A stretch of DNA of 64,000 nucleotides from Gammaproteobacteria bacterium (GTDB taxonomy: Bacteria; Pseudomonadota; Gammaproteobacteria; JAJDYQ01): positions 937,215 through 1,001,214 of the forward strand of contig OZ243932.1 in assembly GCA_965214035.1 (NCBI GenBank), read 5' to 3'. Position numbers and translations under genes: made by a program. Numbering within the stretch: position 1 is the stretch's first letter; each line of letters opens with the position of its first letter. Positions 1 through 64,000 of the stretch are shown piece after piece. Below the pieces are notes generated by a model. That model searched no databases and was not told where the DNA came from. It saw nothing but the letters and a program-made list of their open reading frames with translations.

Positions 1-2466
1 ACAGCCAGTTATACCGTGGTACTCGATAAACAACCGACCAGTGGCGAGACAGTGACCATCACCATGGCATCCGCAATGACGACTGTCGCCACGGTAACAC
101 CGACAACTCTGACCTTCTCGACAGCCAACTGGAGCATCCGGCAAAGAATAACGGTGACAGGAGTGCAGGATAATATCGACAATGGAGAACGCAGGATAAC
201 GGTCACACACAACATATCATCCTCCCTTGGTGGCTCCGCTGCCTACAACATCCTGCCCGCACAGACAGTGACCGTAACGGTAACCGACGACGACGAAGCA
301 GGCCTGATATTCGGACAGCTATCCGGCCCCAACAGAATATCCGTCATAGAAGATAGCGACAGCAGCGCCTACACAGTAAATCTGGCGACCATACCGACAG
401 CGAATGTGACAGTGACCATCACCGGCAATGCCGGCACCGACCTGGCACTGAGCGACAACCAACTGATATTCATGGTAACCAACTGGGACCAGCCACAGGA
501 AATACTGGTGACGGCAAATAGCGACCCCGACAGCAACAACGACAGAGTGACACTGACGCACACAGCCGAAGGTGGCGGCTATGACACAGTGGCAGAGGCA
601 ATAGCGGTCAATATCGCCGATGATGAAAGCATGACCGCCGGCGTAACCACCAGCCCGTCAGCCATCAGAGTCAATGAAAACGGCGGAATAGCCAGCTACA
701 CCGTAGTGCTGGATGCCCCACCGATGGCCAATGTGGTCATCACAGTGGCCTCCTCCGATGAAGACGTGATGACAGTAAGCCCGACCAGTCTGATCTTTAC
801 CCCGCTGAACTGGGGCATAGAACAGGCGGTCACAGTGATCGGCATTGATGATGGTACCGACACACCGGTCAGCCGCACGGCAACCAGCCGTCATGCCATT
901 GCCAACAACGGCGGCGATGGTGCAGGCTACCCGGACGATGGCAGCCTGATGATTGACCCTGTGGCAGTGACAGTGACGAGTGCTGCACAACTGACCACCA
1001 ACAACACTCTGACGGCACAGGAGATGGAAATGCAGACAGCCCAACAGACCTGGTTACCGCGCTTTGGCCTGACAGCGATGCAGCATGTACTATCGGGCCT
1101 GAACTACCGATTCTCAGTGGTTGATCCGCCGCCGGGCCTGTCCGGCAACCTGAACGGCCTGCCGAACATTAGCCATGCACCGATGGCAAAAGCAAACCTG
1201 CGTGGCCTGGGTGCAGATGGTTTTGGTCATGGTCATACCAACAAAGATGGCTTTGGTGCCGGTTCAGTTGATCGCCTGTTCAACCTGTCACGGTCATGGT
1301 CGTTATCGCTGCAAAACATGCTGCGTGGCAGCCACTTCATGTACAGCGACAAAGACAGCGTGTCAATCTGGGGCAGGGTACTGTACTCACAGTACGAAGA
1401 CAAAGCGGATGGTGTTCTGGTAACAGGCGATGTAACGACCGGCATCCTGGGTGTGGACAGCGACAACGGGCGCACACTGACCGGCATGGCACTATCGTAC
1501 AGCGATGGTAAGAGCGACTGGAAAGGCACCCTGGGCCAAGGCAAACTAACGAGCACCCTGACATCGCTGATACCGTATATTCAACACACCGTAGCGGACC
1601 GCCTGCAAGTCTGGGCAGCGGCAGGCTACGGTCGTGGCGATCTGAAGCAAACCTCCACCACATCGGCAGACACAAGGCAAAGCCTTGAGCAGATATCGGC
1701 ATCGGCAGGTTTACGCGGCACACTGCTGGAACACCCCGGCCTGACACTGGCACTGATTTCGGATGCGACCCTGGTATATAACAAACTGCATGACTCCATC
1801 CATGCGTCGGGTATGGAAACCAACATACGGCGATTACGCATGGGTCTGGAATGGTCCTGGCAATTACCGCAGGAAGACGGAGGCCGGCTGATTCCGCGGC
1901 TGGAACTGGGTGTTCTGCATGATGATGGAGATACTCAGGGTGGTCTGGGTACGGAACTGGGTGGTGGTGTGAGCTGGGAATCACCCTCCAGAGGTCTGAC
2001 CCTGGAACTGCTGGCCCGCCGCCTGCTGCACCATCAAGCATCGGCGCGTCGCGAATGGGGCCTGTCAGGGGCACTGCGCCTTGACACGAGACCGGACTCA
2101 GCGCATGGCCTGTCACTCAGCCTGCATCAGGAATATGGCAACGCACCGGCATCCGGCGGGCTGGACAGACTGCTATCGGGAACCCTGTCCGACTCATTGA
2201 CCGACAACCCGTCAGAACCGGGGGCCATAGCAAGGCGTTGGAAACTCAATGGTGAATGGGGGCTTGCCCTCGATAATGGAGCCACAGGCATACCCTATGC
2301 GGGCCTGTCCTCATCCGGTTCACAACGCGAACTGAGCCTCGGTTTACGCCTGCTATCGATATCCGGTGGACTGCGTAAAGAGCTGGATATGAGAGCAGTT
2401 CAGCAACAGGAAAGCAACGGCAAAGCCAACCACAAAATCGGTGCCGAAATGAAGTTGAGCTGGTAG
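1..2466 (+). CDS. Giant repeat-containing surface protein, copy 0; only the 3' portion is in the window. Calx-beta-like and Ig-like repeats plus a C-terminal autotransporter-like beta-barrel domain.
   Basis: The frame is open from nt 1, with the repeat motif SYTVVLD at the window start. The repeats follow the form ..NW.QPQ..VTA..D.D..V.LTHTA.GG.Y. The C-terminal ~480 aa (MEMQTAQQTWLPRFGLT...KLSW) is homologous to the C-termini of the other two copies and ends in an aromatic residue, as autotransporter barrels do. Confidence 0.8.
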   Translation, partial: TASYTVVLDKQPTSGETVTITMASAMTTVATVTPTTLTFSTANWSIRQRITVTGVQDNIDNGERRITVTHNISSSLGGSAAYNILPAQTVTVTVTDDDEAGLIFGQLSGPNRISVIEDSDSSAYTVNLATIPTANVTVTITGNAGTDLALSDNQLIFMVTNWDQPQEILVTANSDPDSNNDRVTLTHTAEGGGYDTVAEAIAVNIADDESMTAGVTTSPSAIRVNENGGIASYTVVLDAPPMANVVITVASSDEDVMTVSPTSLIFTPLNWGIEQAVTVIGIDDGTDTPVSRTATSRHAIANNGGDGAGYPDDGSLMIDPVAVTVTSAAQLTTNNTLTAQEMEMQTAQQTWLPRFGLTAMQHVLSGLNYRFSVVDPPPGLSGNLNGLPNISHAPMAKANLRGLGADGFGHGHTNKDGFGAGSVDRLFNLSRSWSLSLQNMLRGSHFMYSDKDSVSIWGRVLYSQYEDKADGVLVTGDVTTGILGVDSDNGRTLTGMALSYSDGKSDWKGTLGQGKLTSTLTSLIPYIQHTVADRLQVWAAAGYGRGDLKQTSTTSADTRQSLEQISASAGLRGTLLEHPGLTLALISDATLVYNKLHDSIHASGMETNIRRLRMGLEWSWQLPQEDGGRLIPRLELGVLHDDGDTQGGLGTELGGGVSWESPSRGLTLELLARRLLHHQASARREWGLSGALRLDTRPDSAHGLSLSLHQEYGNAPASGGLDRLLSGTLSDSLTDNPSEPGAIARRWKLNGEWGLALDNGATGIPYAGLSSSGSQRELSLGLRLLSISGGLRKELDMRAVQQQESNGKANHKIGAEMKLSW

Positions 2467-2529
2467 CGACAAACACCGTTTTCCGGGGCCATAGACACCA
2501 CCGGATGGACTCATATAACGACAAACAGG

Positions 2530-2811
2530 CTACAAACCACTCTTCTGCTGCTGTAGCTTCCGGGCAAGATCAAGTAAAGCCTTACGCGCCAGCCTCTCCA
2601 GCTCCGGCATGATGATCGGCAAAGCCTGCTCGACCAGTTGACTGGCCTGAGCGTCGGCGGTTTGCTCTGTATTCGATTCACTGGCAGCCGTGTTATCCAC
2701 AGTGGCAGCAGCGGAAGACCCGGAAGAAGATGCCATGCCCGGCGCAAGCGGCCCCAGACTGACCACATCGGTCAATACCGGGATATTTCGGTTGGCAGGC
2801 TTACCTTTCAT
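2530..2811 (-). CDS. Hypothetical small protein (Ser/Ala-rich, low complexity).
   Basis: The only support is the open reading frame. Confidence 0.2.
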   Translation of the reverse strand: MKGKPANRNIPVLTDVVSLGPLAPGMASSSGSSAAATVDNTAASESNTEQTADAQASQLVEQALPIIMPELERLARKALLDLARKLQQQKSGL

Positions 2812-2857
2812 ATGGGCATTATATAGATAGTGTCGGCGGAATGATGTATTAGTGTTT

Positions 2858-3346
2858 TCAAGTTCCGCCAGTTTGGGAGATGCAATCCATCGTTGTTTTC
2901 AGATAATGCGACATAGTGGGATCGCAATGCAGGTAAATGGAGCCTGTCTGTTTCAGGAGACGCCGGCACTCAATCAGGCGAATCGCCATGTAGGCCAGAT
3001 AAGCGAAGTTATATGGCTTACCGATGCCTTTGATGCCGTTCAGGTAATGGTATAGATCGGGCTGGTCTTCCCGGATGGTTTGCACCCATTCATCTTTCAG
3101 GTCTTCTTCCCGGAAGACATCCTTGAAGCTGGCTTCCTCGGCACTCGAACCGATCGGTGCGGTAAATTTCTTGTTTTTATTGAACGGCGGGTCCAGATAA
3201 ATCAGATCGATGCACTCTGAATTGATGCCCCGCATAATGTCCAGATTGTCATCGCAGAAGACAGTGCGGTTTTTAATGTTGCATTCACTCATGCCGTCAA
3301 CTCCTGATACCCTGGCCGCTTCTGCTCCATGCCCTTTGCGAGACAA
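2858..3346 (-). pseudogene. N-terminal fragment of an N6/N4 DNA methyltransferase (DPPF motif). The C-terminal AdoMet-binding half is missing.
   Basis: The DLIYLDPPFN motif is typical of the N6_N4 MTase family. The ORF stops after 162 aa, no FxGxG motif follows, and the downstream ORF is unrelated. Confidence 0.5.
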
Positions 3347-3484
3347 GCGATCTGAACGATGGTATCGCGTCCCCGGATACTATGCCGTCCTGCAAACTCC
3401 CCTGCATATCTGTCCGGGTGTTTCTCTGACAGGTGGTGGTAAATACCATGATAGCAGGAAATCCGGATTGCCCCGCAACCTTCA

Positions 3485-3922
3485 TCAACTCATATCGTGA
3501 GACTCTGGAGAATAGCCACGTTCCCGATAAAACCTGTATCGCTGTCTGGCCATGCGGGCGACCACCTCATCGCCATCGACAACCTCGCTGACCCGTTCAA
3601 AGCGCTCGAAAAAAAGAGGGACATCACTCGCCAGATTGATCAGGACATCATGCACATCAGCGTCATATTCAGGGCGATCACTAATGACAACAGGGCAATC
3701 CGTTATCGTATCCCCGGCATAAACCTCGTGAGGGATAAAACTTCCCTGCCGCCATGTCCACAGCATATCGTCAACCACTGCGGCCTGACCGTCATCATCT
3801 GTGTGCAACAAAATCCTGTGGCCTTTACGATAAACCTTTTCGACCAGACGACAGACAAAACCCAAACGGCTATCCGGGAAACCGTCTTTCAGAATATAGA
3901 AATCAATGCGTGACATGGGCAC
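3485..3922 (-). CDS. holC: DNA polymerase III chi subunit.
   Basis: The product is 145 aa with an N-terminus like chi (SRIDFYIL...). It lies immediately downstream of pepA, as in E. coli. Confidence 0.75.
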   Translation of the reverse strand: MPMSRIDFYILKDGFPDSRLGFVCRLVEKVYRKGHRILLHTDDDGQAAVVDDMLWTWRQGSFIPHEVYAGDTITDCPVVISDRPEYDADVHDVLINLASDVPLFFERFERVSEVVDGDEVVARMARQRYRFYRERGYSPESHDMS

Positions 3923-3959
3923 TCAACACATGGCAGCACAATATATTGATTACACCAGC

Positions 3960-5444
3960 TCAGGCACAGCGGTTGATGAGAAATTGAATCAACAGAGGCA
4001 CTGGCCGACCGCTGGCACCTTTATCTTTTCCACCACTTTTCCAGGCCGTACCGGCAATATCGATATGTGCCCAGCTAACCCCCTCAGTATAGCGTGAGAG
4101 AAAGCAGGCCGCCGTAATAGAACCCGCGCCGCGGCCGCCTATATTCGCCATATCCGCGAAATGACTGTCAATCTGCTGCTGAAACCTGTCATCCATGGGT
4201 AACTGCCACACCCTGTCCAGGGCATCATCACCGGCGTCAATAACCGCATTGACCAGCTTGTCATCATTGCCCATCACAGCGGAAATATGGTGACCAAGGG
4301 CCACGATCACGGCACCGGTAAGCGTAGCGACATCGATGATCACATCGGGCTTGTATTTTCGCGCATAAGTAAGGGCATCACACAAAATCAACCGGCCTTC
4401 CGCATCAGTATTCAATATCTCGATTGTTTTGCCGGACATCGAAGTGACGACATCACCTGGGCGGGTAGCCTTGCCACCGGGCATATTCTCCGTTGCCGGA
4501 ATGATCCCGACCACATTGATCGGCAATTTCAGGGAAGCCGCCGCCTGTATAGTGCCCAATACCGAACCGGCACCGCACATATCATACTTCATCTCATCCA
4601 TGGCAGCGCCCGGCTTCAATGAAATGCCGCCGGTATCAAAAGTGACACCCTTGCCGACCAGAGCCACAGGTGGCATGGACGGCTTGCCGCCCTGATACTC
4701 CAGCACAATCAACCGGGCCGGTTCAGCGCTGCCGGCGGCCACCGACAACAACGAACCCATGCCCAGCTTCTCCATCCGCGCCTCATTCAACACCCGCACA
4801 TTCAGACTTTCAAACCTGCGACCCAGGGCGCGCGCCTGACCGGCCAGATAAGAAGGCGTAGCGACATTGGCCGGCAGATCACCCAGGCGTCTGGTCAATG
4901 TCATGCCCTCGCCAACCGCCTTACCACGAGACAACACCCTGCGCCCCGCTGCCAAATTCTTTCCGACATAAAACTTTATGGAAATCAATGGATTGGAGGA
5001 TTTTTTGAAAGTACTTTTTAACTCACCTCTGCGATAGGCAGCATTCGACATGGAGCAGGCAGCCTGCTGCAACAGCCAGCCTGAACGACGTCCCTTGACC
5101 CTGATTTCACTCAAAAATATCGCTGCATTTTTACTGCCACCGTGATTGAGCCGACCGAACGCCGTCTCGATCATTTTCACCCAGCAATCGGCATCGCGTT
5201 TATCGTCACTGCCGCATCCGAGCACCAGCACACGGGGACTTTTAATCCCCTCCAGACCATACAGATAAAGCGCCTCCCCGGCGTTACCCTTGATATCGCC
5301 CTGATTGACGGCCTTGCGAATAGCGCCCTTACAGGCCTTATCCAACTGTCTGGCGCTTGCCGTCAGACCGTCGGGGGTAAAGCCGACGACGATACAATCA
5401 GTCGTGGTTTTATGGGGAAGGGTATTGATAGCCTGAAACTTCAT
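3960..5444 (-). CDS. pepA: Leucyl aminopeptidase (M17 family).
   Basis: The product is 494 aa and carries the NTDAEGRL signature. The gene is divergent from lptF. Confidence 0.9.
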   Translation of the reverse strand: MKFQAINTLPHKTTTDCIVVGFTPDGLTASARQLDKACKGAIRKAVNQGDIKGNAGEALYLYGLEGIKSPRVLVLGCGSDDKRDADCWVKMIETAFGRLNHGGSKNAAIFLSEIRVKGRRSGWLLQQAACSMSNAAYRRGELKSTFKKSSNPLISIKFYVGKNLAAGRRVLSRGKAVGEGMTLTRRLGDLPANVATPSYLAGQARALGRRFESLNVRVLNEARMEKLGMGSLLSVAAGSAEPARLIVLEYQGGKPSMPPVALVGKGVTFDTGGISLKPGAAMDEMKYDMCGAGSVLGTIQAAASLKLPINVVGIIPATENMPGGKATRPGDVVTSMSGKTIEILNTDAEGRLILCDALTYARKYKPDVIIDVATLTGAVIVALGHHISAVMGNDDKLVNAVIDAGDDALDRVWQLPMDDRFQQQIDSHFADMANIGGRGAGSITAACFLSRYTEGVSWAHIDIAGTAWKSGGKDKGASGRPVPLLIQFLINRCA

Positions 5445-5537
5445 ATTGTTCTCCGCAGCAGTCCTGCATACCGTGTGTTATGACACCGACAAACCATTTT
5501 GCGTATCATAGCGCACTTTACCAACCTTATGTACCGA

Positions 5538-6647
5538 ATGAACCTGTTGCGACTGACAATACTGGATCGCTATCTGCTGAAAGAAATTTTACAGACACTG
5601 GCCGCCATACTGCTGGTACTGATACTGATCATTCTGAGCAACAAAGCAGCCCGTTTCCTGAAGAATGCAGCATCCGGTGAATGGCCGGTAGAGATCATCA
5701 TGCCGATGCTGGGCCTGACGGCTGTCAGCAGTCTGGCGTTGATCATGCCTGTGGCGGTTTTTCTGGCCGTCCTGTCAGTAACCGGGCGGCTGTACAAAGA
5801 CAATGAAATGACCGTGCTCAACAGTTGCGGCGTGAGCACTTACCGGCTATATCGTCCGCTGGCAATACTCGCCATTATTTTAGGGGCAATAATCGGCCCC
5901 ATGTCATTCTACGTCGTACCGATTGCCAAGCAGGCCGCCCAGATACTGCAAACACAAGCCGAGCAGAACTCAGCAATAACCGGAATAGCACCGGGACGCT
6001 TCCACCAGAGCTCAGGTGGTCGGCGCGTCATCTACATTGAACACATCGATGCCGGTCAGGCCGAAAACATCTTTATCCACGAACGGGACAGAGGCCGATT
6101 CAGCCTGATAACAGCACAAACGGCCAGCCAGCAAGGCGAAGCCGGCACCCTGATTGACCTGCAGGACGGCTATCGCTATCAGGGCGGGCAGGAAACAGCC
6201 GGACACAGCGCCATACAATTCAAGCGCCACTGGATACAGGCCGGACAAAACAGCTCCACCCCCCCCGTGCCGGATCACGAAGCGCTTCAAACCCGGCAAC
6301 TGCTCGGTTCAGACAACCCGTACCACCGGGCCGAACTGCACATGCGGACAATAACCACCCTCAGCCCGATGCTGTTCGCCTTTCTGGGTTTGCCACTGGG
6401 GCGGCTGCAACCACGGGAAGGCCGCTATGGAAAAATCATGCTTGGCGTACTCATCTACATCATCTACTTCAAACTGCTTCGAGTCGGGCAGGAGCTCATG
6501 GAACAGGAAACACTGTCGCCATGGCCGGGGCTCTGGTGGGCACCTCTCGGACTGACCCTGTACCTGCTATGGACCCTGCGCTCCGAATCCGAAGTCAGAT
6601 CGACCAGCTACCGTACCAGCAAAGCCCGCACGACAAACAAAAAATGA
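5538..6647 (+). CDS. lptF: LPS export ABC permease LptF.
   Basis: It is a multi-TM permease with the LDRYLLKEIL N-terminus. Its stop overlaps the lptG start (ATGA). The ATG at 5538 is chosen over the TTG at 5499. Confidence 0.8.
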   Translation: MNLLRLTILDRYLLKEILQTLAAILLVLILIILSNKAARFLKNAASGEWPVEIIMPMLGLTAVSSLALIMPVAVFLAVLSVTGRLYKDNEMTVLNSCGVSTYRLYRPLAILAIILGAIIGPMSFYVVPIAKQAAQILQTQAEQNSAITGIAPGRFHQSSGGRRVIYIEHIDAGQAENIFIHERDRGRFSLITAQTASQQGEAGTLIDLQDGYRYQGGQETAGHSAIQFKRHWIQAGQNSSTPPVPDHEALQTRQLLGSDNPYHRAELHMRTITTLSPMLFAFLGLPLGRLQPREGRYGKIMLGVLIYIIYFKLLRVGQELMEQETLSPWPGLWWAPLGLTLYLLWTLRSESEVRSTSYRTSKARTTNKK

Positions 6648-7708
6648 GCATCCTGGACAGACACATCGGCCGCCACATCATAACCGGCTCCATCATGGCC
6701 CTGCTCATGCTGGTTGGCATTGATCTGGTATTCACCTTTGTTGGCGAGGCATCCGACATAGGCGAGGGCGACTACAGCCTGGGCAAATCCCTGCTGTATG
6801 TCATACTGACCGCACCGAGGCGGGCCTACGACTTCATGCCGATGGCCGCCATCACAGGCAGCCTGGTCATGCTTGGCGGACTGGCCGGGCAGAACGAATT
6901 TACCGCCATGCGCAGTGCCGGCGTATCGACCCGACAGATTGCCGGTGCAGTACTGAAGGGTGGGGCAGTGCTGATTGGGATAGTCATCATACTGGGAGAA
7001 GGCATTGCGCCCTATACAGAACCCTGGGCACAGCAAATGCGTACCTTCGCACGCACCCAGAGCACAGCCCTGAAAAGCCAGCATGGTATCTGGATACGCG
7101 ACGCAAACAGCTTTATCAACATAGGTCAGGTGCATCCGGACGGAAAGCTCTACAACCTCGACATCTACCGGCTGGACGACAACTACCGACTGCAACAACA
7201 CACCCGTGCAAAGCGTGCCGAATACAAAGATGGCACCTGGACCCTGTACAACCTGACCCGCACCCGCATGCAACCGCAGCGACTCCAGACCATCACCGAC
7301 CAACAGGCACCATGGGATGTCCTGCTGGAACCCGAACTGATCAAAGTGCTGGCGGTCAAGCCGGAACAACTGCCGATATGGCGGCTGCACACCTACATGG
7401 CCTACCTGCGCACCAACGGCCTCGACACACGGGCCTACGAATTTGCCCTGTGGGGCAAAATCACCGCCCCCTTCGTCATACCGGTCATGCTGATCATAGC
7501 CATACCATTCATATTCAGCCCGTTACGCACCACCGGCTCCGGTCAACGCATTCTGATTGGCATCATACTGGGCATCAGCTACTACCTGCTATCGCACCTT
7601 ATGGTCAGGGCAGGGCAGCTATACGCCCTCAACCCCATACTCAGCAACACACTGCCCATTGCCATCTTCCTGACAGCCGGCTGGCTGGGCTGGCGAACAA
7701 TACGCTAA
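6644..7708 (+). CDS. lptG: LPS export ABC permease LptG.
   Basis: MSILDRHIGRHI... matches the LptG N-terminus. The ATG at 6644 overlaps the lptF stop. Confidence 0.85.
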   Translation: MSILDRHIGRHIITGSIMALLMLVGIDLVFTFVGEASDIGEGDYSLGKSLLYVILTAPRRAYDFMPMAAITGSLVMLGGLAGQNEFTAMRSAGVSTRQIAGAVLKGGAVLIGIVIILGEGIAPYTEPWAQQMRTFARTQSTALKSQHGIWIRDANSFINIGQVHPDGKLYNLDIYRLDDNYRLQQHTRAKRAEYKDGTWTLYNLTRTRMQPQRLQTITDQQAPWDVLLEPELIKVLAVKPEQLPIWRLHTYMAYLRTNGLDTRAYEFALWGKITAPFVIPVMLIIAIPFIFSPLRTTGSGQRILIGIILGISYYLLSHLMVRAGQLYALNPILSNTLPIAIFLTAGWLGWRTIR

Positions 7709-10482
7709 CCCGTATTCCGCATACCGGCGGCGATGGCATTAATAGTACGCAATATCGGTTCAAGCCAGCGCTCACGTCCGGCCTCCGTACTCTCGTTTTT
7801 ATACCGTCGCAGCAACTCGACCTGAATAAAATTCAGCGGGTCCAGATACAGATTGCGGCGCGTCAGCGACAACAGAATATCCGGCGTTTCCGCCATCAGA
7901 CCATCAGTCCCGGCAACAGCGACAACCATGCGCACCGTGCGCAGATACTCAGTCCGGATAGCCAGAAAAACAGCCTCTGCGCGGGCCGGATCACTATCAA
8001 GGCTGGCATAAGCCTGAGCGATATCCATTTCAGCCTTGAACAGCGCCATCTGCGTATTACTCAAAAACGAATGAAAAAACGGCCACTCCTGATACATGCG
8101 GCGACACAACGCCAGCCGCTCCGGGTCATCACCGATCCACTGCTCCAGAGCGGAACCGACGCCAAACCAGGCCGGCAATGTATGCCGCGACTGCGCCCAG
8201 CCAAAGACCCACGGAATAGCGCGCAATGAACCTCTGGAGCGATCCTGTTTTTCACGATGCGAAGGACGGGAGCCGATATTCATCAGGCCGATTTCACTGA
8301 CTGGCGTTGCCTCATAAAAATAATCAACCAGCTCCTGCGAATCCATCAACTCACGATAAACACGCTCACCGACCTGCGCCATCTCCCGGACGGTCGCTCG
8401 GAACACCGCCGGCACCGCCACAACCGGCTGCACCAGGCCGAGGCTTGCCTTAATCAAACCAGTCATACCGACACCCAGCTCAAAGACAGCGGTTTCCGGA
8501 TTATTATACTTATAGAACAACACCTCCCCCTGCTCGGTGAAGCGGGTTTCCCCCTGCACAGACCCTGGCGGATAAGCCAGCAGCGTATCATGCGTAGGTC
8601 CGCCGCCGCGTGCCATCGTGCCACCCCGGCCATGAAACAGGCGAACCCGCACACCATACCGGCCGGCGATTTCAACAATCCGCTCCTGCGCCTCGTACAA
8701 AGACCAGGCCGAGGCAAAAATCCCGCCATCCTTACAGGAATCCGAATAACCCAGCATAACCTCCTGCAAGTTACCGGCCGCCTGCAACAACCGGGTATAG
8801 ACCCGATTCGAAAACAACTGCTCCAGAACCGGCTCGACATGCGCCAGATCATCGATAGTTTCAAACAGCGGTGCAACCAGCATACGACAAAACGGCGCAT
8901 CCGGCCGGCCACCGACCAGCCCACAGACAGAAGCCAGCAACAACACCTCCATCACATGGCTGGCATCACGTGTCATCGAAATCACATAGGCACCAAACGC
9001 CGCCGGGCTGACCTCCTGCTGCAACCGCTCCATAACCGCAAACACCTCCAGAGTCTGTGCGGTATCGGCAGACAAGGCCGAAACATCCACGCCGGCACAC
9101 GCACCGGACTCAAGCCAGCCGGCCAGCAGCGGCAACCGCTGCGGTTCATCCAGCGCCGCATAATCCACCTGCAACTGCTGTCTGACAATCTCGGCAACCG
9201 CCGCCGAATGCCTCGCCGACTCCTGCCGGACATCCAGCTTGACCAGATGAAAGCCAAAAGTTTCCGCCAGCCGGATCAAATCCGACAACTCCGCATCGGC
9301 CGTTGCCTGATCACCATGTGCAACCAGCGAATCACGGATCAAACAAAGATCATCGATAAAATCCTGCGCCTGCACATAACCCCTCGCCGCCGGCAGCGGT
9401 CCGCCATGTACAGGCTGCATGACAGACTGCAAAGTCTGCTCCAGTTGCACCCGCATCAGGGCCAGCTTGCGGCGATAAGGCTCCGACCGGAAGCGATTCG
9501 GATTGCTGGCAAAAGCCTCCGCACTGAGCCGGCCCTGAGTCTCCAGACTATCGAGCAACGCCTGCGACGGCTGACACATACCGTCAGAAAACGTCAGAAT
9601 ATTACCCAGTTGCACCACCCGGCTCCGATACTCACTCAAAATGACCTCGGCGTGCAGACGCACCGCCTTCTCCGTCGTCTCCGGCAATACAAAAGGATTA
9701 CCGTCACGGTCGCCGCCGATCCAGGAACCGAAGCTCAAAAAGGAAGGAATGCGGATACCGTCACCATAAACCCGCGCCGCGGCATCACCCATACGGCGAT
9801 AAAGCAGCGGCACAGCAATAAACAACGATTCACGGAAATAATACAGACCGGTACGGATCTCATCCTCAACAGAAGGCTTGCGCCCTCGCACCTCATCGGT
9901 TTTCCACAAAGTCTGGATTTGCGCCTCCAGTTGGCGATGCAGACAGTGGCGCTGCTCACGGCTGCTGCCGGTGCCACCCAGTTGCTCGGCCGTGACAAAA
10001 ATTCGCCGCATCAACACCATAATGGAACGACGTCGGGCCTCGGTCGGATGAGCGGTAAAGACAGGCCGAAAAGCCAGTTTCCCCAGCAGAGCCTGCACCT
10101 GCGACACACCCAGGCCACGCCGGTGCAATTCACGAAAAGTGGCATCAAACGAACCCGGCCACGACGTTCCGCTGCGGCCGGCCATAGCCCGTTGGCGGTG
10201 CATAAAAGACTCCTCGGCGATATGCAGCAGGCCGAAAAAGACCGTATAGGCCCGGATTACACGCGACAACAAACCCGGCTCAAGCCGGCGGATACGGCGC
10301 ATCAAACGCCGACGCAAGGCCGGATCATCCTTTTTCCGCAGTTTGCTGAAACCACGGCGCAAAGACTGCACCGTCTTCAAAACCTCAGACTCCTCCTGAG
10401 AACTCAATACATGACCGAGCACATCCCCGAACAGCCGCACCCGACTGCGCAATACCTTGTCATACCTCAACTCAATAGCCAT
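7705..10482 (-). CDS. ppc: Phosphoenolpyruvate carboxylase.
   Basis: The product is 925 aa and contains the VFTAHPTE and FHGRGGT motifs plus the C-terminal AGMRNTG. Confidence 0.9.
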   Translation of the reverse strand: MAIELRYDKVLRSRVRLFGDVLGHVLSSQEESEVLKTVQSLRRGFSKLRKKDDPALRRRLMRRIRRLEPGLLSRVIRAYTVFFGLLHIAEESFMHRQRAMAGRSGTSWPGSFDATFRELHRRGLGVSQVQALLGKLAFRPVFTAHPTEARRRSIMVLMRRIFVTAEQLGGTGSSREQRHCLHRQLEAQIQTLWKTDEVRGRKPSVEDEIRTGLYYFRESLFIAVPLLYRRMGDAAARVYGDGIRIPSFLSFGSWIGGDRDGNPFVLPETTEKAVRLHAEVILSEYRSRVVQLGNILTFSDGMCQPSQALLDSLETQGRLSAEAFASNPNRFRSEPYRRKLALMRVQLEQTLQSVMQPVHGGPLPAARGYVQAQDFIDDLCLIRDSLVAHGDQATADAELSDLIRLAETFGFHLVKLDVRQESARHSAAVAEIVRQQLQVDYAALDEPQRLPLLAGWLESGACAGVDVSALSADTAQTLEVFAVMERLQQEVSPAAFGAYVISMTRDASHVMEVLLLASVCGLVGGRPDAPFCRMLVAPLFETIDDLAHVEPVLEQLFSNRVYTRLLQAAGNLQEVMLGYSDSCKDGGIFASAWSLYEAQERIVEIAGRYGVRVRLFHGRGGTMARGGGPTHDTLLAYPPGSVQGETRFTEQGEVLFYKYNNPETAVFELGVGMTGLIKASLGLVQPVVAVPAVFRATVREMAQVGERVYRELMDSQELVDYFYEATPVSEIGLMNIGSRPSHREKQDRSRGSLRAIPWVFGWAQSRHTLPAWFGVGSALEQWIGDDPERLALCRRMYQEWPFFHSFLSNTQMALFKAEMDIAQAYASLDSDPARAEAVFLAIRTEYLRTVRMVVAVAGTDGLMAETPDILLSLTRRNLYLDPLNFIQVELLRRYKNESTEAGRERWLEPILRTINAIAAGMRNTG

Positions 10483-10645
10483 AAAAGCAACCCGTGCGAC
10501 ACCGATCCACCGATAAAACAGCGCATTATAACCGGTAAAATCCCTTCATAAAGGCAGCCGTGACCACAAACCCCGACCCAATACACCATAAATTTCGACA
10601 AAAAATACAATTTATGCTAAAAAAGCTGTTTTTTTGCTGACCGGC

Positions 10646-10654
10646 TGCTATAAT
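10646..10654 (+). promoter_or_regulatory. Candidate extended -10 promoter element (TGcTATAAT) reading toward giant gene copy 1.
   Basis: The sequence TGCTATAAT lies ~340 nt upstream of the ATG at 10992. It is conserved at 26632..26640 upstream of copy 2. Confidence 0.3.
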
Positions 10655-10812
10655 TCAGGAAACAAAGGCCAACTGAACCGCTTGCCAGTGATGGCAGGCT
10701 GATTCAAGATAAGCCCGACCCTGTCGGCGGGCACGGTATCCGGCCCTTGCAACGGATACCACAAACAGTAACCGATAATCGGAAATTGATAAAAACACAC
10801 GACGGAGGATAA

Positions 10813-10923
10813 CATGAAATCTGGACAAAAATGGATTCTGAACAGCAACAAGGGTCATGCCGTGATATGCAAAATCATCACAGTCATAAACAATGCCTTG
10901 CGACCGGCAGGCATCGATATTGA
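10813..10923 (+). CDS. Upstream leader ORF (uORF, 36 aa) preceded by a strong SD (GGAGG-N7-ATG).
   Basis: A GGAGGATAAC-ATG context. Relative to the copy-2 uORF it has one extra C at 10859-10861 and terminates at TGA 10921..10923, before the poly-C tract. Confidence 0.3.
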   Translation, partial: HEIWTKMDSEQQQGSCRDMQNHHSHKQCLATGRHRY

Positions 10924-10940
10924 CCTGTGTAAAAATACAG

Positions 10941-10968
10941 CCCCCCCCCCCCCCCCCCCCCCCCCCCC
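10941..10968 (+). repeat. Homopolymeric tract of 28 C followed by 7 A, 24 nt upstream of the giant-gene start.
   Basis: Counted directly in the sequence. The homologous tract upstream of copy 2 has 19 C. Confidence 0.95.
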
Positions 10969-10990
10969 AAAAAAATGAGAGGGTATATCT

Positions 10991-11016
10991 GATGCCGGCC
11001 GTCGATGCCGGCCGCT
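10991..11016 (+). repeat. 13-bp direct repeat, two units (GATGCCGGCCGTC and GATGCCGGCCGCT), containing the start codon.
   Basis: Direct comparison with copy 2 (26966..26978), which has a single unit. Confidence 0.9.
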
Positions 11017-14000
11017 CTGCGGTGCATTCCTGTCGCGAGGCAGGTGCCTCTGAGCCTCCTGGCCGGCTGACGCGCCGGTCTTTTTCCGACAGTTTCCATT
11101 CTGTGACAGCCCGCACCGCCGGCTGGCTGCGCCGTGCGGCGATGGTGTCATTGCTCGGACTGCCACTGCTGTTCGGGTTGGCGACGCAAGCGGTGGCGCA
11201 GACCGTGCCGACGCTCAAGGTCGAGGGTGATTTCTCTGTCACCGAAGGCGATTCCGGCACCATCACGCTCACCCTGAGCCAGGCGGCGAGCGGCACGATC
11301 ACATTTACCACCGGCAGCTACTTAACTGACTGCGACACACATAATTGTCCCACTGATATCTCTGGAGCGTCCGCATCCGATTTCTCTTCTGGCACGGGCT
11401 CCACGCGGACAATAACTTTCAACATCGGCGATACGACCAAGTCCTTGACCTTCATGACGACCGAAGACAGCGCAATCGAGTCAACAGAGATTTTCTCGAT
11501 TGGGATTGTTGATCTCGCTTCCAGCGAAGCCACCATCGATCCGGGTACACCGGCCGACAGAATTTTCTTTGGAACTTTTATGTCTTGGTGGGTCCGCATC
11601 CTCGATGACGATGCCCCGCCCATGATTTCCATTGCCGGCGGCAGTCCGGCCACCGAGGGAGCCGGCACGCTCACCTACACACTGACGGCGAACAAACCAC
11701 CGGCCACAGATCTGACCATTAATTTAACCGTCTCTGAAGACGAAACCGATGGCCAGAACTTTGTCGCTGCCGGTGACGAAAACAGTCAGGCCGTCACCTT
11801 CCCGGCCGGCACCACCGCGGCCAGCTACACGATTCCGATCACCGACGATGAAGTCGATGAAGCCAGAGGCGAGGTCACGGTGACAATCAATGACGGTACC
11901 GGCTATACCGCCGGCACCGACACGGTTACCATCACGGTGCGCGACGACGACAGAACCATCGTCACCCTGGCCGAAAATCCGGCCGGCGACCTCGATGAAG
12001 GCGCCCGCAAACAGATTACCCTGACCCTGAACCGTCCGCTGGTTTCGGGTGAGACCCAAGTCCTCTCGCTCGAACTTGGCGGCACCGCCACGGTGAATAC
12101 GGACTATACCCTGGCCGGCATACCGGCGGACGGCGTGCGTTACGAGGATCTGGCCTCCGGGAACCCTGGAATCGTATTTACCGGCCAGACTTCCGGCTCT
12201 GCCACGACCGCCACACTGACCGTGACGGCCATCGCAGATGGTATCTCTGACCCCGGCGAGGTCATCACCATGGAGTTTGCAACATCGGAATTAGTAAGCC
12301 CGGACGGCGATGCGGGAATACAGGACGCTCGGGGCGGCGGCCCGGTCAGCGCCACCCGAACGATTGCCTTCAGGATCACCGAACAACCGGCGCTGGTACT
12401 GAATCCATCCATGCTGACCATTGACGAGGGCGATACGGCGACCTACATCGTGTCTCTGGCCACCCAGCCCAATGCGTCAGTGGCCATTACTGTAAGCGGT
12501 CAGGCCGATACCGATCTGACCCTGAGCGGTGATACCCTGAGCGGTGATACCCTCAGCTTCACCATGATGAACTGGAACCAGCCGCAGACCATCACGGTCA
12601 CCGCCGGGTCGGACGACGACGCCCAATCGGATGACCCGATCGCCCTGTTGCACACCGCCACCGGCGGTAACTATGCCGGAGTCACCGGTGAAGTCACGGT
12701 CACCATCACCGAAGACGATACGGCCGGTATCACCGTACAGCCGACCACCCTGGCCGTGGATGAAGGCGGCACCAACAACTACACCGTGGTACTGACCTCG
12801 GCCCCGGCCGGCGAGGTCATCATCGAGGTCCGACCGGGCACGGTCGCCACCGTCGATAATGACATGCTGACCTTTGCCCAGAGTAACTGGAATCAGGCAC
12901 AGACGGTCACCGTGACCGGCATGGATGACGCGGTGTACAACGCCGGCGATGCACGCTCTGGCACTATCACCCACACCATCGGCACCGCTGACGGTGGTGC
13001 CTATACCACCGATCTGGAACTGGACTCTGTCACAGTCACCGTCACGGACGACGATAATCCGACATTGACTGTCAGCTTGCCAAATGGTGAAACAACCATC
13101 GAGGAAGGAAGTGGTTTTACCAGAGTTCGAATAACCGCAGACCCTGAACCGGGGGCGGGGGATAGTTCTCGCCTTATAAATCAAGATCCGTCAAATGATC
13201 TGTCAAATGTTCTATTTTTCAGCCCTGGTTATGGATGGTCTTCTTTCCGTGCACCGGATACCAGTTTCGACCCTGATATCGATTTTGAATTTAATATTGC
13301 TGACAACGATAACGATCAGCCCAATGGTACGCTGACTATCGACGTATCCGTCCTGAGAGGCTTTGCAGCCGGTTCTCCGTCCATGGTCACGCTGACCATC
13401 ATTGACAACGACCCGACCGAGGTCAGCCTGATTCGCACCGGCAGTACGGGCGCTATTGACGAGGGCGGCACCGTCGCCTTCACCGTACAACTCAGCCGTG
13501 CCCTGGTTGCCGGCGAGATTATTGACGTACCGCTGGTCATCGACGGCACCGGCGTCACCCCCGCCGACTGGAGCCTGAGTGCGACCGGTACCGGTGTGGT
13601 TCTGTCCAATGAGAACACAATGACTCCGCTGCTGCGCTTTGAGAATGCCGGCGCACAGACGGCTGAACTGACCTTGACTGCCATCAGCGACAATACGGTG
13701 GAAGGCGGTGGTTCCGAAACTTATGTTATCGACCTGGGTCTGGGCCTAGTCATTTCCCCTGATGAGCTCAATGGCATTGACCAAGGCAGTCTGAACACCA
13801 ATGTGGGCGGTGGTGCCGACCCGCACAGCGGCAGTAACACCTTCAGTGTGCAGGTCGATGATCCGACATTGACTGTCAGCTTGCCAAATGGTGAAACAAC
13901 CATCGAGGAAGGGGGGTCGTCCATTACGGCTCGATTCACTGCGAACCCGCCGGTGGCGCAATCTTTGGGCATCCCCAGTAATTTTAGAACTCTTACCACT

Positions 14001-17000
14001 GGTTATACCTCATTTACCAGCCTTGAAGATGACTCTTTGGTAAGACCAGTGGATATTGGATACTTTATTGATGAAAACAATATGGATCAGCCCAACGGCA
14101 CTCTGACCATCCATGTATCCGATTCACGGTTTGCAGCCGGTTCTCCGTCCATGGTCACGCTGACCATCATTGACAACGACCCGACCGAGGTCAGCCTGAT
14201 TTACACCGGCAGTACGGGCGCTATTGATGAAGGCCAGGCCGTTACCTTCACCGTACAACTCAGCCGTGCCCTGATCGCCGGCGAGATTATTGACGTACCG
14301 CTGGCCATCGACGGCACCGGCGTCACTCCCGCCGACTGGGGCCTGACAGAGCAGGCGGGCATAGCCAATACCGGCGTCAGCCTGCACGACACCGATACGG
14401 CCGTGCCCTTCATCCGCTTCAGCGGCGCCGGTGCCGAGACCGCCCTGCTGCAACTGGCCGCGGCGCTGGACGACACCGATGAAGGTGGTTCCGAGACCTT
14501 TATGATTGCCTTGGGCCAAGACGGCTCAACAACCAACGGCTTTGATCTTCCCGGTCGTGCCACCAATGTCGGCGGCGGTGCCGACCCGGACGGCGACAAC
14601 AATCGCTTTGAGTTAGTCGTCAATGACGAGGGAAGCACCGTGTTGTCCATTGGCATTGACTCGGTAACCGATGCGGAAGGCGATGCCGGTGAGACGACCT
14701 TCAAAACGGTTACGGTCAGCCTGTCGCGGCCCTACAGCCGGGACCTGGTGGTGAATGTGCGTCGTTCCGGCTCAGCCACCCGTGGCACCGACTATGAGCT
14801 GGTCGGTACCGGTGACAACAATGCCCTGATCAACTTTAATCCGGTCAGGAGATTCACCATCACCGCGGGTGCCACCAGCGTCCAGTTCCGTATCCGTGTC
14901 ATCGGCGACACGGTCTTTGATATCGATGAGACGGTGGTACTAACGTTGATCGGTCTGACCACCGGTATTAGCGAGGCCGTCACGGATGTCGTCATTTCTA
15001 ATATCGTCGGTGCGGTCACCCACACGATTGAAAATGACGATCCCGGCGGTAAAGTCACGGTCAGCCGGTCGGCGCTGAGCATGGAAGAAGCCGATGGCGC
15101 GGCCAGCTACACCCTGGTGCTGGACAGTCAGCCGGGCGATGAAATCATCTTGACGGTGGCCGGTGGTGAAGCCGATACAGCCACCGTCAACACAACCGGC
15201 GGCATGGCCGGCATCGAACAGACCCTGACCTTTACCACGATGAACTGGGATCAGGCACAGACCGTGCTGGTGGCTGCGGTCAACGACGATGAAGACAATG
15301 CCGGTGGCAGTCGCAGGCTCACCCTGACCCATACCATTACCACCGGTGACGATGCCGGTTATTCGACCGGTCTGCCGGTGGATGCGGTCGTTGTCACGGT
15401 GGTGGACGATGATAGAACCATCGTCACCCTGGACGAAAATCCGGCCGGCGACCTCGATGAAGGCGCCAGCAAACAGATTACTCTCACACTGAACCGCGGT
15501 CTGGTCAATGGCGAAGAGCTGGTCGTCCCGCTGACCTTCGGCGGTGATGCCACACGGGGCACAGACTACACCCTGATGGAGGTCGCAGCGAATGGCGTGA
15601 GCTATGCCAATCTGACCGGCAGCGACGACCCCGCCGTCACATTCATCGGCCCGTCCTCCGGCACTACCGCCATGACGGCCACCCTGACCCTGAGAGCCAT
15701 TGCCGACAGTACCTCCGACCCCGGCGAGAGCGTCACCATTGTACCGGGTACCTTGACCGACACCTCTCTGGACGGCGGCGGCACGGTCACCGGCAGTCTG
15801 GCTTTTAACATCATTGAACGAGTGGCGCTGATACTGGGTCCCGACCGTTTGATGGTATCGGAAGGTATGCAAACAGCGAGCTACACGATTCGTCTGGCGA
15901 GTGAGCCGACGGCACCGGTGACGGTAGTGGTGACCGGTTATGTCGGCACCGGCCTGACGCTGGATAACGACGAATTGATTTTCACGGCGGCCAACTGGAA
16001 CATTGCCCGGCAGGTAACACTGACCACAGCGGCGATGGACAGCGACTTGGCCGGCAGCACCCTGCAGTTGCGGCACACGGCCTCGGGTGGCAATTACCTC
16101 TCGGTGACCGCCGACCTGAGTGTGACCCTGCTGGATGACACGGCCGGTGTGGTGGTCATGCCCAGTGGTGACAATACCTTGGTCAGCGAGGACGGTGCCC
16201 GCACGGACGATTACACACTGAGGCTGAGCACACAACCGGTCGGTGATGTGGTGGTGCGGGCGACGGCCGGCACCGGCCTGAGTGTGAACGATGCGGCCGC
16301 GGCCGATCTGACCTTTACCGCTACCAACTGGAATCAGGCACAGACGGTGACGATAGCGGGCATTGACGATGACATTGCCAGCGGTGCGCTGCGCACCGTG
16401 TCGGTGACCCATACCATTGTCAACAGTGCAGACAGTGGCTATCCGGAGGACGCCCTGCGCATCGCCAATCTGGACGTCATGCTGATAGACGACGATACCG
16501 CCGGTCTGCTGTTGTCATCATCGGATCTGACGCTGTCGGAAGGCGACACCATCAGCTACACGGTGCGTCTGACCAGCCAGCCGACCGCGGTGGTGTCGGT
16601 GACCATTACCAGCGACAACGAGGATCTGACAGCGGGCAATACCCCCTTGATGTTCAGTACGGACAACTGGTCCATGCCGCAGACGGTGCTCCTGACGGCC
16701 AACGCAGACGATGATTCGGACGACGAGCAGGCGCAACTGACGCACCGCGTGGCGGGGGGTGACTATGGCGCGATCAGCGAGGTCATTTCGGTGCGCATCA
16801 CGGATCGCTCGGCCGGTGTGGATATCACGCAGAGCGGCGGCAATACGATAGTCCGCGAGGATGGCGGCGAGGACAGCTACACACTGGTCCTCAATGCGGC
16901 ACCGCGCGGTGATGTGACCCTCACGGTGACTGCCGCAGCCGGTATAACGGTGGATACGGACAGCCTGACCTTTACAACCGGTAACTGGCAGACACCGCAG

Positions 17001-20000
17001 CCCGTTACGGTGACCGGTGTCAATGACGACCTGGATAATCCCGATGATGGGCGCGAGGTCATGATCCGCCATGCGGTCAGTGGTGCCGGCGACAGTGCCG
17101 GCTATACCCCGGCCCTGTCGATTGCGCCGGTATCGGTGACGGTGCTGGACGACGACACGGCCGGGCTGCGCTTCAGCCGTTCGGTGCTGGCGGTGGTTGA
17201 GGGCGGCAGTACGAGCTACGGTGTGCGTCTGACCAGCCAGCCGACCGCGGTGGTGACCGTGACCATTGCCAGCGACAACGGGGATCTGACAGCGGGCAAT
17301 ACCCCCTTGATGTTCAGTACGGACAACTGGCCCATGCCGCAGACGGTGACGGTAACGGCGGGCACGGACAGCGATATGGACAATAACGATGTCGCCCTCA
17401 GCCACACGGCCACGGGCGGCGGCTATAACTCGGTCAGCGCCACCCTGGGCGCGATGCTGCTGGAAGGCGGTACTGCCAGCGTCAGCATTGTGCAGAGCGA
17501 CGGTCGCACCATCGTCACGGAGGGGGTCAGCACGGATTTCTATGAGGTGGTGTTGAATACGGCACCGGACCGCGATGTGACCGTGAGAGTCAGTGCCGAC
17601 AGTGGTGTGACGGTCAATGGTGCGGCCACACTCGATCTGGTCTTTACCCCGACCAACTGGCATGAGGCGCAGCCGGTCATGGTAGCGGCGGTGGACAACA
17701 ATGCCGATGACGGTGTGCGCACGGCCGATATCAGCCATATCCTGAGTGTTGGGGACAATAATGACTATGACCGGACACTGACCATTGCCGGGGTAACGGT
17801 GACGGTGAACAGAGATCCAGATGATAGCCGTGGGCGGCTGGTGACTTTGAGTGGCGGTGATCAAGAAGGGTCGACGCGGTCTTTCAACTTTGTCTTCGAA
17901 AGTAGCCCAGGGCGAAGTCTGGGTGCTGACGAGGTCATGACGCTGCCGTTGATACCTGGTGGCGACGCGGTGCGCGGTCAGGATTATCAGGTGCGTTGTG
18001 AGCGCAACCCGGCAGGACGCGGATCGCACCCTGCGGTTTCCTGTGTCGAGTCAACAGACGGTCAACTGATGTTCATTCTGGATGGCACACAGATATCTCC
18101 CGGCAGACGAACATTCAGATTCACCCTGCCTTTGGAGGTGGAGTTGCTGGAGGACAATATGGCGGAACCGGTCGAGACCCTGACGCTGCGCCTTGGTGAG
18201 AACGGTCAGGACTTTCGCATCCCAATCATGGATGCGCCATCGACCGTGAGCGTGGAGTTTAACAAGTCAATCTATCGCAACAATGAAAATTTCCACTCCA
18301 TAACTCTGATACTTGAGATCAGTCCGCTACTGGGTCGTGCCATCGACTTGCCGCTGCTGTTTATTGACGGTACCGCACAGGCCGGATCAGACTTTGAACC
18401 GATCAGTTCCACCGTCCTTAATTTTACTTCTGAGGGGCGGGCATTTTTTGCTATCACACTCTTGGATGATCAGATAGCCGAAGGCGACGAGAGATTCACG
18501 GTCGTGATTGATGAAACCCGACTGCCGGACTTTATCACCGTTGGCACCAATGCCGCGGCCACAGTCATCATGACCGATAATGATGAGCGCGGGCTGGTTT
18601 TTGATTCCGATACACTGACTCTGGCGGAGGGTGGCACGGGCAGCTACACGGTGCGTCTGTCCAGCCAGCCGACCGATGAGGTGGCGGTGGTGATCGCCGG
18701 TCAGGCCGGTACCGACCTGATGCTGGACCGGGACATTCTGACCTTTACCACGGCGAACTGGAATCAGGCACAGATGGTGACGGTGATGGCCGAAGATGAC
18801 GACGATGGCGATGCCGATCGCATTGTGCTGGTGCATACGGCCTCCGGCGGTGACTATGGACTGACAGCCCGCGTGCAGGCCGACATCATCGACAGGGAGG
18901 CACCGGAGGTGCGGCTGAACAAGGAGGCCATCACGGTCAGCGAGGGCGGCAGCGGCGACAGCTATACGCTGGTGCTGCACACCGAACCGGCCGGCACCGT
19001 GACGGTGACTCTCGCTCCGGCGGCCGGCATAACGGTGCAGCCGGGTAGCGTGACCTTCACGGTGGATAACTGGAATACGCCGCAGGCGGTCACCGTGACC
19101 GGTGTGAATAGTGATGAGATTGACCGGGGTGATCGCACGGTGACCATTGTTCATACCATCACTGCCACCGATGACGCCGATGACTATCCGGAGGATCTGC
19201 GGATAGACCCGGTGCGTGTGACGATAGAGGAAGACGATGAGGCCGGCGTGATGATTGTCGAGAGCGGTGACCGTACGGCGGTCAGTGAAGACGGTGGCAT
19301 CAGGGATGACTACACGGTGGTGCTGACCTCACAGCCGGCCGCTCGTGTGGTGGTAACCGCCACGGCCGCGGCCGGTGTCAGTGTGGATACCCAGTCTCTG
19401 AGCGGTGTGCAGAACACCCTGACCTTTACCACCCTGAACTGGCAAAGCCCGCAGACGGTGACGGTGACCGGGGTGGATGTAGACACCGTGGATCGCGGGG
19501 ACCTTGATGTGTCGATCACTCATGCCATCACGACCACGGCCGGTGGTTATGTGAAAGAGTTGTCGATTGATTCGGTACCGGTGCAGGTGATTGACAATGA
19601 TGCGGCGAACCGCCTGCTGTTTGAGCTGGTTGATCCGGCAGCCGATGTGCTGGTCACGGAAGGTTCGGAGGTGGCCTACACGATGCAACTGGTGGGTCAG
19701 CCGCTGGCCGATGTCACGGTCGATATCAGCGGCCATGACGGCACGGATGTGACGCCGGCCCCGACCCGCCTGACTTTTACCACGCAGAACTGGAATGCCG
19801 GTCAGACGGTGACCCTGACGGTGGCGGCCGATGACAGCGGCGACGGCGAGCGTGTCACCCTGACGCACCGCGCCTCCGGCGGCGGCTATGATGGCACCGA
19901 GGTGGCACTGGAGGTGGCCATCACCGATAGTGATATATCGGGCGTGAGCATCAGCAAAGATACCCTCGTGGCCATCGAGAATGAGGCCGTTACCGACAGC

Positions 20001-23000
20001 TACACGGTGGTGCTGGACATACCGCCGGCCGGTGATGTCACTATCCAGGGTGAGATTCCAATTCAGGGTGGCACACTGGATATCAGACTGGTTTTCACAA
20101 CTGTCAACTGGAATCAACCGCAGACGGTCAGCATATTTGGAAGCATTTTCCTGGCAGACAACATCGACAATCCTGGTGGTGAACGCACCGCCACGACCAT
20201 CATGCATACGGTCACTTCCACGGACAGTGGCTACGACGGCATTGAGGTTGACGATGTGACCGTCACTGTGACAGATGTCGATCCCACTACGGTAACCCTG
20301 TCGGGTGCGGCGCTGGATGTGGTTGAGGGCACCGAGCGTACCCTCACCGTGTCGCTGGAGCGGGCGCTGGTGGCGGGTGAAGTGCTGCCGGTACCGCTGA
20401 CCTTTGCCGGCACCGCCACCCGCGGCACGGATTACACCCTGGAGGGTGTGCCAGCGACGGGCATTGGCTATGAGAACCTGAACAGCGGCAATGCGCAGGT
20501 GACCTTTACCGGTGGCACCGGTGCGGTCGGTACCGCGACCCTGACATTCAGAGCCACACCGGATGCGGACGATGAAGGCAGTGGTGAGACGGTGACGATT
20601 GGTCTGGGCACCCTGGATGAGAACTCCGGCACCGGTCTGAACGGCGGTGGCACTGGTACCAGCAGTCTGGCACCATTCCGCATTATAGAAAAGCCGATGA
20701 TCAACATTGCGGGCGGTCCGGCGGTGACCGAGGGCGGCAGTGTGACCTTTACCCTGACGGCCAGTGAAGCGCCGCTGTCGGATCTGACCATCAACCTGAT
20801 GGTGACGGATGCCGTGCACAGTGATTTTCTGGCGGCGGCTCGCGGAGGCAGGCAGAGTATCACCTTCGTCGGCGGCACGACCTCGGTCAGCTACGAAATT
20901 CCGACGCTGGCCGATATCGATGACGAAGCCGGCGGCACAGTGATGGTGGCGCTGCTGGACGGTGATGGTTATGTGGCGGGCAGCGCACCATCGGCCACCA
21001 CAATGGTCAATGACGACGATGCCACCACGGTGACACTGGCAGGCACAGACGATGATGTCGGCGAGGGGGCACGCAAGGAGCTGACCGTGACGTTGAGTCG
21101 GGGTCTGGTGGCGGGTGAGGTACTGCCGGTTGCGCTGTCTTTTGCCGGCACGGCAACCCGCGGTACGGACTACACCCTGATGGAGACGGTAGCGAATGGC
21201 GTGAGCTATGCCAATCTCAATGGTGGTGGCAGTGCAACGGTGACCTTTACCGGCCCGGCGGCGGGTGTCGGCGTCACCGAGGCCCGACTAAGTCTGAGGG
21301 CTGAGTTGGATGGAACAACCGAGGGCCTCGAGACTGTCATCATCGGCCTGGGCACGCTGGATGCGGATTCCGGTACGAATCTGGGCGGTGGTGCGACCGG
21401 TGTGGATGAACTGGGTGATTTCCAGATTCAGGAAACCCCGGAGATAGTGCTGGAGCGCAATAGCCTGATGCTGACCGAGCAAGGCAGTGCGACCTATACG
21501 GTCGGCCTGTCTGTATCACCGACGGCCGATGTGACGGTCAGGATCACCGGTCAGGTTGACACGGATCTGCAGGTGGATGCCGACACGCTGATCTTCTCTC
21601 AAACCAACTGGAGCACGGCGCGCACCGTGACGCTGATGGCGGTATCGGATACCGACAGCGAGGACGAGGCACCGGTGATGCTGAGGCATACGGCTACCGG
21701 TGGCAATTATGGTTTGGCGATAATGCGGACGGTAACGGTATCGATTGCGGACAACACACCGGGTCTGGTGCTGTCAACGGGCAGCCTGGATATGGAAGAG
21801 AATGAGGCCGAGAGCTATACAATCCGGCTGGCGATTCGTCCGATGGCGGATGTGACGGTGAGTGTATCTTCCGGGGATGCGCCCCGCCTGCGGGTGACCG
21901 GCGGTGACAGCCTGACCTTTACGCCGACCAACTGGAATCGGGCGCAAAGTGTGACGGTGATGGCTGAGGATGACGACGACAGCGACGCCAACCAGGTGAC
22001 GCTGACCCACACGGCGGATGCCGGCTACGGTTCGGTGACAGGAGATATCACGGTGGATATTGCCGATGACGACATACCGCGTGTGGTGCTCGGTGTTGAT
22101 GAATTGACTGTAATCGAAGGCGGCAGTGCGAGCTACACGGTAGAGCTGGGTACCCGTCCATCGGGCAATGTGACGATCGCACTGAGCGGTCAGGGCAGCA
22201 CTTTGAGGCCGGACAGGTCCGAGCTGACTTTTGATGCGGGCAACTGGGGTCAGGCGCAGACCATCACGCTGACGGCGGTCATGGACAGTAATACGACCCA
22301 TGATCAGGTGACGCTGATCCACACCGCCAGTGGCTATAGTGCGGCCCCGGCCGATCTGCCGGTGACCATCACGGACAGCACGCCGCAGTTGAGCTTCTCG
22401 CAGACCACATTCAATCTGGACGAAGGTGACAGCACGACCTACACGCTGGAGCTGTCAGCCGAGCCGGTCGGCACGGTGACGGTCACGCTGAGCGGTCACG
22501 AACGCACTGAACTGACGCCGGAACCGACCGAACTCACTTTTACACAGGACAACTGGAGTGAAGCCCAGGCCATCACCCTGACGGCCGGCACGGACAGCAA
22601 CAGTGTGGATGAGACCATCACGCTGACCCATAGCGCGGATGCCGGCTACGGTGCGGTGACGGAAGAGGTGACGGTCACGGTCCGGGATGCGGATACACCG
22701 CGCCTGATACTGAATACCGATGAATTGATCGAAGGCGGCAGTGCCACCTATAGAGTGACCGAGCAGGGCAGTGCGACCTACACGGTGCGGCTGGGCACGC
22801 AGCCTCGGGTGGATGTGACGGTCACGTTGACCGGGCATGAGGGCAGTGATCTGGTACCGACCCCGGCCCGTCTGGTGTTTGGTCGGGACAACTGGAACCG
22901 TGCGCAGCAGGTGACGCTGACGGCACGCGATGACGATGACAGCGTGAATGACGCGGTGACACTGTCTCACCGGGCCAGTGGCGGGGCTTATGCGGGTGTG

Positions 23001-24842
23001 ACCGCGCCGCCGTTGCCGTTGCTCATTATTGATAATACGCCGGCATTGGTGCTCTCGACGACAGAGGTTCTGACCTTAGAGGTTCTGACCTTGCAGCCGG
23101 GGGGCAGCAGCAGCTACACGGTGGCACTGGCGATTGCACCGACCGCAGATGTGATCGTGACGGTGATGGGGCATGAGGACCCGGGTCTGACAGTGGCACC
23201 GGAAAGTCTGACATTCAGTATGGGTAACTGGAATATGGCACAGACCATCACGGTGACGGCGGGCACGGACAGCAATGCGTTGTCGAATCCGGTGATTCTG
23301 ACCCATATGGCATCGGGCGGAAACTATGACCGTGTGACGGCCCAGGTTGAGGTCCGTGTGGGCAGCACGGAGGCGATGCAGGCCGCACAGCAGATGTGGT
23401 TGCCACGCTTTGGTCTGACGGCGATTGAGCATATGCTGGGTGGTCTGCATCATCGTTTCACGGCATCAGACCAGCCGGGTCTGTCGGGTAATCTGAACGG
23501 TCTGCCGCGCGGTCAGTCATTCAATGCGGCGCGTTTGCTGTCCAGTCGCGGCGGCCCGGATGCCAGTGTGCTGGGCATTGAGCAATTGGGTGCCGGTTCG
23601 GCGGATCGTCCGCGCAAGCTGTCACGCACGCTGTCCTTGCCGAAGCTGTTGCCGTCCATGCTGCGCGGCAGTCATTTCACATTGAGTGACGAGGACGGTA
23701 CTTCGATCTGGGGGCGTGCCTCGTATTCGAGCTATAAAGACGCCGACGATGGTACTTCGATAGACGGCGAGGTCACCACGGCCATGCTGGGTGTTGACCA
23801 CAGCAGTGGTCGGACGCTGCTGGGTCTGGCGCTGGCTTACAGCGACAGTGATGGTGAATGGCAGGGGCAGGGTGAATCGGACAAAGGTGAGTTGTCCGGT
23901 ACGCTGGCCTCCCTGCTGCCGTACCTGCGTTATGACCTGACGGAGCGTCTGCAACTGTGGGGTGCGGCGAGCTATGGTCGAGGTGATCTGGAGCAGACTT
24001 CAGAGACCGGCAGCGGCATCGAGTCGGAGCACGATCTGGAGCAGGTATCGGCGACGCTGGGTCTGCGCGGTACGTTGCTGGATCGTCCGGTGGAAGAGGG
24101 CGGTTTGAGTCTGAGGCTGATTTCGGATATGACGCTGGCGCGTATCAAGTCGGATGATTCCAATGCTGGAGTGCCGGGAGTGCCGGGTATGACGTTGGAT
24201 ACACAGCGTTTCCGGATGGGTCTGGAATGGTCCTGGCAGTTGCCGGAAGGGGGCGGTATGCGCCTGACACCGGAGCTGGAACTGGGTCTGCGTTATGACG
24301 GTGGCGATACCAGTGAAGGCTTTGGTCTGGAGCTGGGCGGTGGCCTGAACTGGCAGTTACCGGCCCGTGGTTTGACCTTTGATGTGCGCAGCCGTTATCT
24401 GCTGGAGCATGAGGCCTCCGGGCGTGAGGAGTGGGGTCTGTCCGGTTCACTGCGTTACAAGGCACGGCCGGATTCGGCGCATGGTCCGTCGTTCAGTCTG
24501 CGCCATGAGTACGGCAATGCACCGGCGGCCAGTGGTCTGGATCGGTTGTTGTCGGACTCCCTGACAGATGCGTTGAAGGAAGACAACTCTCAAACCGCTG
24601 ATGTATCGAGCCGCTGGACGCTGAAAGGCGAGTGGGGTTTTGCCCTGATGGATGATGCCACCGGTATCCCCTATGCGAGTCTGTCGGCATCCGATGCGAA
24701 ACGTGATCTGACTCTGGGCTGGCGTCTGTTGTCGAACCCGGCTGGCCTGAAGTCGAAGCTGGATATCAAGGCCATCCGCCGCGAGCAGGATGATAATAAC
24801 CCGCGCCACAGCGTCGGCGCACAGTGGAAGCTGAATTGGTAG
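10992..24842 (+). CDS. Giant (~4616 aa) modular surface protein, copy 1. It has an extended signal region, dozens of Calx-beta-like and Ig-like ~100-aa repeats, and a C-terminal autotransporter-like beta-barrel domain.
   Basis: The ATG at 10992 has an SD (GAGAGGG) 8 nt upstream. The signal peptide is MVSLLGLPLLFGLATQAVAQ. Repeats include GTATRGTDYTL motifs. The C-terminus (MQAAQQMWLPRFGLT...AQWKLNW) is shared by all three copies. Confidence 0.85.
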   Translation: MPAVDAGRSAVHSCREAGASEPPGRLTRRSFSDSFHSVTARTAGWLRRAAMVSLLGLPLLFGLATQAVAQTVPTLKVEGDFSVTEGDSGTITLTLSQAASGTITFTTGSYLTDCDTHNCPTDISGASASDFSSGTGSTRTITFNIGDTTKSLTFMTTEDSAIESTEIFSIGIVDLASSEATIDPGTPADRIFFGTFMSWWVRILDDDAPPMISIAGGSPATEGAGTLTYTLTANKPPATDLTINLTVSEDETDGQNFVAAGDENSQAVTFPAGTTAASYTIPITDDEVDEARGEVTVTINDGTGYTAGTDTVTITVRDDDRTIVTLAENPAGDLDEGARKQITLTLNRPLVSGETQVLSLELGGTATVNTDYTLAGIPADGVRYEDLASGNPGIVFTGQTSGSATTATLTVTAIADGISDPGEVITMEFATSELVSPDGDAGIQDARGGGPVSATRTIAFRITEQPALVLNPSMLTIDEGDTATYIVSLATQPNASVAITVSGQADTDLTLSGDTLSGDTLSFTMMNWNQPQTITVTAGSDDDAQSDDPIALLHTATGGNYAGVTGEVTVTITEDDTAGITVQPTTLAVDEGGTNNYTVVLTSAPAGEVIIEVRPGTVATVDNDMLTFAQSNWNQAQTVTVTGMDDAVYNAGDARSGTITHTIGTADGGAYTTDLELDSVTVTVTDDDNPTLTVSLPNGETTIEEGSGFTRVRITADPEPGAGDSSRLINQDPSNDLSNVLFFSPGYGWSSFRAPDTSFDPDIDFEFNIADNDNDQPNGTLTIDVSVLRGFAAGSPSMVTLTIIDNDPTEVSLIRTGSTGAIDEGGTVAFTVQLSRALVAGEIIDVPLVIDGTGVTPADWSLSATGTGVVLSNENTMTPLLRFENAGAQTAELTLTAISDNTVEGGGSETYVIDLGLGLVISPDELNGIDQGSLNTNVGGGADPHSGSNTFSVQVDDPTLTVSLPNGETTIEEGGSSITARFTANPPVAQSLGIPSNFRTLTTGYTSFTSLEDDSLVRPVDIGYFIDENNMDQPNGTLTIHVSDSRFAAGSPSMVTLTIIDNDPTEVSLIYTGSTGAIDEGQAVTFTVQLSRALIAGEIIDVPLAIDGTGVTPADWGLTEQAGIANTGVSLHDTDTAVPFIRFSGAGAETALLQLAAALDDTDEGGSETFMIALGQDGSTTNGFDLPGRATNVGGGADPDGDNNRFELVVNDEGSTVLSIGIDSVTDAEGDAGETTFKTVTVSLSRPYSRDLVVNVRRSGSATRGTDYELVGTGDNNALINFNPVRRFTITAGATSVQFRIRVIGDTVFDIDETVVLTLIGLTTGISEAVTDVVISNIVGAVTHTIENDDPGGKVTVSRSALSMEEADGAASYTLVLDSQPGDEIILTVAGGEADTATVNTTGGMAGIEQTLTFTTMNWDQAQTVLVAAVNDDEDNAGGSRRLTLTHTITTGDDAGYSTGLPVDAVVVTVVDDDRTIVTLDENPAGDLDEGASKQITLTLNRGLVNGEELVVPLTFGGDATRGTDYTLMEVAANGVSYANLTGSDDPAVTFIGPSSGTTAMTATLTLRAIADSTSDPGESVTIVPGTLTDTSLDGGGTVTGSLAFNIIERVALILGPDRLMVSEGMQTASYTIRLASEPTAPVTVVVTGYVGTGLTLDNDELIFTAANWNIARQVTLTTAAMDSDLAGSTLQLRHTASGGNYLSVTADLSVTLLDDTAGVVVMPSGDNTLVSEDGARTDDYTLRLSTQPVGDVVVRATAGTGLSVNDAAAADLTFTATNWNQAQTVTIAGIDDDIASGALRTVSVTHTIVNSADSGYPEDALRIANLDVMLIDDDTAGLLLSSSDLTLSEGDTISYTVRLTSQPTAVVSVTITSDNEDLTAGNTPLMFSTDNWSMPQTVLLTANADDDSDDEQAQLTHRVAGGDYGAISEVISVRITDRSAGVDITQSGGNTIVREDGGEDSYTLVLNAAPRGDVTLTVTAAAGITVDTDSLTFTTGNWQTPQPVTVTGVNDDLDNPDDGREVMIRHAVSGAGDSAGYTPALSIAPVSVTVLDDDTAGLRFSRSVLAVVEGGSTSYGVRLTSQPTAVVTVTIASDNGDLTAGNTPLMFSTDNWPMPQTVTVTAGTDSDMDNNDVALSHTATGGGYNSVSATLGAMLLEGGTASVSIVQSDGRTIVTEGVSTDFYEVVLNTAPDRDVTVRVSADSGVTVNGAATLDLVFTPTNWHEAQPVMVAAVDNNADDGVRTADISHILSVGDNNDYDRTLTIAGVTVTVNRDPDDSRGRLVTLSGGDQEGSTRSFNFVFESSPGRSLGADEVMTLPLIPGGDAVRGQDYQVRCERNPAGRGSHPAVSCVESTDGQLMFILDGTQISPGRRTFRFTLPLEVELLEDNMAEPVETLTLRLGENGQDFRIPIMDAPSTVSVEFNKSIYRNNENFHSITLILEISPLLGRAIDLPLLFIDGTAQAGSDFEPISSTVLNFTSEGRAFFAITLLDDQIAEGDERFTVVIDETRLPDFITVGTNAAATVIMTDNDERGLVFDSDTLTLAEGGTGSYTVRLSSQPTDEVAVVIAGQAGTDLMLDRDILTFTTANWNQAQMVTVMAEDDDDGDADRIVLVHTASGGDYGLTARVQADIIDREAPEVRLNKEAITVSEGGSGDSYTLVLHTEPAGTVTVTLAPAAGITVQPGSVTFTVDNWNTPQAVTVTGVNSDEIDRGDRTVTIVHTITATDDADDYPEDLRIDPVRVTIEEDDEAGVMIVESGDRTAVSEDGGIRDDYTVVLTSQPAARVVVTATAAAGVSVDTQSLSGVQNTLTFTTLNWQSPQTVTVTGVDVDTVDRGDLDVSITHAITTTAGGYVKELSIDSVPVQVIDNDAANRLLFELVDPAADVLVTEGSEVAYTMQLVGQPLADVTVDISGHDGTDVTPAPTRLTFTTQNWNAGQTVTLTVAADDSGDGERVTLTHRASGGGYDGTEVALEVAITDSDISGVSISKDTLVAIENEAVTDSYTVVLDIPPAGDVTIQGEIPIQGGTLDIRLVFTTVNWNQPQTVSIFGSIFLADNIDNPGGERTATTIMHTVTSTDSGYDGIEVDDVTVTVTDVDPTTVTLSGAALDVVEGTERTLTVSLERALVAGEVLPVPLTFAGTATRGTDYTLEGVPATGIGYENLNSGNAQVTFTGGTGAVGTATLTFRATPDADDEGSGETVTIGLGTLDENSGTGLNGGGTGTSSLAPFRIIEKPMINIAGGPAVTEGGSVTFTLTASEAPLSDLTINLMVTDAVHSDFLAAARGGRQSITFVGGTTSVSYEIPTLADIDDEAGGTVMVALLDGDGYVAGSAPSATTMVNDDDATTVTLAGTDDDVGEGARKELTVTLSRGLVAGEVLPVALSFAGTATRGTDYTLMETVANGVSYANLNGGGSATVTFTGPAAGVGVTEARLSLRAELDGTTEGLETVIIGLGTLDADSGTNLGGGATGVDELGDFQIQETPEIVLERNSLMLTEQGSATYTVGLSVSPTADVTVRITGQVDTDLQVDADTLIFSQTNWSTARTVTLMAVSDTDSEDEAPVMLRHTATGGNYGLAIMRTVTVSIADNTPGLVLSTGSLDMEENEAESYTIRLAIRPMADVTVSVSSGDAPRLRVTGGDSLTFTPTNWNRAQSVTVMAEDDDDSDANQVTLTHTADAGYGSVTGDITVDIADDDIPRVVLGVDELTVIEGGSASYTVELGTRPSGNVTIALSGQGSTLRPDRSELTFDAGNWGQAQTITLTAVMDSNTTHDQVTLIHTASGYSAAPADLPVTITDSTPQLSFSQTTFNLDEGDSTTYTLELSAEPVGTVTVTLSGHERTELTPEPTELTFTQDNWSEAQAITLTAGTDSNSVDETITLTHSADAGYGAVTEEVTVTVRDADTPRLILNTDELIEGGSATYRVTEQGSATYTVRLGTQPRVDVTVTLTGHEGSDLVPTPARLVFGRDNWNRAQQVTLTARDDDDSVNDAVTLSHRASGGAYAGVTAPPLPLLIIDNTPALVLSTTEVLTLEVLTLQPGGSSSYTVALAIAPTADVIVTVMGHEDPGLTVAPESLTFSMGNWNMAQTITVTAGTDSNALSNPVILTHMASGGNYDRVTAQVEVRVGSTEAMQAAQQMWLPRFGLTAIEHMLGGLHHRFTASDQPGLSGNLNGLPRGQSFNAARLLSSRGGPDASVLGIEQLGAGSADRPRKLSRTLSLPKLLPSMLRGSHFTLSDEDGTSIWGRASYSSYKDADDGTSIDGEVTTAMLGVDHSSGRTLLGLALAYSDSDGEWQGQGESDKGELSGTLASLLPYLRYDLTERLQLWGAASYGRGDLEQTSETGSGIESEHDLEQVSATLGLRGTLLDRPVEEGGLSLRLISDMTLARIKSDDSNAGVPGVPGMTLDTQRFRMGLEWSWQLPEGGGMRLTPELELGLRYDGGDTSEGFGLELGGGLNWQLPARGLTFDVRSRYLLEHEASGREEWGLSGSLRYKARPDSAHGPSFSLRHEYGNAPAASGLDRLLSDSLTDALKEDNSQTADVSSRWTLKGEWGFALMDDATGIPYASLSASDAKRDLTLGWRLLSNPAGLKSKLDIKAIRREQDDNNPRHSVGAQWKLNW

Positions 24843-24850
24843 GAAGTCCG

Positions 24851-24927
24851 TAGCCGGCTCTTCTCTCTGCCGGCTGTTGCGGGGCCGGATTCCATCCACA
24901 TTGTCACCGGCTTCGCTTTTTTATGGC
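24851..24927 (+). terminator. Stem-loops plus a T6 run downstream of giant gene copy 1 (candidate intrinsic terminator).
   Basis: The hairpin AGCCGGC-N10-GCCGGCT is followed by GCGGGGCCGG...CCGGCTTCGC-TTTTTT. The copy-2 homolog is a perfect 10-bp stem. Confidence 0.4.
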
Positions 24928-25014
24928 TCCAACCGTCCATGCCTGACACGCTCAGGCATAGGCGGCAGGCTGTCCAGATTGCCCGACTGGCTCAGAGATA
25001 TATTGCCTCGTGAA

Positions 25015-25252
25015 TCAGGCTGATATTACGACGCAAAAGGAATTTCTCAGGTTGTGGTTGGCTTCGCATAACTTATCCAGTAGTTCAGGGGTCGATATTT
25101 CACATACTGTCGCCGTCTCTAATGCCATAACGGTGGAATTGGGACATATACTCCCAGCCCATCCAGACCCATAATCTCGCCGGGCAGGTAAAAGCCGGTT
25201 ATCTGCTCCCGGCCCTGCTCGTTAATGATGAATGTTTTATAAGAACCTGAGC
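25015..25252 (-). pseudogene. Decayed FNR/CRP-family regulator remnant (internal frameshift, both ends lost).
   Basis: The translated pieces are FIINEQGREQITGFYLPGEIMGLDGLG and ALETATVCEISTPELLDKLCEANHNLRNSF. They match the E. coli FNR segments [24 protein letters not shown] and [29 protein letters not shown]. Confidence 0.5.
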
Positions 25253-25311
25253 TGACAGCGAAAATCCTTCATGATGCTGCTTTCTGCATTAGGATAGCCA
25301 TATCCGTTTGA

Positions 25312-26100
25312 ATGGTTATCCAGAACATGGTTTTGCCTCCAAAACGACAGGGCCGCTCGCTTTCCGAATGGTTTCAGACAACAGCAGGAGCAGACTTACT
25401 GGAAAAGGAAAATACCCTGTTGAAGAAAGTCCTGCCGGAGCTGTTTGGCTATCATCTACTGTGGACCGGGGAAGGGAATTATTGGTCGGGTGTTGCAGCT
25501 TCATCGGTCGCACACCATGTCCGCCTGCAGGCACCGGATAAATCCGCTGCCAAAGATTGTGATGTCATCGGCAGCCATACCAGCCTGCCTGTTCAGCGGG
25601 ACAGCATTGATGTTGTCATTCTGCCGCATCTTCTGGAGTATGACCGACACCCACATGCGATCCTGAGAGAGGCCGAACGTGTACTCCATCCAAACGGCCA
25701 TATCATCATTCTGGGATTTAATCCGGTCGGCTATCATGGGTTCTGCCGGGTATTATCCGGATTCCGGGGTAATATGCCGTGGCAGGGACATTTTTATCAT
25801 CCCTTGCGCATCCGAGACTGGCTTAAATTGCTTGGTTTTGTTGTTAAGTCAGTAAGTTACACTGCTTTTTTACCGTCAATTCGATATGGAAAAATGGCCC
25901 GATGCAGCAGATTTATTGAAAAGGCGGGGCAGGGGATGCTTGCGCCGTTGAGTGGTGTGTATATGATCACCGCTCGTAATTTGATCGTTGCCTCCAATGT
26001 GATCAAGCCTGGGCGGAGCAGGAAAAAGGCGGTTCTTGATGGGGTGGTAGAACCGACAACCCGCATCTGTTTGCCGAATAAGCGGCTCCGGGAAGTATGA
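25312..26100 (+). CDS. Class I SAM-dependent methyltransferase, YafS-like (duplicate copy).
   Basis: The product is 262 aa and carries the MTase motif [11 protein letters not shown]...[13 protein letters not shown]. It is 98-99 percent identical to 35770..36558. Confidence 0.7.
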   Translation: MVIQNMVLPPKRQGRSLSEWFQTTAGADLLEKENTLLKKVLPELFGYHLLWTGEGNYWSGVAASSVAHHVRLQAPDKSAAKDCDVIGSHTSLPVQRDSIDVVILPHLLEYDRHPHAILREAERVLHPNGHIIILGFNPVGYHGFCRVLSGFRGNMPWQGHFYHPLRIRDWLKLLGFVVKSVSYTAFLPSIRYGKMARCSRFIEKAGQGMLAPLSGVYMITARNLIVASNVIKPGRSRKKAVLDGVVEPTTRICLPNKRLREV

Positions 26101-26146
26101 GCAAAGTAGAAATTTTTGTCGATGGTGCCTGTCGCGGTAATCCCGG
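26097..26146 (+). pseudogene. rnhA: 5' stub of rnhA (the first ~17 codons, [17 protein letters not shown]), cut off at the duplication junction.
   Basis: The stub is identical to the start of the intact rnhA at 36555. It then runs into antisense ppc sequence. Confidence 0.75.
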
Positions 26147-26470
26147 CCACGACGCTCCGCTGCGGCCGGCCATAGCTCGTTGGCGGTGCATAAAAGACTC
26201 CTCGGCGATATGCAGCAGGCCGAAAAAGACCGTATAGGCCCGGATTACACGCGACAACAAACCCGGCTCAAGCCGGCGGATACGGCGCATCAAACGCCGA
26301 CGCAAGGCCGGATCATCTTTTTTCCGCAGTTTGCTGAAACCGCGGCGCAAAGACTGCACCGTCTTCAAAACCTCAGACTCCTCCTGAGAACTCAATACAT
26401 GACCGAGCACATCCCCGAACAGTCGCACCCGACTGCGCAATACCTTGTCATACCTCAACTCAATAGCCAT
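26147..26470 (-). pseudogene. ppc: Duplicated 5' fragment of ppc (first 108 codons). In the ORF track it is part of the chimeric ORF 26003..26569.
   Basis: ~98 percent nt identity to 10159..10482. The fragment retains the ppc promoter region. Confidence 0.8.
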
Positions 26471-26801
26471 AAAAGCAACCCGTGCGACACCGATCCACCG
26501 ATAAAACAGCGCATTATAACCGGCAAAATCCCTCCATAAAGGCAGCCGTGACCACAAACCCCGACCCAATACACCATAAATTTCGACAAAAAATACAATT
26601 TATGCTAAAAAAGGCTGTTTTTTGCTGACCGGCTGCTATAATTCAGGAAACAAAGGCCAACTGAACCGCTTGCCAGTGATGGCAGGCTGATTCAAGATAA
26701 GCCCAACCCTGTCAGCAGGCACGGTATCCGGCCCTTGCAACGGATACCACAAACAGTAACCGATAATTGGAAATTGATGAAAACACGCGACGGAGAATAA
26801 C

Positions 26802-27032
26802 ATGAAATCTGGACAAAAATGGATTCTGAACAGCAACAAGGGTCATGCCGTGATATGCAAAATCATCACAGTCATAAACAATGCCTTGCGACCGGCAGGC
26901 ATCGATATTGACCTGTGTAAAAATACAGCCCCCCCCCCCCCCCCCCCAAATGGGAGGGTATATCTGATGCCGGCCGCTCTGCGGTGCATTCCTGTCGCGA
27001 GGCAGGTGCCTCTGAGCCTCCTGGCTGGCTGA
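26802..27032 (+). CDS. Upstream leader ORF (76 aa) of giant gene copy 2. It reads through the poly-C as Pro codons and through the ancestral start ATG.
   Basis: GGAGAATAAC-ATG context. It is in frame with the ATG at 26967 and stops at 27032, because of the missing 13-bp unit. Confidence 0.3.
   Translation: MKSGQKWILNSNKGHAVICKIITVINNALRPAGIDIDLCKNTAPPPPPPNGRVYLMPAALRCIPVARQVPLSLLAG
26929..26947 (+). repeat. Homopolymeric tract of 19 C, followed by only 3 A, upstream of giant gene copy 2.
   Basis: Counted directly in the sequence. Confidence 0.95.
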
Positions 27033-30000
27033 CGCGCCGGTCTTTTTCCGACAGTTTCCATTCTGTGACAGCCCGCACCGCCGGCTGGCTGCGCCGTTGC
27101 CGGGGTTCGTCCTCCCGGCCTGAATCTTCCGCTCCTGCGTCTGCCTTATCGAATCCTGACCGTTTAACTTCATCATCCGTCATTCCCGCGAAGGCGGGAA
27201 TCCACAACCGCCGGAACACGCCCCAACCCGATAATCATTCCCCCCTTGAGGGGGAGTCCAATCCGCTTGCGGATTGGGTGGGGGGACACAACCGTCATCC
27301 TGCGCCCCAACCAGCCGTCATTCCCGTGGAAGCGGGAATCCGCAACCATACGGAGATTGCGGTTAACCGTCATCGTAGGGGCGCCCCTCTGTGGGTGCCC
27401 GCTATCGTTGATACCTGTTCCGGTGGTTGCGGGAGGGCACAGAGACCCTCCCCTACGATAACGGTTCGATCACCACACAAAACCCACCTCGCCCGCCGTT
27501 CGTGGCGTGACTTGCTTTCAGCGTTGCTGTGCCTGTCGCTGCTTTTGGTCCTCGCTGCCGGGGAGGCGCAGGCGCAGACCACCCTGTCCATCAGCGCCCC
27601 CGCGGACGCGAACGAGGGCGATGCGGGCACGCGGGACCTCACGTTCACGGTGACCCGGACCGGAGGGACGGCCAATGCGAACTATCAAGTCTGTTTCACC
27701 GGCACGGCGACCATCGACACGACCGCGGCCGGCACCATTCCCGACGCCGCCGACTACCAGCCTTTAACCATCGTCAGCGGAACCGGTTTTCCAGCGGGCA
27801 GCAATTGCCTCACCGGCCAAACCGCCGGCATCGGTTCCGAGGGCATCCGCGTGAAGGGCGACACCGACGCCGAGTCCGACGAAACGGTGATCGCGACGCT
27901 GTCCTTGCGTGGTCCAAACCCCGGCGTCACCCTCGGCAACTCCGTAGTAACCCACACGATCCTCGACGACGACGACCCACAAATCACCATTGCTGCCGAC
28001 ACCGCCTCTGTCGCCGAAGGCACCACCGCCAGCTTTACCATCACGACCAACGCGCCTCCGGCAGACGACCTGACCATTAATTTAACTGTCTCTGATGACG
28101 AAACCAATGGCCAGAACTTTGTCGCTGCCGGTGACGAAGGCAGCAAAACGGTCACCATTCAGGCCGGTCAACTCTCGGCCACTCATACCGTCGCCACAGA
28201 CGACGACAGCACGGCCGAACTGAGCGGTGCGGTCACCGTCACCCTCAACGACGGCACCGGCTACACCGTCGGCTCCACCAACACCGCCACCGTCAACATC
28301 ACCAATGACGACCCCCATGTCGTATCCATCAGCATTGAACCGGAAGAAGCAGAAGGAGATGAAGGCAATAGTGGTGGCTTGACCGATGCCGCCACACTGA
28401 CCTTTACCGTCAATCCGCCATGGCCAGAGAGATTCGGGCTTAGAATCTGTTTGGACGGTGGTACCGCCGAGCGTGGTAGCAGTGCAGACTATCAGTTCAC
28501 ACGCCTGAATGACACAGTGCCTGCTATTGCTCCTGTTGCTGGTGGTTGCGATAGCGCTGTGCTAACCCTCTTCAGCAGTAATCAGGCATCCTCCATCTCA
28601 AAAATCCGGGTCAACGGTGACAGCCTGTTCGAGGCAGACGAAACCGTCACCGTCAGCCTGCAACGAAGCAATAATTTGGGCGGCACCTTCGACACTCCCG
28701 ACGATGTCATCATCTCCCCCACGGCCGGCAGTGTCATCTACACCATCCGCAATGACGATGACCCGCCCATGATTTCCATTGCCGGCGGCAGTCCGGCCAC
28801 CGAGGGAGTCGGCACGCTCACCTACACACTGACGGCGGACAAACCACCGGTCACAGATCTGACCATTGACCTGACCGTCATGGACGTACCCGGCAGTGAC
28901 TTTATTGCAGCAGAAGGCGACCAGACCGTCACCTTCCCGGCCGGCACCACCGCGCTCAACTACGAAATTCCGATCACCGACGATGAAGTCGATGAAGCCA
29001 GCGGCGAGGTCACGGTGACAATCAATGACGGTACCGGTTATACCGCCGGCACCGACACGGCCACCATCAGGGTGCGCGACGACGATAGAACCATCGTCAC
29101 CCTGGACGAAAATCCGGCCGGCGACCTCGATGAAGGCGCCAGCAAACAGATTACTCTCACACTGAACCGTCCGCTGGTTTCAGGTGAGGGACTGGTCTTC
29201 TCGCTCACCCTTGGTGGCACCGCCACGGTGAATACGGACTATACCCTGGCCGGCATACCGGCGGACGGCGTGAGTTACAGTAATCTGGCCCCGCCGACCG
29301 AGAGCTCTGCAATCTCCTTTACCGGCCAGACTTCCGGCTCTGCCACGACCGCCACACTGACCGTGACGGCCATCGCAGATGGTATCTTTGACCCCGGCGA
29401 GGGCATCACCATAGAGTTTGCAACGGGAATAGTAAGCCCGGACGGCGATGCGGGAATACAGGACGCTCGGGGCGGCGGTCCGGTCAGCGCCACCCGAACG
29501 ATTGCCTTCAGGATCAACGAACAACCGGCGCTGGTACTGAATCCATCCACCCTGACCATTGACGAGGGCGATACGGCGACCTACACCGTGTCTCTGGCCA
29601 CCCAGCCCAATGCGCCAGTGGCCATTACTGTAAGCGGTCAGGCCGATACCGATCTGACCTTGAGTGATGATACCCTCAACTTCACCATGATGAACTGGAA
29701 CCAGCCGCAGACCATCATGGTCACCGCCGGGTCGGACGACGACACCCAATCGGATGACCCGATCGCCCTGTTGCACACCGCCACCGGTGGCGACTATGCC
29801 ACCGTCACCGGTGAAGTCACGGTCACCATCACCGAAGACGATACGGCCGGTATCACCGTACAGCCGACCACCCTGGCCGTGGATGAAGACGGCACCAACA
29901 ACTATACCGTGGTACTGACCTCGGCCCCGGCCGGCGAGGTCATCATCACGGTTGATTCGGGCACGGTCGCCACCGTCAATAATGACATGCTGACCTTTGC

Positions 30001-33000
30001 CCAGAGTAACTGGAATCAGGCACAGACGGTCACCGTGACCGGCATGGATGACAATGTCCACAATGCCGGCGATGCACGCTCTGGCACCATCACCCATGCC
30101 ATTAGTCAGGGCGACAGCGGCGATTACCCTATTGGCCGTGAGATTGACCCGGTACAGCTCACCGTCGCCGACAACGACGACCCGGCCTTGAGCATACAGG
30201 TGGTGGGCGACCATACCAGCATTGAAGAAGGCGGTGCCCGCATGATACGGATCACCGTATCGCCGGATACCGGCGAGAGCTTTATGCTGCTCGATGTCCG
30301 TCCCTTGCTGAGGATCAGCGACGGCTATGAGTTGACGCTGGTTCAGACCGACACCAGCCTGAATCCGACCCTGCAATTTGAGGTCAGCGTGACCGACAAT
30401 GATCAGGATGGGGCGGATGGTATGCTGACCATTGATGTTTCCTCCGTGACCGGCTATGCCGCCGGCAGCCCGGCCATGGTACAACTGACTGTCAATGACA
30501 ACGACCAGGCCGATATCCTGATCACCGGGACCGGTAGCGTCACCCGTGTCGCTGAAAACGGCGGCACCGACAGCTACAGGGTGGTACTGACCTCACAGCC
30601 AACCGCCAGCGTCACCGTCACCGCTGCTCCCGGCACCGGCATCACGATGACCGACACCACCCTGACCTTTACCAGCACGGACTGGAACCAACCGCAGACC
30701 CTCATCGTCACCGGTCAGGATAACAATGACGACGATGCCAGCGATCGCCGTGTCGCCATCAGCCATACCCTGAGCGGCGATAGCCAATACAGCGGCCTCA
30801 GCATTGACGACCTGATGGTCATGGTTGATGACGACGACCCGACCGAAGTCAGCCTGACCCGCACCGGCAGCACGGGCGCCATTGATGAAGGCCAGGCCGT
30901 TACCTTCACGGTCGAGTTAGGTCGTGCCCTGATCGCCGGCGAAATCATCGAGGTACCTCTGAGCGTAACCGGTACCGATGTCGAACTGACCGACTGGAGC
31001 CTGGCACTACAATCGGGCACGGGTGTGGTTCTGTCCAATGAGGACACAATGACCCCACAACTGAGTTTTGAGAATGCTGGCGCACAGACGGCTGAACTGA
31101 CCTTGACCGCCATCGGCGACAATACGATGGAGGGCGGTGGTTCCGAGACCTTCATCATTGCCCTGGGGCCGGACGGCACGGTCACCAATGGCTTTGACCA
31201 CAGCAGTCTGAACACGAATGTGGGCGGCGGTGCCGATCCGGATTCACCCGACCATTTCAGTGTGCAGGTCAACGATGTCATGGTGATGCCGATGATCACC
31301 ATCACCGGCGGTACCACGGTCACAGAAGGAATGGGCAGTGCCAGCTTTACCCTGACCGCCACACCGGCTCCGACGGACGCCCTGACCCTGATGCTCAATA
31401 TCAGCGGCGGCAGCGGTTTTATCGCCACCAGCGGCGCACAGTCAGTCACCCTGAATAGTGGTTCCAGCACGGTGACCTATTTGATTGCGACGCAGGGCGA
31501 TGCCGTGGATGAGGCGAATGGCACGGTCACCGTGACGGTGGGTGATGGTGCGGGCTATGAAGTGGGCGATCCGTCCGAGGTGTCCGCGTCCGTCGCGATA
31601 CATGACGACGATGCCACCACAGTCACGCTGGCCGGTGATCCTGGTAATGTGGCCGAAGGCGACAGCAAACCGCTCACCCTCACCCTGGGTCGTGCCCTGA
31701 CGGCCGGCGAACAACTGACCGTGCCGCTGACCTTCGGCGGTACGGCTGTCTTCGGCACCGACTACACACTGACCGGCACCACAGCCAATGGCGTGGATTA
31801 CAGCGATCTGAGCGGCGGCAGCGTGATCTTCAGCGCCGGTGGTCAGATGGCCACCCTGACCCTGATGGCACAAACGGATGCCGTGGCCGAGACCGGCGGC
31901 GAAACGGTCCGCATTGCTCTGGGCACACTGGACAGCAGTTCCGGCACCAACCTGGGCGGCGGTGCCTCTGGCACGACCAATCTGGACGAGTTTACGATTG
32001 AGGAACAACCGGCGCTGGTATTGAGCACGACCCGCCTGACCCTCATTGAAGGCGACAGTGCCAGCTACCGAGTCAGCCTGGCAGTCGCACCGAGCGCCGA
32101 TGTCATGGTGACCCTCACCGGCACCAATGCCGAACTACAGGCCGATGACACCACCCTGACCTTTACCTCACAGAACTGGGGTAACCCGCAGACCGTCACG
32201 CTGACGGCGGTCACGGACAGTAACACCGTGACGGATCAGGTGACGCTGACCCACAGTGCCGATGCCGGCTATGATTCCGTCATGGCCAGCCTGACGGTGG
32301 AGCTGATTGACAGCACACCACAGTTGAGTTTCTCGCAGACCACGATTGATCTGAATGAAGGTGACAGCACGACTTATACACTGCAACTATCGGCTGAGCC
32401 GGTCGGCACGGTGACGGTCGCACTGAGCGGTTATGACGGCACTGCGCTGGCGCCGCAGCCGCTTGAGTTGACCTTTACACAGGATAACTGGAATCAGGCA
32501 CAGACGATTACCCTGAGCGCCGGCACGGACAGCAACAGCGTGAATGAGGCTGACGTGACACTGGTTCATACGGCGGATGCCGGCTACGGCGAGGAGGTCA
32601 CGGAAGACGTGACGGTGACGATTGCCGACACCGACGCACCGCGCCTGATTGTGGGTGTCAATACCCTGAGCGTGACCGAGCAGGGCAGTGCGACCTACAC
32701 GGTCACCCTGACCACCGAGCCGAGTGCCGATGTCACGGTGACGATTACCGGTCAATCCGGTGATCTGAGAGTGGATAGCGGCACTGAGCTGACCTTCACG
32801 CAGTCCAACTGGAATGAGGGACAGGTGGTCACACTGTCAGCCATTGCCGACGATGACAGCGAGGATGAGGCGTTGATCACCCTGACGCACACGGCGTCCG
32901 GTGGTGGATACGGGACTGCCTCGGCGGAACGGTTATCGGTGCGCATTCTGGACAGCACACGGGGTTTGGTGCTCTCAGAGAGCAGCCTGGATATGGAAGA

Positions 33001-35368
33001 AAATGATACCGCGAGCTACACGGTGCGTCTGGCGCTGCGTCCGATGGCGGATGTGACGGTGAGTGTATCTTCCGGGGATGCGACCCGCCTGCGGGTGACC
33101 GGTGGTGACAGCCTGACCTTTACGCCGACCAACTGGAATCAGGCACAGACGGTGACGGTGATGGCCGCAGACGACATTGACAGTGATGCCAATCGGGTGC
33201 TGCTGACCCATACGGCGGATGCCGACTATGGTGCGGTGCAGGCTGTGCTGCCGGTTGAGATTGCCGATGACGATGTGCCGCGTCTGCTGCTGAGTGTTGA
33301 TGAGTTGAGCTTGATTGAAGGCGGCAGTGCGAGCTACACGGTAGCACTGGGTACCCGTCCATCGGGCAATGTGACGGTCGCACTGAGCGGTCAGGGCAGC
33401 GCTCTGAGGCCGGACAGGTCCGAACTGACTTTTGATGCAAGCAACTGGGCTCAGGCGCAGACCATCACGCTGACGGCGGCCATGGACAGTAACACCGATG
33501 ATGGTCAAGTGAGATTGACTCACACAGCCAGTGGTGGCTATAGTGCGGCCCCGGTCCGCCTGCCGGTGACCATCACCGACAGTTCGCCGCAGTTGCAGTT
33601 TTCACGCATGGCGATTGATCTCGATGAAGGCGGCAGTACCCGCTACACCGTGCGCCTGTCGGCTCGGCCGGTGGCGGAAGTCACAGTCATGCTCAGCGGT
33701 CATGCCGGTACCGGCATGAGCGTGAATCCGCTTGAGTTGACCTTTGGCCTGACGGACTGGAATCAGGCACAGACCATTACCTTGACGGCCGGCACGGACA
33801 GCAACAGTGTGGATGAGACCATCACGTTGACCCATAGCGCGAATGCCGGCTACGGTGAGGTGACGGAAGAGGTGACGGTCACGGTCCGGGACAGCGATGA
33901 ATCGGCCGACATGACGGCCATGCAGGCCGCACAGCAGATGTGGCTGCCGCGCTTTGGTCTGACGGCCGTCGAGCACATGCTGGGTGGTCTGGATTACCGA
34001 TTCACAGCATCGAGTCAGCCGGGTCTGTCGGGCAATCTGAACGGTCTGCCGCGCGGTCAGTCATTCAATGCGGCGCGTCTGTTGTCCAGCCGTGGCAGCC
34101 CGGATGCCAGTGCGATGGGTATTGAGCAGTTGGGTGCCGGTTCGTCGGATCGTCCGCGCAAGCTGTCACGCACCCTGTCACTGCCGAAGCTGCTGCCGTC
34201 GTTGCTGCGTGGTAGTCATTTCACATTCCGTGACGAGGACGGTACTTCGATCTGGGGGCGTGCCTCGTATTCGAGCTATAAAGACGCCGACGATGGTACT
34301 TCGATAGACGGCGAGGTCACCACGGCCATGCTGGGTGTTGACCACAGCAGTGGTCGGACGCTGCTGGGTCTGGCACTGGCCTACAGCGACAGCGATGGCG
34401 AATGGCAGAGTGCATCAGCATCGGACGAAGGTGATCTGTCCGGTACGCTGGCCTCCCTGCTGCCGTACCTGCGTTATGACCTGACGGAGCGTCTGCAACT
34501 GTGGGGTGCGGCGAGCTACGGTCGAGGTGATCTGGAGCAGACTTCACAGACCGGCAGGTCGGAGCACGATCTGGAGCAGGTATCGGCCACCGCCGGTCTG
34601 CGCGGTACGTTGCTGGATCGTCCGGTGGAAGAGGGCGGTTTGAGTCTGAGGCTGATTTCGGGCCTGACACTGGCGCGTATCAAGTCGGATGATTCCCGCG
34701 TCATGGCGGGCACCGAGGCGGATACGCAGCGTTTCCGCATGGGTCTGGCCTGGTCCTGGCAGTTACCGGAAGAGGACGGTGTGCGTCTGACACCGGAACT
34801 GGAGCTGGGTCTGCGTTATGACGGCGGCGATACCAGCGAAGGCTTTGGTCTGGAGCTGGGCGGCGGCCTGAGCTGGCAGACACCGGCCAAGGGTTTGACG
34901 GTGGATATACGCGGTCGCTATCTGCTGGAGCATGAGGCTGCCGAGCGTGAGGAGTGGGGTCTGTCCGGCTCACTGCGCTACGAGGCGTGGCCAAACTCGG
35001 CCTATGGCCCATCGTTCAGCCTGCGCCATGAGTACGGCAATGCACCGGCGGCCAGCGGTCTGGATCGGTTGTTATCGGATTCATTGACGGATGCGCTGGA
35101 GGAAGAAGACAACCGACATACTGCTGCCGTATCGAGCCGCTGGACGCTGAAAGGCGAGTGGGGCTTTGCCCTGACAGACGATGCCACCGGCATCCCCTAT
35201 GCGAGCCTGTCGGCCTCCGATGCGAAACGTGATCTGACCCTCGGCTGGCGTCTGTTGTCGAACCCGGCTGGCCTGAAGTCGAAGCTGGATATCAAGGCCA
35301 TCCGCCGCGAGCAGGATGACAATAACCCGCGCCATAGCGTCGGCGCACAGTGGAAGCTGAATTGGTAG
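26984..35368 (+). CDS. Giant modular surface protein, copy 2 (~2620-2794 aa). The domain repertoire and C-terminal beta-barrel domain match copy 1. The 5' end is rearranged, and the true start probably lies near 27500 (TTG 27512), just before the signal peptide.
   Basis: The ORF is long and uninterrupted. Its first ~170 codons translate the repeat-element insertion. The signal-peptide-like LLSALLCLSLLLVLAAGEAQAQ is at 27512..27580. The C-terminal 490 aa are ~95 percent identical to copy 1. Confidence 0.75.
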   Translation: MHSCREAGASEPPGWLTRRSFSDSFHSVTARTAGWLRRCRGSSSRPESSAPASALSNPDRLTSSSVIPAKAGIHNRRNTPQPDNHSPLEGESNPLADWVGGHNRHPAPQPAVIPVEAGIRNHTEIAVNRHRRGAPLWVPAIVDTCSGGCGRAQRPSPTITVRSPHKTHLARRSWRDLLSALLCLSLLLVLAAGEAQAQTTLSISAPADANEGDAGTRDLTFTVTRTGGTANANYQVCFTGTATIDTTAAGTIPDAADYQPLTIVSGTGFPAGSNCLTGQTAGIGSEGIRVKGDTDAESDETVIATLSLRGPNPGVTLGNSVVTHTILDDDDPQITIAADTASVAEGTTASFTITTNAPPADDLTINLTVSDDETNGQNFVAAGDEGSKTVTIQAGQLSATHTVATDDDSTAELSGAVTVTLNDGTGYTVGSTNTATVNITNDDPHVVSISIEPEEAEGDEGNSGGLTDAATLTFTVNPPWPERFGLRICLDGGTAERGSSADYQFTRLNDTVPAIAPVAGGCDSAVLTLFSSNQASSISKIRVNGDSLFEADETVTVSLQRSNNLGGTFDTPDDVIISPTAGSVIYTIRNDDDPPMISIAGGSPATEGVGTLTYTLTADKPPVTDLTIDLTVMDVPGSDFIAAEGDQTVTFPAGTTALNYEIPITDDEVDEASGEVTVTINDGTGYTAGTDTATIRVRDDDRTIVTLDENPAGDLDEGASKQITLTLNRPLVSGEGLVFSLTLGGTATVNTDYTLAGIPADGVSYSNLAPPTESSAISFTGQTSGSATTATLTVTAIADGIFDPGEGITIEFATGIVSPDGDAGIQDARGGGPVSATRTIAFRINEQPALVLNPSTLTIDEGDTATYTVSLATQPNAPVAITVSGQADTDLTLSDDTLNFTMMNWNQPQTIMVTAGSDDDTQSDDPIALLHTATGGDYATVTGEVTVTITEDDTAGITVQPTTLAVDEDGTNNYTVVLTSAPAGEVIITVDSGTVATVNNDMLTFAQSNWNQAQTVTVTGMDDNVHNAGDARSGTITHAISQGDSGDYPIGREIDPVQLTVADNDDPALSIQVVGDHTSIEEGGARMIRITVSPDTGESFMLLDVRPLLRISDGYELTLVQTDTSLNPTLQFEVSVTDNDQDGADGMLTIDVSSVTGYAAGSPAMVQLTVNDNDQADILITGTGSVTRVAENGGTDSYRVVLTSQPTASVTVTAAPGTGITMTDTTLTFTSTDWNQPQTLIVTGQDNNDDDASDRRVAISHTLSGDSQYSGLSIDDLMVMVDDDDPTEVSLTRTGSTGAIDEGQAVTFTVELGRALIAGEIIEVPLSVTGTDVELTDWSLALQSGTGVVLSNEDTMTPQLSFENAGAQTAELTLTAIGDNTMEGGGSETFIIALGPDGTVTNGFDHSSLNTNVGGGADPDSPDHFSVQVNDVMVMPMITITGGTTVTEGMGSASFTLTATPAPTDALTLMLNISGGSGFIATSGAQSVTLNSGSSTVTYLIATQGDAVDEANGTVTVTVGDGAGYEVGDPSEVSASVAIHDDDATTVTLAGDPGNVAEGDSKPLTLTLGRALTAGEQLTVPLTFGGTAVFGTDYTLTGTTANGVDYSDLSGGSVIFSAGGQMATLTLMAQTDAVAETGGETVRIALGTLDSSSGTNLGGGASGTTNLDEFTIEEQPALVLSTTRLTLIEGDSASYRVSLAVAPSADVMVTLTGTNAELQADDTTLTFTSQNWGNPQTVTLTAVTDSNTVTDQVTLTHSADAGYDSVMASLTVELIDSTPQLSFSQTTIDLNEGDSTTYTLQLSAEPVGTVTVALSGYDGTALAPQPLELTFTQDNWNQAQTITLSAGTDSNSVNEADVTLVHTADAGYGEEVTEDVTVTIADTDAPRLIVGVNTLSVTEQGSATYTVTLTTEPSADVTVTITGQSGDLRVDSGTELTFTQSNWNEGQVVTLSAIADDDSEDEALITLTHTASGGGYGTASAERLSVRILDSTRGLVLSESSLDMEENDTASYTVRLALRPMADVTVSVSSGDATRLRVTGGDSLTFTPTNWNQAQTVTVMAADDIDSDANRVLLTHTADADYGAVQAVLPVEIADDDVPRLLLSVDELSLIEGGSASYTVALGTRPSGNVTVALSGQGSALRPDRSELTFDASNWAQAQTITLTAAMDSNTDDGQVRLTHTASGGYSAAPVRLPVTITDSSPQLQFSRMAIDLDEGGSTRYTVRLSARPVAEVTVMLSGHAGTGMSVNPLELTFGLTDWNQAQTITLTAGTDSNSVDETITLTHSANAGYGEVTEEVTVTVRDSDESADMTAMQAAQQMWLPRFGLTAVEHMLGGLDYRFTASSQPGLSGNLNGLPRGQSFNAARLLSSRGSPDASAMGIEQLGAGSSDRPRKLSRTLSLPKLLPSLLRGSHFTFRDEDGTSIWGRASYSSYKDADDGTSIDGEVTTAMLGVDHSSGRTLLGLALAYSDSDGEWQSASASDEGDLSGTLASLLPYLRYDLTERLQLWGAASYGRGDLEQTSQTGRSEHDLEQVSATAGLRGTLLDRPVEEGGLSLRLISGLTLARIKSDDSRVMAGTEADTQRFRMGLAWSWQLPEEDGVRLTPELELGLRYDGGDTSEGFGLELGGGLSWQTPAKGLTVDIRGRYLLEHEAAEREEWGLSGSLRYEAWPNSAYGPSFSLRHEYGNAPAASGLDRLLSDSLTDALEEEDNRHTAAVSSRWTLKGEWGFALTDDATGIPYASLSASDAKRDLTLGWRLLSNPAGLKSKLDIKAIRREQDDNNPRHSVGAQWKLNW
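27101..27470 (+). repeat. Cluster of small palindromic repeat elements (REP or MITE-like) inserted in the copy-2 5' region. It includes two ATTCCC-N8-GGGAAT hairpins and several other perfect hairpins.
   Basis: The hairpins are ATTCCCGCGAAGGCGGGAAT (27180..27199) and ATTCCCGTGGAAGCGGGAAT. CAATCCGCttGCGGATTG, CCCCCttgaGGGGG and GGGGCGCCCC are also present. A flanking 10-bp inverted repeat ATCGTAGGGG...CCCCTACGAT is present. The whole segment is absent from copy 1. Confidence 0.7.
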
Positions 35369-35376
35369 GAAGTCCG

Positions 35377-35446
35377 TAGCCGGCACCTCTCTGCCGGCTG
35401 TTGCGGGGCCGGATCCATCCGTATTGTCACCGGCCCCGCTTTTTTA
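35377..35446 (+). terminator. Intrinsic terminator downstream of giant gene copy 2.
   Basis: GCGGGGCCGG-N17-CCGGCCCCGC is a perfect 10-bp stem, followed by TTTTTT. Confidence 0.55.
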
Positions 35447-35474
35447 TGGCTCCAACCGTCCATGCCTGACACGC

Positions 35475-35712
35475 TCAGGCATAGTACGACGCAAAAGGAA
35501 TTTCTCAGGTTGTGGTTGGCTTCGCATAACTTATCCAGTAGTTCAGGGGTCGATATTTCACATACTGTCGCCGTCTCTAATGCCATAGCGGTGGAATTGG
35601 GACATATACCCCCAGCCCATCCAGACCCACAATCTCGCCGGGCAGGTAAAAGCCGGTTATCTGCTCCCGGCCCTGCTCGTTAATGATGAATGTTTTATAA
35701 GAACCTGAGCTG
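35475..35712 (-). pseudogene. Decayed FNR/CRP-family regulator remnant (second copy).
   Basis: The degenerate pieces match those at 25015..25252. The ORF track lists 35197..35586 (MALETATVCEISTPELLDKLCEANHNLRNSF...). Confidence 0.5.
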
Positions 35713-35769
35713 ACAGCGAAAATCCTTCATGATGCTGCTTTCTGCATTATGATAGCAATATCCGTTTGA

Positions 35770-36558
35770 ATGGTTATCCAGATCATGGTTTTGCCTCCAA
35801 AACGACAGGGCCGCTCGCTTTCCGAATGGTTTCAGACAACAGCAGGAGCAGACTTACTGGAAAAGGAAAATGCCCTGTTGAAGAAAGTCCTGCCGGAGCT
35901 GTTTGGCTATCATCTACTGTGGACCGGGGAAGGGAATTATTGGTCGGGTGTTGCAGCTTCATCGGTCGCACACCATGTCCGCCTGCAGGCACCGGATAAA
36001 TCCGCTGCCAAAGATTGTGATGTCATCGGCAGCCATACCAGCCTGCCTGTTCAGCGGGACAGCATTGATGTTGTCATTCTGCCGCATCTTCTGGAGTATG
36101 ACCCACACCCACATGCGATCCTGAGAGAGGCCGAACGTGTACTCCATCCAAACGGCCATATCATCATTTTGGGATTTAATCCGGTCGGCTATCATGGGTT
36201 CTGCCGGGTATTATCCGGATTCCGGGGTAATATGCCGTGGCAGGGACATTTTTATCATCCCTTGCGCATCCGAGACTGGCTTAAATTGCTTGGTTTTGTT
36301 GTTAAGTCAGTAAGTTACACTGCTTTTTTACCGTCAATTCGATATGAAAAAATGGCCCGATGCAGCAGATTTATTGAAAAGGCGGGGCAGGGGATGCTTG
36401 CGCCGTTGAGTGGTGTGTATATGATCACCGCTCGTAATTTGATCGTTACCTCCAATGTGATCAAGCCTGGGCGGAGCAGGAAAAAGGCGGTTCTTGATGG
36501 GGTGGCAGAACCGACAACCCGCATCTGTTTGCCGAATAAGCGGCTCCGGGAAGTATGA
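35770..36558 (+). CDS. Class I SAM-dependent methyltransferase, YafS-like.
   Basis: The product is 262 aa. Its stop overlaps the rnhA start (ATGA). The yafS-rnhA-dnaQ order matches E. coli. Confidence 0.75.
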
Positions 36559-37001
36559 GCAAAGTAGAAATTTTTGTCGATGGTGCCTGTCGCGGTAATC
36601 CCGGTCGCGGCGGCTGGGGTGCATTGATGCGCTACAGAGGGCAGGAAAAATCCTTTAATGGGGGGGAAGTGGACACAACCAATAATCGTATGGAGCTGGC
36701 AGCGGCAATTATGGCACTGGAAAAATTGAAGCGCCCAAGTGAGGTTGTGCTGACAACAGATTCGCAGTATGTAAAAAAAGGCATCAGTGAGTGGATCCAT
36801 AACTGGAAAAAAAATGGCTGGAAAACCACCGCTAAAAAACCGGTAAAAAACATGGATCTCTGGCAGCGTCTTGAGCAGGCAGTCAGTCAGCATAATGTGG
36901 AGTGGTGCTGGATAAAGGGCCACAGCGGTCATCGGGAGAATGAAATAGCCGATAGACTGGCTAATGCGGCTATTGATGCACTACCCCCGGATAAGCCATA
37001 A
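36555..37001 (+). CDS. rnhA: Ribonuclease HI.
   Basis: The product is 148 aa and starts [23 protein letters not shown]. The TDSQYV motif is present. Confidence 0.9.
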
Positions 37002-37008
37002 TCCCGAT

Positions 37009-37731
37009 ATGCGCCAAATCGTTCTTGACACGGAAACTACTGGCCTGGAAGTGGGCCATGGCCACCGCATTATTGAGATTGGTTGCGTGGAGATTGTGAA
37101 CCGTCGCTTGTCAGGGAATAATTATCACCAGTATCTCCAGCCAGACCGTGAGATCGATGAAGGCGCGGCTGAGGTACACGGCATTAGCAACCAGTTTCTG
37201 GCCGATAAACCGCAGTTTGCCGATATTGCCTCTGATCTGCTGGCCTATCTCGAAGGGGCCGAACTGATTATTCACAATGCGCCATTCGATGTCGGTTTTT
37301 TGAATCGAGAGTTCAGAATGGTTTATGACACCGGGTTTGAGCTGGCGGACAAGTGCCAGATCCTCGATACCCTCGCCATGGCACGCAGAATGCACCCCGG
37401 CGTCAAAAATAGCCTGGATGCTCTGTGTAAGCGGTACGATATTGATAATTCCAGCCGTGATTTGCACGGTGCATTGCTTGACTCGGAAATCCTGGCCGAT
37501 GTTTATCTGGCTATGACGGGCGGACAGAGCTCGCTTTCACTGGATACCGATGAAGATGCCGGACAGGTACAACAACAGGTTGTTGACCGACTCAGTACCA
37601 ATCGTGCCAGTCTGCCGGTTATATCTCCCACGGCCGCAGAGACCGAGGCCCATGCCCGGTATCTCGATATGATTGAAAAGCAGTCGGGCTATTGTATCTG
37701 GCACCGCCATGAAAATGAGAATATAAATTAA
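37009..37731 (+). CDS. dnaQ: DNA polymerase III epsilon subunit (3'-5' exonuclease).
   Basis: MRQIVLDTETTGLE matches the exo I motif. The product is ~240 aa and lies downstream of rnhA. Confidence 0.85.
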   Translation: MRQIVLDTETTGLEVGHGHRIIEIGCVEIVNRRLSGNNYHQYLQPDREIDEGAAEVHGISNQFLADKPQFADIASDLLAYLEGAELIIHNAPFDVGFLNREFRMVYDTGFELADKCQILDTLAMARRMHPGVKNSLDALCKRYDIDNSSRDLHGALLDSEILADVYLAMTGGQSSLSLDTDEDAGQVQQQVVDRLSTNRASLPVISPTAAETEAHARYLDMIEKQSGYCIWHRHENENIN

Positions 37732-37797
37732 TTAGTAACTATAACTTATTGATTTATAGATAAATTAAAAATTGAAGAATCACATTCAGGTTCTATT

Positions 37798-38106
37798 ATG
37801 GTCGGCAGCATATGGATGATATTTTTATCTGCTCTATTGTTCTGGCTGCCTGTCTTTGGGCCTCTCATTGCCGACTGGGTCGGCGGGGTTAAGTCAGGCG
37901 GCCCCATGAATGGCATCATCGCGGTATTTTTTCCTGCTGTTGTCGTTGCCGTATTACTGGCATTGGGGCCGGCAGCTGCATTGACAGGCATTCCGGTTAT
38001 CGGTGTCATTGTTGGCGTTGTCGCCGCATTTGGGCTGTTCATCTTTATCGGCCTGCAAGTCGGTTTGTTGCTGGTCGGTGCCATCATTGGCGGGGTAATG
38101 TCCTGA
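37798..38106 (+). CDS. Small hydrophobic membrane protein (Gly/Ala/Val-rich, ~3 TM).
   Basis: Open reading frame with a TM-like composition. Confidence 0.4.
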   Translation: MVGSIWMIFLSALLFWLPVFGPLIADWVGGVKSGGPMNGIIAVFFPAVVVAVLLALGPAAALTGIPVIGVIVGVVAAFGLFIFIGLQVGLLLVGAIIGGVMS

Positions 38107-38175
38107 ATCGGGTTGGTGAAAATCCTCAGGGCCGAGGGACTTTGACAAGGGCAACACGGAATAATACAGCGGCTT

Positions 38176-40827
38176 ATGATTCAGGATACATTACGGTTAA
38201 TTGAGCAATGCGCTGATGTCGTCATTATTTCGGCAACGCGCCGCCTGTCACGACGCCTGCTGTTTGAGTATCACCGACAACAGCAGAAAAAAGGGCTGAA
38301 GGTCTGGCCAACCCCTGAAATACTGCCATGGTCAACATGGTTGCAGAAACAGTGGAAGCTGTTTGCTGTACGTACTCAGGATCGGCATATCCTGCTTTCC
38401 CGACAGCAATCGCTGTTGCTGTGGCAGTCCATTATCGAGTCGGATACCGATGGATTGATCAGTGTGCAGGCAACCGCACGACATGCACATGCGGCACGGC
38501 AACAGTTGATTGACTATCGGCTTGACCTGGATGATGAGCAGGCGTTGCAACGGTTTGTTCTTGACCATGATGCTTCACGCTGGCTGGAGTGGCATCGCCG
38601 GTATATTCGCAGGTTGAAAGAGAATGACTGGCTGGATGAGCCGGCACTGGCAGTAACAATGATCGATGCTGCATGGGATGGCGAATATGATATATCGGTG
38701 CCGCTTTGTCTGGTCGGCTTTGATGCCTTGACACCATTACAGGGGCAACTGCGCAAATGGCTTGCAGAGCGGTCTTTGTGGATCGAGTTGCCTGCTCTGA
38801 CCGAAAACTGTACCCGCCCGTTGCAACAGGCCTGCCTCGATACCAACCATGAAATTCGACAGGCGGCCTACTGGGCGCGGCAGCAGCTCGAAAAACCATG
38901 GAATGCCAGCGACGACCCCATCGGTATTGTTGTAGCGGGGCTTGAGCGACAGCGTGACCGGATTGAACGTGTGTTTCGGGATGTTTTTTATCCCGAGGAC
39001 CGCTATTCCATCACAGCATTGGATCGTTTCCGCAGTCAGGGGGTCCGTGAAGATGCCGTATTCAATATCTCACTGGGGTATCCCTTAAGCCGTGAACCGG
39101 TGATCGCCGCTGCCCTGGATATTCTTGCATTGTGTCGTCATCGATTTGAATTCGAGATTTTCAGCCGCGTTTTACGTTCAGACTATGTGGCAGGTGCTAC
39201 TGAATATGCCTCGGAGCGATCACTTCTTGATATGCGGCTGCGTCGTTATGTATCCGCCGAAATCAGTCTGAAAGATATTCTGGCTGGTCTGCCTGAAACC
39301 TGTCGGGCGGACTTTTCCGGGAAGCTGCAACAGTTGTATAAACGGCTGGAAAAGTGGCGAGGCAAAGCCAGCGCCTCTGCCTGGGTCGAACGCTTTCAAC
39401 AGTGTCTGGATATTTTTGGCTGGCCGGGCAAGGGGACACATAACAATGATCTGTATCAGGCTCAAAAGGGTCTGGATGATGTCTGGTTTGAGTTTGCCCG
39501 CACGGATTTTGTGCATGGGCCGGTGTCACTTGAATGGGCGCTATCCAATTTCAATTCACAGGTGACAGGCCGGATTTTTCAAGCCGGTGTCTCTGAGCTT
39601 CCGATACAGATACTCGGCATTATGGAGGCGGCCGGAATGTCTTTTTCCAGCCTGTGGGTCACTGGTATGTCCGAATCCAACTGGCCACCGTCTGCTCAAC
39701 CAAACCCTTTTATCCCATTGCAATTACAACGAGATAAAGGAATGCCGCACTGTTCGTCGCAGCACCAGTATGAATATGCTGAACTGCAGATTCGGCGATT
39801 ATTACAAGCCGCACCATCCGTCATATTCAGTTATTCATTATCTGAAGGGGAGGAGGAGTGTGCCCCCAGTCCGCTCATTGCCGACTTTCCAAAGGCCGAT
39901 GTGCCAGTGGTCATGCAAAAAGATGTGCCCGCACCAGCTTATGAGTATCTGCAGGATGAGCAGGGCCCTGAGGCTGATCGGCACCATTATCATGCCGGAT
40001 CCGGCTCTCTGCGGGATCAGGCGGCCTGTCCATTCCGCGCATTCATCCGTCATCGTCTGAAAGCGATTGTTCCTGAAGATCCGTTACCGGGCAGCGACCC
40101 CAGAAGCCGTGGTCGGCTGGTTCACCGGATCATGGAGCTGCTTTGGCAGCACTGGCGTCATTCACATCAACTCACGGCCATGAGCGATGAGGCACTATCC
40201 GAACAGGTCGCTGAGACGGTAGCACAAGTGTTGAGCAAACACAGAATGCTGAATCGAGAGATAGAAAAACAGCGCCTGATCAATCTGATACTGGAATGGC
40301 TGGAGCAGGAAAAACTACGCCAACCGTTTGAGGTGGTAGCCCTGGAGCAGGAAGTCCGCACATCAGTGAATGGATTGAATCTGCATCTTTATGTTGATCG
40401 CATCGACAGGCAGCCGGACGGTAGCTGCTGCATCATTGACTATAAAACCGGCAAAGCAAAGGTTGGCAACTGGTGGGGTGAACGACCCGATGAACCGCAG
40501 TTGCCGCTGTATGCCATCATTCAGCAGCAGCCGGTATCGACAGTTGCTTTTGCTGGTATAAGGGCAGGGGAGTGTCGCTATGTTGGACTGACCAAGGATG
40601 AAGAATCGTTCTCCATGCTGAGAACTTATCAAAACTGGGAAGCCATGTTGTCTGAATGGCGGCAGGTAATAGAGCAACTTGCAAAGGCGCATATCAGTGG
40701 CGATGCTGCAATTAATCCCAGGCAGCCACCTTTAACCTGTCGATATTGTGATGTGTATCCGGTCTGCCGGCTGTCCGAGTGGCAGCAGAGAAGGGAAGTG
40801 AAAGATAATAGCGGAGAAAAGAAATGA
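38176..40827 (+). CDS. AddB-like PD-(D/E)XK nuclease subunit of an AddAB-type helicase-nuclease.
   Basis: The product is 883 aa. The C-terminal RecB-like nuclease motif IIDYKTGK is present, as is the CxxC...C cluster (CRYCDVYPVC). Its stop overlaps the start of the UvrD-like partner. Confidence 0.7.
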   Translation: MIQDTLRLIEQCADVVIISATRRLSRRLLFEYHRQQQKKGLKVWPTPEILPWSTWLQKQWKLFAVRTQDRHILLSRQQSLLLWQSIIESDTDGLISVQATARHAHAARQQLIDYRLDLDDEQALQRFVLDHDASRWLEWHRRYIRRLKENDWLDEPALAVTMIDAAWDGEYDISVPLCLVGFDALTPLQGQLRKWLAERSLWIELPALTENCTRPLQQACLDTNHEIRQAAYWARQQLEKPWNASDDPIGIVVAGLERQRDRIERVFRDVFYPEDRYSITALDRFRSQGVREDAVFNISLGYPLSREPVIAAALDILALCRHRFEFEIFSRVLRSDYVAGATEYASERSLLDMRLRRYVSAEISLKDILAGLPETCRADFSGKLQQLYKRLEKWRGKASASAWVERFQQCLDIFGWPGKGTHNNDLYQAQKGLDDVWFEFARTDFVHGPVSLEWALSNFNSQVTGRIFQAGVSELPIQILGIMEAAGMSFSSLWVTGMSESNWPPSAQPNPFIPLQLQRDKGMPHCSSQHQYEYAELQIRRLLQAAPSVIFSYSLSEGEEECAPSPLIADFPKADVPVVMQKDVPAPAYEYLQDEQGPEADRHHYHAGSGSLRDQAACPFRAFIRHRLKAIVPEDPLPGSDPRSRGRLVHRIMELLWQHWRHSHQLTAMSDEALSEQVAETVAQVLSKHRMLNREIEKQRLINLILEWLEQEKLRQPFEVVALEQEVRTSVNGLNLHLYVDRIDRQPDGSCCIIDYKTGKAKVGNWWGERPDEPQLPLYAIIQQQPVSTVAFAGIRAGECRYVGLTKDEESFSMLRTYQNWEAMLSEWRQVIEQLAKAHISGDAAINPRQPPLTCRYCDVYPVCRLSEWQQRREVKDNSGEKK

Positions 40828-43800
40828 TAGCATCCGACCAGTTGGTGCGGGAGCAGGCTCTCGATGTCTCACAGTCTTGTATTGTGCAGGCACCTGCCGG
40901 TTCCGGCAAAACAGAATTATTGATTCAACGTTACTTGTCCCTGATGGCAGTTGTCAATGAACCGGAAGAGGTGCTGGCGATTACTTTTACCCGTAAGGCA
41001 GTGACCGAAATGCGCAACAGGGTCATTGATGCCCTGACTCGATCACAGCAGCCTGAGCCGGATTCACCACATGCCCGGCTTACCTGGAGGCTGGCTGGCA
41101 ATGCACTGGCGCACTCTGATGAGTGTGACTGGAATATCTTGAAGCAGACCTCCCGATTGCGCATTATGACTATCGATTCTCTGAATACCTCTCTGGTACG
41201 CGCCATGCCCTGGTTATCCGGCATCGGTGCGGATGCGAGTCTGAAGCAGGCACCTCAATATCTCTATGAAGAAGCAGTCTGGTATGTCATGGATGCCACC
41301 AAAGCCGATGAAAAAACCGGAGAGGCGTTACGGCGTTTGCTGCTGCACCTCGATAATAATGACCGCCGTGTCGTCGGTTTGCTTTGTGAATTACTGGCCA
41401 GGCGTGATCAGTGGCTACGCCACCTGATGCCACTGAAGCAGTTGTCCAATATGCAGGATATTCGCTGTTCACTCACAGATATGTTTGAGCGTGTTATTGA
41501 AAAGGAGCTGAACGATATGACTGAGGCATTACCGGCTTCACTGGGGCAGGATATGGTTGATGTTGCCCGTGAGAGTGCCCGGCGGCTTCTGGAGGCAGGG
41601 GAAGAGAAGGCAGAACATATTGATTGCCATGACTTACATGCTTTGCCGGGGACAGATATGGTGGATGTACCGCTCTGGCAGGCGTTGGCATGCTTGTTTT
41701 TGACAGAGGCCGGAAGCTGGCGAAAACCCGGTGGAATCAATAAGAAACAGGGTTTTGGGGCCGGCCAGGCAGGCAAACAAGATAAGGAACGATATGCATT
41801 GATTTATAATCGCTTGGTAGATAATGAAGATTTATTATTAAAATTCAATAATATAAAGAAACTTCCTCATGTCATTTACAATGAAAGGCAATGGCAGTTA
41901 CTGGAGGCGTTAGTTACGCTATTGCCGGTATGTGCGGCGCATTTACGGCTGGTATTTCAGCGCCATGGTGCCATGGATTTTGTCGAGCAGGCGTTGGCCG
42001 CCCGGCAGGCTATTGGAGATAGTGAGCAGATTACCGATCTGGCTATGAGACTGGATTACTCGATCCGGCATATCCTTATGGATGAGTTTCAGGATACCTC
42101 GCATTCTCAACTTAATCTGCTGGAAAAACTGCTTGAAGGCTGGCAACCGGATGACGGTCACAGCCTGTTTCTGGTCGGTGACCCCATGCAATCCATCTAC
42201 CGTTTTCGGGAGGCCGATGTCAGCGGTTTTCTTAAGGTGCGTGATCGTGGCATTGCCGCTATTCGTCCGCAGTCCTTGATTCTGAAATCCAATTTTCGAT
42301 CTACACCCATATTGGTCCGCTGGTTTAATGACATTTTTCCAGGAATTCTCGCTGAGCGAGATGATCTTTCTTTGGGAGGCGTCAGCTATTCGCCCGCTGT
42401 TTCTGCAGTTGAGGACAACGCCAATAGTGGTGTGCATGTTCACGCACAGCCAGACCGGAAGCAGGAGGATGAGGCCCGGCAGGTGGTTGAGATAGTGCAT
42501 CAGTATTTGAGAGATGAACCGGATAACACTATCGGCATACTGGCCCGCTCAAGAAGTCATTTGAGTCTGATCCATGATCGTTTACTCATGGAGGGTATTC
42601 CATTTCAGGCGGTAGAAATATTTTCTTTGTCGGGCCTTGCCGTTATCCAGGACTGGGTTTCTGTTACGCGCAGCCTGCTACATCGCCATGACCGTATCGC
42701 ATGGTTGGCCGTATTACGTGCGCCCTGGTGCGGTTTGACACTGGATTCTCTGCACCGACTCTGCGCCGATGAACCGGATAAAGATCTGTGGCAGCTAATC
42801 AATAATGTCGAGCGACAGAGCAGGCTGGTTGATGATGAACAACAACGATTATGGCGTGTAATCCAGGCTTATCGGCAGGTATTCAATCACGCGGGGCACT
42901 TAACCTTTCGTACCCGCCTGGAGTGGCTGTGGAAGTTGCTGGGCGCTGACCAGTGTCATGCCGGCTCAGGGCAGGACATTGAAGCCTGTTTCGACTTGCT
43001 TGAACAGTTGGAGCAGGGCAGTCAGATTACCCTGAAGTCCATTGAGCGAGGGCTGGAAGGGCTTTATTCGACGGTCGGTAACGATAGCAACTGCAGGGTA
43101 CAGTTGATGACTATCCATAAATCCAAGGGTATGCAGTTCGATACTGTCATATTGCCGGGGCTGGAGCGTGCTACACGTGCAGATAAGGAACCGTTATTAA
43201 CATGGCATGAGGAAATCTCGGCAGACTATGAAAAAAAATTGTTGCTGGCTCCCATATATGCACAGGGCAGCGATGATGCCAGCTTTGATTTTGTCAAAGG
43301 CCGGGAAGAACAAAGAAAGAATTATGAGACGCAGCGCCTGTTATATGTCGCTGCCACTCGTGCCAGACAGCATCTGCATTTGTTCGCAACGCTGTCCACA
43401 GGCCGCAAGGGAGACAAGCTGTTCAGACCCCGAGCCGGCAGCTTTCTGGGCTTTCTTGAATCGCATCTGCGGAATGAATTCACCACCGAGACAGCAGGCG
43501 AACCCGATGACGTGATAGAGGAGGGCGCTGGTCAAGCGGTCGTTTTCAACCGGGTTGCAGTGGACTGGTGTCCTGCAGTCGCTGCTGCAAACATTGATTG
43601 GCAGCAGGCGCTAAGCAGGGCACAGGATGAGGAACCTGTAGAGTTTTCCTGGGCCGGACAAAGTGCACGGTTGGTCGGTATCGTTGTGCACCAGTACCTC
43701 CGTCAATTCGCAGAAACAGGCACTGAACAGTGGAGCAGCTCCACCGTTCAGAGTCAGCATGATGCTGTTTCTGCGAGCCTGCAATCATCAGGGAGTCTGC

Positions 43801-44195
43801 CGGAAGGTCGGCTTGAAGATGCAGTCGAGCGGGTTATTAAGATATTGAATAATGTTATGCACTCGGACCGCGGGCGATGGTTGTTGGCCCCGCATAGTGA
43901 TGCACAGAGCGAATATGCTGTCAGCGGTGTACTGAATCAGCAGGTTATCAGCCGGGTTATTGACCGTACCTTTATCGACGACAGCGGGGTGCGCTGGATA
44001 GTTGACTACAAAACCGGTTCACATGAGGGCGGTAATCTTGCAGGGTTTCTCGATGAGGAGCAGCATCGCTATAGACCTCAGCTGGAAGAATATGCCGCAA
44101 TGCTGTCTGTAAGCTCCAGTCAGGAAATACGCCTGGGGCTGTATTTTCCATTGATGGATGGCTGGCGCGAATGGACATATGAATCATTTTCATAA
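40824..44195 (+). CDS. AddA-like UvrD/Rep-family helicase with a C-terminal nuclease domain.
   Basis: The product is 1123 aa. Walker A is AGSGKT. UvrD motifs are present, and the C-terminal motif is IVDYKTG. Confidence 0.75.
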   Translation: MIASDQLVREQALDVSQSCIVQAPAGSGKTELLIQRYLSLMAVVNEPEEVLAITFTRKAVTEMRNRVIDALTRSQQPEPDSPHARLTWRLAGNALAHSDECDWNILKQTSRLRIMTIDSLNTSLVRAMPWLSGIGADASLKQAPQYLYEEAVWYVMDATKADEKTGEALRRLLLHLDNNDRRVVGLLCELLARRDQWLRHLMPLKQLSNMQDIRCSLTDMFERVIEKELNDMTEALPASLGQDMVDVARESARRLLEAGEEKAEHIDCHDLHALPGTDMVDVPLWQALACLFLTEAGSWRKPGGINKKQGFGAGQAGKQDKERYALIYNRLVDNEDLLLKFNNIKKLPHVIYNERQWQLLEALVTLLPVCAAHLRLVFQRHGAMDFVEQALAARQAIGDSEQITDLAMRLDYSIRHILMDEFQDTSHSQLNLLEKLLEGWQPDDGHSLFLVGDPMQSIYRFREADVSGFLKVRDRGIAAIRPQSLILKSNFRSTPILVRWFNDIFPGILAERDDLSLGGVSYSPAVSAVEDNANSGVHVHAQPDRKQEDEARQVVEIVHQYLRDEPDNTIGILARSRSHLSLIHDRLLMEGIPFQAVEIFSLSGLAVIQDWVSVTRSLLHRHDRIAWLAVLRAPWCGLTLDSLHRLCADEPDKDLWQLINNVERQSRLVDDEQQRLWRVIQAYRQVFNHAGHLTFRTRLEWLWKLLGADQCHAGSGQDIEACFDLLEQLEQGSQITLKSIERGLEGLYSTVGNDSNCRVQLMTIHKSKGMQFDTVILPGLERATRADKEPLLTWHEEISADYEKKLLLAPIYAQGSDDASFDFVKGREEQRKNYETQRLLYVAATRARQHLHLFATLSTGRKGDKLFRPRAGSFLGFLESHLRNEFTTETAGEPDDVIEEGAGQAVVFNRVAVDWCPAVAAANIDWQQALSRAQDEEPVEFSWAGQSARLVGIVVHQYLRQFAETGTEQWSSSTVQSQHDAVSASLQSSGSLPEGRLEDAVERVIKILNNVMHSDRGRWLLAPHSDAQSEYAVSGVLNQQVISRVIDRTFIDDSGVRWIVDYKTGSHEGGNLAGFLDEEQHRYRPQLEEYAAMLSVSSSQEIRLGLYFPLMDGWREWTYESFS

Positions 44196-44447
44196 TGTGG
44201 CTTTTTGCTTCTGTGAATTAATTATGCCGAGGATTTTGGGGCGCTTGCCCGGCAGGGTACTGGGGTTGACCGCCCTGATTGTCGCGAAAGCCAGATATAG
44301 CAGGCGGCTGCTTTTGTCTCTGTTGAGAATCCCTGACCAGTTGAGCCGGGCATGATCCAGAAATGATCTGGAGTAGTGATTCACTGGTTGTGTGGGCAGT
44401 AGTTCCGCCCGTGCAATCAATACGATTTAGTCCAATGGTATTAATAT

Positions 44448-44801
44448 TTGATTATGAGCACGATGCAGACAGAGTTATACGATGCCCTTATAGAGGCTGG
44501 AGCGACTGAGGATAAGGCTCGTGCTGCGGCTGGAAGTCTTACTGATTACTGTAAAATGGACGAAGTTGCTGCGAAAGCGGATTTGAATGCACTGGAAGCC
44601 AGATTGACTTGGTGTATGGTAGTTATATCTGGAATCCTGTCCACTTTAATAATTGGTTCTGTTTCGGTTGCCGCAGGCGTTATCATTGCCTTTCTGTCGC
44701 CTAATCAAGCTGCTTTTGCTGTGTCGGATATTGACCAGGTAGCCACTAAAGCAGATGTAGCCGAGATTAGACAGAGTTGGCTAATCTTGAGACCGGTTTA
44801 A
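44448..44801 (+). CDS. DUF1640-like small coiled-coil / TM protein.
   Basis: The pattern TELYDALIEAGATEDKARAAA...KADLNALEARL followed by a TM segment fits the DUF1640 family. The gene lies in an AT-rich islet next to tRNA-Leu. Confidence 0.4.
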   Translation: MIMSTMQTELYDALIEAGATEDKARAAAGSLTDYCKMDEVAAKADLNALEARLTWCMVVISGILSTLIIGSVSVAAGVIIAFLSPNQAAFAVSDIDQVATKADVAEIRQSWLILRPV

Positions 44802-45134
44802 TTCGCTTTATGGTTGTTTCTCAGGGCATTTCTTCTGATGATATAATTTAACATAATATACATTATGCGCAATTATATTATTTGCAGGTTTGGGCTGTCA
44901 CACTGATTACAACTTCAACACTGTATATCACTACCCACTAAAACGACGATCACCAAGCCACCGTCCAGGAAGCATCTGAAATGACTTGCCTGTTGAAAGT
45001 GGCTTTGTCAGGAGGCGCAGTTATGATGTTTGCGGTAACTGAAACAGGATCGGGCGAACAGCCGCCGTTGGCTTACAGCAAAGCCGGAGCAAAGACATGG
45101 GGCCGATATGACGGCCCCACTATATGCCGGACTT

Positions 45135-45389
45135 TTAGTCCAGTTGATAACCTACACAGCGCAGCAGAATGATATAGGTTTCCAGACCGACGCCCATACC
45201 ATGCTCAAGGTGATGTACGGTAGAAACACTGATACCTGTCCGCGCCCGTACCTCTTCATGGGTCAACCCGGCTTTCAGGCGCTTTTCCTTGAAGTCCTGT
45301 CCGAGGCGAAGAAGTTCCTTGCGCGCGTACTTTTGCTCTTCAATTTTGGTTTTGTTTTTCATCATGCTCATTGTCTTAATAATCCTCAT
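45135..45389 (-). CDS. XRE-family helix-turn-helix transcriptional regulator.
   Basis: LKAGLTHEEVRARTGISVSTVHHLEHG is a HTH_3 motif. Confidence 0.55.
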   Translation of the reverse strand: MRIIKTMSMMKNKTKIEEQKYARKELLRLGQDFKEKRLKAGLTHEEVRARTGISVSTVHHLEHGMGVGLETYIILLRCVGYQLD

Positions 45390-45722
45390 TAAAAGTTTAC
45401 TGAGCAGCCTTTATAACACCTCATAATTTATGCGTCTCGTATATCGGGATTGAGATGTATTTTTTATATACAGAATCATATATGAGACACCTTGCCGGAG
45501 GCGCTGAATTTTATGCAATGATAATTATAACCCTTTATTTTATATGAAATTTATTATCTGGAGGAATAATCCCCGGCAAAACCCTTCTTATTGCATAGAT
45601 ATTACTTCCGCCATGATAATAAACATAAAATACAGGGTGCAATTATCGGCCTGTTTTTTATCGTAATAACTGGATGTCGCAGGTCAATATTGAGTGGTGT
45701 AAGTTGAAATAACTGGTCGAGG

Positions 45723-45808
45723 CCAATTTGATGGTGCCCGGGGCCGGAATCGAACCGGCACGGGGTTTCCCCCGAGGGATTTTAAGTCCCTTGCGTCTAC
45801 CAATTTCA
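45723..45808 (-). tRNA. tRNA-Leu (anticodon TAA).
   Basis: The reverse complement folds as a cloverleaf with a long variable arm. The anticodon loop is CTTAAAA, and the CCA end is present. Confidence 0.85.
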
Positions 45809-45940
45809 CCACCCGGGCAGATTGGGAGGTATTGTTGCGATATCAAGCCATATACGGCGGCATCATTTGCCCAAGAACCACCCTACCCTGTCTCTTTTTT
45901 ATCAACCCTTGAACGCATGAGAATCGGGCATTAAAAAATA

Positions 45941-46014
45941 TGGAGGCTGAGGGCGGAATCGAACCGCCGTCCACGGCTTTGCAGGCCGCTGCATAACCAC
46001 TCTGCCACTCAGCC
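45941..46014 (-). tRNA. tRNA-Cys (anticodon GCA).
   Basis: Reverse complement is GGCTGAGTGGCAGAGTGG...TTCGATTCCGCCCTCAGCCTCCA. The anticodon loop is CTGCAAA. Confidence 0.85.
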
Positions 46015-46122
46015 GGATAGCAATTTGTTTATTCCAGTGAAACCCCGGTCAAACTGGATTTTCTGCTCAGGAGGCGGGGTTTGCTTGATAAAAAACCCCG
46101 GCATGGCCGGGGTTCTATCGTC

Positions 46123-46198
46123 TGGAGCGGGAAACGAGATTCGAACTCGCGACCCCAACCTTGGCAAGGTTGTGCTCTACCAACTGAGCTATTCCCGC
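46123..46198 (-). tRNA. tRNA-Gly (anticodon GCC).
   Basis: Reverse complement is GCGGGAATAGCTCAGTTGGTAGAGC...TTCGAATCTCGTTTCCCGCTCCA. The anticodon loop is CTTGCCAA. Confidence 0.9.
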
Positions 46199-46256
46199 AG
46201 GCTGGTAGCCATCCTACAGAGCAATGACAGGACTGTCAAGTCTGTCGTTGCCTCAA

Positions 46257-46823
46257 TCAGCCATCAGTTTTTCCTTTTAAGGTCGGCCATGCGGCCATCA
46301 AGTAGCGAATCATTGACCATAGCGTCAGTATCGCGGCAATATAAAGAATCAGCAGCCCGATGGAGTAAGTCGATATCCGCCCAACAGGTGCCTCATACAG
46401 CAGTAGTGTGACCGCGGTCATTTGAGCGACAGTTTTTACCTTGCCGATCCAGGATACTGCCACGCTTCCCCGCTCCCCTGTTTCCGCCATCCATTCACGC
46501 AAAGACGAGATGGCAATTTCCCGTCCGACAATCACAACAGTCGATAACATGAGCAGGAATGAAGGATCCTGCTGTAATAACATGATCAATGCTGTGGTAA
46601 TCATCAATTTATCGGCGACCGGGTCCAGGAATGCACCAAACGGCGATGTCATCGCCAGCTTTCTCGCCAGGTATCCATCAAGCCAGTCACTGAGTGCTGC
46701 AAGCATGAAAATCACGGCGGCAACAGTTCTGGCCCCCGGAATCGGCAGGTAGAATATAACGATTAACACTGGTATCAGAATAATTCTGAATAATGTCAGC
46801 ATCGTCGGTATATTCGGCTTCAT
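46257..46823 (-). CDS. pgsA: CDP-diacylglycerol--glycerol-3-phosphate 3-phosphatidyltransferase.
   Basis: The product is 188 aa with the CDP-alcohol phosphatidyltransferase motif DWLDGYLARKL...FGAFLDPVADK. The uvrC-pgsA-tRNA(Gly-Cys-Leu) order matches E. coli. Confidence 0.85.
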   Translation of the reverse strand: MKPNIPTMLTLFRIILIPVLIVIFYLPIPGARTVAAVIFMLAALSDWLDGYLARKLAMTSPFGAFLDPVADKLMITTALIMLLQQDPSFLLMLSTVVIVGREIAISSLREWMAETGERGSVAVSWIGKVKTVAQMTAVTLLLYEAPVGRISTYSIGLLILYIAAILTLWSMIRYLMAAWPTLKGKTDG

Positions 46824-46838
46824 ACGTTGCTCAGGCCG

Positions 46839-48683
46839 TTAGTGTGAATGTAAATGATCATAAATTCTTTGGGCTAAAGATGAGCTTATACCTCTTATCT
46901 GCTGAATATCTTCAACTCCCGCACGCTTTATACCATGAATGCCTCCAAAGTACTTAATCAGGCTTTGTCGCCGTTTCGGACCAAGACCTTCAATCTTTTC
47001 CAGTGATGATCGGGTGGCCTTTTTGCGGGACCGTTGCCGATGTGCTGTAACGGCAAATCGGTGTGCCTCATCCCTTATCTGTCGGATCAGGAGCAGTGCC
47101 GCCGAACGGGGACCGGGTTCCAGAGGATGTGCCATATTCGGAATATACAATCGCTCCATGCCAGGTTTGCGATCTGGCCCTTTGGAAACACCAACCAGCA
47201 AAGGCCCGTCTGATATCAGTGCCTGCATGGTTTCTATCGCTCTGGAAAGCTGCCCTTTACCGCCATCAATAAAAATAATGTCAGGAATGGCACCCTCTTC
47301 TTTTAATACCCTGCTGTAACGGCGCTCCAATACCTGAGCCATAGCAGCATAATCATCTCCCGGTGTAATGCCCTTGATATTGAATCGCCGATAATCGGCT
47401 TTCACCGCACCAGTTTCATCAAATACCACACAGGATGCGACAATTTGATTTCCCTGGGTATGACTGATATCGAAGCATTCCATCCGCTTTGGTATCTCAT
47501 CCAGATTCAGCAGTTTCTGCAGCTCCGACACTCTTTTCTGCTGGCTGCTGCGTTTGGTCAATCTGGTTTCAAGTGCTCCCTGAGCATTATGGATAGCACT
47601 TTGCCGCCATTTTGCCCGTTCGCTACGAACTCGATGTTTGATGCGCACCCGCCGGCCTACACGTTCGCTCAAAACTTCTTCAAGCACTGCCCTGCTTTCT
47701 GGTTCATGGCTGACAATCAGTTCATCAGGTATCCGGTTGGCCAGATAATACTGGCTTATGAAAGCATCCAGTATCCGCACCTCGTCTATATCCTGTGAAG
47801 GTATTTTAGGGTAAAAGGCTTTATTACCCTGATTGACTCCTTCCCGAAAGTAAAATACCTGCACACAGCATTGCCCACCTTTTACGGCACAGGCAACGAC
47901 ATCAATGAATGTTTGTTGCATACCACCAATATATTGCTTTTCGAGCACTTGTCGTAAGTGGCTGATTTGGTTTCGGTAAATAGCCGCCTGTTCAAACTCC
48001 AGATTGACTGAAGCCTGCTCCATTCTGGCCACCATATCGGTGATTATCTGATCCGTTTTCCCTCTTAAAAACAATAAGGTATGGTTGATATCTTGTGTAT
48101 ATTCTCTTTCCGATATGAGACCAACACAGGGAGCACTGCAACGCTTGATCTGGTATTGCAGGCAGGGGCGGCTGCGATTCCTGAAATAGCTATCGGTGCA
48201 TTGTCTTAGTCGGAATAGCCGATGTAACAAATGGATAGATTGTCTGACTGCGGCTGAACTGGGGAATGGACCTAAAAATGTCCCTTTCTTTTTTTTGGTT
48301 GAACCTCGATACGACGATAGCCGGGGAAATGTCTGATGCGTGGACAGATAGATATAGGGGTAACTTTTATCATCGCGCAGCAGAACATTATAGCGCGGCT
48401 GGTATTTTTTGATCAGCCTGTCTTCCAGCAGTAATGCCTCCCCTTCTGTGCGGGTTACCGTGACTTCAATATGGTGAATCTGATTGACCAGAGCGAGAGT
48501 TTTTGAATCATGTGCCTTGTTGAAATAGCTGCTGATACGATTTTTCAGGTTCCGCGCCTTGCCGACATAGATGACAGTGTCCTCACCGTTGTACATGCGA
48601 TATACGCCGGGATGAGTACTGAGTGATCGAAGAAATTCCTTATCTTTGAAACCTTCCGGCTTCTTGCTGTTTATGTCTCGCAT
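46839..48683 (-). CDS. uvrC: Excinuclease ABC subunit C.
   Basis: The GIY-YIG motif is PGVYRMYNGEDTVIYVGKARNLKNRISSYF, and a C-terminal HhH region is present. The likely start is the internal Met at MRDINSKK, not the ORF-track start at 48704. Confidence 0.85.
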   Translation of the reverse strand: MRDINSKKPEGFKDKEFLRSLSTHPGVYRMYNGEDTVIYVGKARNLKNRISSYFNKAHDSKTLALVNQIHHIEVTVTRTEGEALLLEDRLIKKYQPRYNVLLRDDKSYPYIYLSTHQTFPRLSSYRGSTKKKKGTFLGPFPSSAAVRQSIHLLHRLFRLRQCTDSYFRNRSRPCLQYQIKRCSAPCVGLISEREYTQDINHTLLFLRGKTDQIITDMVARMEQASVNLEFEQAAIYRNQISHLRQVLEKQYIGGMQQTFIDVVACAVKGGQCCVQVFYFREGVNQGNKAFYPKIPSQDIDEVRILDAFISQYYLANRIPDELIVSHEPESRAVLEEVLSERVGRRVRIKHRVRSERAKWRQSAIHNAQGALETRLTKRSSQQKRVSELQKLLNLDEIPKRMECFDISHTQGNQIVASCVVFDETGAVKADYRRFNIKGITPGDDYAAMAQVLERRYSRVLKEEGAIPDIIFIDGGKGQLSRAIETMQALISDGPLLVGVSKGPDRKPGMERLYIPNMAHPLEPGPRSAALLLIRQIRDEAHRFAVTAHRQRSRKKATRSSLEKIEGLGPKRRQSLIKYFGGIHGIKRAGVEDIQQIRGISSSLAQRIYDHLHSH

Positions 48684-48834
48684 ATCAATAAGATAGAAAT
48701 ACATTGTAAACCCGACTACAAAATATCGGCTACCCGCTTACTTGATTGCAGGCGTTCACAGATACCTCAGGCGCCAGGTGTCATAACTGATAAATCCAGG
48801 ATCGATATTAGTACACTTTTAATCAGGGTATTCG

Positions 48835-50898
<2,064 letters not shown>

Positions 50899-52887
50899 TT
50901 ATTTTAAGCGGGCAGTAAAGTTTTGAACACGCTTGATAAAATGCTTTTGCTGTGCCGGAGACCAGGCCGTTCCATATCGCAGCGCAGTATAGCGGTCGAT
51001 GATGTCTCCGGCTGTTTGGGCTGAGGCCGGTGCCAGTTTACCTCGCAGACGTAAAAAATATTCAGAGGGCCCCTCGGTATTATTTCGGCCAATGCCTGCT
51101 TTTGCCAGTTTATAGCAAAAGCGGTCATAAGCCCGTTTCACCGGATCCTGGTAGATACCTTGGCCCTGTCGAAATATCCAAAAACCCACAAATGCTCCCA
51201 CCAAAGCGAACAGTATGACCATTCCTGTCACCATGCCTTGCCAGTCGATATTTTTAAAACCCAGTTTCCGAAACAGTTCAAACTGGCGCTCCCGATTAAA
51301 GCCAACTACCCATTCGTCCCATCGGTAACTAAAGCTGTCCCAGTGATACCGCGCCTTGAGAAATATACTGTCTCCAGCCAGCAATATACCCGGTAGCTGA
51401 TCACGCTCCTCTATCGCATCCTGTATGCCGCTTTCTATGCGGTCAGGCGAAACGGCTGCTGTCGGATCAACACGCACCCAGCCCGCATCATCCAGCCAGA
51501 CTTCAGCCCAGGCATGTGCGCTGGATTGCCTGACAATCAAATATTGATCGACCGGATTTTTTTCTCCGCCCTGATATCCGGCCACTATGCGCGCCGGTAT
51601 GCCGGCAGCACGGGCCAGATAAACAAAGGCGCTGGAATAATGTTCACAAAACCCCCGCCGAGTCTCGAACAAAAAGTCATCCATGGCATTATTGCCGAGC
51701 AATGGCGGATCCAAGGTATAAACAAATGGTTGCTCTCTAAAATAACGCAGGGCTTCCTCAATAACACGTCGGTCATTGTCACCCGCCAGAGTGCGCCATC
51801 GTCGTGCCAGGGCAATCGTCTTTTCATTCAGATACCCTACCCCAGGCAGCCTTAGATTTTTCAGGCGCTCGGATTCAAACAGGCTGTAATTACGGAGCTT
51901 ACGATCCGATGTCACAGAATACCGGGTCACGCTGTTGACTTTCTTCGGATTTAGTAGCTGCAACTCTCTCGTCAATCGATAACCGCTGCCTTGCAGGTTA
52001 GTCGGATAATTCAGGGCAAACAGCCATTTTCGCCGATGGGGTTCAAGGGTGACGGTATATTGGATAATGTCGGTTTCGCTCTCGCTGCCGATCAGATTGA
52101 CTTTGATGTGCCGGGATGTATTGTCTGCCCTCCATGTTTGTCCATCGTATCGGCTGAAGATCGGACCGCGCCAGTATAGATCGGCGTGTGGCGGAATCTC
52201 GCCTTCAAAGCGAACCCGAAATGCAATTTCCTCCGATTGAATCAAACTGCTGACTGAACCAGGGGACATATCATTACCCAGACCTGTCACCGCAGTCTGT
52301 GCATCTTCAGGCAAACCCCATAATGGCCCAGGGATACGGGGAAATAATAAAAACAGGATTAACATCAATGGCGTGGCCTGAAAAATCATACGGCCCGCCA
52401 TCATTAATCGCTTCCGAGTATCGAGAGTAGATGCCTTGTCAGTGAATATTATGAGAACCGAGGTCAGATAAATCACAGCAGCAAAGACGTAAACAGTTAT
52501 CCATGGGCTTTGAGTATGAAAAAAATGACTTGCTATCAGGAAATATTCCACATATACGACAATATACATATCCCTCTTATCATTGATTTCGAGCATCTTC
52601 AGAAATGCCAACAGGATAAGAAACCCCGTACCAGCATCTCTTCCCAGTAGTGTCCCAAATGACAGGTTCATAATCAGCACAGCCAGCAAAAGCAGACCTA
52701 TCCGCTGTAGCTTGTCGGGTTGCCGCGCCTTGTTAAGTATTATGGCAACAATCCATAAGGTCATTATCAGGCTCAATGCCGTAACGGGTAGTGGGATGCG
52801 TGGAAAAAAAGGTGCGGAGACAAGCAGTATGCCAGCCAGCAGCGCCCATAACTTTCGACCCTCAATCGACATGGTTTGTATCTTCAA
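50899..52887 (-). CDS. Transglutaminase-domain inner-membrane protein (TgpA-like, DUF3488).
   Basis: The N-terminus has multiple TM segments. The transglutaminase core GFCEHYSSAFVYLARAAGIPARIV carries the catalytic Cys. Confidence 0.7.
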   Translation of the reverse strand: MKIQTMSIEGRKLWALLAGILLVSAPFFPRIPLPVTALSLIMTLWIVAIILNKARQPDKLQRIGLLLLAVLIMNLSFGTLLGRDAGTGFLILLAFLKMLEINDKRDMYIVVYVEYFLIASHFFHTQSPWITVYVFAAVIYLTSVLIIFTDKASTLDTRKRLMMAGRMIFQATPLMLILFLLFPRIPGPLWGLPEDAQTAVTGLGNDMSPGSVSSLIQSEEIAFRVRFEGEIPPHADLYWRGPIFSRYDGQTWRADNTSRHIKVNLIGSESETDIIQYTVTLEPHRRKWLFALNYPTNLQGSGYRLTRELQLLNPKKVNSVTRYSVTSDRKLRNYSLFESERLKNLRLPGVGYLNEKTIALARRWRTLAGDNDRRVIEEALRYFREQPFVYTLDPPLLGNNAMDDFLFETRRGFCEHYSSAFVYLARAAGIPARIVAGYQGGEKNPVDQYLIVRQSSAHAWAEVWLDDAGWVRVDPTAAVSPDRIESGIQDAIEERDQLPGILLAGDSIFLKARYHWDSFSYRWDEWVVGFNRERQFELFRKLGFKNIDWQGMVTGMVILFALVGAFVGFWIFRQGQGIYQDPVKRAYDRFCYKLAKAGIGRNNTEGPSEYFLRLRGKLAPASAQTAGDIIDRYTALRYGTAWSPAQQKHFIKRVQNFTARLK

Positions 52888-53890
52888 TATTGTACAGCGC
52901 CAGCGTTTTCAGACATTCGTGTCGATGCTGCGCACCATTATCCGGCTTTATTTCGATGTTCGGCATACGCAAACCATACAGCCTGCCAGCCTTCTGAGCG
53001 TCCAGAATCATCGCAGACATGATCGAAAGACGCCTTTCAACAGATGCCTCATCCAAAGCGAACCAGTCAATCCATTCCAGTTCGGGCTGGCCACCTGTGA
53101 ATTTCTTGCTGAACAGCTCATCGGTTCTTGCGACCATCTTCCAGGAAATACGCTGCCAGGGGTCACCTGCCTGATATTTATGCAAGCCGGCGAAATCTTC
53201 CAATCCACTTCCTTCAGCTTGCCCTTCACCACTCTGGCCATTCACGGGCATAATCATATTTTTTTTACCGGAAGGGGCCGGGTAGATCAGTGCCCGCATA
53301 TCCAGATCAACCCAGGTCCAGGCCACAAACAGGCCGACCGGAAACTCTGTCTCAATACGAATTCTGCCTGGATTTAACGTCCCTCTGTTTTTTGCATGAC
53401 AGTTAAAATGGAGCAAAGCCAGCGCACCGGGAGGCATATCCGCTGTTTCACCCGGTAGCGAATCATTTGGCAAAGTGATGGCATAGCGCCGGTCGTTAGT
53501 ATCATTTTCAAGCTGGATAGCGAATTTGGCAACTTCTCCTGCAAATACCGGTTTTGCACCCATGCCTTTTAGTTTTAGCCCGGCCATGTTGCGCCAGGTC
53601 ATCAACATCGCGACATTACCTAACCCTGCCAGCAGAAAAGTCAGCATAAATCCGAGGCTGATGGTGTAATTAATAGAACCGATGAGCAATACCAGCAGCA
53701 AAATGGCAAATATCATCCCGGCTCGGGTCGGCAATATGTAAACCAGAGAGCTATGTAGCCTTATCGACTCAGAAAATGGCCCGCTCCGATTGGCCAAAAA
53801 TCTGTCAAGAAGGCGGTGCCACTCCCGGCGCAGAAATACAACCGGATACAACAGCGGCGCAATCAGCCGATTCGCCATGGGTAGGGCCAT
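52862..53890 (-). CDS. DUF58-family protein (MoxR partner).
   Basis: The product is 342 aa with N-terminal TM segments. It sits between the MoxR ATPase and the transglutaminase gene, the classic three-gene arrangement. Confidence 0.6.
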   Translation of the reverse strand: MALPMANRLIAPLLYPVVFLRREWHRLLDRFLANRSGPFSESIRLHSSLVYILPTRAGMIFAILLLVLLIGSINYTISLGFMLTFLLAGLGNVAMLMTWRNMAGLKLKGMGAKPVFAGEVAKFAIQLENDTNDRRYAITLPNDSLPGETADMPPGALALLHFNCHAKNRGTLNPGRIRIETEFPVGLFVAWTWVDLDMRALIYPAPSGKKNMIMPVNGQSGEGQAEGSGLEDFAGLHKYQAGDPWQRISWKMVARTDELFSKKFTGGQPELEWIDWFALDEASVERRLSIMSAMILDAQKAGRLYGLRMPNIEIKPDNGAQHRHECLKTLALYNIEDTNHVD

Positions 53891-53892
53891 AG

Positions 53893-54915
53893 CTATGGAA
53901 TAGGTACGGTTTGCGAAATGATGTCCGCGGCAGTCATGTCAGATTCCTTGCCGTGGCCTGCAAGCAGACGGTGATTGACTATCGACGGTAATACCGCTTT
54001 GACATGTTCCGGCACGACAAAATCATGCCTTGAAATGAACGCCCAGGCTCTGGCTGCGTTTAATAATGCCAGCCCGCCTCGGGGCGATAGGCCGAACTCA
54101 AAACTGTTTGAATTGCGACTGAACTGCAATATCGCTTGTACATAATCAAGCAGTGCATCAGATACATGTAACTCCTGTGCCTGACTTTGCAGCAGCTTAA
54201 GTTTTTTCGAATCAAATACTACCGGCATCTGCTCAATCATGTCTCGCCGATCCGCTCCAGACAGCAACTCTCTCTCCGCCTGTTGGCCTGGATACCCCAT
54301 GTGTATGCGCATTAAAAACCGGTCTAATTGTGATTCAGGCAATGGAAATGTGCCAATCTGATGCACAGGATTTTGAGTTGCGATGACAAAAAACGGGTCT
54401 GGTAGAGGCCGAGTGGTGCCTTCAACAGTAACCTGATGCTCTTCCATGGCCTCAAGCAACGCGCTTTGTGTCTTTGGTGTTGCCCGGTTGATCTCATCTG
54501 ACAGAATCAGGTTTGAGAAGACTGGGCCGGGATGAAACTCAAACAGGTTATTTTCCCGATCAAATACCGACAAACCGAGAACATCCGTGGGCAGCAGATC
54601 GCTGGTAAACTGAATCCGCTGAAAATCCAGCCCCATCACATGAGCAATAACATGGGCAAGCGTGGTTTTTCCAACGCCCGGCAAATCTTCAATGAGTAAA
54701 TGCCCCCGTGCAATCAGGCAGGTCAAGGCCAGACTTACCTGTTCTTCTTTACCGAGAATGATTTGGCTAATAGCCGATAAGGCATCATCCAGCGAGTCAA
54801 TCAATCTGGCATTTTGCTTAACAGGAGTACCCATAATTTTTCTAAGCCTCCCTGTTTTACCGGGAAAATAACTACTACAGAGAATATTTGTCTTTACAGT
54901 CAGGTCAGTGACCAC
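53893..54915 (-). CDS. MoxR-family AAA+ ATPase.
   Basis: Walker A is PGVGKT, and the sequence reads LIEDLPGVGKTTLAHVIAHVMG. The true start may be the internal Met at MGTPVKQ (~54834). Confidence 0.75.
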   Translation of the reverse strand: MVTDLTVKTNILCSSYFPGKTGRLRKIMGTPVKQNARLIDSLDDALSAISQIILGKEEQVSLALTCLIARGHLLIEDLPGVGKTTLAHVIAHVMGLDFQRIQFTSDLLPTDVLGLSVFDRENNLFEFHPGPVFSNLILSDEINRATPKTQSALLEAMEEHQVTVEGTTRPLPDPFFVIATQNPVHQIGTFPLPESQLDRFLMRIHMGYPGQQAERELLSGADRRDMIEQMPVVFDSKKLKLLQSQAQELHVSDALLDYVQAILQFSRNSNSFEFGLSPRGGLALLNAARAWAFISRHDFVVPEHVKAVLPSIVNHRLLAGHGKESDMTAADIISQTVPIP

Positions 54916-55647
54916 CTGAGTTTTCTGAATTTTACAACAACTGGCTCCGTTCAGACAAATACCATATCAAATGAAAGCGATAAACGGGCATGAAGAGCAG
55001 ACTGACTGTTAAACATCCTCCGGTTTTGGGCAATATCTGCTGATTTGTCTGGACTGAATGCCTGGAAACATCAACTGCCAATACAGATCAGCGAATATTC
55101 ATCCAGTCATAATGAAATACAGGGCAGACCCGGGTATTTTTGTCGGGTATCAACCAACACTCTGGCTGACAGTCGGGTTGATATAGCAGGTAACGCTTTC
55201 ATCCAGGTTTGGATGATCGGATAAAGCATGGTTGCGGCCCGCTCTTGAGCTTGCTTAACTCTTGATGTCAGCACTTATCCAGACTGCCTTCTGGAAAGCC
55301 ACTTGACAAACAAATAATCAAAGCACTGTAAAGCGCTTTCCAGATTTCCAGCACCACATGGCAGAGAAGCAGGCTCATTCAGGACATCTTATTTCCTGCT
55401 TAAGTAAATCTGCTGATTCCTGACATCCTCAGGGAGATTTACCCGGATAGCTTTCATAAATCGATATTACTTTTCGTGTTTAAGACAATTTCAAGGCATA
55501 TTCACCCCCAATCAATACTCCCACGATTGAAACTCTTGTATAAAGAAGCAGTATCAGAAGTGAGACACCTTTTATTTTCAGAGGATTTTTTTCTGTTTTG
55601 CCGGGTGACGAGCTGTTTTTTATTTTCTTTATGGAAGGAGAGTCAAC

Positions 55648-56652
55648 ATGTTGGTTAATGGGCACACTAATATCATAGGCATCGGTAGCTACATGCCGGA
55701 CCAGATCGTTAAATCGGAGCATCTCATGGCGGAAATTGATTCGGCTGAAAAGTTTGGTATCAGTGAAAGCTTTATATCTGATGTCGTTGGAATCGAGGAG
55801 CGCCGGGTAGCCGCACGGGAGCATAAACCCTCGGATCTGGCTATTTTTGCCTCCAAGACGGCATTGAAGCATAGCGGTATAGATGCCAGTGAAATTGACC
55901 TGATAATATTCTGCGGAATTGAGCGGGACTGGATTGAGCCGGCGACCGCACATCGAGTTCAACAGTTTATTGACGCGAAAAATGCGTCATGCTTCGATCT
56001 GAGTAATGCCTGCCATGGGTTTATGAATGGAATATCAGTGGCTGACGCCATGATTGCTACGGGCAGCGCTTCGACTGCCCTGATCTGCACCGGGGAAAAA
56101 CCAAGCAATATCATGTATGAAGCCCTTAGGAGGCTCGCCAAATCCGACAGTAAATCTGATGTAAAACGCTGGCTTGGTGCCTTTACGGTTGGAGATGCCG
56201 GTGGTGCCGTTATAATACGCCGCTCCCAACACCAAAGCGGTTTTCAGAAGTTTAATTTTTCATCGAATGGTGAGCACACCAGCCTTTGCTATTATGAGTA
56301 TGATGTTGACGGGCGTATAGAAGGCCAGATGTTGATGAAGTCAATCAGTATCGAAATCGTAGATTTTCACCGCTGTATGATCGGGGATACCTATCGCAAG
56401 CTGGCATGGAAGCCGGAAGATGTTGACTGGCTGTATTGCCATCAGGTAGGTGCCAGACCACATCGGCAAATGGCGGAACTGGCTAAAATTGATACACAAA
56501 AAGCCCCGATTACCTATCGGAAGTTTGGGAATATTACCAGCGCGACAATACCTGTAAATTTTCACTTTAATCCGCCTCAAAAAGGAGATAAGATACTGAT
56601 TCTGGGAACCGGAAGCGGTTTGTCTATCAGTCAAACAGGAATGGTATTTTAA
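55648..56652 (+). CDS. 3-oxoacyl-ACP synthase III (KAS III / FabH) family protein, divergent.
   Basis: The Cys-His-Asn triad is conserved: NACHGF, CHQVGARPH and FGNITSATIP. The SD is GGAAGGAGAG. Confidence 0.7.
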   Translation: MLVNGHTNIIGIGSYMPDQIVKSEHLMAEIDSAEKFGISESFISDVVGIEERRVAAREHKPSDLAIFASKTALKHSGIDASEIDLIIFCGIERDWIEPATAHRVQQFIDAKNASCFDLSNACHGFMNGISVADAMIATGSASTALICTGEKPSNIMYEALRRLAKSDSKSDVKRWLGAFTVGDAGGAVIIRRSQHQSGFQKFNFSSNGEHTSLCYYEYDVDGRIEGQMLMKSISIEIVDFHRCMIGDTYRKLAWKPEDVDWLYCHQVGARPHRQMAELAKIDTQKAPITYRKFGNITSATIPVNFHFNPPQKGDKILILGTGSGLSISQTGMVF

Positions 56653-56654
56653 TC

Positions 56655-57566
56655 ATGAATATATTAGCATTACCCTCGTTAGTCGCTCTGCTCATAAAAG
56701 GCATACTATTCGCCGTGGCCAGAGGCAGATTGTTCCGAAGAAATACGGCCCTGGCTGTCTTTCTGGTAGCGCTGTTCGCGCTTAATCTGGCGGAATTTAT
56801 GCTGTTAATAAACAGCACTTCCAGCAGCGCATCTTTATGGATCATGAAGGGATATTATACCGCCGCAATGTTTGCTGCGGCAGCCTTCCTGGTCCTAACG
56901 CTGTCGCTCTCCAGCCCGGATAAACTTGCTTTCCCCGTTCTTTTGTTCACCGCGGGTCTTATGTCTGCATTTATCATTGCCGGCGATAGCCTGATTGCAG
57001 GCACCCGGCTCATCAGCTATTCCGTCACGAAAGTGCCCGGTGACTATTACTGGGTGATTCAGGCTTTTATTTTGCTTAATGTTATTCCGGGTTTAATCAT
57101 ACTTGGTATCAATGCTTTCAAATCACCTGATCAGATTGTACGCCAGAAAAGCACTGTCACTCTTATTGCTGCTGCGCCCATGGGTATCTTTACTATAAGC
57201 ATTATGGCTGCCATGGCTTATGGTTACAGCATCAATGCAACGGTTGTTCAGCCATTATTGTCATCCCTTTTGCTGGTCATTCTCGTTTTAACAGAAGCGA
57301 AATACCACCTTTTCCGATTTCTGTCTTACATCCCGCTCACGCCTGAATACAAGGTTCGTACCAGAGCACAAAACATGGTCAATCAGGCCATCTCCGAACT
57401 CTATACCAATCATAAACTGGCATTGAAGGATCTGCGTTCAGAGTTCGAGACGGCCCTTATTGAGCTTGCCATTCAATCAACCAATGGTAATAAAACCCAT
57501 GCGGCCAGGGTGCTGGGCATCGGCAAAGCAACACTGCATCGAAAAATTGAAAGACTGGATATATAA
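56655..57566 (+). CDS. Polytopic membrane protein (~6-7 TM) with a C-terminal Fis-type helix-turn-helix (HTH_8).
   Basis: The hydrophobic N-terminal 230 aa precede a C-terminal NGNKTHAARVLGIGKATLHRKIERL. The start lies 3 nt after the KAS-III stop. Confidence 0.6.
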   Translation: MNILALPSLVALLIKGILFAVARGRLFRRNTALAVFLVALFALNLAEFMLLINSTSSSASLWIMKGYYTAAMFAAAAFLVLTLSLSSPDKLAFPVLLFTAGLMSAFIIAGDSLIAGTRLISYSVTKVPGDYYWVIQAFILLNVIPGLIILGINAFKSPDQIVRQKSTVTLIAAAPMGIFTISIMAAMAYGYSINATVVQPLLSSLLLVILVLTEAKYHLFRFLSYIPLTPEYKVRTRAQNMVNQAISELYTNHKLALKDLRSEFETALIELAIQSTNGNKTHAARVLGIGKATLHRKIERLDI

Positions 57567-57614
57567 TGAGGGCTGTCGTGGTCATCAGACCATTTCCTTA
57601 ACAATATATATAGC

Positions 57615-58523
57615 GTGGATTTGATAATGAACAGAGTTGTTACCACTATTTTCTTTTTAGGCTATTTCCTGACTGTATTTGCCGAAACCAACCAACCCGT
57701 TGTACGAATGACAACAAATTACGGGAACATCGATCTCGAACTCTATGAAGACAAGGCACCTGAAACGGTCGCTAATTTTCTAAGCTATGTTGATAGCGGC
57801 TTTTATACCGATACCGTGTTTCACCGTATTATTGATAATTTCATGATTCAGGGTGGCGGTCATTCCATTGATTACCAGAAAAAGAACACGCAACCACCTG
57901 TCAGAAATGAATCCGACAATCGTCTTTCCAACAAGTCAGGCACTATTGCCATGGCCCGTACCGGCGAACCACACTCCGCCACATCGCAGTTTTTCATTAA
58001 CGCAAAGAACAACTTGTTTCTTGATTTTGAAATGCAGGAAGCAGGAGCTGTGAACACCGTACGGCAAAGTAAGCTCGGCATACAGGACACAGTCAGCGGT
58101 AAATTGACGACCAGTGATTGCCGAGGCAAACCGATCCGGCGCGATACTCTGAGTCAGGCAGCAAATTCCAGCAGCAATGATTATATTTGCCTGATGCAGG
58201 CTATATTGCATGACGATAGTTATTCTCTGGACCATGCGATTGAGGAATGTCACAATAACCTTGATGAGCTCAGGCAGGCCGGAATCATCAAACCTGATGG
58301 CACCTGTTCCGAATATATAAGCTCCCGGCATGCTGCTCTGAAACCGGTCCATGTCAGATGGGGCTATACCGTATTTGGCAAGGTTATTCAGGGCATGGAC
58401 ATCGTCACTCAGCTTCAAGCCGTGCCAACCGGTGCCAGTGGCCCGTTCAGCCGGGATGTTCCACTCGACCCTGTTATCATCCAGTCCATAGAACGTATCT
58501 CTCCCCAGCCAATACCACAATAG
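57615..58523 (+). CDS. ppiA: Periplasmic cyclophilin-type peptidyl-prolyl isomerase carrying a ~100-aa insertion.
   Basis: A signal peptide is present. The cyclophilin motifs FHRIIDNFMIQGGG and GTIAMARTG flank a Cys-containing insertion that is absent from PpiA and PpiB. Confidence 0.7.
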   Translation: MDLIMNRVVTTIFFLGYFLTVFAETNQPVVRMTTNYGNIDLELYEDKAPETVANFLSYVDSGFYTDTVFHRIIDNFMIQGGGHSIDYQKKNTQPPVRNESDNRLSNKSGTIAMARTGEPHSATSQFFINAKNNLFLDFEMQEAGAVNTVRQSKLGIQDTVSGKLTTSDCRGKPIRRDTLSQAANSSSNDYICLMQAILHDDSYSLDHAIEECHNNLDELRQAGIIKPDGTCSEYISSRHAALKPVHVRWGYTVFGKVIQGMDIVTQLQAVPTGASGPFSRDVPLDPVIIQSIERISPQPIPQ

Positions 58524-58532
58524 GAGTCCGGC

Positions 58533-59033
58533 ATGGTCACTCTGAAAACCAGCAAAGGCGATATCATCATTGAACTTGATCATAAAAATGCCCCCGAAAC
58601 AGTGCATAATTTTGTGCAATACGTCAGGGATAAGTTTTATGATGGCACTATCTTTCACAGGGTCATTGACGGCTTTATGATTCAGGGCGGTGGCTTTGAG
58701 CCCGGCATGAAGCAAAAACAGACGCGCAACCCAATTAAAAACGAAGCTGACAACGGCCTGGAAAACAATCGAGGCACGATTGCCATGGCCAGAACTGCCG
58801 ACCCGCACTCGGCCACAGCTCAGTTTTTCATCAATATTTTTGATAACCATTCCTTGAACTACAGCTCCCCTACTCCACAGGGATGGGGATACTGCGTCTT
58901 CGGACAGGTCGTTCAGGGGATGGACATCGTTGACATTATCAGAGACGTAGAGACCGGTAACCGCACACCCCATGCTGATGTGCCTGTAGAAGATATTATT
59001 ATAGAGTCGGCCACAGTTACCGATGAGGACTAA
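58533..59033 (+). CDS. ppiB: Cytoplasmic cyclophilin-type peptidyl-prolyl isomerase B.
   Basis: The product is 166 aa ([14 protein letters not shown]). It lies upstream of lpxH, as in E. coli. Confidence 0.85.
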
Positions 59034-59054
59034 CGATAGTTAGCGGCTATCCGC

Positions 59055-59774
59055 ATGTCGCTCACCCTCTTTGTATCGGACGTACACCTGCACCCGGAAC
59101 GACCGGCTATCCAGGATATTTTCAGCCGCTTCCTGCTTGACACTGCCCCCTCAGCGGACGCCCTGTACATTCTCGGAGATCTATTTGAATACTGGCTGGG
59201 GGATGATGATGTTGACTCACCTTACAGTGGCACCCTTGAGCTGCTGCATAAAGCCAGCCGTTCCACCCTCACCTACTTCATTGCCGGTAACCGTGATTTT
59301 CTGGTCGGCGAGCGATTCCAGAAGGAAAGTGGCTGCCGACTGCTGCCTGAGTACGAAACAATCGACCTGTACGGGCGCAATACCTTGATAACACATGGCG
59401 ATACCCTGTGTATCGATGACAGGGATTATCAGCGCTTTCGCGAGATGGTTCGCCGTTCAGAGTGGAACGACAAAGTAATGCAAATGCCTCTTGTACAACG
59501 CAAGGCCTATTTTCATTCCCTGCGCCAGGAAAGCCAAGACTTCAATGCCGTCAAGCCCGCTGAAATCATGGATGTCAGCCAACAGGAAGTCGAGCGCGTC
59601 ATGTCAGAGGCACATGTCGATCTGCTCATCCACGGCCATACTCACCGTCCAGCGATACATCACTTTCAGGCCAACGGCATCGAGAAAACCCGTATTGTTC
59701 TGGGTGACTGGTATAAACACGGGAATGTCCTGTATTACTTCGATAATGGAAATTATAAATTGATTGAGTTATAA
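59055..59774 (+). CDS. lpxH: UDP-2,3-diacylglucosamine pyrophosphohydrolase.
   Basis: The product is 239 aa with calcineurin-like metallophosphoesterase motifs (DVHL, GNRDF, GHTH). Confidence 0.85.
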   Translation: MSLTLFVSDVHLHPERPAIQDIFSRFLLDTAPSADALYILGDLFEYWLGDDDVDSPYSGTLELLHKASRSTLTYFIAGNRDFLVGERFQKESGCRLLPEYETIDLYGRNTLITHGDTLCIDDRDYQRFREMVRRSEWNDKVMQMPLVQRKAYFHSLRQESQDFNAVKPAEIMDVSQQEVERVMSEAHVDLLIHGHTHRPAIHHFQANGIEKTRIVLGDWYKHGNVLYYFDNGNYKLIEL

Positions 59775-60039
59775 TAACTTATTGGTTATCGAATTTTGGA
59801 CGCCATCAAAAAATGAAGACTTCCGATATTGAGTTACCGTCCAATAGAACATTTGGATTTTTCTTTGCCGCCGTTTTTGCTTTGGCGTGTGGCTACTTTA
59901 TTTATCAGGGTGCCGAGATATTTGCCTGGATACTGGGCGGTCTGGCTGTCATTTTTTTGTCGTCGGATTAATAAAGCCTCTTTTATTATCTATTGCTACA
60001 ATTATTGCTGGAGTAATAGCACTTATTAGTTTTTGGATA

Positions 60040-60438
60040 AAATCCGGGAAATCCAGCGCATCACAAGAGTGGTGGTTCTTCCATAGACGAGCGATATAGG
60101 CTTCTTAATGATTATGACAATGCGTTAAACAACGTATTCATTTCTACGATCATCGCAATCCAGAAGCTGATTGAAGACAAAGGCGGTAATGCCCACTTCA
60201 TCTATTACCCGGATGTTAATTCCATATCCATCAATGATCCACGTCACCTTATATGGAAGAATTTCATTTTCAAGGTGAGAGAGCAGGAGGGGATACAAAT
60301 AAGCGACCCCTATCCATACTTTATAAGGAACTCAACCTCCAACTCTCTGGTGTGGTCCACTATAGATCACCATCCGAATTATGAAGCCCATTCAATAATG
60401 GCCGATCACATTATTTCTAATATCTTGAAACTGGATTG
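60040..60438 (+). pseudogene. 3' fragment of an SGNH/GDSL-hydrolase-like gene with no start codon. The short hydrophobic ORFs just upstream (59829..60099) may be its frameshifted remainder.
   Basis: The open frame runs ...IDERYRLLNDYDNALNNVFIST...WSTIDHHPNYEAHSIMADHIISNILKLD* and contains the SGNH block-V-like DHHPN motif. An in-frame TAA lies at ~60037, and no ATG follows it until near the end. Confidence 0.3.
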
Positions 60439-60496
60439 ATAAGCAAGTAGATTAGAGCTTGCCTCAAAGCTAACCTGGCAATTTATACAAGAGACA

Positions 60497-62071
60497 TTAC
60501 TCCCACTCAATCGTTGCGGGTGGTTTGCCGGATATGTCATAAGTTACCCTGGAGATACGTGGAACTTCATTGATGATACGGCGCGATAAGCGATCCAGTA
60601 GATCGTATGGCAGACGGGCCCAGTGCGCCGTCATAAAATCAACGGTCTGTATCGCCCTGAGCACCACCACATGATCGTAACGGCGGGAATCTCCGGTGAC
60701 ACCAACGGATTTTACCGGCAGGAAAACAGCGAATGCCTGACTTACTTTGTCATACCAGCCTGAGTCCCGCAGCTCCTGGATAAAAATATCGTCGGCCAAG
60801 CGTAGAATATCCGCATATTCTTTTTTAACTTCACCCAGAATACGCACACCGAGACCCGGGCCGGGAAAAGGATGTCGATATATCATCTCCGGCGGCAGAC
60901 CGAGCTCGACACCGATTCGATGTACTTCATCTTTGAACAGTTCACGCAGCGGTTCGATAAGTTTCAGTTTCATATATGCCGGCAGGCCGCCTACATTATG
61001 ATGGGATTTAATAACCTTGGCCTTGCCTGTTGTGGAACCCGCAGACTCAATCACGTCCGGATAAATCGTGCCTTGCGCCAGCCATTTTATATCCCTGAGC
61101 TTTTTCGACTCTTCTTCAAATACTTCAATAAACAGGTTGCCGATAACTTTTCGCTTTTCCTCCGGCTCAATCTTGCCGGCAAGCCCGGCAAGAAAGCGGT
61201 CCTGTGCATTGACCCGAATAACCCGGACACCCATGTGCTCGGCAAAAGTCGCCATCACCTGATCACCTTCATTCAGGCGCAGCAGGCCGTTATCGACAAA
61301 AACACAGGTCAATCGATCTCCAATCGCCCGATGCAGGATTGCCGCAACTACCGATGAATCGACGCCACCGGACAAACCCAGCAGCACCTGATCATCACCT
61401 ACCTGCTCACCAATCCATCGTATAGCATCTTCAATAATGTTTTCCGGTGTCCACTCGGCAGCGCAACCACAAATATCATGGATAAAACGATTCAGGATAC
61501 GTTCACCCTGCGGGGTATGCGTGACCTCAGGGTGAAACTGAATACCGTAAAGCTGCCGCGACTCATCGGTCATGCCGGCCAGTGGTGCATTATCGGTACC
61601 GGCAATGACTTTGAAACCTTGCGGCAATGACTCGACCCGGTCACCATGGCTCATCCAGACATCCAGCATGGTGCCGCCTTCTGGAGTGATTTCGTCTGCA
61701 ATATCCTTTAGCAGTGCAGAATGCCCATGGCAATGGACGCGGGCAAAACCGAATTCATGCTTCAAGGCATTGGCTACTTCGCCCCCTAATTGTGCTGCCA
61801 TAACCTGCATCCCGTAACAAATCCCCAGTACCGGGACACCTGCCTCAAACAACCACGGGACAGCACGTGGTGTTTTATCATCCGTAACCGTTTCCGGCCC
61901 ACCAGAAAGAATAATTCCTCTGGGCGCAAAATCCTGGAAACGCTCAACATCAGCATCCCAGGGCATGATTTCACAATAAACCATAGCCTCGCGCACGCGG
62001 CGTGCGATAAGCTGGGTATATTGCGAACCAAAATCCACAACCAGAATGCGGTCCGAATGGATGTCACTCAT
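60497..62071 (-). CDS. guaA: GMP synthase (glutamine-hydrolysing).
   Basis: The product is 524 aa. The GATase catalytic motif is GICYGMQ, and the ATP-PPase motif is SGGVDSSV. Confidence 0.9.
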
Positions 62072-62094
62072 TACAAGCGTCCCGAAAAGAAGGA

Positions 62095-63555
62095 TTATTT
62101 GTGGTAGTTGGGTGCTTCTTTGGTGATTGTTACATCATGCACGTGACTTTCTTCTACGCCGGCCCCGGTAATTTTCACAAATTCGGGCCGAGTGCGCATT
62201 TCATCCAGCGTTCGGCATCCCACATAACCCATGCTGGCGCGCAACCCACCAATGAACTGATGTACAATAGGGACCAGCGAACCTTTATAAGGCACACGGC
62301 CCTCAATACCCTCAGGCACGAGCTTTTCTGCTTCGACCGAATCTTGAAAATAACGGTCGCTCGAACCCTCCCTGTCAGCCATTGCCCCCAGCGAACCCAT
62401 GCCGCGATAGGATTTATACGAACGCCCCTGATACAGCTCGACCTGACCGGGGGCCTCTTCCGTACCGGCAAACACACTGCCCACCATTACCGTAGAGGCA
62501 CCGGCAGCAATCGCCTTCGACATATCCCCGGAATAACGGATGCCACCATCAGCAATGACCGGAATACCCCTGTGCTCCAGTGCCCGAACTGCCTCTGCTA
62601 TAGCCGTTACCTGAGGAACGCCGACACCGGCAACAATGCGAGTAGTGCAAATTGAACCGGGCCCTATACCTACCTTGACCGCATCTGCACCGGCATCAGC
62701 AAGTGCCAGTGCGCCGTCATGGCTGGCAATATTGCCTCCGATGACCTGCACATGAGGAAACTTCTTTTTTACCCAGGCAACACGGTCCAGCACACCTTTT
62801 GAGTGACCATGGGCGGTATCAACCACAACCACATCAACGCCCGCCTCTACCAGTGCTTCAACACGTTCATCCGTGCCCTCCCCTGTGCCAACTGCAGCCC
62901 CCACACGCAGACGACCTTCTCCATCCTTGCTGGCCATGGGCTTTTCACGAGCTTTCTGAATATCCTTGACGGTAATCATTCCACGCAGCCGGAAATCATC
63001 GGTGACCACCAGAATCTTCTCAATACGGTGTGCATGCAACAGATCAATGACCTCAGCACGATCAGCTCCCTCTTTCACTGTTACCAGCCTGTCCTTCGGT
63101 GTCATAATGGCTGATACCGGTTCATCCAGACGTTTTTCAAAGCGCAGGTCACGACTGGTAACAATACCCAGCAGCTCATCACCCTTAACCACCGGCATAC
63201 CGGAAAATCCTTTGTTGCGGCGCAAGGCAATCACCTCTCCTGTTTTCATATCGGGAGTGACCGTGACTGGATCGGTGATAATCCCGCTTTCAAATTTCTT
63301 GACCAGACGGACTTCTCTGGCCTGCTGCTTAATCATCATATTTTTGTGAATGACACCTATTCCTCCCTCCTGAGCCAGCGCAATAGCCAGCTTGGACTCT
63401 GTTACCGTATCCATAGCGGCAGAAATTAACGGGATGTGCAAACGTATATTGCATGTTAATCGAGTCGATAAATCGACATTGCCCGGCAACACCTCCGAAT
63501 AGGCCGGCAGTAATAAAACATCATCAAATGTCAGGGCTTCATGGGAAATACGCAT
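62095..63555 (-). CDS. guaB: IMP dehydrogenase.
   Basis: The product is 486 aa with CBS domains and the catalytic loop [11 protein letters not shown]. Confidence 0.9.
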
Positions 63556-63667
63556 TGGCTACCGGTCTCCTGTAGTGTGACGTGGCAGGATTGAACCGCT
63601 ATTATAGCAGCTCAATTCACCCAGTGATATGCCCAGTACAAGGCTGTACCACCTGCAAATATTTTCC

Positions 63668-64000
63668 ATGCGCCACATCTATACCGTAACCGAAATAAAC
63701 AGCATCACCAAAACCATGCTGGAACAGTCGCTGGGGCTGATATGGATCGAGGCCGAAATATCAGGCATCGTTCGCCCTGCCTCAGGCCATCTCTACTTTT
63801 CTCTGAAAGATGCCTCGGCACAAATCCGCTGCGCATTTTTCAAACAACGTAACCACCTGTTGAATTTCAGACTTGTGGACGGAATGAAGGCACTGGTACG
63901 TGGCAGAATCAGCCTTTACGAACCGCGTGGTGATTACCAGCTCATTGTAGAGTACATCGAACCAGCCGGCGAAGGCGAACTCCGTCAGGCATACGAATTA
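63668..64000 (+). CDS. xseA: Exodeoxyribonuclease VII large subunit, 5' portion (continues past the window end).
   Basis: The N-terminal OB-fold sequence is LGLIWIEAEISGIVRPASGHLYFSLKD. The gene is divergent from guaB, as in E. coli. Confidence 0.7.
   Translation, partial: MRHIYTVTEINSITKTMLEQSLGLIWIEAEISGIVRPASGHLYFSLKDASAQIRCAFFKQRNHLLNFRLVDGMKALVRGRISLYEPRGDYQLIVEYIEPAGEGELRQAYEL

Follow-up and report, generated by a model that had tools for sequence, protein, structure and literature searches.

The 64,000-nt stretch of gammaproteobacterial DNA analysed here (the window) contains two paralogous giant genes whose shared 5′ leader carries a long poly-C tract, placed inside a short upstream open reading frame (uORF) with its own Shine–Dalgarno (SD) sequence and abutting the SD sequence of the giant gene. 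The locus is best classified as a phase-variable contingency locus of the kind already known in adhesin genes, and it looks like an ‘ordinary’ slippage phase-variation switch. Our leading interpretation, which we hold tentatively and at slightly under even confidence, is that this simple-sequence repeat forms a slipped-strand contingency locus governing expression of the paralogous giant autotransporter-like surface proteins. The features of both leaders and their surroundings are as follows.

7705–10482, minus strand: ppc, encoding PEP carboxylase.
10483–10991: intergenic space separating ppc from a divergently oriented 4,649-codon ORF that ends at 24842.
10506–11135, plus strand: shared 5′ cassette (leader module), copy 1, 96–98% identical to 26494–27099 and to positions 1232–1860 of metagenome contig L085.
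10646–10654, plus strand: extended −10-like TGCTATAAT, read from the sequence, a candidate promoter of the leader transcript.
10804–10808, plus strand: SD of the uORF, GGAGG, 5 nt before its ATG (GGAGA in copy 2 and L085).
10814–10978, plus strand: uORF of copy 1, with 54 codons and a TGA stop, reading the poly-C tract as Pro9.
10941–10968, plus strand: poly-C tract of copy 1, 28 C, followed by A7 (10969–10975).
10977–10983, plus strand: SD of the giant gene, GAGAGGG, 8 nt before its ATG (GGGAGGG in the other copies).
10991–11016, plus strand: 13-nt direct repeat, two units (GATGCCGGCCGTC / GATGCCGGCCGCT), which holds the main ATG.
10992–24842, plus strand: giant autotransporter-like gene 1, 4616 codons from ATG 10992.
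11061–11085, plus strand: terminator-like hairpin GGCCGGC-UGACGC-GCCGGUC then U5, within the N-terminal extension.
11142–11201: signal-peptide core MVSLLGLPLLFGLATQAVAQ of giant gene 1, preceded by an N-terminal extension of about 50 aa.
26142–26470, minus strand: duplicated ppc 5′ fragment.
26494–27099, plus strand: leader module, copy 2.
26802–27032, plus strand: uORF of copy 2, 76 codons plus TGA, crossing C19 and in frame with ATG 26967.
26929–26947, plus strand: poly-C tract of copy 2, 19 C, followed by A3 and the SD GGGAGGG (26952–26958).
26984–35368, plus strand: giant gene 2, a mechanical ORF of 2794 aa, out of frame with ATG 26967.
About 27512–27575: signal-peptide core of giant gene 2, downstream of a REP-like palindrome cluster (27176–27470).

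The copy 1 cassette begins at about 10506, where homology to L085 sets in, and holds a putative promoter, the uORF, the poly-C tract, the main SD and ATG, and the N-terminal extension of the giant gene. Copy 2 arose by segmental duplication of the copy 1 locus, since the duplicated block (10154–11135 and 26142–27099, 98% identical) includes 329 nt of the ppc 5′ end. A 262-aa methyltransferase-like gene follows each giant gene, and these two genes are also 98% identical. The closest ppc relative in the species-level genome set (69% identity) has a different neighbour, and a locus search based on ppc yielded relatives of at most 69% identity, without leader or giant gene. In the closest complete genome (2.57 Mb; pepA 80% identical), the order pepA–lptFG–ppc is kept, with no giant gene adjoining ppc. 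Exact-pattern scans of genome contigs and metagenome contigs found no match to the leader, and neither did Rfam at gathering and lenient thresholds.

Judging from their domains, the giant genes encode autotransporter-like surface proteins, with Calx-beta/fn3-like repeats, a divergent autotransporter beta-domain and the signal-peptide core MVSLLGLPLLFGLATQAVAQ. The beta-domain family PF03797 was detected in a paralogue at 16–2466 (E = 3e-10), and TIGR01414 matches gene 1 weakly. The giant genes have many mosaic repeat families in common, and the leader is joined to at least four different passenger genes, with breakpoints within the signal peptide. About 50 Arg/Ser-rich residues separate ATG 10992 from the signal core, which would begin some 110 residues in if counted from ATG 10814. 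The extended signal peptides of large secreted adhesins form presequences of roughly 70 residues. In our view the giant protein probably starts at ATG 10992 and the tract belongs to its mRNA leader, because the SD of this ATG is strong and conserved, because leaders without the tract have the same start, and because the resulting presequence of about 70 residues is of that length.

The main SD (GGGAGGG, 8 nt, ATG) and the N-terminus MPAVDAGRS are common to L081, L085, P0003 and P0133, leaders without poly-C among them, and the start MPAVDAGRS... is called alike in P0003, P0133 and L085. L081 and P0132 have the SD (GGGAGGG or GGGAAGG), the ATG and the N-terminus (MPAVDAGRS/MLAIDAGRS) in common; their upstream sequence is quite different, with no uORF and with CCTCCC or TCCCC in the place of the tract. 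Across 1.84 billion representatives, the N-terminal extension family has six matches. Two of the relatives, P0003 and P0011, are truncated beside a transposase.

Both leaders carry the SD-preceded uORF that an earlier sequence-only reading had described, as GGAGGATAAC-ATG in copy 1 (ATG at 10814–10816) and as GGAGAATAAC-ATG in copy 2 (ATG at 26802), and the spacing from SD to start is workable (GGAGG, 5 nt, ATG 10814). The peptide MKSGQKWILNSNKGHAVICKIITVINNALRPAGIDIDLCKNTA-Pro(n) is likewise encoded in both, its prolines coming from the poly-C tract. The two copies are identical by direct alignment from the uORF ATG to the tract (10814–10940 versus 26802–26928), so the extra C near 10859 (gcccgtg versus gccgtg) to which that reading had attributed a frame difference is absent. 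Instead, copy 1 continues past C28 as Pro9-Lys-Lys to a TGA at 10976–10978, 16 nt before the main ATG and within the SD GAGAGGG. The stop placed earlier at 10921–10923 is a TGA in another frame, and the description of a uORF ending just before the poly-C applies to neither copy, as neither stops before the tract. In copy 2, the uORF does run in frame through the poly-C with ATG 26967, as had been proposed, and stops at 27030–27032, in the loop of a terminator-like hairpin. However, the absence of one 13-nt repeat unit from copy 2 puts the ATG that it meets, taken earlier to be the ancestral start, out of frame with the 2794-aa ORF.

Two more leaders came from a search of 5.8 billion proteins with the uORF peptide, the conservation check that the sequence-only reading had called for. 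The search returned two clusters only, both from one 2,513,604-bp genome, and no relatives beyond the same species cluster. P0002 is the copy 1 uORF itself, identical. P0001 represents a third leader copy, with the changes G14S and A16T; its six prolines imply C20 and A3, and its 13-nt repeat has two units. Contig L085 encodes a cluster-mate, P0009, and there the same leader, with C29 and A3, stands ahead of a 3,056-aa giant gene adjoining rpoZ–spoT. A further apparent member, P0010, was discarded as a clustering artefact, being an unrelated eukaryotic BCCIP protein.

The two poly-C tracts are the only homopolymers of at least nine bases in the 64 kb, and they occupy the same place of the duplicated leader. 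They measure C28 (10941–10968) versus C19 (26929–26947), and the A-run behind them is A7 versus A3. Position 10978 is A in copy 1, creating the TGA within the main SD, and G in copy 2. A 13-nt indel at 10991–11003 leaves two repeat units in copy 1 and one in copy 2; because L081 and L085 have two units and the peptides of P0001 and P0132 imply two, copy 2 has lost one. Every length difference between copies 1 and 2 sits in a repeat, whether C-run, A-run, T-run or the 13-nt repeat. Single-nucleotide indels do re-phase the uORF, as had been suggested, with the changes located at the long poly-C, the A-run and the 13-nt repeat and not at the short C-run. Four leaders that are otherwise 96–100% identical carry tracts of C28, C19, C29 (L085, at 10x coverage) and C20 (P0001), all perfectly pure; lengths of 19–29 bases are error-prone in assemblies, which makes the exact phases uncertain.

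Simulating tract length gave three phases of the upstream ORF relative to the giant ORF. ATG 10814 is fused in frame to the giant ORF at C27/C30 in copy 1 and C28/C31 in L085, and the corresponding class in copy 2 is C17/C20. The uORF stops at the TGA of cTGATG, which overlaps the main ATG at 10990–10994, at C26/C29 in copy 1, C27/C30 in L085 and C18/C21 in copy 2. The third frame is the phase of all three intact leaders, and this common phase is compatible with selection and also with little switching. Neither the fused phase nor the TGATG stop–start configuration occurs in any of the four leaders. The earlier remark that a tract-crossing frame ends at cTGATG and is a 1-nt change away is correct; the state itself arises in simulated tracts only, at +1 C. 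We considered the A AAA AAA stretch ahead of the copy 1 TGA as a slippery site and set it aside, since a −1 slip there leads only to the TGATG frame and no other copy has A7. The uORF stops lie at −16 (copy 1), +59 (L085), a deduced +59 (P0001) and +63 (copy 2) relative to the main ATG, and their position is therefore not conserved.

Dinucleotide shuffles of the 280-nt leader produced an SD-ATG ORF running into the tract in 3.6% of cases, and one of at least 42 codons in 0.5%. Among copy 1, copy 2 and L085, three sites vary within the uORF (two nonsynonymous, one synonymous), compared with about 13 in the 307 nt upstream of it and four in the 167 nt after the tract. Copies 1 and 2 alone show no uORF difference and nine substitutions in the 307 nt upstream; the identity of their uORFs could reflect constraint or a gene-conversion tract. 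The codon log-odds of the uORF are about 0 and its GC3 is 0.50, against 0.56 in housekeeping genes. These statistics and the 2:1 substitution ratio are uninformative on coding. Pfam searches with the upstream peptide and with the hypothetical fused N-terminus found no ESPR and no other domain.

Minimum-energy folds join the main SD to the 3′-most Cs of the tract (CCC.CCC-AAAU-GGG.GGG), and L081 is predicted to form a perfect CCUCCC-AAAU-GGGAGG tract–SD hairpin; the energies of this pairing are no better than those of shuffled sequences. Two distant homologues, L082 and L083, have predicted hairpins in the position of that at 11061–11085; none of the three is statistically significant. Each of these homologues carries repeats of a different kind at the equivalent position, (GCCGGATC)x7.2 in L082 and (TCGCCGG)x11.6 in L083, with unit sizes of 8 and 7 nt that are likewise frame-shifting. 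An SD-led ORF crosses the repeats in each case. Comparing the upstream ORFs of L082, L083 and the window showed no homology. Ahead of the signal peptide, L082 and L083 differ 5/3/12 by codon position, a suggestive but marginal lean towards third positions.

In the mechanism that we propose, the cassette lines up four parts: a short ORF with its own SD (ATG 10814), a hypermutable poly-C read as polyproline, 3–7 A, then the giant SD and ATG 10992. A change in tract length would set the phase of the short ORF, which in one length class would be fused in frame to the giant ORF, in a second would end at the TGA of cTGATG, and in the third would stop in the SD (copy 1) or about 60 nt within the giant ORF (L085 and copy 3). 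The last Cs of the tract may pair with the G-rich SD, and ribosomes on the short ORF would for that reason open the main initiation site, occupy it or pass over it. Synthesis of the giant protein would then have a distinct, heritable level in each tract-length class. This scheme starts from observed features, namely the tract and its variation in length, the three phases, the SD–ATG contexts and the predicted pairing. Transcription and translation of the short ORF, the identity of the ‘on’ phase and any change in expression are inferences that go beyond them.

The contingency reading is favoured by the presence of these tracts as sole long homopolymers, their length variation, the predicted surface location of the products and the alternative repeats at the same site, as well as by the good SD of the uORF and its rarity by chance, the simulated phases, the tract–SD hairpin of the folds, the main SD and N-terminus found also in tract-less leaders, and the known precedents. 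It is weakened by the unconserved uORF peptide, the 2:1 substitutions, the variable stop, the uORF-less leaders of L081 and P0132, fold energies no better than those of shuffles, the uncertain tract lengths and the single phase of the intact leaders. A standard hypermutable-repeat contingency locus explains the data, with the uORF a candidate part of its mechanism only.

The alternative that fares best, although we consider it rather unlikely, is a 5′-leader repeat that works without the upstream ORF, which would then be incidental. The length of the poly-C could act on mRNA structure by SD sequestration, on how stable the mRNA is or how it is processed, on the loading of Rho onto C-rich RNA, on pairing with a small RNA rich in G, or on transcription that begins at the nearby −10-like TGTAAAAAT (10928–10936). 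The lack of conservation of the uORF peptide, its neutral-looking substitutions and the predicted pairing of C-tract and SD all fit this view, as do the precedents of hmw, uspA1 and tlpB. In L082 and L083, moreover, a conserved GGTATAAT, itself preceded by TTGACA, stands immediately before the repeats, suggesting that the repeat starts the transcript. By contrast, if TGCTATAAT (10646–10654), which is unchanged in copy 2 and L085, is the promoter, then an accessible SD-ATG would be translated across the tract, and the shuffles show an ORF of this type to be rare by chance. A promoter scan found no promoter spanning the tract, and its sole promoter-like match is weak (9/12) and not above expectation; nor is a small-RNA partner known. 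Promoter-spacer repeats of the porA/opc/fim type sit between −35 and −10 hexamers whose total spacing is near 17 nt. We rejected a repeat of this type here, the candidate hexamers TTGACC (10920–10925) and TATATC (10985–10990) being 45–59 nt apart in all copies.

A more specific form of control, which we judge unlikely, is a heritable three-state translational switch in a translated leader ORF, with tract length modulo 3 deciding the fate of the ribosome. Ribosomes that had passed 6–10 proline codons would stop on the main SD, or stop at cTGATG and reinitiate, or read on. EF-P relieves polyproline stalls, and the crossing of the proline codons would depend on this elongation factor. Translation would unmask the SD sequestered by the C tract, and would shield the C-rich leader, and the terminator-like hairpin beyond it, from termination by Rho or of the intrinsic kind. 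The effect of slipped-strand mutation would here come by uORF coupling or attenuation, and not through the gene’s own frame or promoter. To the sequence-only reading the leader had looked designed, or at least poised, for small indels to rewire the coupling of uORF and main ORF. A designed termination–reinitiation device is not supported, because no leader is in the TGATG state, the end of the uORF and its peptide are not conserved, and the substitutions stand at 2:1.

Classical translational phase variation within the coding region appears still less probable to us. Under this explanation the giant protein would truly begin at ATG 10814, the poly-C would be coding and the fused class would be ON, that is, C27/C30 in copy 1, C20 in copy 2 and C28/C31 in L085, with all sequenced copies phase-OFF. 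In one length class the ORF that opens at ATG 10814 does continue unbroken into the giant gene, and copy 2, the main ATG of which is out of frame, is one C away from fusion and nevertheless retains an intact 2794-aa (8.4-kb) ORF. The distant homologue L083 also points this way, as an SD-led ATG upstream of its repeats shares the frame of the giant ORF and the stretch from the repeats to the signal peptide contains no canonical start, but its coverage is only 2x. Precedents of the NalP/AusI type exist. Against this stand the four leaders, none of which is in the fused phase; a signal core about 110 residues from the Met with no ESPR-like domain; the unconserved upstream peptide; and the strong conserved SD-ATG right after the tract, used as the start in tract-less leaders. 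The open frame through the copy 2 REP cluster, considered as a sign of upstream initiation, was set aside, since it occurs in 6% of shuffles (p ~0.06 only).

That the tract has no regulatory role is doubtful. It would in this case be a neutral pyrimidine run that expands by mutation and stems from an anti-SD stretch resembling the CCTCCC of L081, in a leader that is recently duplicated and recombining, within a gene family that is partly decaying, and some of the length differences would be assembly error. The CCTCCC or TCCCC at the place of the tract in L081 and P0132, the frameshifting 13-nt deletion and REP insertions of copy 2, and the truncated P0003 and P0011 all agree with such a history, and contig names of a long-read style make homopolymer errors possible. 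However, independent repeats of other unit sizes occupy the same site in distant homologues, the tracts are pure over 19–29 bases in four leaders, and an association with surface proteins is typical of contingency loci.

In Neisseria, the pilE G4 drives gene conversion; a comparable role for the template-strand G28 run (i-motif- or G-quadruplex-forming), initiating recombination and gene conversion among the mosaic giant paralogues in place of switching expression, is very improbable, since the shared repeat families, the joining of one leader to several passengers and a uORF-to-tract segment that is identical between copies with a differing upstream flank are purely circumstantial, and the 7- or 8-nt repeats of the distant homologues form no G4.

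The favoured contingency reading finds its closest parallels in adhesin and autotransporter genes of other bacteria. NalP and AusI of Neisseria meningitidis are phase-variable autotransporters whose coding sequences contain a poly-C tract, AutA and AutB have AAGC repeats just after the start codon, and NadA is also switched by a repeat (PMC5472700). In common with these genes, an autotransporter gene bears a C tract or short repeat at its 5′ end, where slippage shifts a frame, and several paralogous surface proteins each have their own tract. Unlike in NalP and AusI, the best-supported start here (SD and ATG 10992) is downstream of the tract, the tract is much longer (19–29 C), and the ORF that crosses it is a separate frame of 54–78 codons in every copy seen.

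The hmw1A and hmw2A genes of Haemophilus influenzae have 7-bp repeats in the 5′ untranslated region (PMC2424069), which are transcribed, pair with a G-rich arm and are cut by RNase III (PMC12721329). The window likewise has a variable repeat in the leader of very large paralogous adhesin genes, provided that the leader is transcribed, and a pyrimidine-rich repeat predicted to pair with a G-rich segment; L082 and L083 have their 8- and 7-nt repeats at the equivalent place. Control in hmw is graded, by a long hairpin cut by RNase III and with no upstream ORF, whereas the repeat here is a homopolymer that abuts the SD and is inside an SD-led ORF. Moraxella catarrhalis uspA1 has a poly-G tract upstream of its ORF (PMC7302503), and in Helicobacter pylori a G-repeat in the tlpB leader is targeted by the small RNA RepG (PMC8295292). 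These, too, are homopolymers in the leader of a surface or sensory gene, and their length sets the level of expression. By contrast, the uspA1 and tlpB tracts comprise 6–16 untranslated bases, and the tlpB tract needs a C/U-rich small RNA, whereas no G-rich partner is known for the poly-C here.

Leader-peptide devices include tnaC with Rho and the proline-codon leader mgtP of Salmonella mgtCBR, and SD-sequestering hairpins that are opened by upstream translation are known coupling devices. The locus resembles leader-peptide attenuators in its short SD-led ORF ahead of the main gene, in proline codons that should stall ribosomes, and in a possible SD-sequestering stem with a downstream terminator-like hairpin. 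Such attenuators sense physiology, and their peptides and stop positions are conserved; here, the variable input would be the length of a DNA tract, and peptide and stop are unconserved. Particular to this locus are the tract length of 19–29, its position inside an SD-led short ORF and against the main SD, and its polyproline reading, together with the apparent replacement of one repeat type by another among homologues.

These observations bear on annotation. The 54–78-aa ‘genes’ called at this site are phase artefacts of a leader, and frames across such tracts are not trustworthy without read-level data. If the tract does switch expression, three or more giant adhesin-like genes, encoding surface proteins of 2,800–4,600 aa, act as independent contingency loci in the 2.5-Mb genome of an uncultured gammaproteobacterium, a strategy documented mainly in host-adapted pathogens. 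Because its tract is embedded in a short SD-led ORF and adjoins the main SD, and because other repeats occupy the same site in homologues, the locus could serve as a compact model of how repeat slippage feeds into translation initiation.

The two giant autotransporter-like genes of the window belong to a tandem segmental duplication (10154–26141 and 26142–36600, with the junction at 26141/26142). The duplicated unit comprises a 5′ fragment of ppc, the PEP carboxylase gene, followed by the leader, the giant gene, a 262-aa methyltransferase-like gene and the first ~44 nt of an RNase H-like ORF. The two methyltransferase-like copies (25312–26100 versus 35770–36558) are 98% identical; the giant genes are unequal in length, at 4649 versus 2794 codons. 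A third giant gene reaches into the window with its 3′ end (16–2466); the autotransporter beta-domain encoded there is clear (PF03797, E = 3e-10), and the gene's leader falls outside the window. Elsewhere, the window carries a tRNA cluster:

45732–46198, minus strand: tRNA-Leu(TAA), tRNA-Cys(GCA) and tRNA-Gly(GCC)

Around the main ATG, the duplicates differ in a 13-nt direct repeat that contains the start codon itself. Two units are present in copy 1 (10991–11016), in the metagenome contig L085 and in L081, whose leader has the same SD and ATG, versus one in copy 2 (26966–26978). As 13 is not divisible by 3, the number of units is itself a frame switch. The repeat sequence (GCCGGNC) resembles the 8- and 7-nt units of L082 and L083, two more distant homologues of the giant gene, in which arrays immediately follow a conserved GGTATAAT:

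L082 5774–5831: (GCCGGATC)x7.2 repeat
L083 471–551: (TCGCCGG)x11.6 repeat

TTGACA lies 23–29 nt upstream in this arrangement, and the arrays occupy the equivalent of the window's poly-C/SD region.

Folding predictions put a GC-rich hairpin, with a pyrimidine run after it, at one and the same position in every lineage. The stem sequences differ, and no prediction reaches statistical significance:

Window 11061–11085: predicted hairpin and pyrimidine run, copy 1
Window 27026–27050: the same, copy 2
L082 ~5899–5930: the same
L083 ~623–650: the same

The run is U5 in the window, and the stop codon of the copy 2 uORF, the short SD-led upstream ORF, falls in the loop of the predicted hairpin. Further downstream, a cluster of REP-like palindromes (27100–27470) separates the shared leader from the signal peptide of copy 2; it contains GTCATTCCCGCGAAGGCGGGAATCC-type units as well as a hairpin whose arms are 38 nt long (27365–27466). 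The giant frame is open throughout this cluster, as it is in 6% of shuffles, and no canonical start other than TTG 27512 lies close to the signal peptide.

In the L081 leader, which has no poly-C, the SD of the giant gene is covered by a perfect anti-SD hairpin, CCUCCC-AAAU-GGGAGG (9975–9993), which suggests that the poly-C expanded from a pyrimidine stretch of this kind. In L081 (10977–12185 and flanks), the truncated paralogue, of 302 aa, has an IS256-type transposase after it; IS1595 transposases, DNA methyltransferases and DotD/TraI-type type IV secretion genes occur nearby. This setting suggests a mobile or decaying region.

L085 represents a third locus of the leader module. There, a methyltransferase-like gene cut short at residue 116 is joined to the module (886–1245), and rpoZ and spoT come after the giant gene. 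The leader cassette has therefore moved to several loci by recombination.

Follow-up and report, generated by a model that had tools for sequence, protein, structure and literature searches.

A run of 28 cytosines in the 5′ leader of a giant autotransporter-like gene is, on balance, probably a contingency repeat, located within a translated leader ORF and acting on translation of the giant autotransporter-like adhesin gene that follows. The anatomy of the locus, the recurrence of the same module at other loci and in other genomes, and the length polymorphism of the tract can all be read directly from sequence; translation of the leader, coupling between the leader and the giant ORF, and an effect on expression are inferred. 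The window, by which we mean the whole 64,000-nucleotide stretch of DNA that was analysed, holds two copies of the module, and the features discussed below are collected in Table 1.

Table 1. Positions of features of the poly-C module and its surroundings, numbered from the first nucleotide of the window.
Feature	Position	Strand	Remarks
Complete ppc	7705-10482	minus	homologue matches PEPcase
Extended -10-like element, TGcTATAAT	10646-10654	+	candidate promoter of the leader transcript; read from sequence
Leader-ORF Shine-Dalgarno sequence, GGAGGA	10804-10809	+	4-5 nt upstream of ATG 10814
Leader ORF (uORF), 54 codons, MKSGQKW...NTA-P9-KK-stop	10814-10978	+	translation
Predicted helix, 5′ arm	10905-10920	+	inside leader ORF; ViennaRNA MFE and partition-function folds
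Poly-C tract, C28	10941-10968	+	read from sequence; Tandem Repeats Finder agrees
A7 run	10969-10975	+	directly 3′ of C28
First TGA	10976-10978	+	leader-ORF stop at C28; overlaps GAGAGGG
Second Shine-Dalgarno-like element, GAGAGGG	10977-10983	+	read from sequence
Predicted helix, 3′ arm	10985-11001	+	contains ATG 10992; predicted P(unpaired) of the ATG ∼0.00 at every tract length tested
Second TGA, other frame	10990-10992	+	overlaps ATG 10992 (TGATG); stop used at C29 or C26
13-nt direct repeat, GATGCCGGCCGTC / GATGCCGGCCGCT	10991-11016	+	two in copy 1, one in copy 2
Giant ORF, copy 1, 4616 aa	10992-24842	+	from ATG 10992; translation
Intrinsic-terminator-like hairpin with T5	11061-11085	+	inside pre-signal coding region; weakly supported
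Leader ORF, copy 2, 76 codons	26802-27032	+	passes C19 in frame into ATG 26967, then dead end
Tract of copy 2, C19 and AAA	26929-26950	+	C19 at 26929-26947; read from sequence
Giant ORF, copy 2, 2794 aa as listed	26984-35368	+	5′ end chimeric

The tract of copy 1 was counted as C28, a figure that may be off by one base or more since homopolymer lengths in assemblies are uncertain, and the seven A residues that follow it correspond to three in copy 2 and in the modules of L181, L013 and OY759969. After A7, the copy 1 sequence continues with TGAGAGGGTATATCTG and then with the start codon of the giant ORF (10992-10994), whose first base lies 24 nt past the last C. Besides C28 and the C19 of copy 2, no C or G run longer than 8 was present in the 64-kb window, and the number expected there by chance is ∼1.5e-11 for runs of at least 28 and ∼2e-6 for runs of at least 19. 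An earlier note on this DNA, which proposed the tract as a phase-variation switch, had given C28, A7, the 24-nt spacing, an extended -10 element at 10646, and C19 with A3 in copy 2, and the sequence agrees with all of these.

The only good -10 element lies ∼290 nt upstream of the tract, and its sequence is identical in copy 2 (26634-26642) and in L181. A consensus promoter scan did not report this element because it has no -35 hexamer, and the same scan found no promoter around the poly-C tract. The leader ORF begins between the -10 element and the tract and is preceded by a strong Shine-Dalgarno sequence, as are the leader ORFs of L013 (AGGAGG) and of ten OY759969 modules (GAGGA). Its first 42 codons are followed by the tract, read as nine prolines, and then by two lysines and the TGA stop. 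Public annotation of the source genome includes the 54-aa product as a protein (P0132), and the start of the ORF is conserved in KELL22-1 relatives and in L181. The tract is situated inside this Shine-Dalgarno-preceded and presumably translated ORF, outside the promoter, and among the mechanisms that the earlier note had offered for an effect of tract length, a change in the reading frame of the upstream ORF is the one favored by this anatomy.

The two copies of the module belong to a tandem segmental duplication with units at ∼10154-26141 and 26142-∼36560, each of which carries the 5′ end of ppc (minus strand) followed by a ∼510-nt leader, a giant gene, and lastly a gene for a methyltransferase. 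Exact look-ups of the window's ppc and of P0015 returned no record. The product of the copy 1 giant ORF has a long pre-signal region ahead of a signal peptide, continues with Calx-beta and fn3-like repeats, and closes with a C-terminus that is autotransporter-like. Over its last 800 aa it shares 45% identity with the end of a third giant ORF in the window (16-2463), which matches the PF03797 Autotransporter family (E = 3e-10, 40.6 bits vs. a cut-off of 26); the C-terminus of copy 1 itself gave an OMP_b-brl match at sub-threshold level only. The protein ends in KLNW, the AlphaFold model of its C-terminal domain had a pLDDT of 43, too low for a fold search, and a sequence and profile search of the PDB with this domain gave zero matches. 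At the other end of the protein, an N-terminal Sec signal peptide, RRAAMVSLLGLPLLFGLATQAVA/QT, which was read from the translation rather than called by a predictor, follows a conserved pre-signal region of ∼50 aa. The pre-signal motif ASEPP...SDSF...TAR is conserved at the amino acid level, and substitutions in the region are enriched at third codon positions (10/17 and 9/18), an excess indicating that the pre-signal region is translated. In L177 and L178, translation of the corresponding region requires an upstream start codon. The 5′ end of copy 2 is composed of a copy-1-type leader, REP-like insertions at 27115-27480, and then a second signal peptide, and its leader ORF runs into a dead end because of a 13-nt deletion. 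Repeats resembling dRS3 were also present; they at first pointed to Neisseria as the origin of this DNA, an idea that was abandoned because the relatives are Gammaproteobacteria MAGs without further classification.

A change in tract length alters the frame of the leader ORF ahead of the giant autotransporter-like ORF, as is expected of a contingency locus. In the present C28 state of copy 1, the leader ORF ends at TGA 10976, 13 nt before ATG 10992; at C29 or C26 it ends on the TGA that overlaps this ATG (TGATG); and at C27 or C30 it is fused in frame with the giant ORF, the third frame after the tract being that of the giant ORF. Upstream start codons for the giant ORF are thereby available in two of the three frames, with ATG 10814 in frame at C27 and C30, ATG 10893, which lacks a Shine-Dalgarno sequence, in frame at C28 (the present length) and C31, and none at C26 and C29. 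The earlier note had likened the tract to classical on/off or volume-control switches, and for copy 1 a clean on/off switch is not what the frames predict, since each of them leads either to fusion or to a stop at or just before ATG 10992, with no clear OFF state. The second Shine-Dalgarno sequence and ATG downstream of the tract could, in addition, free expression from tract length. Where sister modules carry TGG instead of the first TGA, reading in the third frame continues 60-71 nt past the start codon, which probably blocks initiation of the giant ORF. The overrun-type frame was found in 9/15 modules, a bias that would fit most paralogs being OFF but is not significant (p = 0.03 uncorrected, ∼0.09 corrected). 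Stops at or beside the second ATG in the alternative frames occur in three unrelated module types. The leader contains a second frame-changing repeat, the 13-nt direct repeat at the start of the giant ORF, whose position is homologous to that of the (CGCCGGAT)n and (CGCCGGT)n arrays in L177 and L178.

To evaluate how the tract changes over time, tract lengths were compared between copies and alleles that have near-identical flanks. Copies 1 and 2 differ in the tract, C28 A7 vs. C19 A3, and the 200 nt upstream of it are 98% identical, so the difference is a genuine, tract-specific change, and the statement in the earlier note that the tract has changed length within this genome is correct. Similarly, L038 and L040 have C27 and C23 with flanks that are 100% and 99% identical, and P0133 and P0135 differ by nine C (C20 vs. 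C29) and by one residue outside the proline run. Judged from these comparisons, which are among paralogs and among assemblies, the tract changes far more rapidly than the sequence on either side of it, and the hypermutability that had been claimed for it is borne out on the evolutionary scale. Several of the allele differences are multiples of 3 (9, 9, and 24 nt), and in these cases frame is kept, not switched.

The module is not confined to the window. A third paralog in the same genome, P0133, was found by a search with the leader peptide and has a tract of ∼C20, and its counterpart in another assembly, L181, is a near-identical allele with C29. The first outside module was reached through a protein search with the N-terminal part of the giant protein; it lies at a different locus in a related 2.57-Mb MAG and carries C28, and a scan of that genome (OY759969.1) identified ten modules, with uninterrupted tracts of 23, 27, 27, 27, 28, 39, and 55 C and three interrupted tracts of 39, 41, and 51 nt. 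The modules of OY759969 begin with a conserved promoter-like TTGCAA-N17-TAGAAT and a GNRA-capped hairpin, followed by a Shine-Dalgarno sequence with a 17-codon leader ORF, the poly-C tract, AAATGGGGTATTTATG, and a conserved signal peptide of ∼52 aa. An ORF of more than 2000 aa lies 3′ of each of them wherever the fetched locus was long enough to measure. L013, a contig of another MAG, carries a window-type module with C13, in which the TGA of a 96-codon leader ORF overlaps the main ATG (TGATG). The layout shared by these modules is an SD-ATG, a peptide that is not conserved, poly-C, A3-7, TG(A/G)G, a second SD-ATG, and a giant ORF, and the leader ORF is open from its SD-ATG to the tract in 15 modules from at least three genomes. 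The leader peptide is not conserved between module types. The relatives are labelled only as Gammaproteobacteria MAGs. The tract is indeed located, as first described, in the 5′ leader of a giant gene for a surface protein, and the recurrence of the module is what would be expected of a contingency locus. A search with the leader peptide of the OY759969 type returned nothing, and two further candidates from the genome scan, L025 and L030, proved not to be this module, as each has a poly-G run ahead of a different gene, on the opposite strand. Another cluster member, P0134, is an unrelated eukaryotic BCCIP protein that was grouped by a clustering artefact.

Homologous leaders of other relatives carry different repeats at the position of the tract. 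L177 and L179, which represent one locus in two metagenomes, contain 7 and 4 copies of (CGCCGGAT)n within a ∼500-nt flank that is 100% identical. In L178, (CGCCGGT)11 lies in one continuous ORF that extends from the upstream SD-ATG into the giant gene, with no other in-frame start codon. Metagenome contigs from KELL22-1 match the window at 93-94% identity as far as position 10829, and their leader ORF passes through 23-nt tandem REP-like repeats and ends at a TGA that overlaps ATGATG, or 8 nt before it. Selection for local instability would be expected to produce such a pattern, and the presence of four kinds of repeat at a single homologous position in the leader argues for it.

RNA folding places the tract in the loop of a predicted 15-bp helix (z-score ∼-2.9), in which ATG 10992 is fully paired with 10912-10914 of the leader ORF. 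Pairing of the start site fits translational coupling, in which ribosomes translating the leader ORF must open the start site of the giant ORF. In the OY759969 modules, AAUGCCCC is likewise predicted to pair with the Shine-Dalgarno region GGGGUAUU. L181 has an uncompensated change in the predicted helix of the window-type leader, which is without covariation support. Volume control through RNA structure was considered as a function of tract length and rejected, since the predicted accessibility of the Shine-Dalgarno sequence and AUG was identical for n = 8 to 55.

Taken as a mechanism, these features suggest that transcription would start near the extended -10 element at 10646 and that ribosomes would load at the strong Shine-Dalgarno sequence and ATG at 10804-10816 and decode 42 codons before entering the tract, which they would read as polyproline. 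The length of the tract would set the frame in which they arrive at the giant ORF, with in-frame fusion, a stop at or near the second start with re-initiation, or, in the TGG sister modules, overrun as the possible outcomes. The TGATG overlap is a classic arrangement for termination followed by re-initiation. With the ATG of the giant ORF locked in the predicted helix with leader codons, its use would depend on translation of the leader, and slippage in the tract would alter expression of each paralog heritably, reversibly, and independently, in an on/off or a graded manner. In this view the poly-C tract is probably a switch or a dial, set by mutation, for translation of the giant gene. At 19-55 nt, the tracts greatly exceed the length that classical switches require, a point against this mechanism, and slippage by RNA polymerase on runs of this size could make the frame ambiguous in the RNA.

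A different role for the leader would be that of an attenuator dependent on Rho and EF-P, with the poly-C tract as both a strong rut site and a polyproline stall site, and we regard this as unlikely. A ribosome keeping pace, which needs EF-P, would cover the tract and allow the 14-kb gene to be transcribed; with the ribosome stalled or absent, transcription would end early, through Rho or at the hairpin at 11061-11085. How strongly this gate acts would be tuned by tract length, and such an attenuator is compatible with the contingency model and could add to it. The tract always lies within the leader ORF, encoding at least 4 to 18 consecutive prolines, and within the leader a strongly C-rich, G-poor composition is confined to the tract (46-50% C, C/G 2.4-2.9 in 80-nt windows); both properties suit an attenuator, as do the terminator-like hairpin with T5 downstream and tract lengths much greater than a mutational switch needs. 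Attenuators that depend on a uORF, including those of tnaC, speFL, and cruR, are an established class in which the ribosome on the leader hides a rut site or keeps a terminator from forming (PMC12360218), and loss of EF-P leads to Rho-dependent and intrinsic termination downstream of polyproline motifs, where stalls uncouple translation from transcription (PMC5021804). The leader described here resembles those of the tnaC, speFL, cruR, and mgtL/mgtP attenuators in having a short ORF; none of the latter is known to contain a hypermutable repeat. However, the leaders of relatives carry GC-rich 7-, 8-, or 23-nt repeats instead of poly-C, and the property shared by all is therefore instability of a repeat, not richness in C or in proline codons. 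Moreover, the leader has no ops/RfaH element, an Rfam search of 9500-12000 (E ≤ 1) matched no family, and the hairpin has no conserved counterpart in L177, in L178, or in the modules of OY759969. Three terminator-like sites were found, vs. 1.1 ± 0.9 expected.

We give a similarly low probability to the proposal that the tract has no regulatory role and is a by-product of mutation, tolerated in a segment of the gene that is dispensable or removed with the signal peptide and arising perhaps from runaway slippage in a lineage with weak mismatch repair, with ATG 10992 used at any length. Such tolerance would be consistent with the separate Shine-Dalgarno sequence and ATG downstream of the copy 1 tract, with stops that catch the leader ORF in both other frames, with the divergence of the leader peptide between module types, with the decayed, chimeric 5′ end of copy 2, and with the several length differences that keep frame. 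It does not readily account for the restriction of long homopolymers to this module within 64 kb, for leader ORFs held open up to the tract in 15 modules of at least three genomes, for the sharing of one leader position by four repeat types in homologous genes, or for the predicted sequestration of ATG 10992. Very much less probable is a transcriptional switch of the fim/opc/porA type, operating through promoter or activator spacing or through reiterative transcription at the start site, as the earlier note had also suggested. The tract does lie between the extended -10 element and the ATG, and a weak -10-like TATATC (10984-10989) stands 3′ of it at a position that matches a perfect TATAAT beside the repeats of L177 and L178. 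However, the good -10 element is too far upstream for the tract, which is inside an ORF, to serve as a spacer, and TATATC has no -35 element, was not called by the consensus scan, and would direct a transcript that excludes ATG 10992. In L177 and L178 the TTGACA-TATAAT gap is 23 and 29 nt, an unworkable spacer, and the range of 13-55 C among homologous tracts is incompatible with a spacing optimum. Finally, exact homopolymer lengths are error-prone, and a metagenome scan with CCCCCCCCCCCCAAATGRG gave 120 loci, all of them noise or contig-end artefacts and none with the module, in keeping with the many unrelated poly-C pattern matches in MAGs and metagenomes that are artefacts of this kind. That the tract itself is an assembly or sequencing artefact, such as poly-G/C at contig ends, is nevertheless extremely improbable, because it is internal to a contig of 2,513,604 bp, has unique, conserved sequence on both sides, and is found again, between the same flanks, in assemblies made independently (L181, L013, and OY759969.1).

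Several known loci share features with the contingency repeat proposed here. In Bordetella fim and in N. meningitidis opc and porA, homopolymers in or next to the -10/-35 spacer work through spacing. Like the tract described here, they are runs of C or G that precede genes for surface proteins, but the present tract is not in the spacer position, lying ∼290 nt past the promoter-like element and inside an ORF. The tracts of nalP and ausI comprise ∼8-15 C and are located in a single ORF with a normal signal peptide. N. meningitidis nalP and ausI resemble our locus in combining a poly-C tract with autotransporter genes (PMC5472700). In contrast to nalP and ausI, tracts here extend over 13-55 C, lie upstream of a very long pre-signal region and a second SD/ATG, and are found in at least three to ten or more paralogs per genome. 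In H. influenzae licA (lic1), several upstream starts are present in different frames, and the number of repeats in (CAAT)n determines which of them, if any, is in frame (PMC2212159). The resemblance to licA lies in the placement of the repeat in the 5′ part of a reading frame and in the presence of upstream starts in two of three frames; the differences are that a homopolymer of 19-55 nt takes the place of a tetranucleotide, that a further SD/ATG lies downstream of the repeat with stops placed at that ATG, and that the controlled gene is a 14-kb autotransporter-like gene, one of many paralogs. The heptanucleotide repeat in the 5′-UTR of H. influenzae hmw1A grades expression post-transcriptionally, through the structure of the leader RNA (PMC12721329), and is, like the tract here, in the transcribed leader of a large adhesin gene. 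The hmw1A repeat is untranslated and forms one arm of a long hairpin that is processed by RNase III, whereas the tract here is presumably translated, sits in a predicted loop, and leaves the predicted fold unchanged as its length varies. Repeat-based switching is thus known, and what appears new is the length of the tract, its placement in a leader ORF with stops at a second ATG, the pre-signal region, and the number of paralogs.

If the contingency reading is correct, uncultured Gammaproteobacteria with genomes of ∼2.5 Mb hold families of giant autotransporter adhesins, with at least three paralogs in the source genome and at least ten in a relative, each of which is individually switchable by a poly-C tract of exceptional length in a translated leader, and the biology of contingency loci extends well beyond the classical human pathogens. 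The locus would then be a natural system that joins repeat instability, uORF coupling, and polyproline translation, possibly with Rho. Such families are easily missed, since gene calling splits their genes or assigns them a wrong start and assemblies from short reads are interrupted at the tract. A more elaborate arrangement, somewhat less probable even than the attenuator alone, is that one tract serves as a slippage repeat, a polyproline stall read with EF-P, and a near-ideal Rho-loading site, and so acts as a coupling gate; how far each paralog is expressed would then depend jointly on a heritable, stochastic component (length and frame) and a physiological one (EF-P, proline, and Rho). To our knowledge, no described attenuator or phase-variable locus combines a slippage repeat, an EF-P stall, and Rho loading.

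The two giant autotransporter-like genes lie in a tandem segmental duplication of ~16 kb, and each of its two units carries a ppc 5' fragment, a poly-C leader, the giant gene and a methyltransferase gene. Where the units meet (26141/26142), an rnhA-like start is cut off. Identity between the units is 98% in the flanks and 84-95% in the gene bodies. Since truncated methyltransferase fragments of 119 aa are present elsewhere in the source genome, and since the junction between the units is also seen in L181, a near-identical allele, in another assembly, of the leader of the genome's third paralog, additional copies are suggested.

The leader of copy 2 is chimeric, with a pre-region of the copy 1 type followed by a second pre-region-like stretch (SSRPESSAPASA). 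Two dRS3-like palindromes and a 38-nt inverted repeat precede the gene's own signal peptide, and the open reading frame is unbroken across the whole chimeric stretch. The pre-signal coding region of copy 1 contains an intrinsic-terminator-like hairpin, which is retained in copy 2, where a C-to-T change leaves the pairing intact as G-U. Conserved hairpins are also located 5' of the leader ORF, two of them in the window. The loop of hairpin 1 is of the GNRA type (GUGA in the window, GUAA in KELL22-1). In the ten poly-C leader modules of the related MAG OY759969.1, the leader hairpin is CGGCC-CGCAA-GGCCG.

Features of the duplication, leaders and neighboring giant gene (window coordinates)
Feature	Position	Sequence
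Third giant autotransporter gene, 3' end	16-2466	
Duplication unit 1	10154-26141	
Duplication unit 2	26142-36560	
Conserved leader hairpin 1	10680-10700	
Conserved leader hairpin 2	10734-10760	
Pre-signal hairpin	11061-11085	GGCCGGC...GCCGGTC, then TTTTT
Chimeric part of leader, copy 2	27115-27480	
dRS3-like palindrome 1, copy 2 leader	27179	GTCATTCCCGCGAAGGCGGGAA
dRS3-like palindrome 2, copy 2 leader	27317	GTCATTCCCGTGGAAGCGGGAA
Inverted repeat (38 nt), copy 2 leader	27365-27466	

Four contigs of the KELL22-1 metagenome (L001-L004), upstream of ppc, are 93-94% identical to window positions 3446-10829, and diverge from the window exactly past the leader ORF start (ATGAAATCTGRACAAA). Beyond this point they carry a variable number of 23-nt tandem REP-like repeats, followed by A7-GGAG-ATGATG, and several of the contigs terminate within this region.

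The third giant gene, whose 5' leader lies outside the window, matches PF03797, and its homologue in L001 encodes 3304 aa. In OY759969.1 (L005, 2348-11444), a single giant gene is split by the gene calls into five consecutive ORFs (1196, 730, 272, 521, and 224 aa), suggesting frameshifts, which would reflect either pseudogenisation or homopolymer errors in the assembly.

Over the 5' third of each giant gene (positions 10001-14000 and 26001-30000), GC skew is negative (-0.06 to -0.13), reflecting an excess of C over G on the coding strand, and it becomes positive deeper in the gene.

Long homopolymers unrelated to the poly-C module were seen in an Arenicellales MAG (OY730442.1; L025, 7744-7768) and a gammaproteobacterial one (OY730298.1; L030, 1510-1546). 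Read on the opposite strand, these are G25 and G37, respectively, directly 5' of a gene that encodes a signal peptide and an Fn3-like start. They are probably a further contingency locus with a long tract in marine MAGs.

Follow-up and report, generated by a model that had tools for sequence, protein, structure and literature searches.

Can a change in the copy number of a short repeat at a start codon switch a giant surface protein on and off? The window analyzed here – a 64,000-nucleotide stretch of the gammaproteobacterial contig OZ243932.1 – encodes two related giant proteins, the first from a gene that begins with a pair of 13-bp direct repeats (copy 1) and the second from a gene preceded by a single 13-bp unit (copy 2). 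The original prediction held that gain or loss of one unit, by slippage or recombination, would toggle translation of the giant protein – a second phase switch that acts independently of a nearby poly-C tract. Is the 13-bp difference such a switch, or is it a deletion of a more ordinary kind? Coordinates of the features discussed below are collected in Table 1.

Table 1. Features of the two start regions and repeat tracts of homologous loci. Homologous tracts lie directly 5' of the conserved leader; their positions refer to the respective locus and include the -10-like element.
Feature	Position	Strand	Remark
13-bp unit 1, GATGCCGGCCGTC	10991-11003	+	holds start codon ATG 10992-10994
13-bp unit 2, GATGCCGGCCGCT	11004-11016	+	own ATG at 11005 out of frame
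Single 13-bp unit, copy 2	26966-26978	+	ATG 26967 out of frame with giant ORF
Shine-Dalgarno-like GAGAGGG	10977-10983	+	8 nt 5' of ATG 10992; anti-SD duplex -6.7 kcal/mol
Shine-Dalgarno-like GGGAGGG	26952-26958	+	5' of ATG 26967; duplex -10.7 kcal/mol
Out-of-frame 21-codon peptide MPAALRCIPVARQVPLSLLAG, product of one-unit state	26967-27032	+	ends at TGA 27030-27032
Giant gene 1, 4616-aa type Va autotransporter, Calx-beta/fn3-like passenger	10992-24842	+	PF03797 beta-domain ~23706-24317
Giant gene 2, 2794-codon open frame, copy 1 leader frame	26984-35368	+	PF03797 C-terminal; no SD-equipped in-frame start
Leader, 50-aa Arg/Ser-rich N-terminal extension (MPAVDAGRSAVHSCREAGASEPPGRLTRRSFSDSFHSVTARTAGWLRRAA)	10992-11141	+
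Signal-peptide-like hydrophobic core and A-x-A site (MVSLLGLPLLFGLATQAVA/Q)	11142-11201	+	by reading
Native signal peptide of gene 2 (RRSWRDLLSALLCLSLLLVLAAGEAQA/Q)	27494-27577	+	by reading
Copy of the copy 1 cassette 10154-11135	26142-27097	+	95.5% identical
REP/MITE-like insertion (~285 bp) in native leader of copy 2, relative to L098	27204-27488	+	open in ORF frame
Poly-C tract C28, then A7 (10969-10975)	10941-10968	+
Poly-C tract C19, then A3	26929-26947	+
Upstream ORF MKSGQKW...; SD GGAGGA 10804-10809	10814-10978	+	runs into poly-C, stops at TGA 10976-10978
Upstream ORF, copy 2 counterpart, ATG 26802	26802-27032	+	in frame through C19 with ATG 26967
L082 tract, TCGCCGG x11.6	464-551
L083 tract, GCCGGATC x7.2	9766-9831
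L098 tract, TTACCGGC x12.2	6043-6147
L100 tract, AGCCG x6	4099-4136
L101 tract, CGCCGGGT x17.5
L099 tract, C15 + (CA)7

Two giant autotransporter genes within a tandem duplication

Both giant proteins carry the C-terminal 12-strand beta-barrel translocator domain of type Va autotransporters (for PF03797, with a cut-off of 26, 56.7 bits in protein 1 and 54.7 bits in protein 2; for TIGR01414, with a cut-off of 16, 22.6 and 29.3 bits), which together with their Calx-beta/fn3-like passengers assigns them to this class. In protein 1 a 50-aa extension stands ahead of the signal-peptide-like segment (a hydrophobic core and an A-x-A site, read by eye), and the first five codons of this leader (M-P-A-V-D) are encoded by the 13-bp pair. 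Comparison of the two beta-barrels gave an omega of 0.22-0.26 at a dS of about 0.25, implying that both genes have been under protein-level selection through most of their divergence. The gene 2 ORF is still intact (2794 codons) and is open even across a 285-bp insertion. A third autotransporter is encoded elsewhere in the window (816-aa ORF, 16-2466; PF03797, E = 3e-10).

The two genes are part of a tandem segmental duplication of 16 + 10 kb (10154-26141 and 26142-36604). Its upstream segments, 10154-11135 and 26142-27097, take in the first ~330 bp of ppc (PEP carboxylase; 7705-10482, minus strand, divergently transcribed), and its downstream segments, 25015-26146 and 35475-36604, are 98.7% identical and hold a 262-aa methyltransferase. 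The giant gene bodies are 73-90% identical, with a patchy distribution, and dS is 0.11-0.45 within them versus 0.005 in the methyltransferase flank – indicating recent homogenization of the flanks. Such mosaic identity is typical of gene conversion or cassette exchange. The methyltransferases belong to class I of the SAM-dependent enzymes and are near-identical (dS 0.005), with one gene after each giant gene (25312-26100 and 35770-36558). Downstream of the duplication, 38176-44195 encodes a two-gene helicase-nuclease pair that resembles AddAB (PD-(D/E)XK nuclease and UvrD-type helicase).

The start region of gene 2 is composite. Its copy of the upstream cassette consists, in order, of a 5' ppc fragment (about 26142-26470), intergenic DNA, poly-C, an SD-ATG and a leader, and meets the native leader of gene 2 at 27097/27098. 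This native leader is homologous to that of L098, a related locus in which it follows GGTATAAT + (TTACCGGC)x12. Judged from this alignment, the 5' end of copy 2 is a rearranged hybrid. The insertion in the native leader has the features of a REP/MITE element – 38-nt inverted arms (27365-27402 and 27429-27466) and two ATTCCCGC...GCGGGAAT palindromes – and it has a length that is a multiple of three with no stop in the ORF frame. This openness hints at continued selection, once the insertion was in place, for read-through from a start further upstream.

The 13-bp pair is a genuine local duplication

The copy 1 pair reads ctGATGCCGGCCGTC-GATGCCGGCCGCTctg, the first unit beginning 1 nt 5' of ATG 10992, and its units are identical at 11 of 13 positions, with the final two bases differing. 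The shared 11-mer GATGCCGGCCG is confined to three sites in the window (both copy 1 units and the copy 2 unit), whereas shuffles lead one to expect 0.08. Tandem matches that are exact over 11 nt or more, with an offset of 11-15, likewise number three in the window, compared with 0.025 in Markov simulations. These excesses establish the pair as a genuine local duplication and led us to reject a chance match as its origin. The pair receives no score from TRF at a threshold of at least 30.

Alignment of the two upstream copies isolates the difference between them. Over ~1 kb they are ~9 substitutions apart and show three substantial length differences, all of which fall within repeats: the 13-bp gap, the poly-C tract (28 versus 19) and the poly-A run (7 versus 3). 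The only further length difference is a one-base offset beside a T-run near 10625. Two units in copy 1 and one in copy 2, as originally described, were thus recovered both by reading the sequence and by aligning the copies, and the indel is exactly one unit. The poly-C tracts are the only long repeat tracts in the window, and their length difference of 9 keeps the frame.

One unit separates an open from a closed reading frame

ATG 10992 is in frame with an ORF that ends at 24842 and encodes 4616 aa, whereas ATG 26967 is out of frame with its giant ORF. Both observations had been part of the original prediction, including the stop at 27032, and both were reproduced by ORF reading and by in silico edits. 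With its two units copy 1 yields 4616 aa, but with one unit only 21 aa and with three only 24 aa; copy 2 yields 21 aa as it stands and a 2804-aa ORF once one unit is added. The predicted frameshift of copy 2 is therefore real – the 13-bp indel uncouples the sole SD-equipped start of copy 2 from the giant ORF, and a single added unit reconnects them.

Ribosome-binding potential argues for the same start codons in both copies. Against a background median of -2.4 kcal/mol, the anti-SD duplex energy of ATG 26967 lies beyond the 1st percentile of the background, while the in-frame start candidates near the signal peptides, ATG 11142 and TTG 27512, reach -1.5 kcal/mol. None of the eight in-frame ATG, GTG and TTG codons of copy 2 has an SD comparable to that of ATG 26967: GTG 26984, GTG 27065, TTG 27512 and TTG 27524 range from 0.4 to -1.7 kcal/mol, and the best candidate, GTG 27395 (-5.6 kcal/mol), falls within the MITE, ~40 codons 5' of the signal peptide. 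A start at TTG 27512, which had been named, together with normal expression and an unvarying unit number, as what would reduce the difference to a simple indel, found no support; its SD energy is near background and it would leave the signal peptide without its charged n-region (RRSWRD), so that we consider it unlikely. ATG 10992 and ATG 26967 are thus presumably the start codons actually used, and gene 2 is presumably silent at the level of translation.

RNA folds of the start region with two units or with one, and of a hairpin in the leader, did not differ from shuffled controls (z -0.84 to 0.04), and a structure-based role for the 13-bp units was rejected on these energies. The hairpin is terminator-like (GGCCGGC-TGACGC-GCCGGTC followed by TTTTT; 11061-11080, in copy 2 27023-27042) and sits within the part of the leader that is translated; its loop contains the TGA at which the one-unit frame stops.

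A short upstream ORF precedes each leader, with SD energies of -9.5 (ATG 10814) and -6.6 kcal/mol (ATG 26802). Because the poly-A run is A7 in copy 1 and A3 in copy 2, this ORF and the leader ATG are in different frames in the former and share one frame in the latter. In silico, shortening the tract to C27 or the run to A6 would join the ORF to gene 1, and in copy 2 a second unit would let it run on into gene 2 (2859 aa). In L102 and L103, two loci with a ppc that is 95% identical to that of the window, the contigs end or diverge short of the poly-C region. The ppc-proximal intergenic region (window 10483-10829) is about 90% conserved there only up to ATGAAATCTG(A/G)ACAAA, beyond which both loci carry REP elements and L102 then enters a different gene. 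This divergence indicates that the upstream ORF is not a conserved gene and that the giant-gene cassette is specific to the window's genome at this site. An Rfam search of 10400-11300 returned no match.

Homologous leaders carry repeat tracts at the same position

Searching proteins with the N-terminus identified homologs that have a common leader in front of a signal-peptide-like segment. The frame of this leader is open in every locus examined and runs on into the giant ORF, and the other frames contain stops. The 174-nt leaders of L082, L083, L100 and L101 align without gaps, with mismatches most frequent at codon position 3, followed by positions 1 and 2 (e.g., 16/11/27 and 17/13/27 at positions 1/2/3) – a pattern indicating that the leader is translated.

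Directly 5' of this leader the homologs carry repeat tracts with units of 5, 7 and 8 bp in 6-17.5 copies, and no unit length is a multiple of three. The 13-bp pair occupies the homologous place, about 10 nt 5' of a shared ATTCCTG motif. An ATG 5' of the tract reads through it in frame in L082, L098 and L100. In L083, ATG 9772 just 5' of the tract and the leader are in different frames, and adding one unit or removing two in silico opens an ORF of 487 or 479 aa; by its sequence, L083 is a textbook OFF state. Given these tracts and the OFF frame of L083, the giant-autotransporter gene family looks like a set of contingency loci. The comparison of homologous loci proposed with the original prediction thus uncovered true tracts with units that are not multiples of three at the same position, but no variation in the number of 13-bp units beyond one versus two.

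The single unit of copy 2 is the derived state

Two additional leader copies bear on the direction of the change. The two-unit sequence of L081, from an ENA long-read metagenome, is identical to that of copy 1. The protein P0026 reads ...NGKVYLMLAIDAGRSAVHS, which corresponds to the frame with two units, the first of which differs by two amino acids (MLAIDAGRS, where the conserved two-unit coding state reads MPAVDAGRS...). P0026 is encoded on a 2,513,604-bp contig with a ppc that matches that of the window at 100% identity, and it therefore represents a third leader copy in the same genome. Unit number differs between the paralogs (one versus two) and is two in both L081 and P0026, so that of the four copies known for this type of leader three have two units, and in one of these three the first unit has diverged. 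L081 has AAATGGGAGGG in common with copy 2, and two units and GGCCGG in common with copy 1; by parsimony, the single unit of copy 2 is derived. Within the reach of such comparisons, this shows that two units are the intact, ancestral state and that copy 2 carries a derived deletion.

The deletion would also be young. The flanks are only about 1-2% different, which points to a recent event, and the fact that the insertion in the native leader kept the gene 2 frame open suggests that the 13-bp loss was the latest event at this locus.

Leader copies with three units were absent from the homologs found by the protein search, and a JGI metagenome scan for TATATCTGATGCCGGCCG returned 14 matches, all with unrelated flanks and hence due to chance, and no variants. 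In a genome-collection scan with ppc, no species representative exceeded 69% identity, and when both giant proteins were compared by tblastn with the loci retrieved, neither matched. Two repeats of a long motif are classed as proto-mutable to mutable, with 1e-9 to 1e-5 changes per division (PMC4235727, Table 1). By the same classes (PMC4235727, Table 1), the 13-bp pair – two units, 11/13 identical, TRF below 30 – falls outside the hypermutable range, although it does share with contingency loci a location in the translated 5' region and a unit length that is not a multiple of three. The rate of the deletion was probably low.

What, then, remains of slippage or recombination as the source of the change? 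An indel of exactly one unit agrees with it, but a lone unit offers slippage no repeat from which to return to two. Reversion from one unit to two would need recombination with a paralogous leader, which the conversion of the flanks makes possible.

A silencing deletion is the favored explanation

We consider it somewhat probable that the difference arose when one of two direct repeats was deleted, a derived event of low frequency that silenced the SD-coupled start of a rearranged paralog. On this account the two units of gene 1 would form the start of its translated leader, the 50-aa extension before the signal peptide. Copy 2 would have lost one unit through deletion between the 11-bp direct repeats, via replication slippage or microhomology, leaving its sole SD-coupled ATG out of frame, so that ribosomes would make a 21-aa peptide and gene 2 would be silent. 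The event would be an ordinary frameshift of low frequency, in a paralog that already had a recombinant hybrid 5' end, and it could be repaired solely through gene conversion with another leader copy of the genome, not by slippage.

Three considerations speak against so plain a reading. Selection for frame switching at the leader site is plausible, because relatives carry hypermutable tracts with unit lengths that are not multiples of three at exactly this site and one of them is OFF by one unit. In addition, a long-dead gene would not be expected to keep a 2794-codon ORF open, and the three substantial indels that separate the upstream copies are all in repeats. The alternative is a true contingency switch, in which unit number would change at an appreciable rate and turn each giant autotransporter ON or OFF independently of the poly-C tract, with the change from two units to one arising by slippage and the change from one to two by conversion among at least three leader cassettes. 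The tracts of the relatives (5-, 7- and 8-bp units in 6 to 17.5 copies; C15+(CA)7), the OFF state of L083, repairable by +1 or -2 units, and the intact gene 2 ORF favor this possibility. So do the shared frame of the copy 2 upstream ORF, poly-C and ATG 26967, which leaves the 13-bp unit as the only frame-breaking difference, and the homogenized flanks, which indicate that conversion between copies does occur. Yet the tract consists of merely two imperfect units, it is fixed at two in three of four copies, the protein search found no three-unit copy and the metagenome scan no variants, and the change from MPAVD to MLAID in P0026 indicates that the repeat is not maintained. We therefore regard a contingency switch as rather unlikely, and the idea that unit number toggles as a second phase switch is not supported, given the prevalence of two units, the derived nature of the one-unit state and the presence of only two imperfect units.

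The units could alternatively lie in untranslated, promoter-proximal DNA. TATATC (10984-10989), which is homologous to GGTATAAT, would then act as a -10 element, with transcription from within or after the units and translation further downstream; the indel would alter only the length of the 5' UTR, with little or a graded effect, as in hmw1A/hmw2A. Consistent with this, the perfect -10-like GGTATAAT (in the window, GGGTATATC) abuts the tract in L082 (464-471), L083 (9766-9773) and L098 (6043-6050), as does TACAAT in L100 (region 4099-4136), the called ATG of L101 lies 3' of its tract, and the homology of L081 to the window begins only at the SD, so that the two share no upstream promoter. However, TATATC has no -35 element at 16-18 nt, and sigma-70 promoter scans called nothing at the TATATC or TATAAT sites. 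In the homologs TTGACA lies 20-29 nt 5' of the -10-like hexamer (L082, L083, L100) or about 100 nt 5' of it (L098) – too far for a standard sigma-70 spacer – and the window's units lie 3' of its only -10-like hexamer rather than between a -35 and a -10. The leader frame is moreover open and evolves like coding sequence, a strong SD and ATG lie directly upstream, no SD-equipped in-frame start exists near either signal peptide, and none of the repeat units is a multiple of three. Together these points make a promoter-proximal role improbable.

A false 13-bp difference, produced by mis-polishing of one of two near-identical ~1-kb upstream copies with long, error-prone homopolymers, is very improbable – related long-read contigs such as L098 do contain frame-breaking errors, but a clean 13-bp indel is atypical of homopolymer error, differences at about 9 other positions make reads from the two copies separable, and the independent assembly L081 confirms the two-unit sequence.

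Relationship to known phase-variable systems

Translational phase variation through repeat tracts is known from NalP/AutA of Neisseria, Lav of H. influenzae and Opa (CTCTT in the signal-peptide coding region). As in these proteins, a secreted surface protein has in its leader, right behind the start codon, a repeat with a unit length that is not a multiple of three, unit number sets the frame, and homologs of the window leader carry 5-8-bp tracts in 6-17 copies there. Unlike in these systems, the window tract has two imperfect 13-bp units, far under the hypermutable range, and only one versus two units were seen. Such phase variation of autotransporters and outer-membrane adhesins is described as a class in PMC4235727 and PMC11868660.

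As in the pneumococcal type 3 capsule gene cap3A, an ORF of the window goes in or out of frame when a short direct duplication, of a length that is not a multiple of three, gains or loses one copy. Waite et al. (in 2001) reportedly found that cap3A varies by spontaneous tandem duplication and precise excision within the ORF. The polarity is reversed, however: in the window ON goes with the duplication and OFF with the single unit, and the OFF state therefore contains no repeat to drive reversion.

In H. influenzae, 7-bp repeats upstream of hmw1A and hmw2A give graded expression. The heptamer and octamer tracts of L082, L083 and L098 are similarly placed directly 3' of a -10-like hexamer and before giant type V adhesins, but unlike these transcriptional repeats, the leader of the window family behaves as coding sequence and its units avoid multiples of three. 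A long N-terminal extension before a classical signal peptide in a very large autotransporter is also reminiscent of the ESPR (PF13018) of large type V secreted proteins. The window extension differs in being rich in Arg, Ser and Pro and in lacking the first hydrophobic segment, and PF13018 was not detected when the two giant proteins were scanned with Pfam at E<=0.001.

Implications for the autotransporter family

Most experimentally characterized contingency loci come from host-adapted pathogens. The giant autotransporter family described here shows a contingency-locus design in uncultured environmental Gammaproteobacteria known from metagenomes. Within the window, gene 1 is the only copy with an SD-coupled in-frame start and hence the only one expected to be translated. 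The 13-bp pair is at most a proto-repeat, and its change most likely a one-off silencing deletion; treating the difference as a probable simple deletion avoids over-counting a second switch. Likelier sources of variation are the poly-C tract and recombination between leader cassettes.

More interesting than the 13-bp difference itself is the repeat hot spot at the level of the family. We tentatively suggest, as a possibility that we do not favor, that the conserved leader of these giant Calx-beta autotransporters is a dedicated hypermutable module with cassette exchange, the 13-bp pair being its youngest, proto-repeat form. Repeats with units that are not multiples of three (1, 2, 5, 7, 8 and 13 bp) may have arisen independently in lineages and paralogs at a single fixed site that directly follows a conserved GGTATA(A/T)-type element and the start codon, and leader cassettes may be swapped between paralogs by gene conversion. 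If so, the window would represent a two-layer frame lock – poly-C and 13-bp unit – with one gene expressed and one archived.

Follow-up and report, generated by a model that had tools for sequence, protein, structure and literature searches.

Tandem duplications formed at microhomologies have been studied well in the laboratory, where they are unstable and have to be maintained by selection, and they are rarely preserved in natural genomes because homologous recombination quickly collapses them. Reams and Roth reportedly described duplications with short junctions in Salmonella. A related process, homology-facilitated illegitimate recombination, occurs in transformable bacteria such as Acinetobacter and pneumococcus, and tandem arrays of variable adhesin genes are found in Bartonella quintana (vomp) and Haemophilus influenzae (hmw1/hmw2). 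In Escherichia coli, the joints of lac amplifications lie at G-rich microhomologies of 4-15 bp, 7-32 kb apart (Slack et al. 2006, PMC1428787). Loci whose homopolymers make them phase-variable include the meningococcal autotransporters NalP and MspA (PMC3723659), and tracts of this kind have been treated generally (PMC2831843, PMC1891110).

Here we analyse a locus at which a giant surface-protein gene and its neighbours occur twice, within a stretch of 64,000 nucleotides of a gammaproteobacterial genome that we call the window. We consider it very probable that the joint between the two copies records one head-to-tail tandem duplication, made in situ by microhomology-mediated illegitimate recombination. 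The mechanism, microhomology-mediated tandem duplication, is a known one, and it is the setting that is new.

The two units and their joint

The left part of the window carries the partial gene of a giant protein (giant0), pepA (minus strand), lptF, lptG, ppc (minus strand), a leader with the gene giant1, and a remnant of fnr. These are followed by a yafS-like gene, a stub of rnhA, a fragment of ppc (ppc', minus strand), a second leader with the gene giant2, a second fnr remnant and a second yafS-like gene, and on the right by rnhA, dnaQ and a PD-(D/E)XK / UvrD-type helicase-nuclease pair. We verified what the genes are with NCBIfam and Pfam models, and ppc, rnhA and dnaQ score above the NCBIfam equivalog cut-offs. 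The intact ppc, encoding phosphoenolpyruvate carboxylase (7705-10482, minus strand; PF00311, E = 7.7e-288; NF000584, 879 bits), holds the left parental breakpoint; rnhA is intact at 36555-37001 (plus strand; NF001236, 238 bits), and dnaQ (36964-37731, plus strand; NF004316) belongs to the single-copy right flank. The gene called yafS encodes a class I SAM methyltransferase (Methyltransf_11), and we refer to it as yafS-like. Beyond the helicase-nuclease genes, the intergenic stretch at 44421-44890 is rearranged between the window and a metagenome-assembled genome (MAG) of a sister species (L001, 9943-10650). Window 44421-44531 is matched by two segments of the latter (10301-10405 and 9943-10207), and this hints at a local repeat in that region.

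Self-BLAST of the window shows two collinear units arranged head to tail, both on the plus strand. Unit 1, delimited by self-BLAST and by the alignment of the junction, occupies 10159-26146 (plus strand, 15,988 bp) and contains ppc nt 1-324, the intergenic leader, giant1, the fnr remnant, the yafS-like gene and rnhA nt 1-50. Unit 2, delimited by self-BLAST, follows directly at 26147-36604 (plus strand, 10,458 bp). A preliminary description, made from the letters of the window, had proposed two such units meeting at this breakpoint; the self-alignment recovers both, at the sizes given there. It had also put the flanks at about 98-99% identity between units, and self-BLAST agrees. On the right, 25015-26146 and 35475-36604 are 98.7% identical, with 13 mismatches in 1132 columns. 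On the left, 10154-11135 and 26142-27097 are 95.5% identical when gaps are counted and 98.3% over ungapped columns (16 mismatches), the gaps being a difference in the length of a poly-C tract, a 4-nt indel just past that tract and a 13-bp indel.

To locate the joint, we aligned the junction with both of its parents. The junction tracks the intact rnhA up to 26146 and the antisense strand of the intact ppc from 26147 on, so that there is a single novel joint, rnhA nt 50 to ppc nt 324 (antisense), at 26146/26147. The bases CCCGG at 26142-26146 are found in both parents, at 10154-10158 in ppc (nt 325-329, antisense) and at 36600-36604 in rnhA (nt 46-50). Because both parents carry these bases and mismatches flank them directly, the microhomology is exactly 5 bp. 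Among 200,000 random joins within the window, the probability of a microhomology of at least 5 bp was 0.006, and of at least 6 bp 0.002. The three-way alignment thus agrees with the switch to antisense ppc at 26147 and with the CCCGG common to both partners that had been described, and together with the self-alignment and the chance test it bears out a head-to-tail duplication at a 5-bp microhomology. The rnhA stub (26097-26146, plus strand) is, as had been stated, identical to the start of the intact rnhA (36555-36604), but it is 50 nt long and not 52, with 45 nt that are unambiguous and 5 that are common to ppc.

The other side of the joint is ppc' (26147-26470, minus strand), the first 324 nt of ppc, corresponding to codons 1-108. 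Read-through over the joint creates a chimeric ORF of 155 aa (26003-26470). A protein search with this ORF found only two ppc fragments, both of them distant, and did not turn up the joint in any other source. Among JGI metagenome contigs, from which the organism is absent, there were 0 matches to a 24-mer of the junction and 0 to the poly-C leader. Annotators would do best to treat both the rnhA stub and the ppc-like ORF of 155 aa as debris of the duplication.

Neither parental site contains an IS, an rrn operon or a long repeat, and both lie inside coding sequence (ppc and rnhA). Neither there nor at 26,147 did we find a transposase or integrase ORF, a terminal inverted repeat or a target-site duplication. 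This bears on the idea that a mobile element or site-specific recombination (IS, integron or phage integrase) brought a giant-gene cassette next to rnhA. A protein recorded outside the window (P0172) does fuse an integrase N-terminal domain (PF13495) to a barrel fragment of the giant family, and units with a truncated yafS joint are present at other loci, as such an idea would have it. However, the joint lies in two housekeeping genes whose flanks are duplicated in order, which transposition does not do, and with no such genes or element ends at the breakpoints we rejected mediation by an IS, an integron or a phage as extremely unlikely.

Copy-specific changes in the two units

Each unit keeps a remnant of the global regulator gene fnr, at 25037-25269 in unit 1 and at 35495-35727 in unit 2 (both minus strand), consisting of about 233 bp from the middle of a 783-bp gene. 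The remnant had been recognised in the preliminary description and is genuine: at the same site, relatives (L001, L002 and L005-L007) carry an intact gene of 260 aa that passes the Fnr model (NF008365, 231 bits; cut-off 228). In the sister species the intact fnr is found at 363-1145 of one contig (L005), and in the window it has been cut down to an internal fragment by two deletions. In the sister species, rnhA has both fnr and yafS as its native neighbours. A scan of the genome collection for YafS found one MAG, of a sister species, whose contig ends 1.2 kb upstream of yafS and about 360 nt beyond fnr. The same fnr remnant as in the window is present in two contigs of a related metagenome (L003 and L004), and its occurrence there and in both units indicates that the fnr deletions are older than all of the duplications.

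The yafS-like gene of unit 1 (25312-26100, plus strand) encodes a protein identical to P0001, and that of unit 2 (35770-36558, plus strand), which is near the ancestral state, one identical to P0111. When the yafS region is polarised with two outgroups, unit 1 has 7 derived substitutions and unit 2 has 2. Those of unit 1 (25292-25990) comprise 5 nonsynonymous changes (I5N, A35T, P112R, E193G and T227A) and 2 changes just upstream of the gene. An excess of derived changes is expected of a redundant copy, and the pattern suggests relaxed constraint on the upstream yafS copy, which is probably decaying. It is plausible that the duplicated ppc promoter transcribes ppc' and runs antisense into the yafS-like gene of unit 1, and such antisense transcription may contribute to the relaxed constraint. 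Private to unit 2 are a 13-bp deletion, the insertion of a cluster of REP-like elements, and, downstream of the giant gene, the loss of about 57-73 bp. The fragment ppc' differs from the intact ppc by 4 synonymous changes and 1 nonsynonymous change, which looks more like the divergence of two functional alleles than the decay of a dead fragment, although with n = 5 this is not significant (estimated p about 0.09).

Changes specific to one copy argue against a repeat that was collapsed or expanded in assembly. Two strain haplotypes of one locus, or a chimeric long read, could nevertheless have been concatenated in tandem: the source organism is uncultured, its relatives are MAGs and metagenome contigs, the short-read contigs of those relatives all end within about 360 nt upstream of fnr, and giant repetitive genes are difficult to assemble. 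We consider this very unlikely, since assemblers based on graphs or overlaps join on long overlaps and not on five bases, and a microhomology like that of the joint is expected in 0.6% of random joins. Moreover, the upstream yafS has the amino-acid excess of a real redundant copy, and the same architecture, with another microhomology joint, is present in an independent assembly on a contig labelled 133x. An NCBI/ENA contig of 2,513,604 bp has on record proteins that match both yafS copies and rnhA exactly, and we infer that the three genes lie on one and the same contig. The flanks of the units differ by about 1-1.7% and the interiors by at least 10%, and no simple clock can date either.

Leader sequences and reading frames

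The leader of each giant gene is part of the duplicated block. A possible extended -10 promoter, TGCTATAAT, was found by eye at 10646-10654 (plus strand) and is duplicated with every unit. This element was not reported at 10646-10654 by a consensus promoter scanner, and we regard it as a putative promoter of the giant gene. Downstream, a start of the form GGAGGA-N4-ATG, with GGAGGA as a strong Shine-Dalgarno sequence, is found at 10814 in unit 1 and at 26802 in unit 2. Four copies have a poly-C tract at an equivalent position, beginning 127 nt past the start ATG: it has 28 C in unit 1 (10941-10968, plus strand), 19 C in unit 2 (26929-26947, plus strand), 28 C in L003 (10785-10812) and 29 C in L004 (1670-1698). 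If in frame, the tract would encode 6-10 prolines.

The four copies differ in phase. The ATG of L003 is in frame through the tract and opens an ORF of 1870 aa without a stop, while in unit 1 and L004 the ATG is shifted by one base against the giant ORF. In unit 1 the reading frame from the ATG (10814-10975, plus strand) stops just past the tract, which means that giant1 is out of phase in the assembly. At a putative internal start, a 13-bp direct repeat (GATGCCGGCCGTC / GATGCCGGCCGCT) is present in unit 1 (window 10991-11016), in L003 and in L004. Unit 2 has lost one copy of GATGCCGGCCGTC / GATGCCGGCCGCT (at 26968-26980), and this 13-bp deletion shifts the frame, placing the unit 2 ATG one base out of frame. 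The leader has the layout of a translational phase-variation switch, in which slippage of the poly-C tract would put the body of the gene into or out of frame with its start codon. The length of homopolymers of 19-29 bases is difficult to determine in long-read assemblies, which leaves the ON and OFF states of individual copies uncertain. The apparent frameshifts at the tracts are likely to be biological and not sequencing errors to be corrected.

The leader of unit 2 is further set apart by a cluster of REP-like palindromes of about 390 bp (27098-27490, plus strand), present in unit 2 only and in frame within the 5' region of giant2, where it comes between the leader and the hydrophobic signal-peptide core. 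Within the cluster, GTCATTCCCG(C/T)G(-/G)AAG(G/-)CGGGAATCC occurs twice. The sister species has similar palindromes too, upstream of its fnr gene (L005, 100-175). A dRS3-like palindrome had hinted at a Neisseria origin, but we rejected this, as the only relatives found are MAGs classified no further than 'Gammaproteobacteria bacterium'.

Architecture of the giant proteins

The ORF of giant1 extends over 10893-24842 (plus strand, 4649 aa) and that of giant2 over 26984-35368 (plus strand, 2794 aa). At the left edge of the window, giant0 (1-2466, plus strand) is the 3' part of a third, more distant member of the family and runs off the window; it shares 44% identity with the C-terminus of giant1 over 839 aa, has a weak TIGR01414 match and ends, as giant1 does, in a ...KLSW barrel terminus. 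The giant proteins carry Calx-beta, fn3-like and LapA-like repeats and a predicted C-terminal outer-membrane beta-barrel. Homologues with Calx-beta repeats are common among ENA metagenome proteins (P0128-P0189). Near 11140-11200, giant1 has a segment that by eye resembles a signal peptide and ends in AVAQT. For the 42-aa N-terminal segment we considered an extended signal peptide of the ESPR type and rejected it, there being no Pfam match.

The C-terminal domain of the giants matches TIGR01414 with 26 bits (cut-off 16), but over 71 residues only, and a Pfam scan of the C-termini of the window giants gave no PF03797; the paralogs P0117-P0119 carry a precomputed PF03797. In an AlphaFold2 model of the domain (23580-24839, pLDDT 83.5), a helix precedes about 19 strands. 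The best Foldseek matches of the model are the 22-strand barrels of TonB-dependent receptors (TMq about 0.5), and the translocators of NalP, BrkA and EspP match partly (TMq 0.3-0.36). A classical type Va autotransporter has a 12-strand barrel plugged by a linker helix, which a domain modelled with about 19 strands does not match. As the modelled barrel is nearer in size to 22 strands than to 12, we call the giants autotransporter-like and not classical type Va. Judged from leader and domains together, the giant genes look like genes for phase-variable surface proteins.

Mosaic interiors of the giant genes

Between the well-conserved flanks, the two units differ strongly. On the left side identity is 96-100% up to 11135, after which homology ceases, and from the fnr remnant onward it is again 97-100%. 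In between, self-BLAST aligns the interiors in patches of 77-90% only, and the identity of giant1 and giant2 in 100-nt windows ranges over patches of 68-100%. Tandem Repeats Finder detected no short-period arrays between 10 and 37 kb, and the difference in length between the giants is therefore not a simple change in repeat number.

We scanned unit 2 in 500-bp windows against unit 1, L003 and L004. The segments 27647-28646 and 30147-32146 of unit 2 are 83-96% identical to L003/L004, and unit 1 matches them little or not at all. Several segments within giant2 itself reach 90-96% identity to the giants of L003/L004, again with little or no match in giant1. Some other windows of unit 2 are closest to unit 1, at 84-92%. 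This is reflected in the proteins, the L003 giant being 75% identical to giant2 over 1088 aa and about 43% identical to giant1. The interior difference looks like the outcome of exchange among paralogs of the family, and not of simple or uniform decay after the duplication. Strong divergence of the giant genes had been noted before, and that observation stands; it had been attributed to rapid remodelling or to exchange between the two units alone, and mosaic exchange with other members of the family explains it better.

A giant2 interior very unlike that of giant1, between flanks that are about 99% identical, is also what one would expect if unit 2 had been imported. Homology-facilitated illegitimate recombination needs imported DNA, here a segment with ppc', a second giant allele (allele B), fnr', yafS and rnhA, which would have been anchored by homology in rnhA/dnaQ while its other end was joined to recipient rnhA nt 50 at CCCGG. 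Events of this class resemble the present case in having one homologous end and the other at a microhomology of 3-10 bp, and their product is indistinguishable from that of an internal duplication, the predicted final structure being identical to the one observed. The differences in ppc', 4 of 5 of which are synonymous, are of the kind found between functional alleles. We nevertheless consider import unlikely. The fnr deletions and the architecture are common to both units, which would make the donor a very close relative and the distinction small; a multi-copy family inside the genome already accounts for the mosaic interior; the second joint described below involves resident sequence only; and nothing indicates that this organism takes up DNA by natural transformation.

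A second joint and the wider family

Duplication in situ, the origin that we prefer, has a parallel in a second joint, which we call junction B. Here yafS nt ~349 is joined to a point 21 nt upstream of the ppc ATG (equivalent to 10503 in the window). In the window's parental sites (25655-25660 and 10498-10503) the microhomology is the 6 bp CGATCC, for which chance gives 0.2%. Junction B sits in the two contigs already mentioned (L003, 10330-10360; L004, 1215-1245), which come from a related long-read metagenome (ERZ25070917), one of them labelled 133x. The order in L003 is the rnf operon, a barrel fragment of 271 aa, fnr', yafS' (119 aa), the joint, the leader and a giant gene that runs off the contig end; in L004 it is the 3' end of a giant gene, fnr', yafS', the joint, the leader, a giant gene (3056 aa) and rpoZ. 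The yafS' fragments differ from the yafS-like gene of unit 2 at 0 or 1 of 349 nt. Since fnr and yafS are native beside rnhA in the sister species, the copies in L003 and L004 descend from the window locus and were later moved. The unit may have been excised as a circle that then recombined by homology into a paralog.

Four truncated YafS proteins (P0106, P0116, P0109 and P0020) are recorded on a contig of the same length, 2,513,604 bp, none of the four being encoded in the window. One of them, P0020, follows yafS to codon ~106 and then continues straight into the translated intergenic region between ppc and the giant gene. Junction B thus appears to be present on the window's own 2.5-Mb contig as well. 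Further ORFs with the C-terminal barrel are recorded on a contig of that length (P0117-P0120, P0124, P0127 and P0172), and together with giant0 they indicate at least seven or eight members or fragments of the family. In P0172, an integrase N-terminal domain of about 130 aa is fused at ...LLYGSG|DTSEGFGLELGGG... to the family barrel fragment, and this fusion may be a further illegitimate joint in the genome.

The two distinct surviving joints mark the history of the giant surface-protein family, and the fnr'-yafS' scar ties the copies at other loci to the window locus, so that the expansion can be traced stepwise. In the course that we propose, the CCCGG in rnhA (nt 46-50) and that in ppc (nt 325-329, antisense), separated by the length of one unit, would have recombined, presumably by a template switch or by unequal joining of sister strands. 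The block so copied would be a self-contained expression unit, with promoter, ATG and Shine-Dalgarno sequence, poly-C tract, giant gene, fnr fragment and yafS-like gene, and the rnhA-dnaQ operon would have been kept intact behind unit 2. Thereafter, in an order that is itself conjectural, the redundant upstream yafS would have begun to gather amino-acid changes, the giants would have been reshuffled by homologous exchange with other members of the multi-copy family, and the leader of unit 2 would have gained its 13-bp deletion and its REP-element insertion. The outcome would be two variants of a giant surface protein anchored in the outer membrane, each presumably switchable independently of the other. 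The family is a probable system of antigenic or adhesive variation.

As a tentative and somewhat doubtful extension, the process may have been recurrent, with units copied in tandem by microhomology at the ppc-rnhA locus and then spread, probably as circles, to paralogous loci by rnf and upstream of rpoZ, each with the fnr'-yafS' scar. If this were true, a 2.5-Mb genome would hold giant adhesin genes or fragments, at least seven or eight in number, that can each be switched independently, and the locus would be a natural record of how a contingency-gene family is constructed.

Comparison with known systems

The joint in the window fits the E. coli amplification joints in both size and distance (PMC1428787). 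As in the enterobacterial duplications formed at microhomologies, there is a direct repeat of about 10-16 kb with one joint at a G/C-rich microhomology of 5 bp (6 bp in junction B), kilobases separate the parental sites, and the ends are free of IS and rrn sequences. Unlike the laboratory duplications, that of the window has become fixed in a genome from nature, where its flanks have had time to diverge by about 1%.

The leaders resemble loci of the NalP/MspA type in that a long G/C homopolymer lies just past the start codon of a surface protein and varies in length among the copies (19, 28, 28 and 29), one copy being open (L003) and the others frame-shifted, with the reservation that long-read homopolymer calls are error-prone. 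They differ in that the tracts are unusually long (19-29 C) and would encode poly-proline when in frame. In addition, the host here is an uncultured gammaproteobacterium and no known pathogen, unlike the hosts of the meningococcal phase-variable loci.

The family as a whole is similar to the vomp and hmw arrays, with several large paralogous adhesin genes, some of them adjacent, recombination among the copies and a putative expression switch for each. However, the giants are built of Calx-beta repeats and a large C-terminal barrel, and the joints of their duplications can still be read.

Follow-up and report, generated by a model that had tools for sequence, protein, structure and literature searches.

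Poly-C tracts and giant genes in the window

The window analyzed here (i.e., the whole 64-kb stretch of DNA) contains three giant paralogous genes, and poly-C tracts of 28 and 19 nucleotides (C28 and C19) lie at homologous sites of two tandemly duplicated units. The gene order is copy 0 (the third giant paralogue, with its C terminus ending at 2466), pepA, lptF/G, ppc, a 510-bp intergenic region with C28, and giant copy 1, followed by a methyltransferase gene, a 50-nt rnhA stub, a ppc stub, the intergenic copy with C19, and giant copy 2. Downstream of copy 2 lie a second methyltransferase gene and then full-length rnhA and dnaQ. The ppc gene (PEP carboxylase, 7705 to 10482) is the divergent neighbor of copy 1 and, like its duplicated 329-nt 5' stub (26142 to 26470), is on the minus strand; the giant ORFs, the methyltransferase gene and all leader and N-terminal features described below are on the plus strand. 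The SAM-methyltransferase gene (YafS-like, 25312 to 26100) follows copy 1 and recurs at 35770 to 36558. By BLASTN, the duplication units span 10154 to 26146 and 26142 to 36604, the ppc stub forming the left edge of unit 2. Their flanks are 98 to 99% identical, and the passenger regions are 77 to 90% identical and rearranged or mosaic. At the duplication junction, the 50-nt rnhA stub is joined to the 329-nt ppc stub. In the homologous proteins P0247 and P0248, the same 5' module is found on different passenger N termini; mosaic passengers together with a shared 5' module suggest cassette-like recombination.

Copy 1 (10992 to 24842) encodes 4,616 aa from its SD-proximal ATG and carries Calx-beta and fn3-like repeats. 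Its product starts with MPAVDAGRSAVHSCREAG...RRSFSDSF...WLRRAAMVSLLGLPLLFGLATQAVAQ, namely, an Arg-rich extension of ~50 aa and then a hydrophobic stretch that includes an AxA motif. Two in-frame 15-nt tandem repeats were also seen in this gene, at 12519 to 12557 (2.6 copies) and 23063 to 23092 (2.0 copies). Copy 2 (26984 to 35368; frame open from the TAA at 26918) is a fully open Calx-beta ORF of 8.4 kb (2.8 kaa), but it has no plausible start of its own. Copy 0 matched the Autotransporter family PF03797 above the Pfam cutoff (E = 3.2e-10), and the C-terminal ~800 aa of copy 1 are 45% identical to copy 0; taken alone, copies 1 and 2 fell below the cutoff. The giant genes are accordingly predicted to encode classical (type Va) autotransporter surface proteins. 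In copy 2, a signal-peptide-like segment (RRSWRDLLSALLCLSLLLVLAAGEAQA, 27494 to 27574) was read from the sequence, and a 402-nt insert (27098 to 27499) lies in frame within the N-terminal extension, between ...TAGWLRR and this segment. The insert is flanked by GCCGT and is made of REP-like palindromes (dRS3-like GTCATTCCCGCGAAGGCGGGAATCC, with an inverted pair at 27365 to 27466). Its length is a multiple of 3, and it contains 0 stops in the frame of the giant ORF versus 2 to 7 in the other five frames. A Neisseria origin, suspected from these dRS3-like repeats, was rejected, since a search of the window for DNA-uptake-sequence variants found none and the nearest ppc sequences are gammaproteobacterial (see below).

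The copy-2 tract consists of exactly 19 C (26929 to 26947) and is followed by an A3 run (26948 to 26950), whereas its copy-1 paralogue comprises 28 C (10941 to 10968) followed by A7 (10969 to 10975). These counts are as assembled, and the exact figures hang on assembly accuracy. An earlier note on this DNA had reported the 19 C at this position, a longer homologous tract of 28 C in copy 1, AAA versus A7 behind the tracts and flanks that are ~98 percent identical, and we reproduced each of these observations. More specifically, the upstream flanks (10154 to 10940 versus 26142 to 26928) agree at 772 positions and show 14 mismatches, copy-specific substitutions at 26788 and 26794 included, and 2 gap positions. 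The stretch between the leader ATG and the tract is identical throughout (127 of 127 nt), and in the downstream flanks 145 positions match, 2 do not, and 13 nt are gapped. Within 50 nt, the two copies thus differ by 9 C, by A7/A3, by a G/A substitution and by a 13-bp direct-repeat indel.

Long C/G runs are otherwise rare in this DNA. A 12-C probe gave 25 overlapping matches in the window, all inside C19 and C28, and gave 0 matches in dinucleotide-preserving shuffles (n = 100); C19 and C28 are the only C/G runs of at least 9 nt in the 64 kb. A C8 run at 6259 to 6266, in an lptF-like ORF (5499 to 6647), is the sole other C/G run of at least 8 nt. Both tracts exceed the length of ~7 to 8 G/C taken as a criterion for high-rate slippage. 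In a synteny search, none of 80 genomes with ppc relatives had a C/G run of at least 9 nt close to ppc, and the tract is therefore not linked to ppc as such. An exact-pattern search of JGI metagenomes for C8 preceded by the upstream flank had no matches, and a scan with C12-AAATGGG returned at least 120 matches, none from the giant autotransporter family among the matches listed. C14-AAATGGGAGGGTATAGATATG was met with in an unrelated, AT-rich contig from an ocean metagenome (L127:1680-1715), and it matches the window for 8 nt past the search pattern (AGGGTATA).

Leader reading frames across the tracts

Both tracts are read through by a leader ORF with a strong ribosome-binding site. In copy 2, a Shine-Dalgarno (SD) sequence, GGAGAA (26792 to 26797), stands 4 nt before the leader ATG at 26802, and the leader ORF (26802 to 27032) encodes 76 aa at C19; in copy 1, GGAGGA (10804 to 10809) precedes a leader ORF (10814 to 10978) of 54 aa at C28. 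The leader comprises 43 codons from the ATG and then the tract as poly-Pro, the tract coding for consecutive Pro in every frame. The statement in the earlier note that the copy-2 tract is translated within this ORF holds, the reading being Ala-Pro6-Asn. The leader had no match in Pfam (including ESPR) at E<=1, and no protein homologue was found for its first 43 residues; on these grounds, we rejected the idea that the leader peptide is an ESPR or another domain already described. Likewise, a known RNA element in the leader was discarded, as the Rfam matches over the whole window were three tRNAs.

Directly 3' of the tract lies AAATGGGAGGGTATATCTGATG in copy 2 and A7-TGAGAGGGTATATCTGATG in copy 1, and in both copies a second SD, 8 nt ahead of its ATG, follows; this second ATG stands about 19 to 24 nt past the tract end (26967 and 10992, respectively). 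In copy 2, this SD-like sequence is GGGAGGG (26952 to 26958), 8 nt before the ATG; it is conserved as AAATGGG..ATG in a related locus on contig L089 and is implied in a homologous protein, P0001. The second ATG of copy 1 is the start of the giant ORF and is embedded in a direct repeat, GATGCCGGCCGTC|GATGCCGGCCGCTC (10991 to 11017). Copy 2 retains a single unit (26966 to 26979), the one remaining copy of the GATGCCGGCCG repeat marking the site of a 13-bp deletion relative to copy 1. The copy-1 state is regarded as ancestral, because it is common to P0001 (MLAIDAGRS) and L089 (MLSLAIDTGRR). As a consequence of the deletion, ATG 26967 and the giant ORF are in different frames, and the giant ORF is closed at C19: the leader keeps the ...PPPNGRVYLM... 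frame, runs on through ATG 26967 and ends at 27032. A terminator-like hairpin with T5 occurs at 11061 to 11085 and 27023 to 27047, inside the conserved N-terminal extension (...LTRRSFSD...), and its core, TTCCGAC(A/G)GT, is also present in the homologous loci L083 and L088.

We tabulated the leader frame for C15 to C23 in copy 2 and for C24 to C32 in copy 1. In copy 2, the leader ATG joins the frame of the giant ORF only at C17, C20 and C23, so that the locus as assembled is closed and one +1 slip away from open. In copy 1, three outcomes alternate with tract length: (i) at n = 1 mod 3 (C28), the leader ends at TGA 10976, 13 nt before ATG 10992; (ii) at n = 2 mod 3 (C26 and C29), it ends in a TGATG overlap with ATG 10992; and (iii) at n = 0 mod 3 (C27 and C30), it continues in frame into the giant ORF, giving a fusion. 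The frame table bears out the earlier claim that any +/-1 change shifts the frame of the upstream ORF. Read in silico from the leader ATG, the repeat would lie inside an ORF near its 5' end and would toggle full-length versus prematurely stopped products; in L089, a repeat is found inside the ORF near the 5' end in the gene as called.

These features of copy 2 also bear on an alternative, namely, that this gene is a decaying pseudogene or silent cassette and that C19 is a relic of the duplicated 5' module that no longer regulates anything, with copy 2 serving at most as a recombination donor for copy 1. The 13-bp deletion leaves the SD-proximal ATG out of frame, the REP-like insert parts the N-terminal extension from the signal segment with no credible start nearby, the passengers are mosaic between nearly identical flanks, and the locus is degraded or rearranged in relatives (a 132-aa stub in P0001; REP arrays in L081 and L085 to L087). 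Against decay speak an 8.4-kb ORF that is fully open, an insert that is a multiple of 3 and stop-free in the frame of the giant ORF alone, and the restoration of a continuous ORF from a strong SD and ATG by a single +1 C. We consider this alternative doubtful, though a serious contender; given the insert, copy 2 may be dead whatever the tract does. Even if copy 2 were a pseudogene, tracts of this class could still be switches.

Related loci in other genomes

Contig L089 (51 kb) comes from another sample and has different neighbor genes; over the C-terminal 816 aa of copy 0, its product, P0127, shows 48% identity. The locus reads GGAGAGAGAGGAA, ATGATG, 17 codons, C39-A-C31 (6735 to 6805, 71 nt) and then AAATGGGGTATTTATG, past which follows MLSLAIDTGRRS...LLGLPLLAGL. 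The gene call starts at the leader ATG and keeps the repeat in frame (P13-T-P10, 23 Pro), and the gene is split in two at 9971/10001. A second related locus, on the circular 2.57-Mb contig L088 (ppc 70% identical), comprises AGGAG, ATG, 22 codons and a perfect pentamer array, (GCCGA)x19.8 (6033 to 6131), which encodes AEPSR and has a unit length not divisible by 3. The TGA that ends the leader overlaps the following ATG (CCATGAATG), beyond which lies the conserved ...SSDG...RRALLSALLCLPLLAGL segment. A TAG 10 codons past that ATG and a split ORF suggest either a pseudogene or long-read errors in L088; both contigs are apparently long-read assemblies with split genes, so homopolymer errors are possible.

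P0001 is 88% identical to the N terminus of copy 1, on a contig that also carries a ppc of the 95% cluster (see below). It reads ...ECGRITLSPNGKVYLMLAIDAGRS, with Ser-Pro-Asn at the tract site, and its upstream reading frame is continuous with the gene, a 132-aa stub. Since Ser-Pro-Asn leaves room for at most 5 C, the long tract appears to be a lineage-specific expansion. The copy-2 leader, L089 and P0001 have one frame in common, ...P-N-G-[KRV]-V-[YF]-(L)-M-x-x-A-[IV]-D-x-G-R, and the N-terminal extension is conserved in the distant P0002/L083 (49% identity across the part of the query that was matched). P0246 and P0247 are called from the internal Met that corresponds to the second ATG (MPAVDAGRS), and the leader may therefore not belong to the protein.

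In the closest relatives, L081 and L085 to L087, the ppc-proximal intergenic sequence is kept up to ATGAAATCTG[G/A]ACAAA, and is followed by REP-like palindromic arrays and by another ORF, with a different SD+ATGATG start; these contigs all end within a few hundred bases of there. The L085 contig also carries an orthologue of copy 0. The arrays are located at L081:60-175, L086:130-375, L085:1-75 and L087:1-30 (strand -), and REP-like units of ~23 to 30 nt (CCCGTCATTCCTGCGAAAGCAGG) stand right after the conserved leader ATG (ATGAAATCTGGACAAAC). An ATGA-type stop/start overlap was observed in both L088 and L081. No repeat was found at the site in the homologues L083 and L210, and L210, a candidate third paralogue in the 2.57-Mb relative, was rejected as a short beta-domain-only gene devoid of any repeat. 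Residues ~30 to 42 of P0255 read ...LSPPPPHTHTQ..., which is compatible with a C run followed by (CA)n in the DNA.

In all of the repeat-bearing homologues, a leader with a strong SD and ATG reads through the repeat, and the alleles differ in repeat number: the paralogues have 19 and 28 C, L089 has C39-A-C31, and P0001 can have no more than 5 C. The claim of the earlier note that length variation at this site is real in the lineage finds support in L089 and P0001. Of all the evidence, this comparison tells us most: a repeat that recurs with varied unit and length and is missing in close relatives is the signature of a contingency locus rather than of a fixed regulatory element.

A further question is whether errors of sequencing or assembly account, wholly or partly, for the difference between 19 and 28 C. 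Several platforms are prone to errors in long homopolymers, so that the caution of the earlier note about homopolymer miscalling stands, the short-read metagenome contigs of the relatives break in this region, and the genes in L088 and L089 are fragmented. Yet the A7/A3 difference, the G/A substitution and the clean 13-bp indel within 50 nt mark the copies as truly distinct alleles, the existence of the tract is corroborated by the independent L089 assembly, and both flanks run into conserved sequence, unlike end-of-read poly-G/C artefacts. We regard an artefactual origin of the difference as highly improbable.

We also assessed whether the tract acts at the mRNA level, through structure or access to the ribosome-binding site, rather than through the reading frame. 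The promoter scan found none spanning the tract. TTGACC (26908 to 26913) is separated by 45 nt from the nearest -10-like hexamer, TATATC (58 nt in copy 1), and a promoter-spacer repeat is excluded because neither hexamers 45 to 58 nt apart nor a tract of 19 to 71 nt fits a spacing of near 17 bp. Weak promoter-like hexamers were noted at 10786 to 10815 and L089:6657-6685, where the -10 (TAACATg and TATCATg, respectively) overlaps the leader ATG; if they are real, the leader ATG would be absent from the mRNA. As for RNA structure, a small hairpin, CTGTGTAAAAATACAG (26913 to 26928), adjoins the 5' end of the copy-2 tract, and an imperfect inverted repeat brackets the tract (5' arm, 26890 to 26903; 3' arm, 26966 to 26979), its 3' arm containing ATG 26967-26969. 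The bracketing stem pairs with the second ATG and has fold z scores of -4.3 in copy 1 and -3.3 in copy 2, the two copies being too similar for a covariation test; when looked for in L089, the stem was not recovered (z = +0.9).

An action at the mRNA level is favored by this pairing with the start codon, by the overlap of the promoter-like hexamers with the leader ATG, by the distance of ~19 to 23 nt between the tract end and the SD and ATG used by gene callers in other members, and by the uspA1 precedent (PMC7302503). Set against these points are the geometry that excludes a promoter spacer, the failure of the stem to recur in L089, the fact that the copy-2 ATG to be served is out of frame with the gene, and the strong SD and ATG leader running through the repeat in every repeat-bearing homologue. 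On balance, we find this explanation unlikely.

Another reading is that the leader is a poly-proline stalling peptide, with EF-P- or prolyl-tRNA-dependent pausing gating the downstream start and slippage being secondary. Salmonella mgtP is such a case, i.e., a proline-codon leader in which ribosome pausing controls downstream access. The leaders here encode 6 to 9 consecutive Pro (23 in L089), in two of three frames they end at or just before the main ATG (TGA 13 nt upstream; TGATG), ATGA-type overlaps recur in L088 and L081, and the stem sequesters the ATG. Nevertheless, the L088 pentamer codes for AEPSR and not for poly-Pro, P0001 has no tract, and the stem is not conserved in L089. Stalling as the primary function is in our judgment quite improbable.

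Proposed mechanism, host lineage and comparison with known systems

We lean toward the view that C19 is a slipped-strand contingency locus of the translational (frame-shifting) type for a giant Calx-beta autotransporter, a proposal that we hold with moderate confidence. Slipped-strand mispairing would alter the number of C in a translated 5' leader or N-terminal extension, and the number of C would set the frame of ribosomes leaving the tract after initiation at the leader SD and ATG 26802. Copy 2 would then operate as a strict gate, OFF at C19 and ON at C20, C17 or C23, when the leader would be fused to the 2.8-kaa ORF. As copy 1 keeps its own in-frame SD and ATG, its tract probably tunes expression as a modulator instead of acting as a strict gate. 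Two further points support the proposal, namely, the confinement of the tracts to the homologous site of the copies (versus 0 matches in shuffles) and the nature of the controlled gene, which encodes a surface product with an autotransporter C terminus and a Calx-beta passenger. An on/off switch is most likely because related genes bear other slippage-prone repeats at the same spot.

We infer that the leader is translated, that tract length changes reversibly at a high rate and that the fused product is exported. The leader-fused product would have ~115 aa (copy 1) or ~250 aa (copy 2) before the hydrophobic signal segment, and such a long N-terminal extension before the signal segment is unusual for Sec export. 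A more elaborate version would be a three-state translational selector by length mod 3 (fused; TGATG/ATGA hand-over; early stop over the SD), conserved throughout a family of giant adhesins of symbionts, with EF-P-dependent poly-proline stalling and RNA-polymerase slippage as a non-genetic layer; this version strikes us as a long shot. RNA-polymerase slippage on C runs of 19 to 70 nt would probably blur the frames, too.

With respect to the host, the best ppc match among GTDB species representatives was 69%, and the closest ppc sequences (55 to 71%) belong to uncultured or sulfur-oxidizing Gammaproteobacteria. A 95%-identity ppc cluster was found only in KELL22-1-labelled contigs and one 2.51-Mb NCBI contig, and the label fits an Ircinia sponge study (PMC9531527). 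Many of the passenger-domain homologues are named as sponge symbionts. From the KELL22-1 label and these names, the host bacterium is probably sponge-associated.

Contingency loci are textbook tools of host-adapted pathogens. A search for literature linking sponge symbionts with phase variation found no such paper among the matches listed, all of which dealt with pathogens. Here, members of one giant Calx-beta family from at least three genomes have slippage-prone repeats of differing kinds at a shared 5' site, and the lineage consists of uncultured sulfur-oxidizer-like gammaproteobacteria appearing in sponge metagenomes. The recurrent repeats imply that stochastic variation is selected for in this surface protein, which is very costly, and such variation could bear on the escape of symbionts from host phagocytosis or from phages. 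In practical terms, automated gene calling will wrongly report these genes as split or truncated, and breaks in assemblies are to be expected at the tracts. A three-state leader coupling or a role in symbiosis, if true, would raise the interest of the locus.

Several known systems invite comparison. The Neisseria autotransporter genes nalP and ausI have poly-C tracts in the coding region, and autA and autB have AAGC repeats directly past the start codon (PMC5472700). The resemblance would consist in a homopolymeric C tract or short repeat close to the 5' end of an autotransporter ORF, with gain or loss of units shifting the frame and turning a surface protein on or off. Unlike those of nalP and ausI, the tracts in the window lie in a leader upstream of a second SD and ATG, and they precede Calx-beta giants of 2.8 to 4.6 kaa in an uncultured gammaproteobacterium rather than in a human pathogen. 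The tracts of nalP, ausI, autA and autB are much shorter than the 19 to 28 nt found here (71 nt in L089).

Neisseria opa carries a CTCTT pentamer in the region coding for the signal peptide. In Helicobacter pylori, oipA has a CT repeat in its 5' region (PMC10564699). The loci studied here resemble opa and oipA in having a repeat with a unit that is not a multiple of 3 in the N-terminal leader region of an outer-membrane protein, L088 with its (GCCGA)x19.8 being of the same design; gene families and repeat units differ.

In Moraxella catarrhalis uspA1, a G(n) tract lies 29 bp upstream of the ORF, and its length gives graded expression (PMC7302503). Relative to the second ATG, uspA1 offers the closest geometry, with a G/C homopolymer tens of bp before an adhesin start. 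In contrast to uspA1, in which an untranslated tract acts at the mRNA level, an ORF with a strong SD and ATG reads through the tract here, and the downstream ATG of copy 2 is out of frame.

Bordetella fim2/fim3 and Neisseria meningitidis opc/porA have poly-C/G tracts that set the spacing between -35 and -10 or between an activator site and the -10. They share with our loci the position of poly-C/G upstream of genes for surface structures, but a tract of 19 to 71 nt without suitably placed hexamers cannot set such a spacing. Taken together, the locus is best explained as a switch of a known type, with tracts of unusual length and in a host lineage and a gene family that are new for it.
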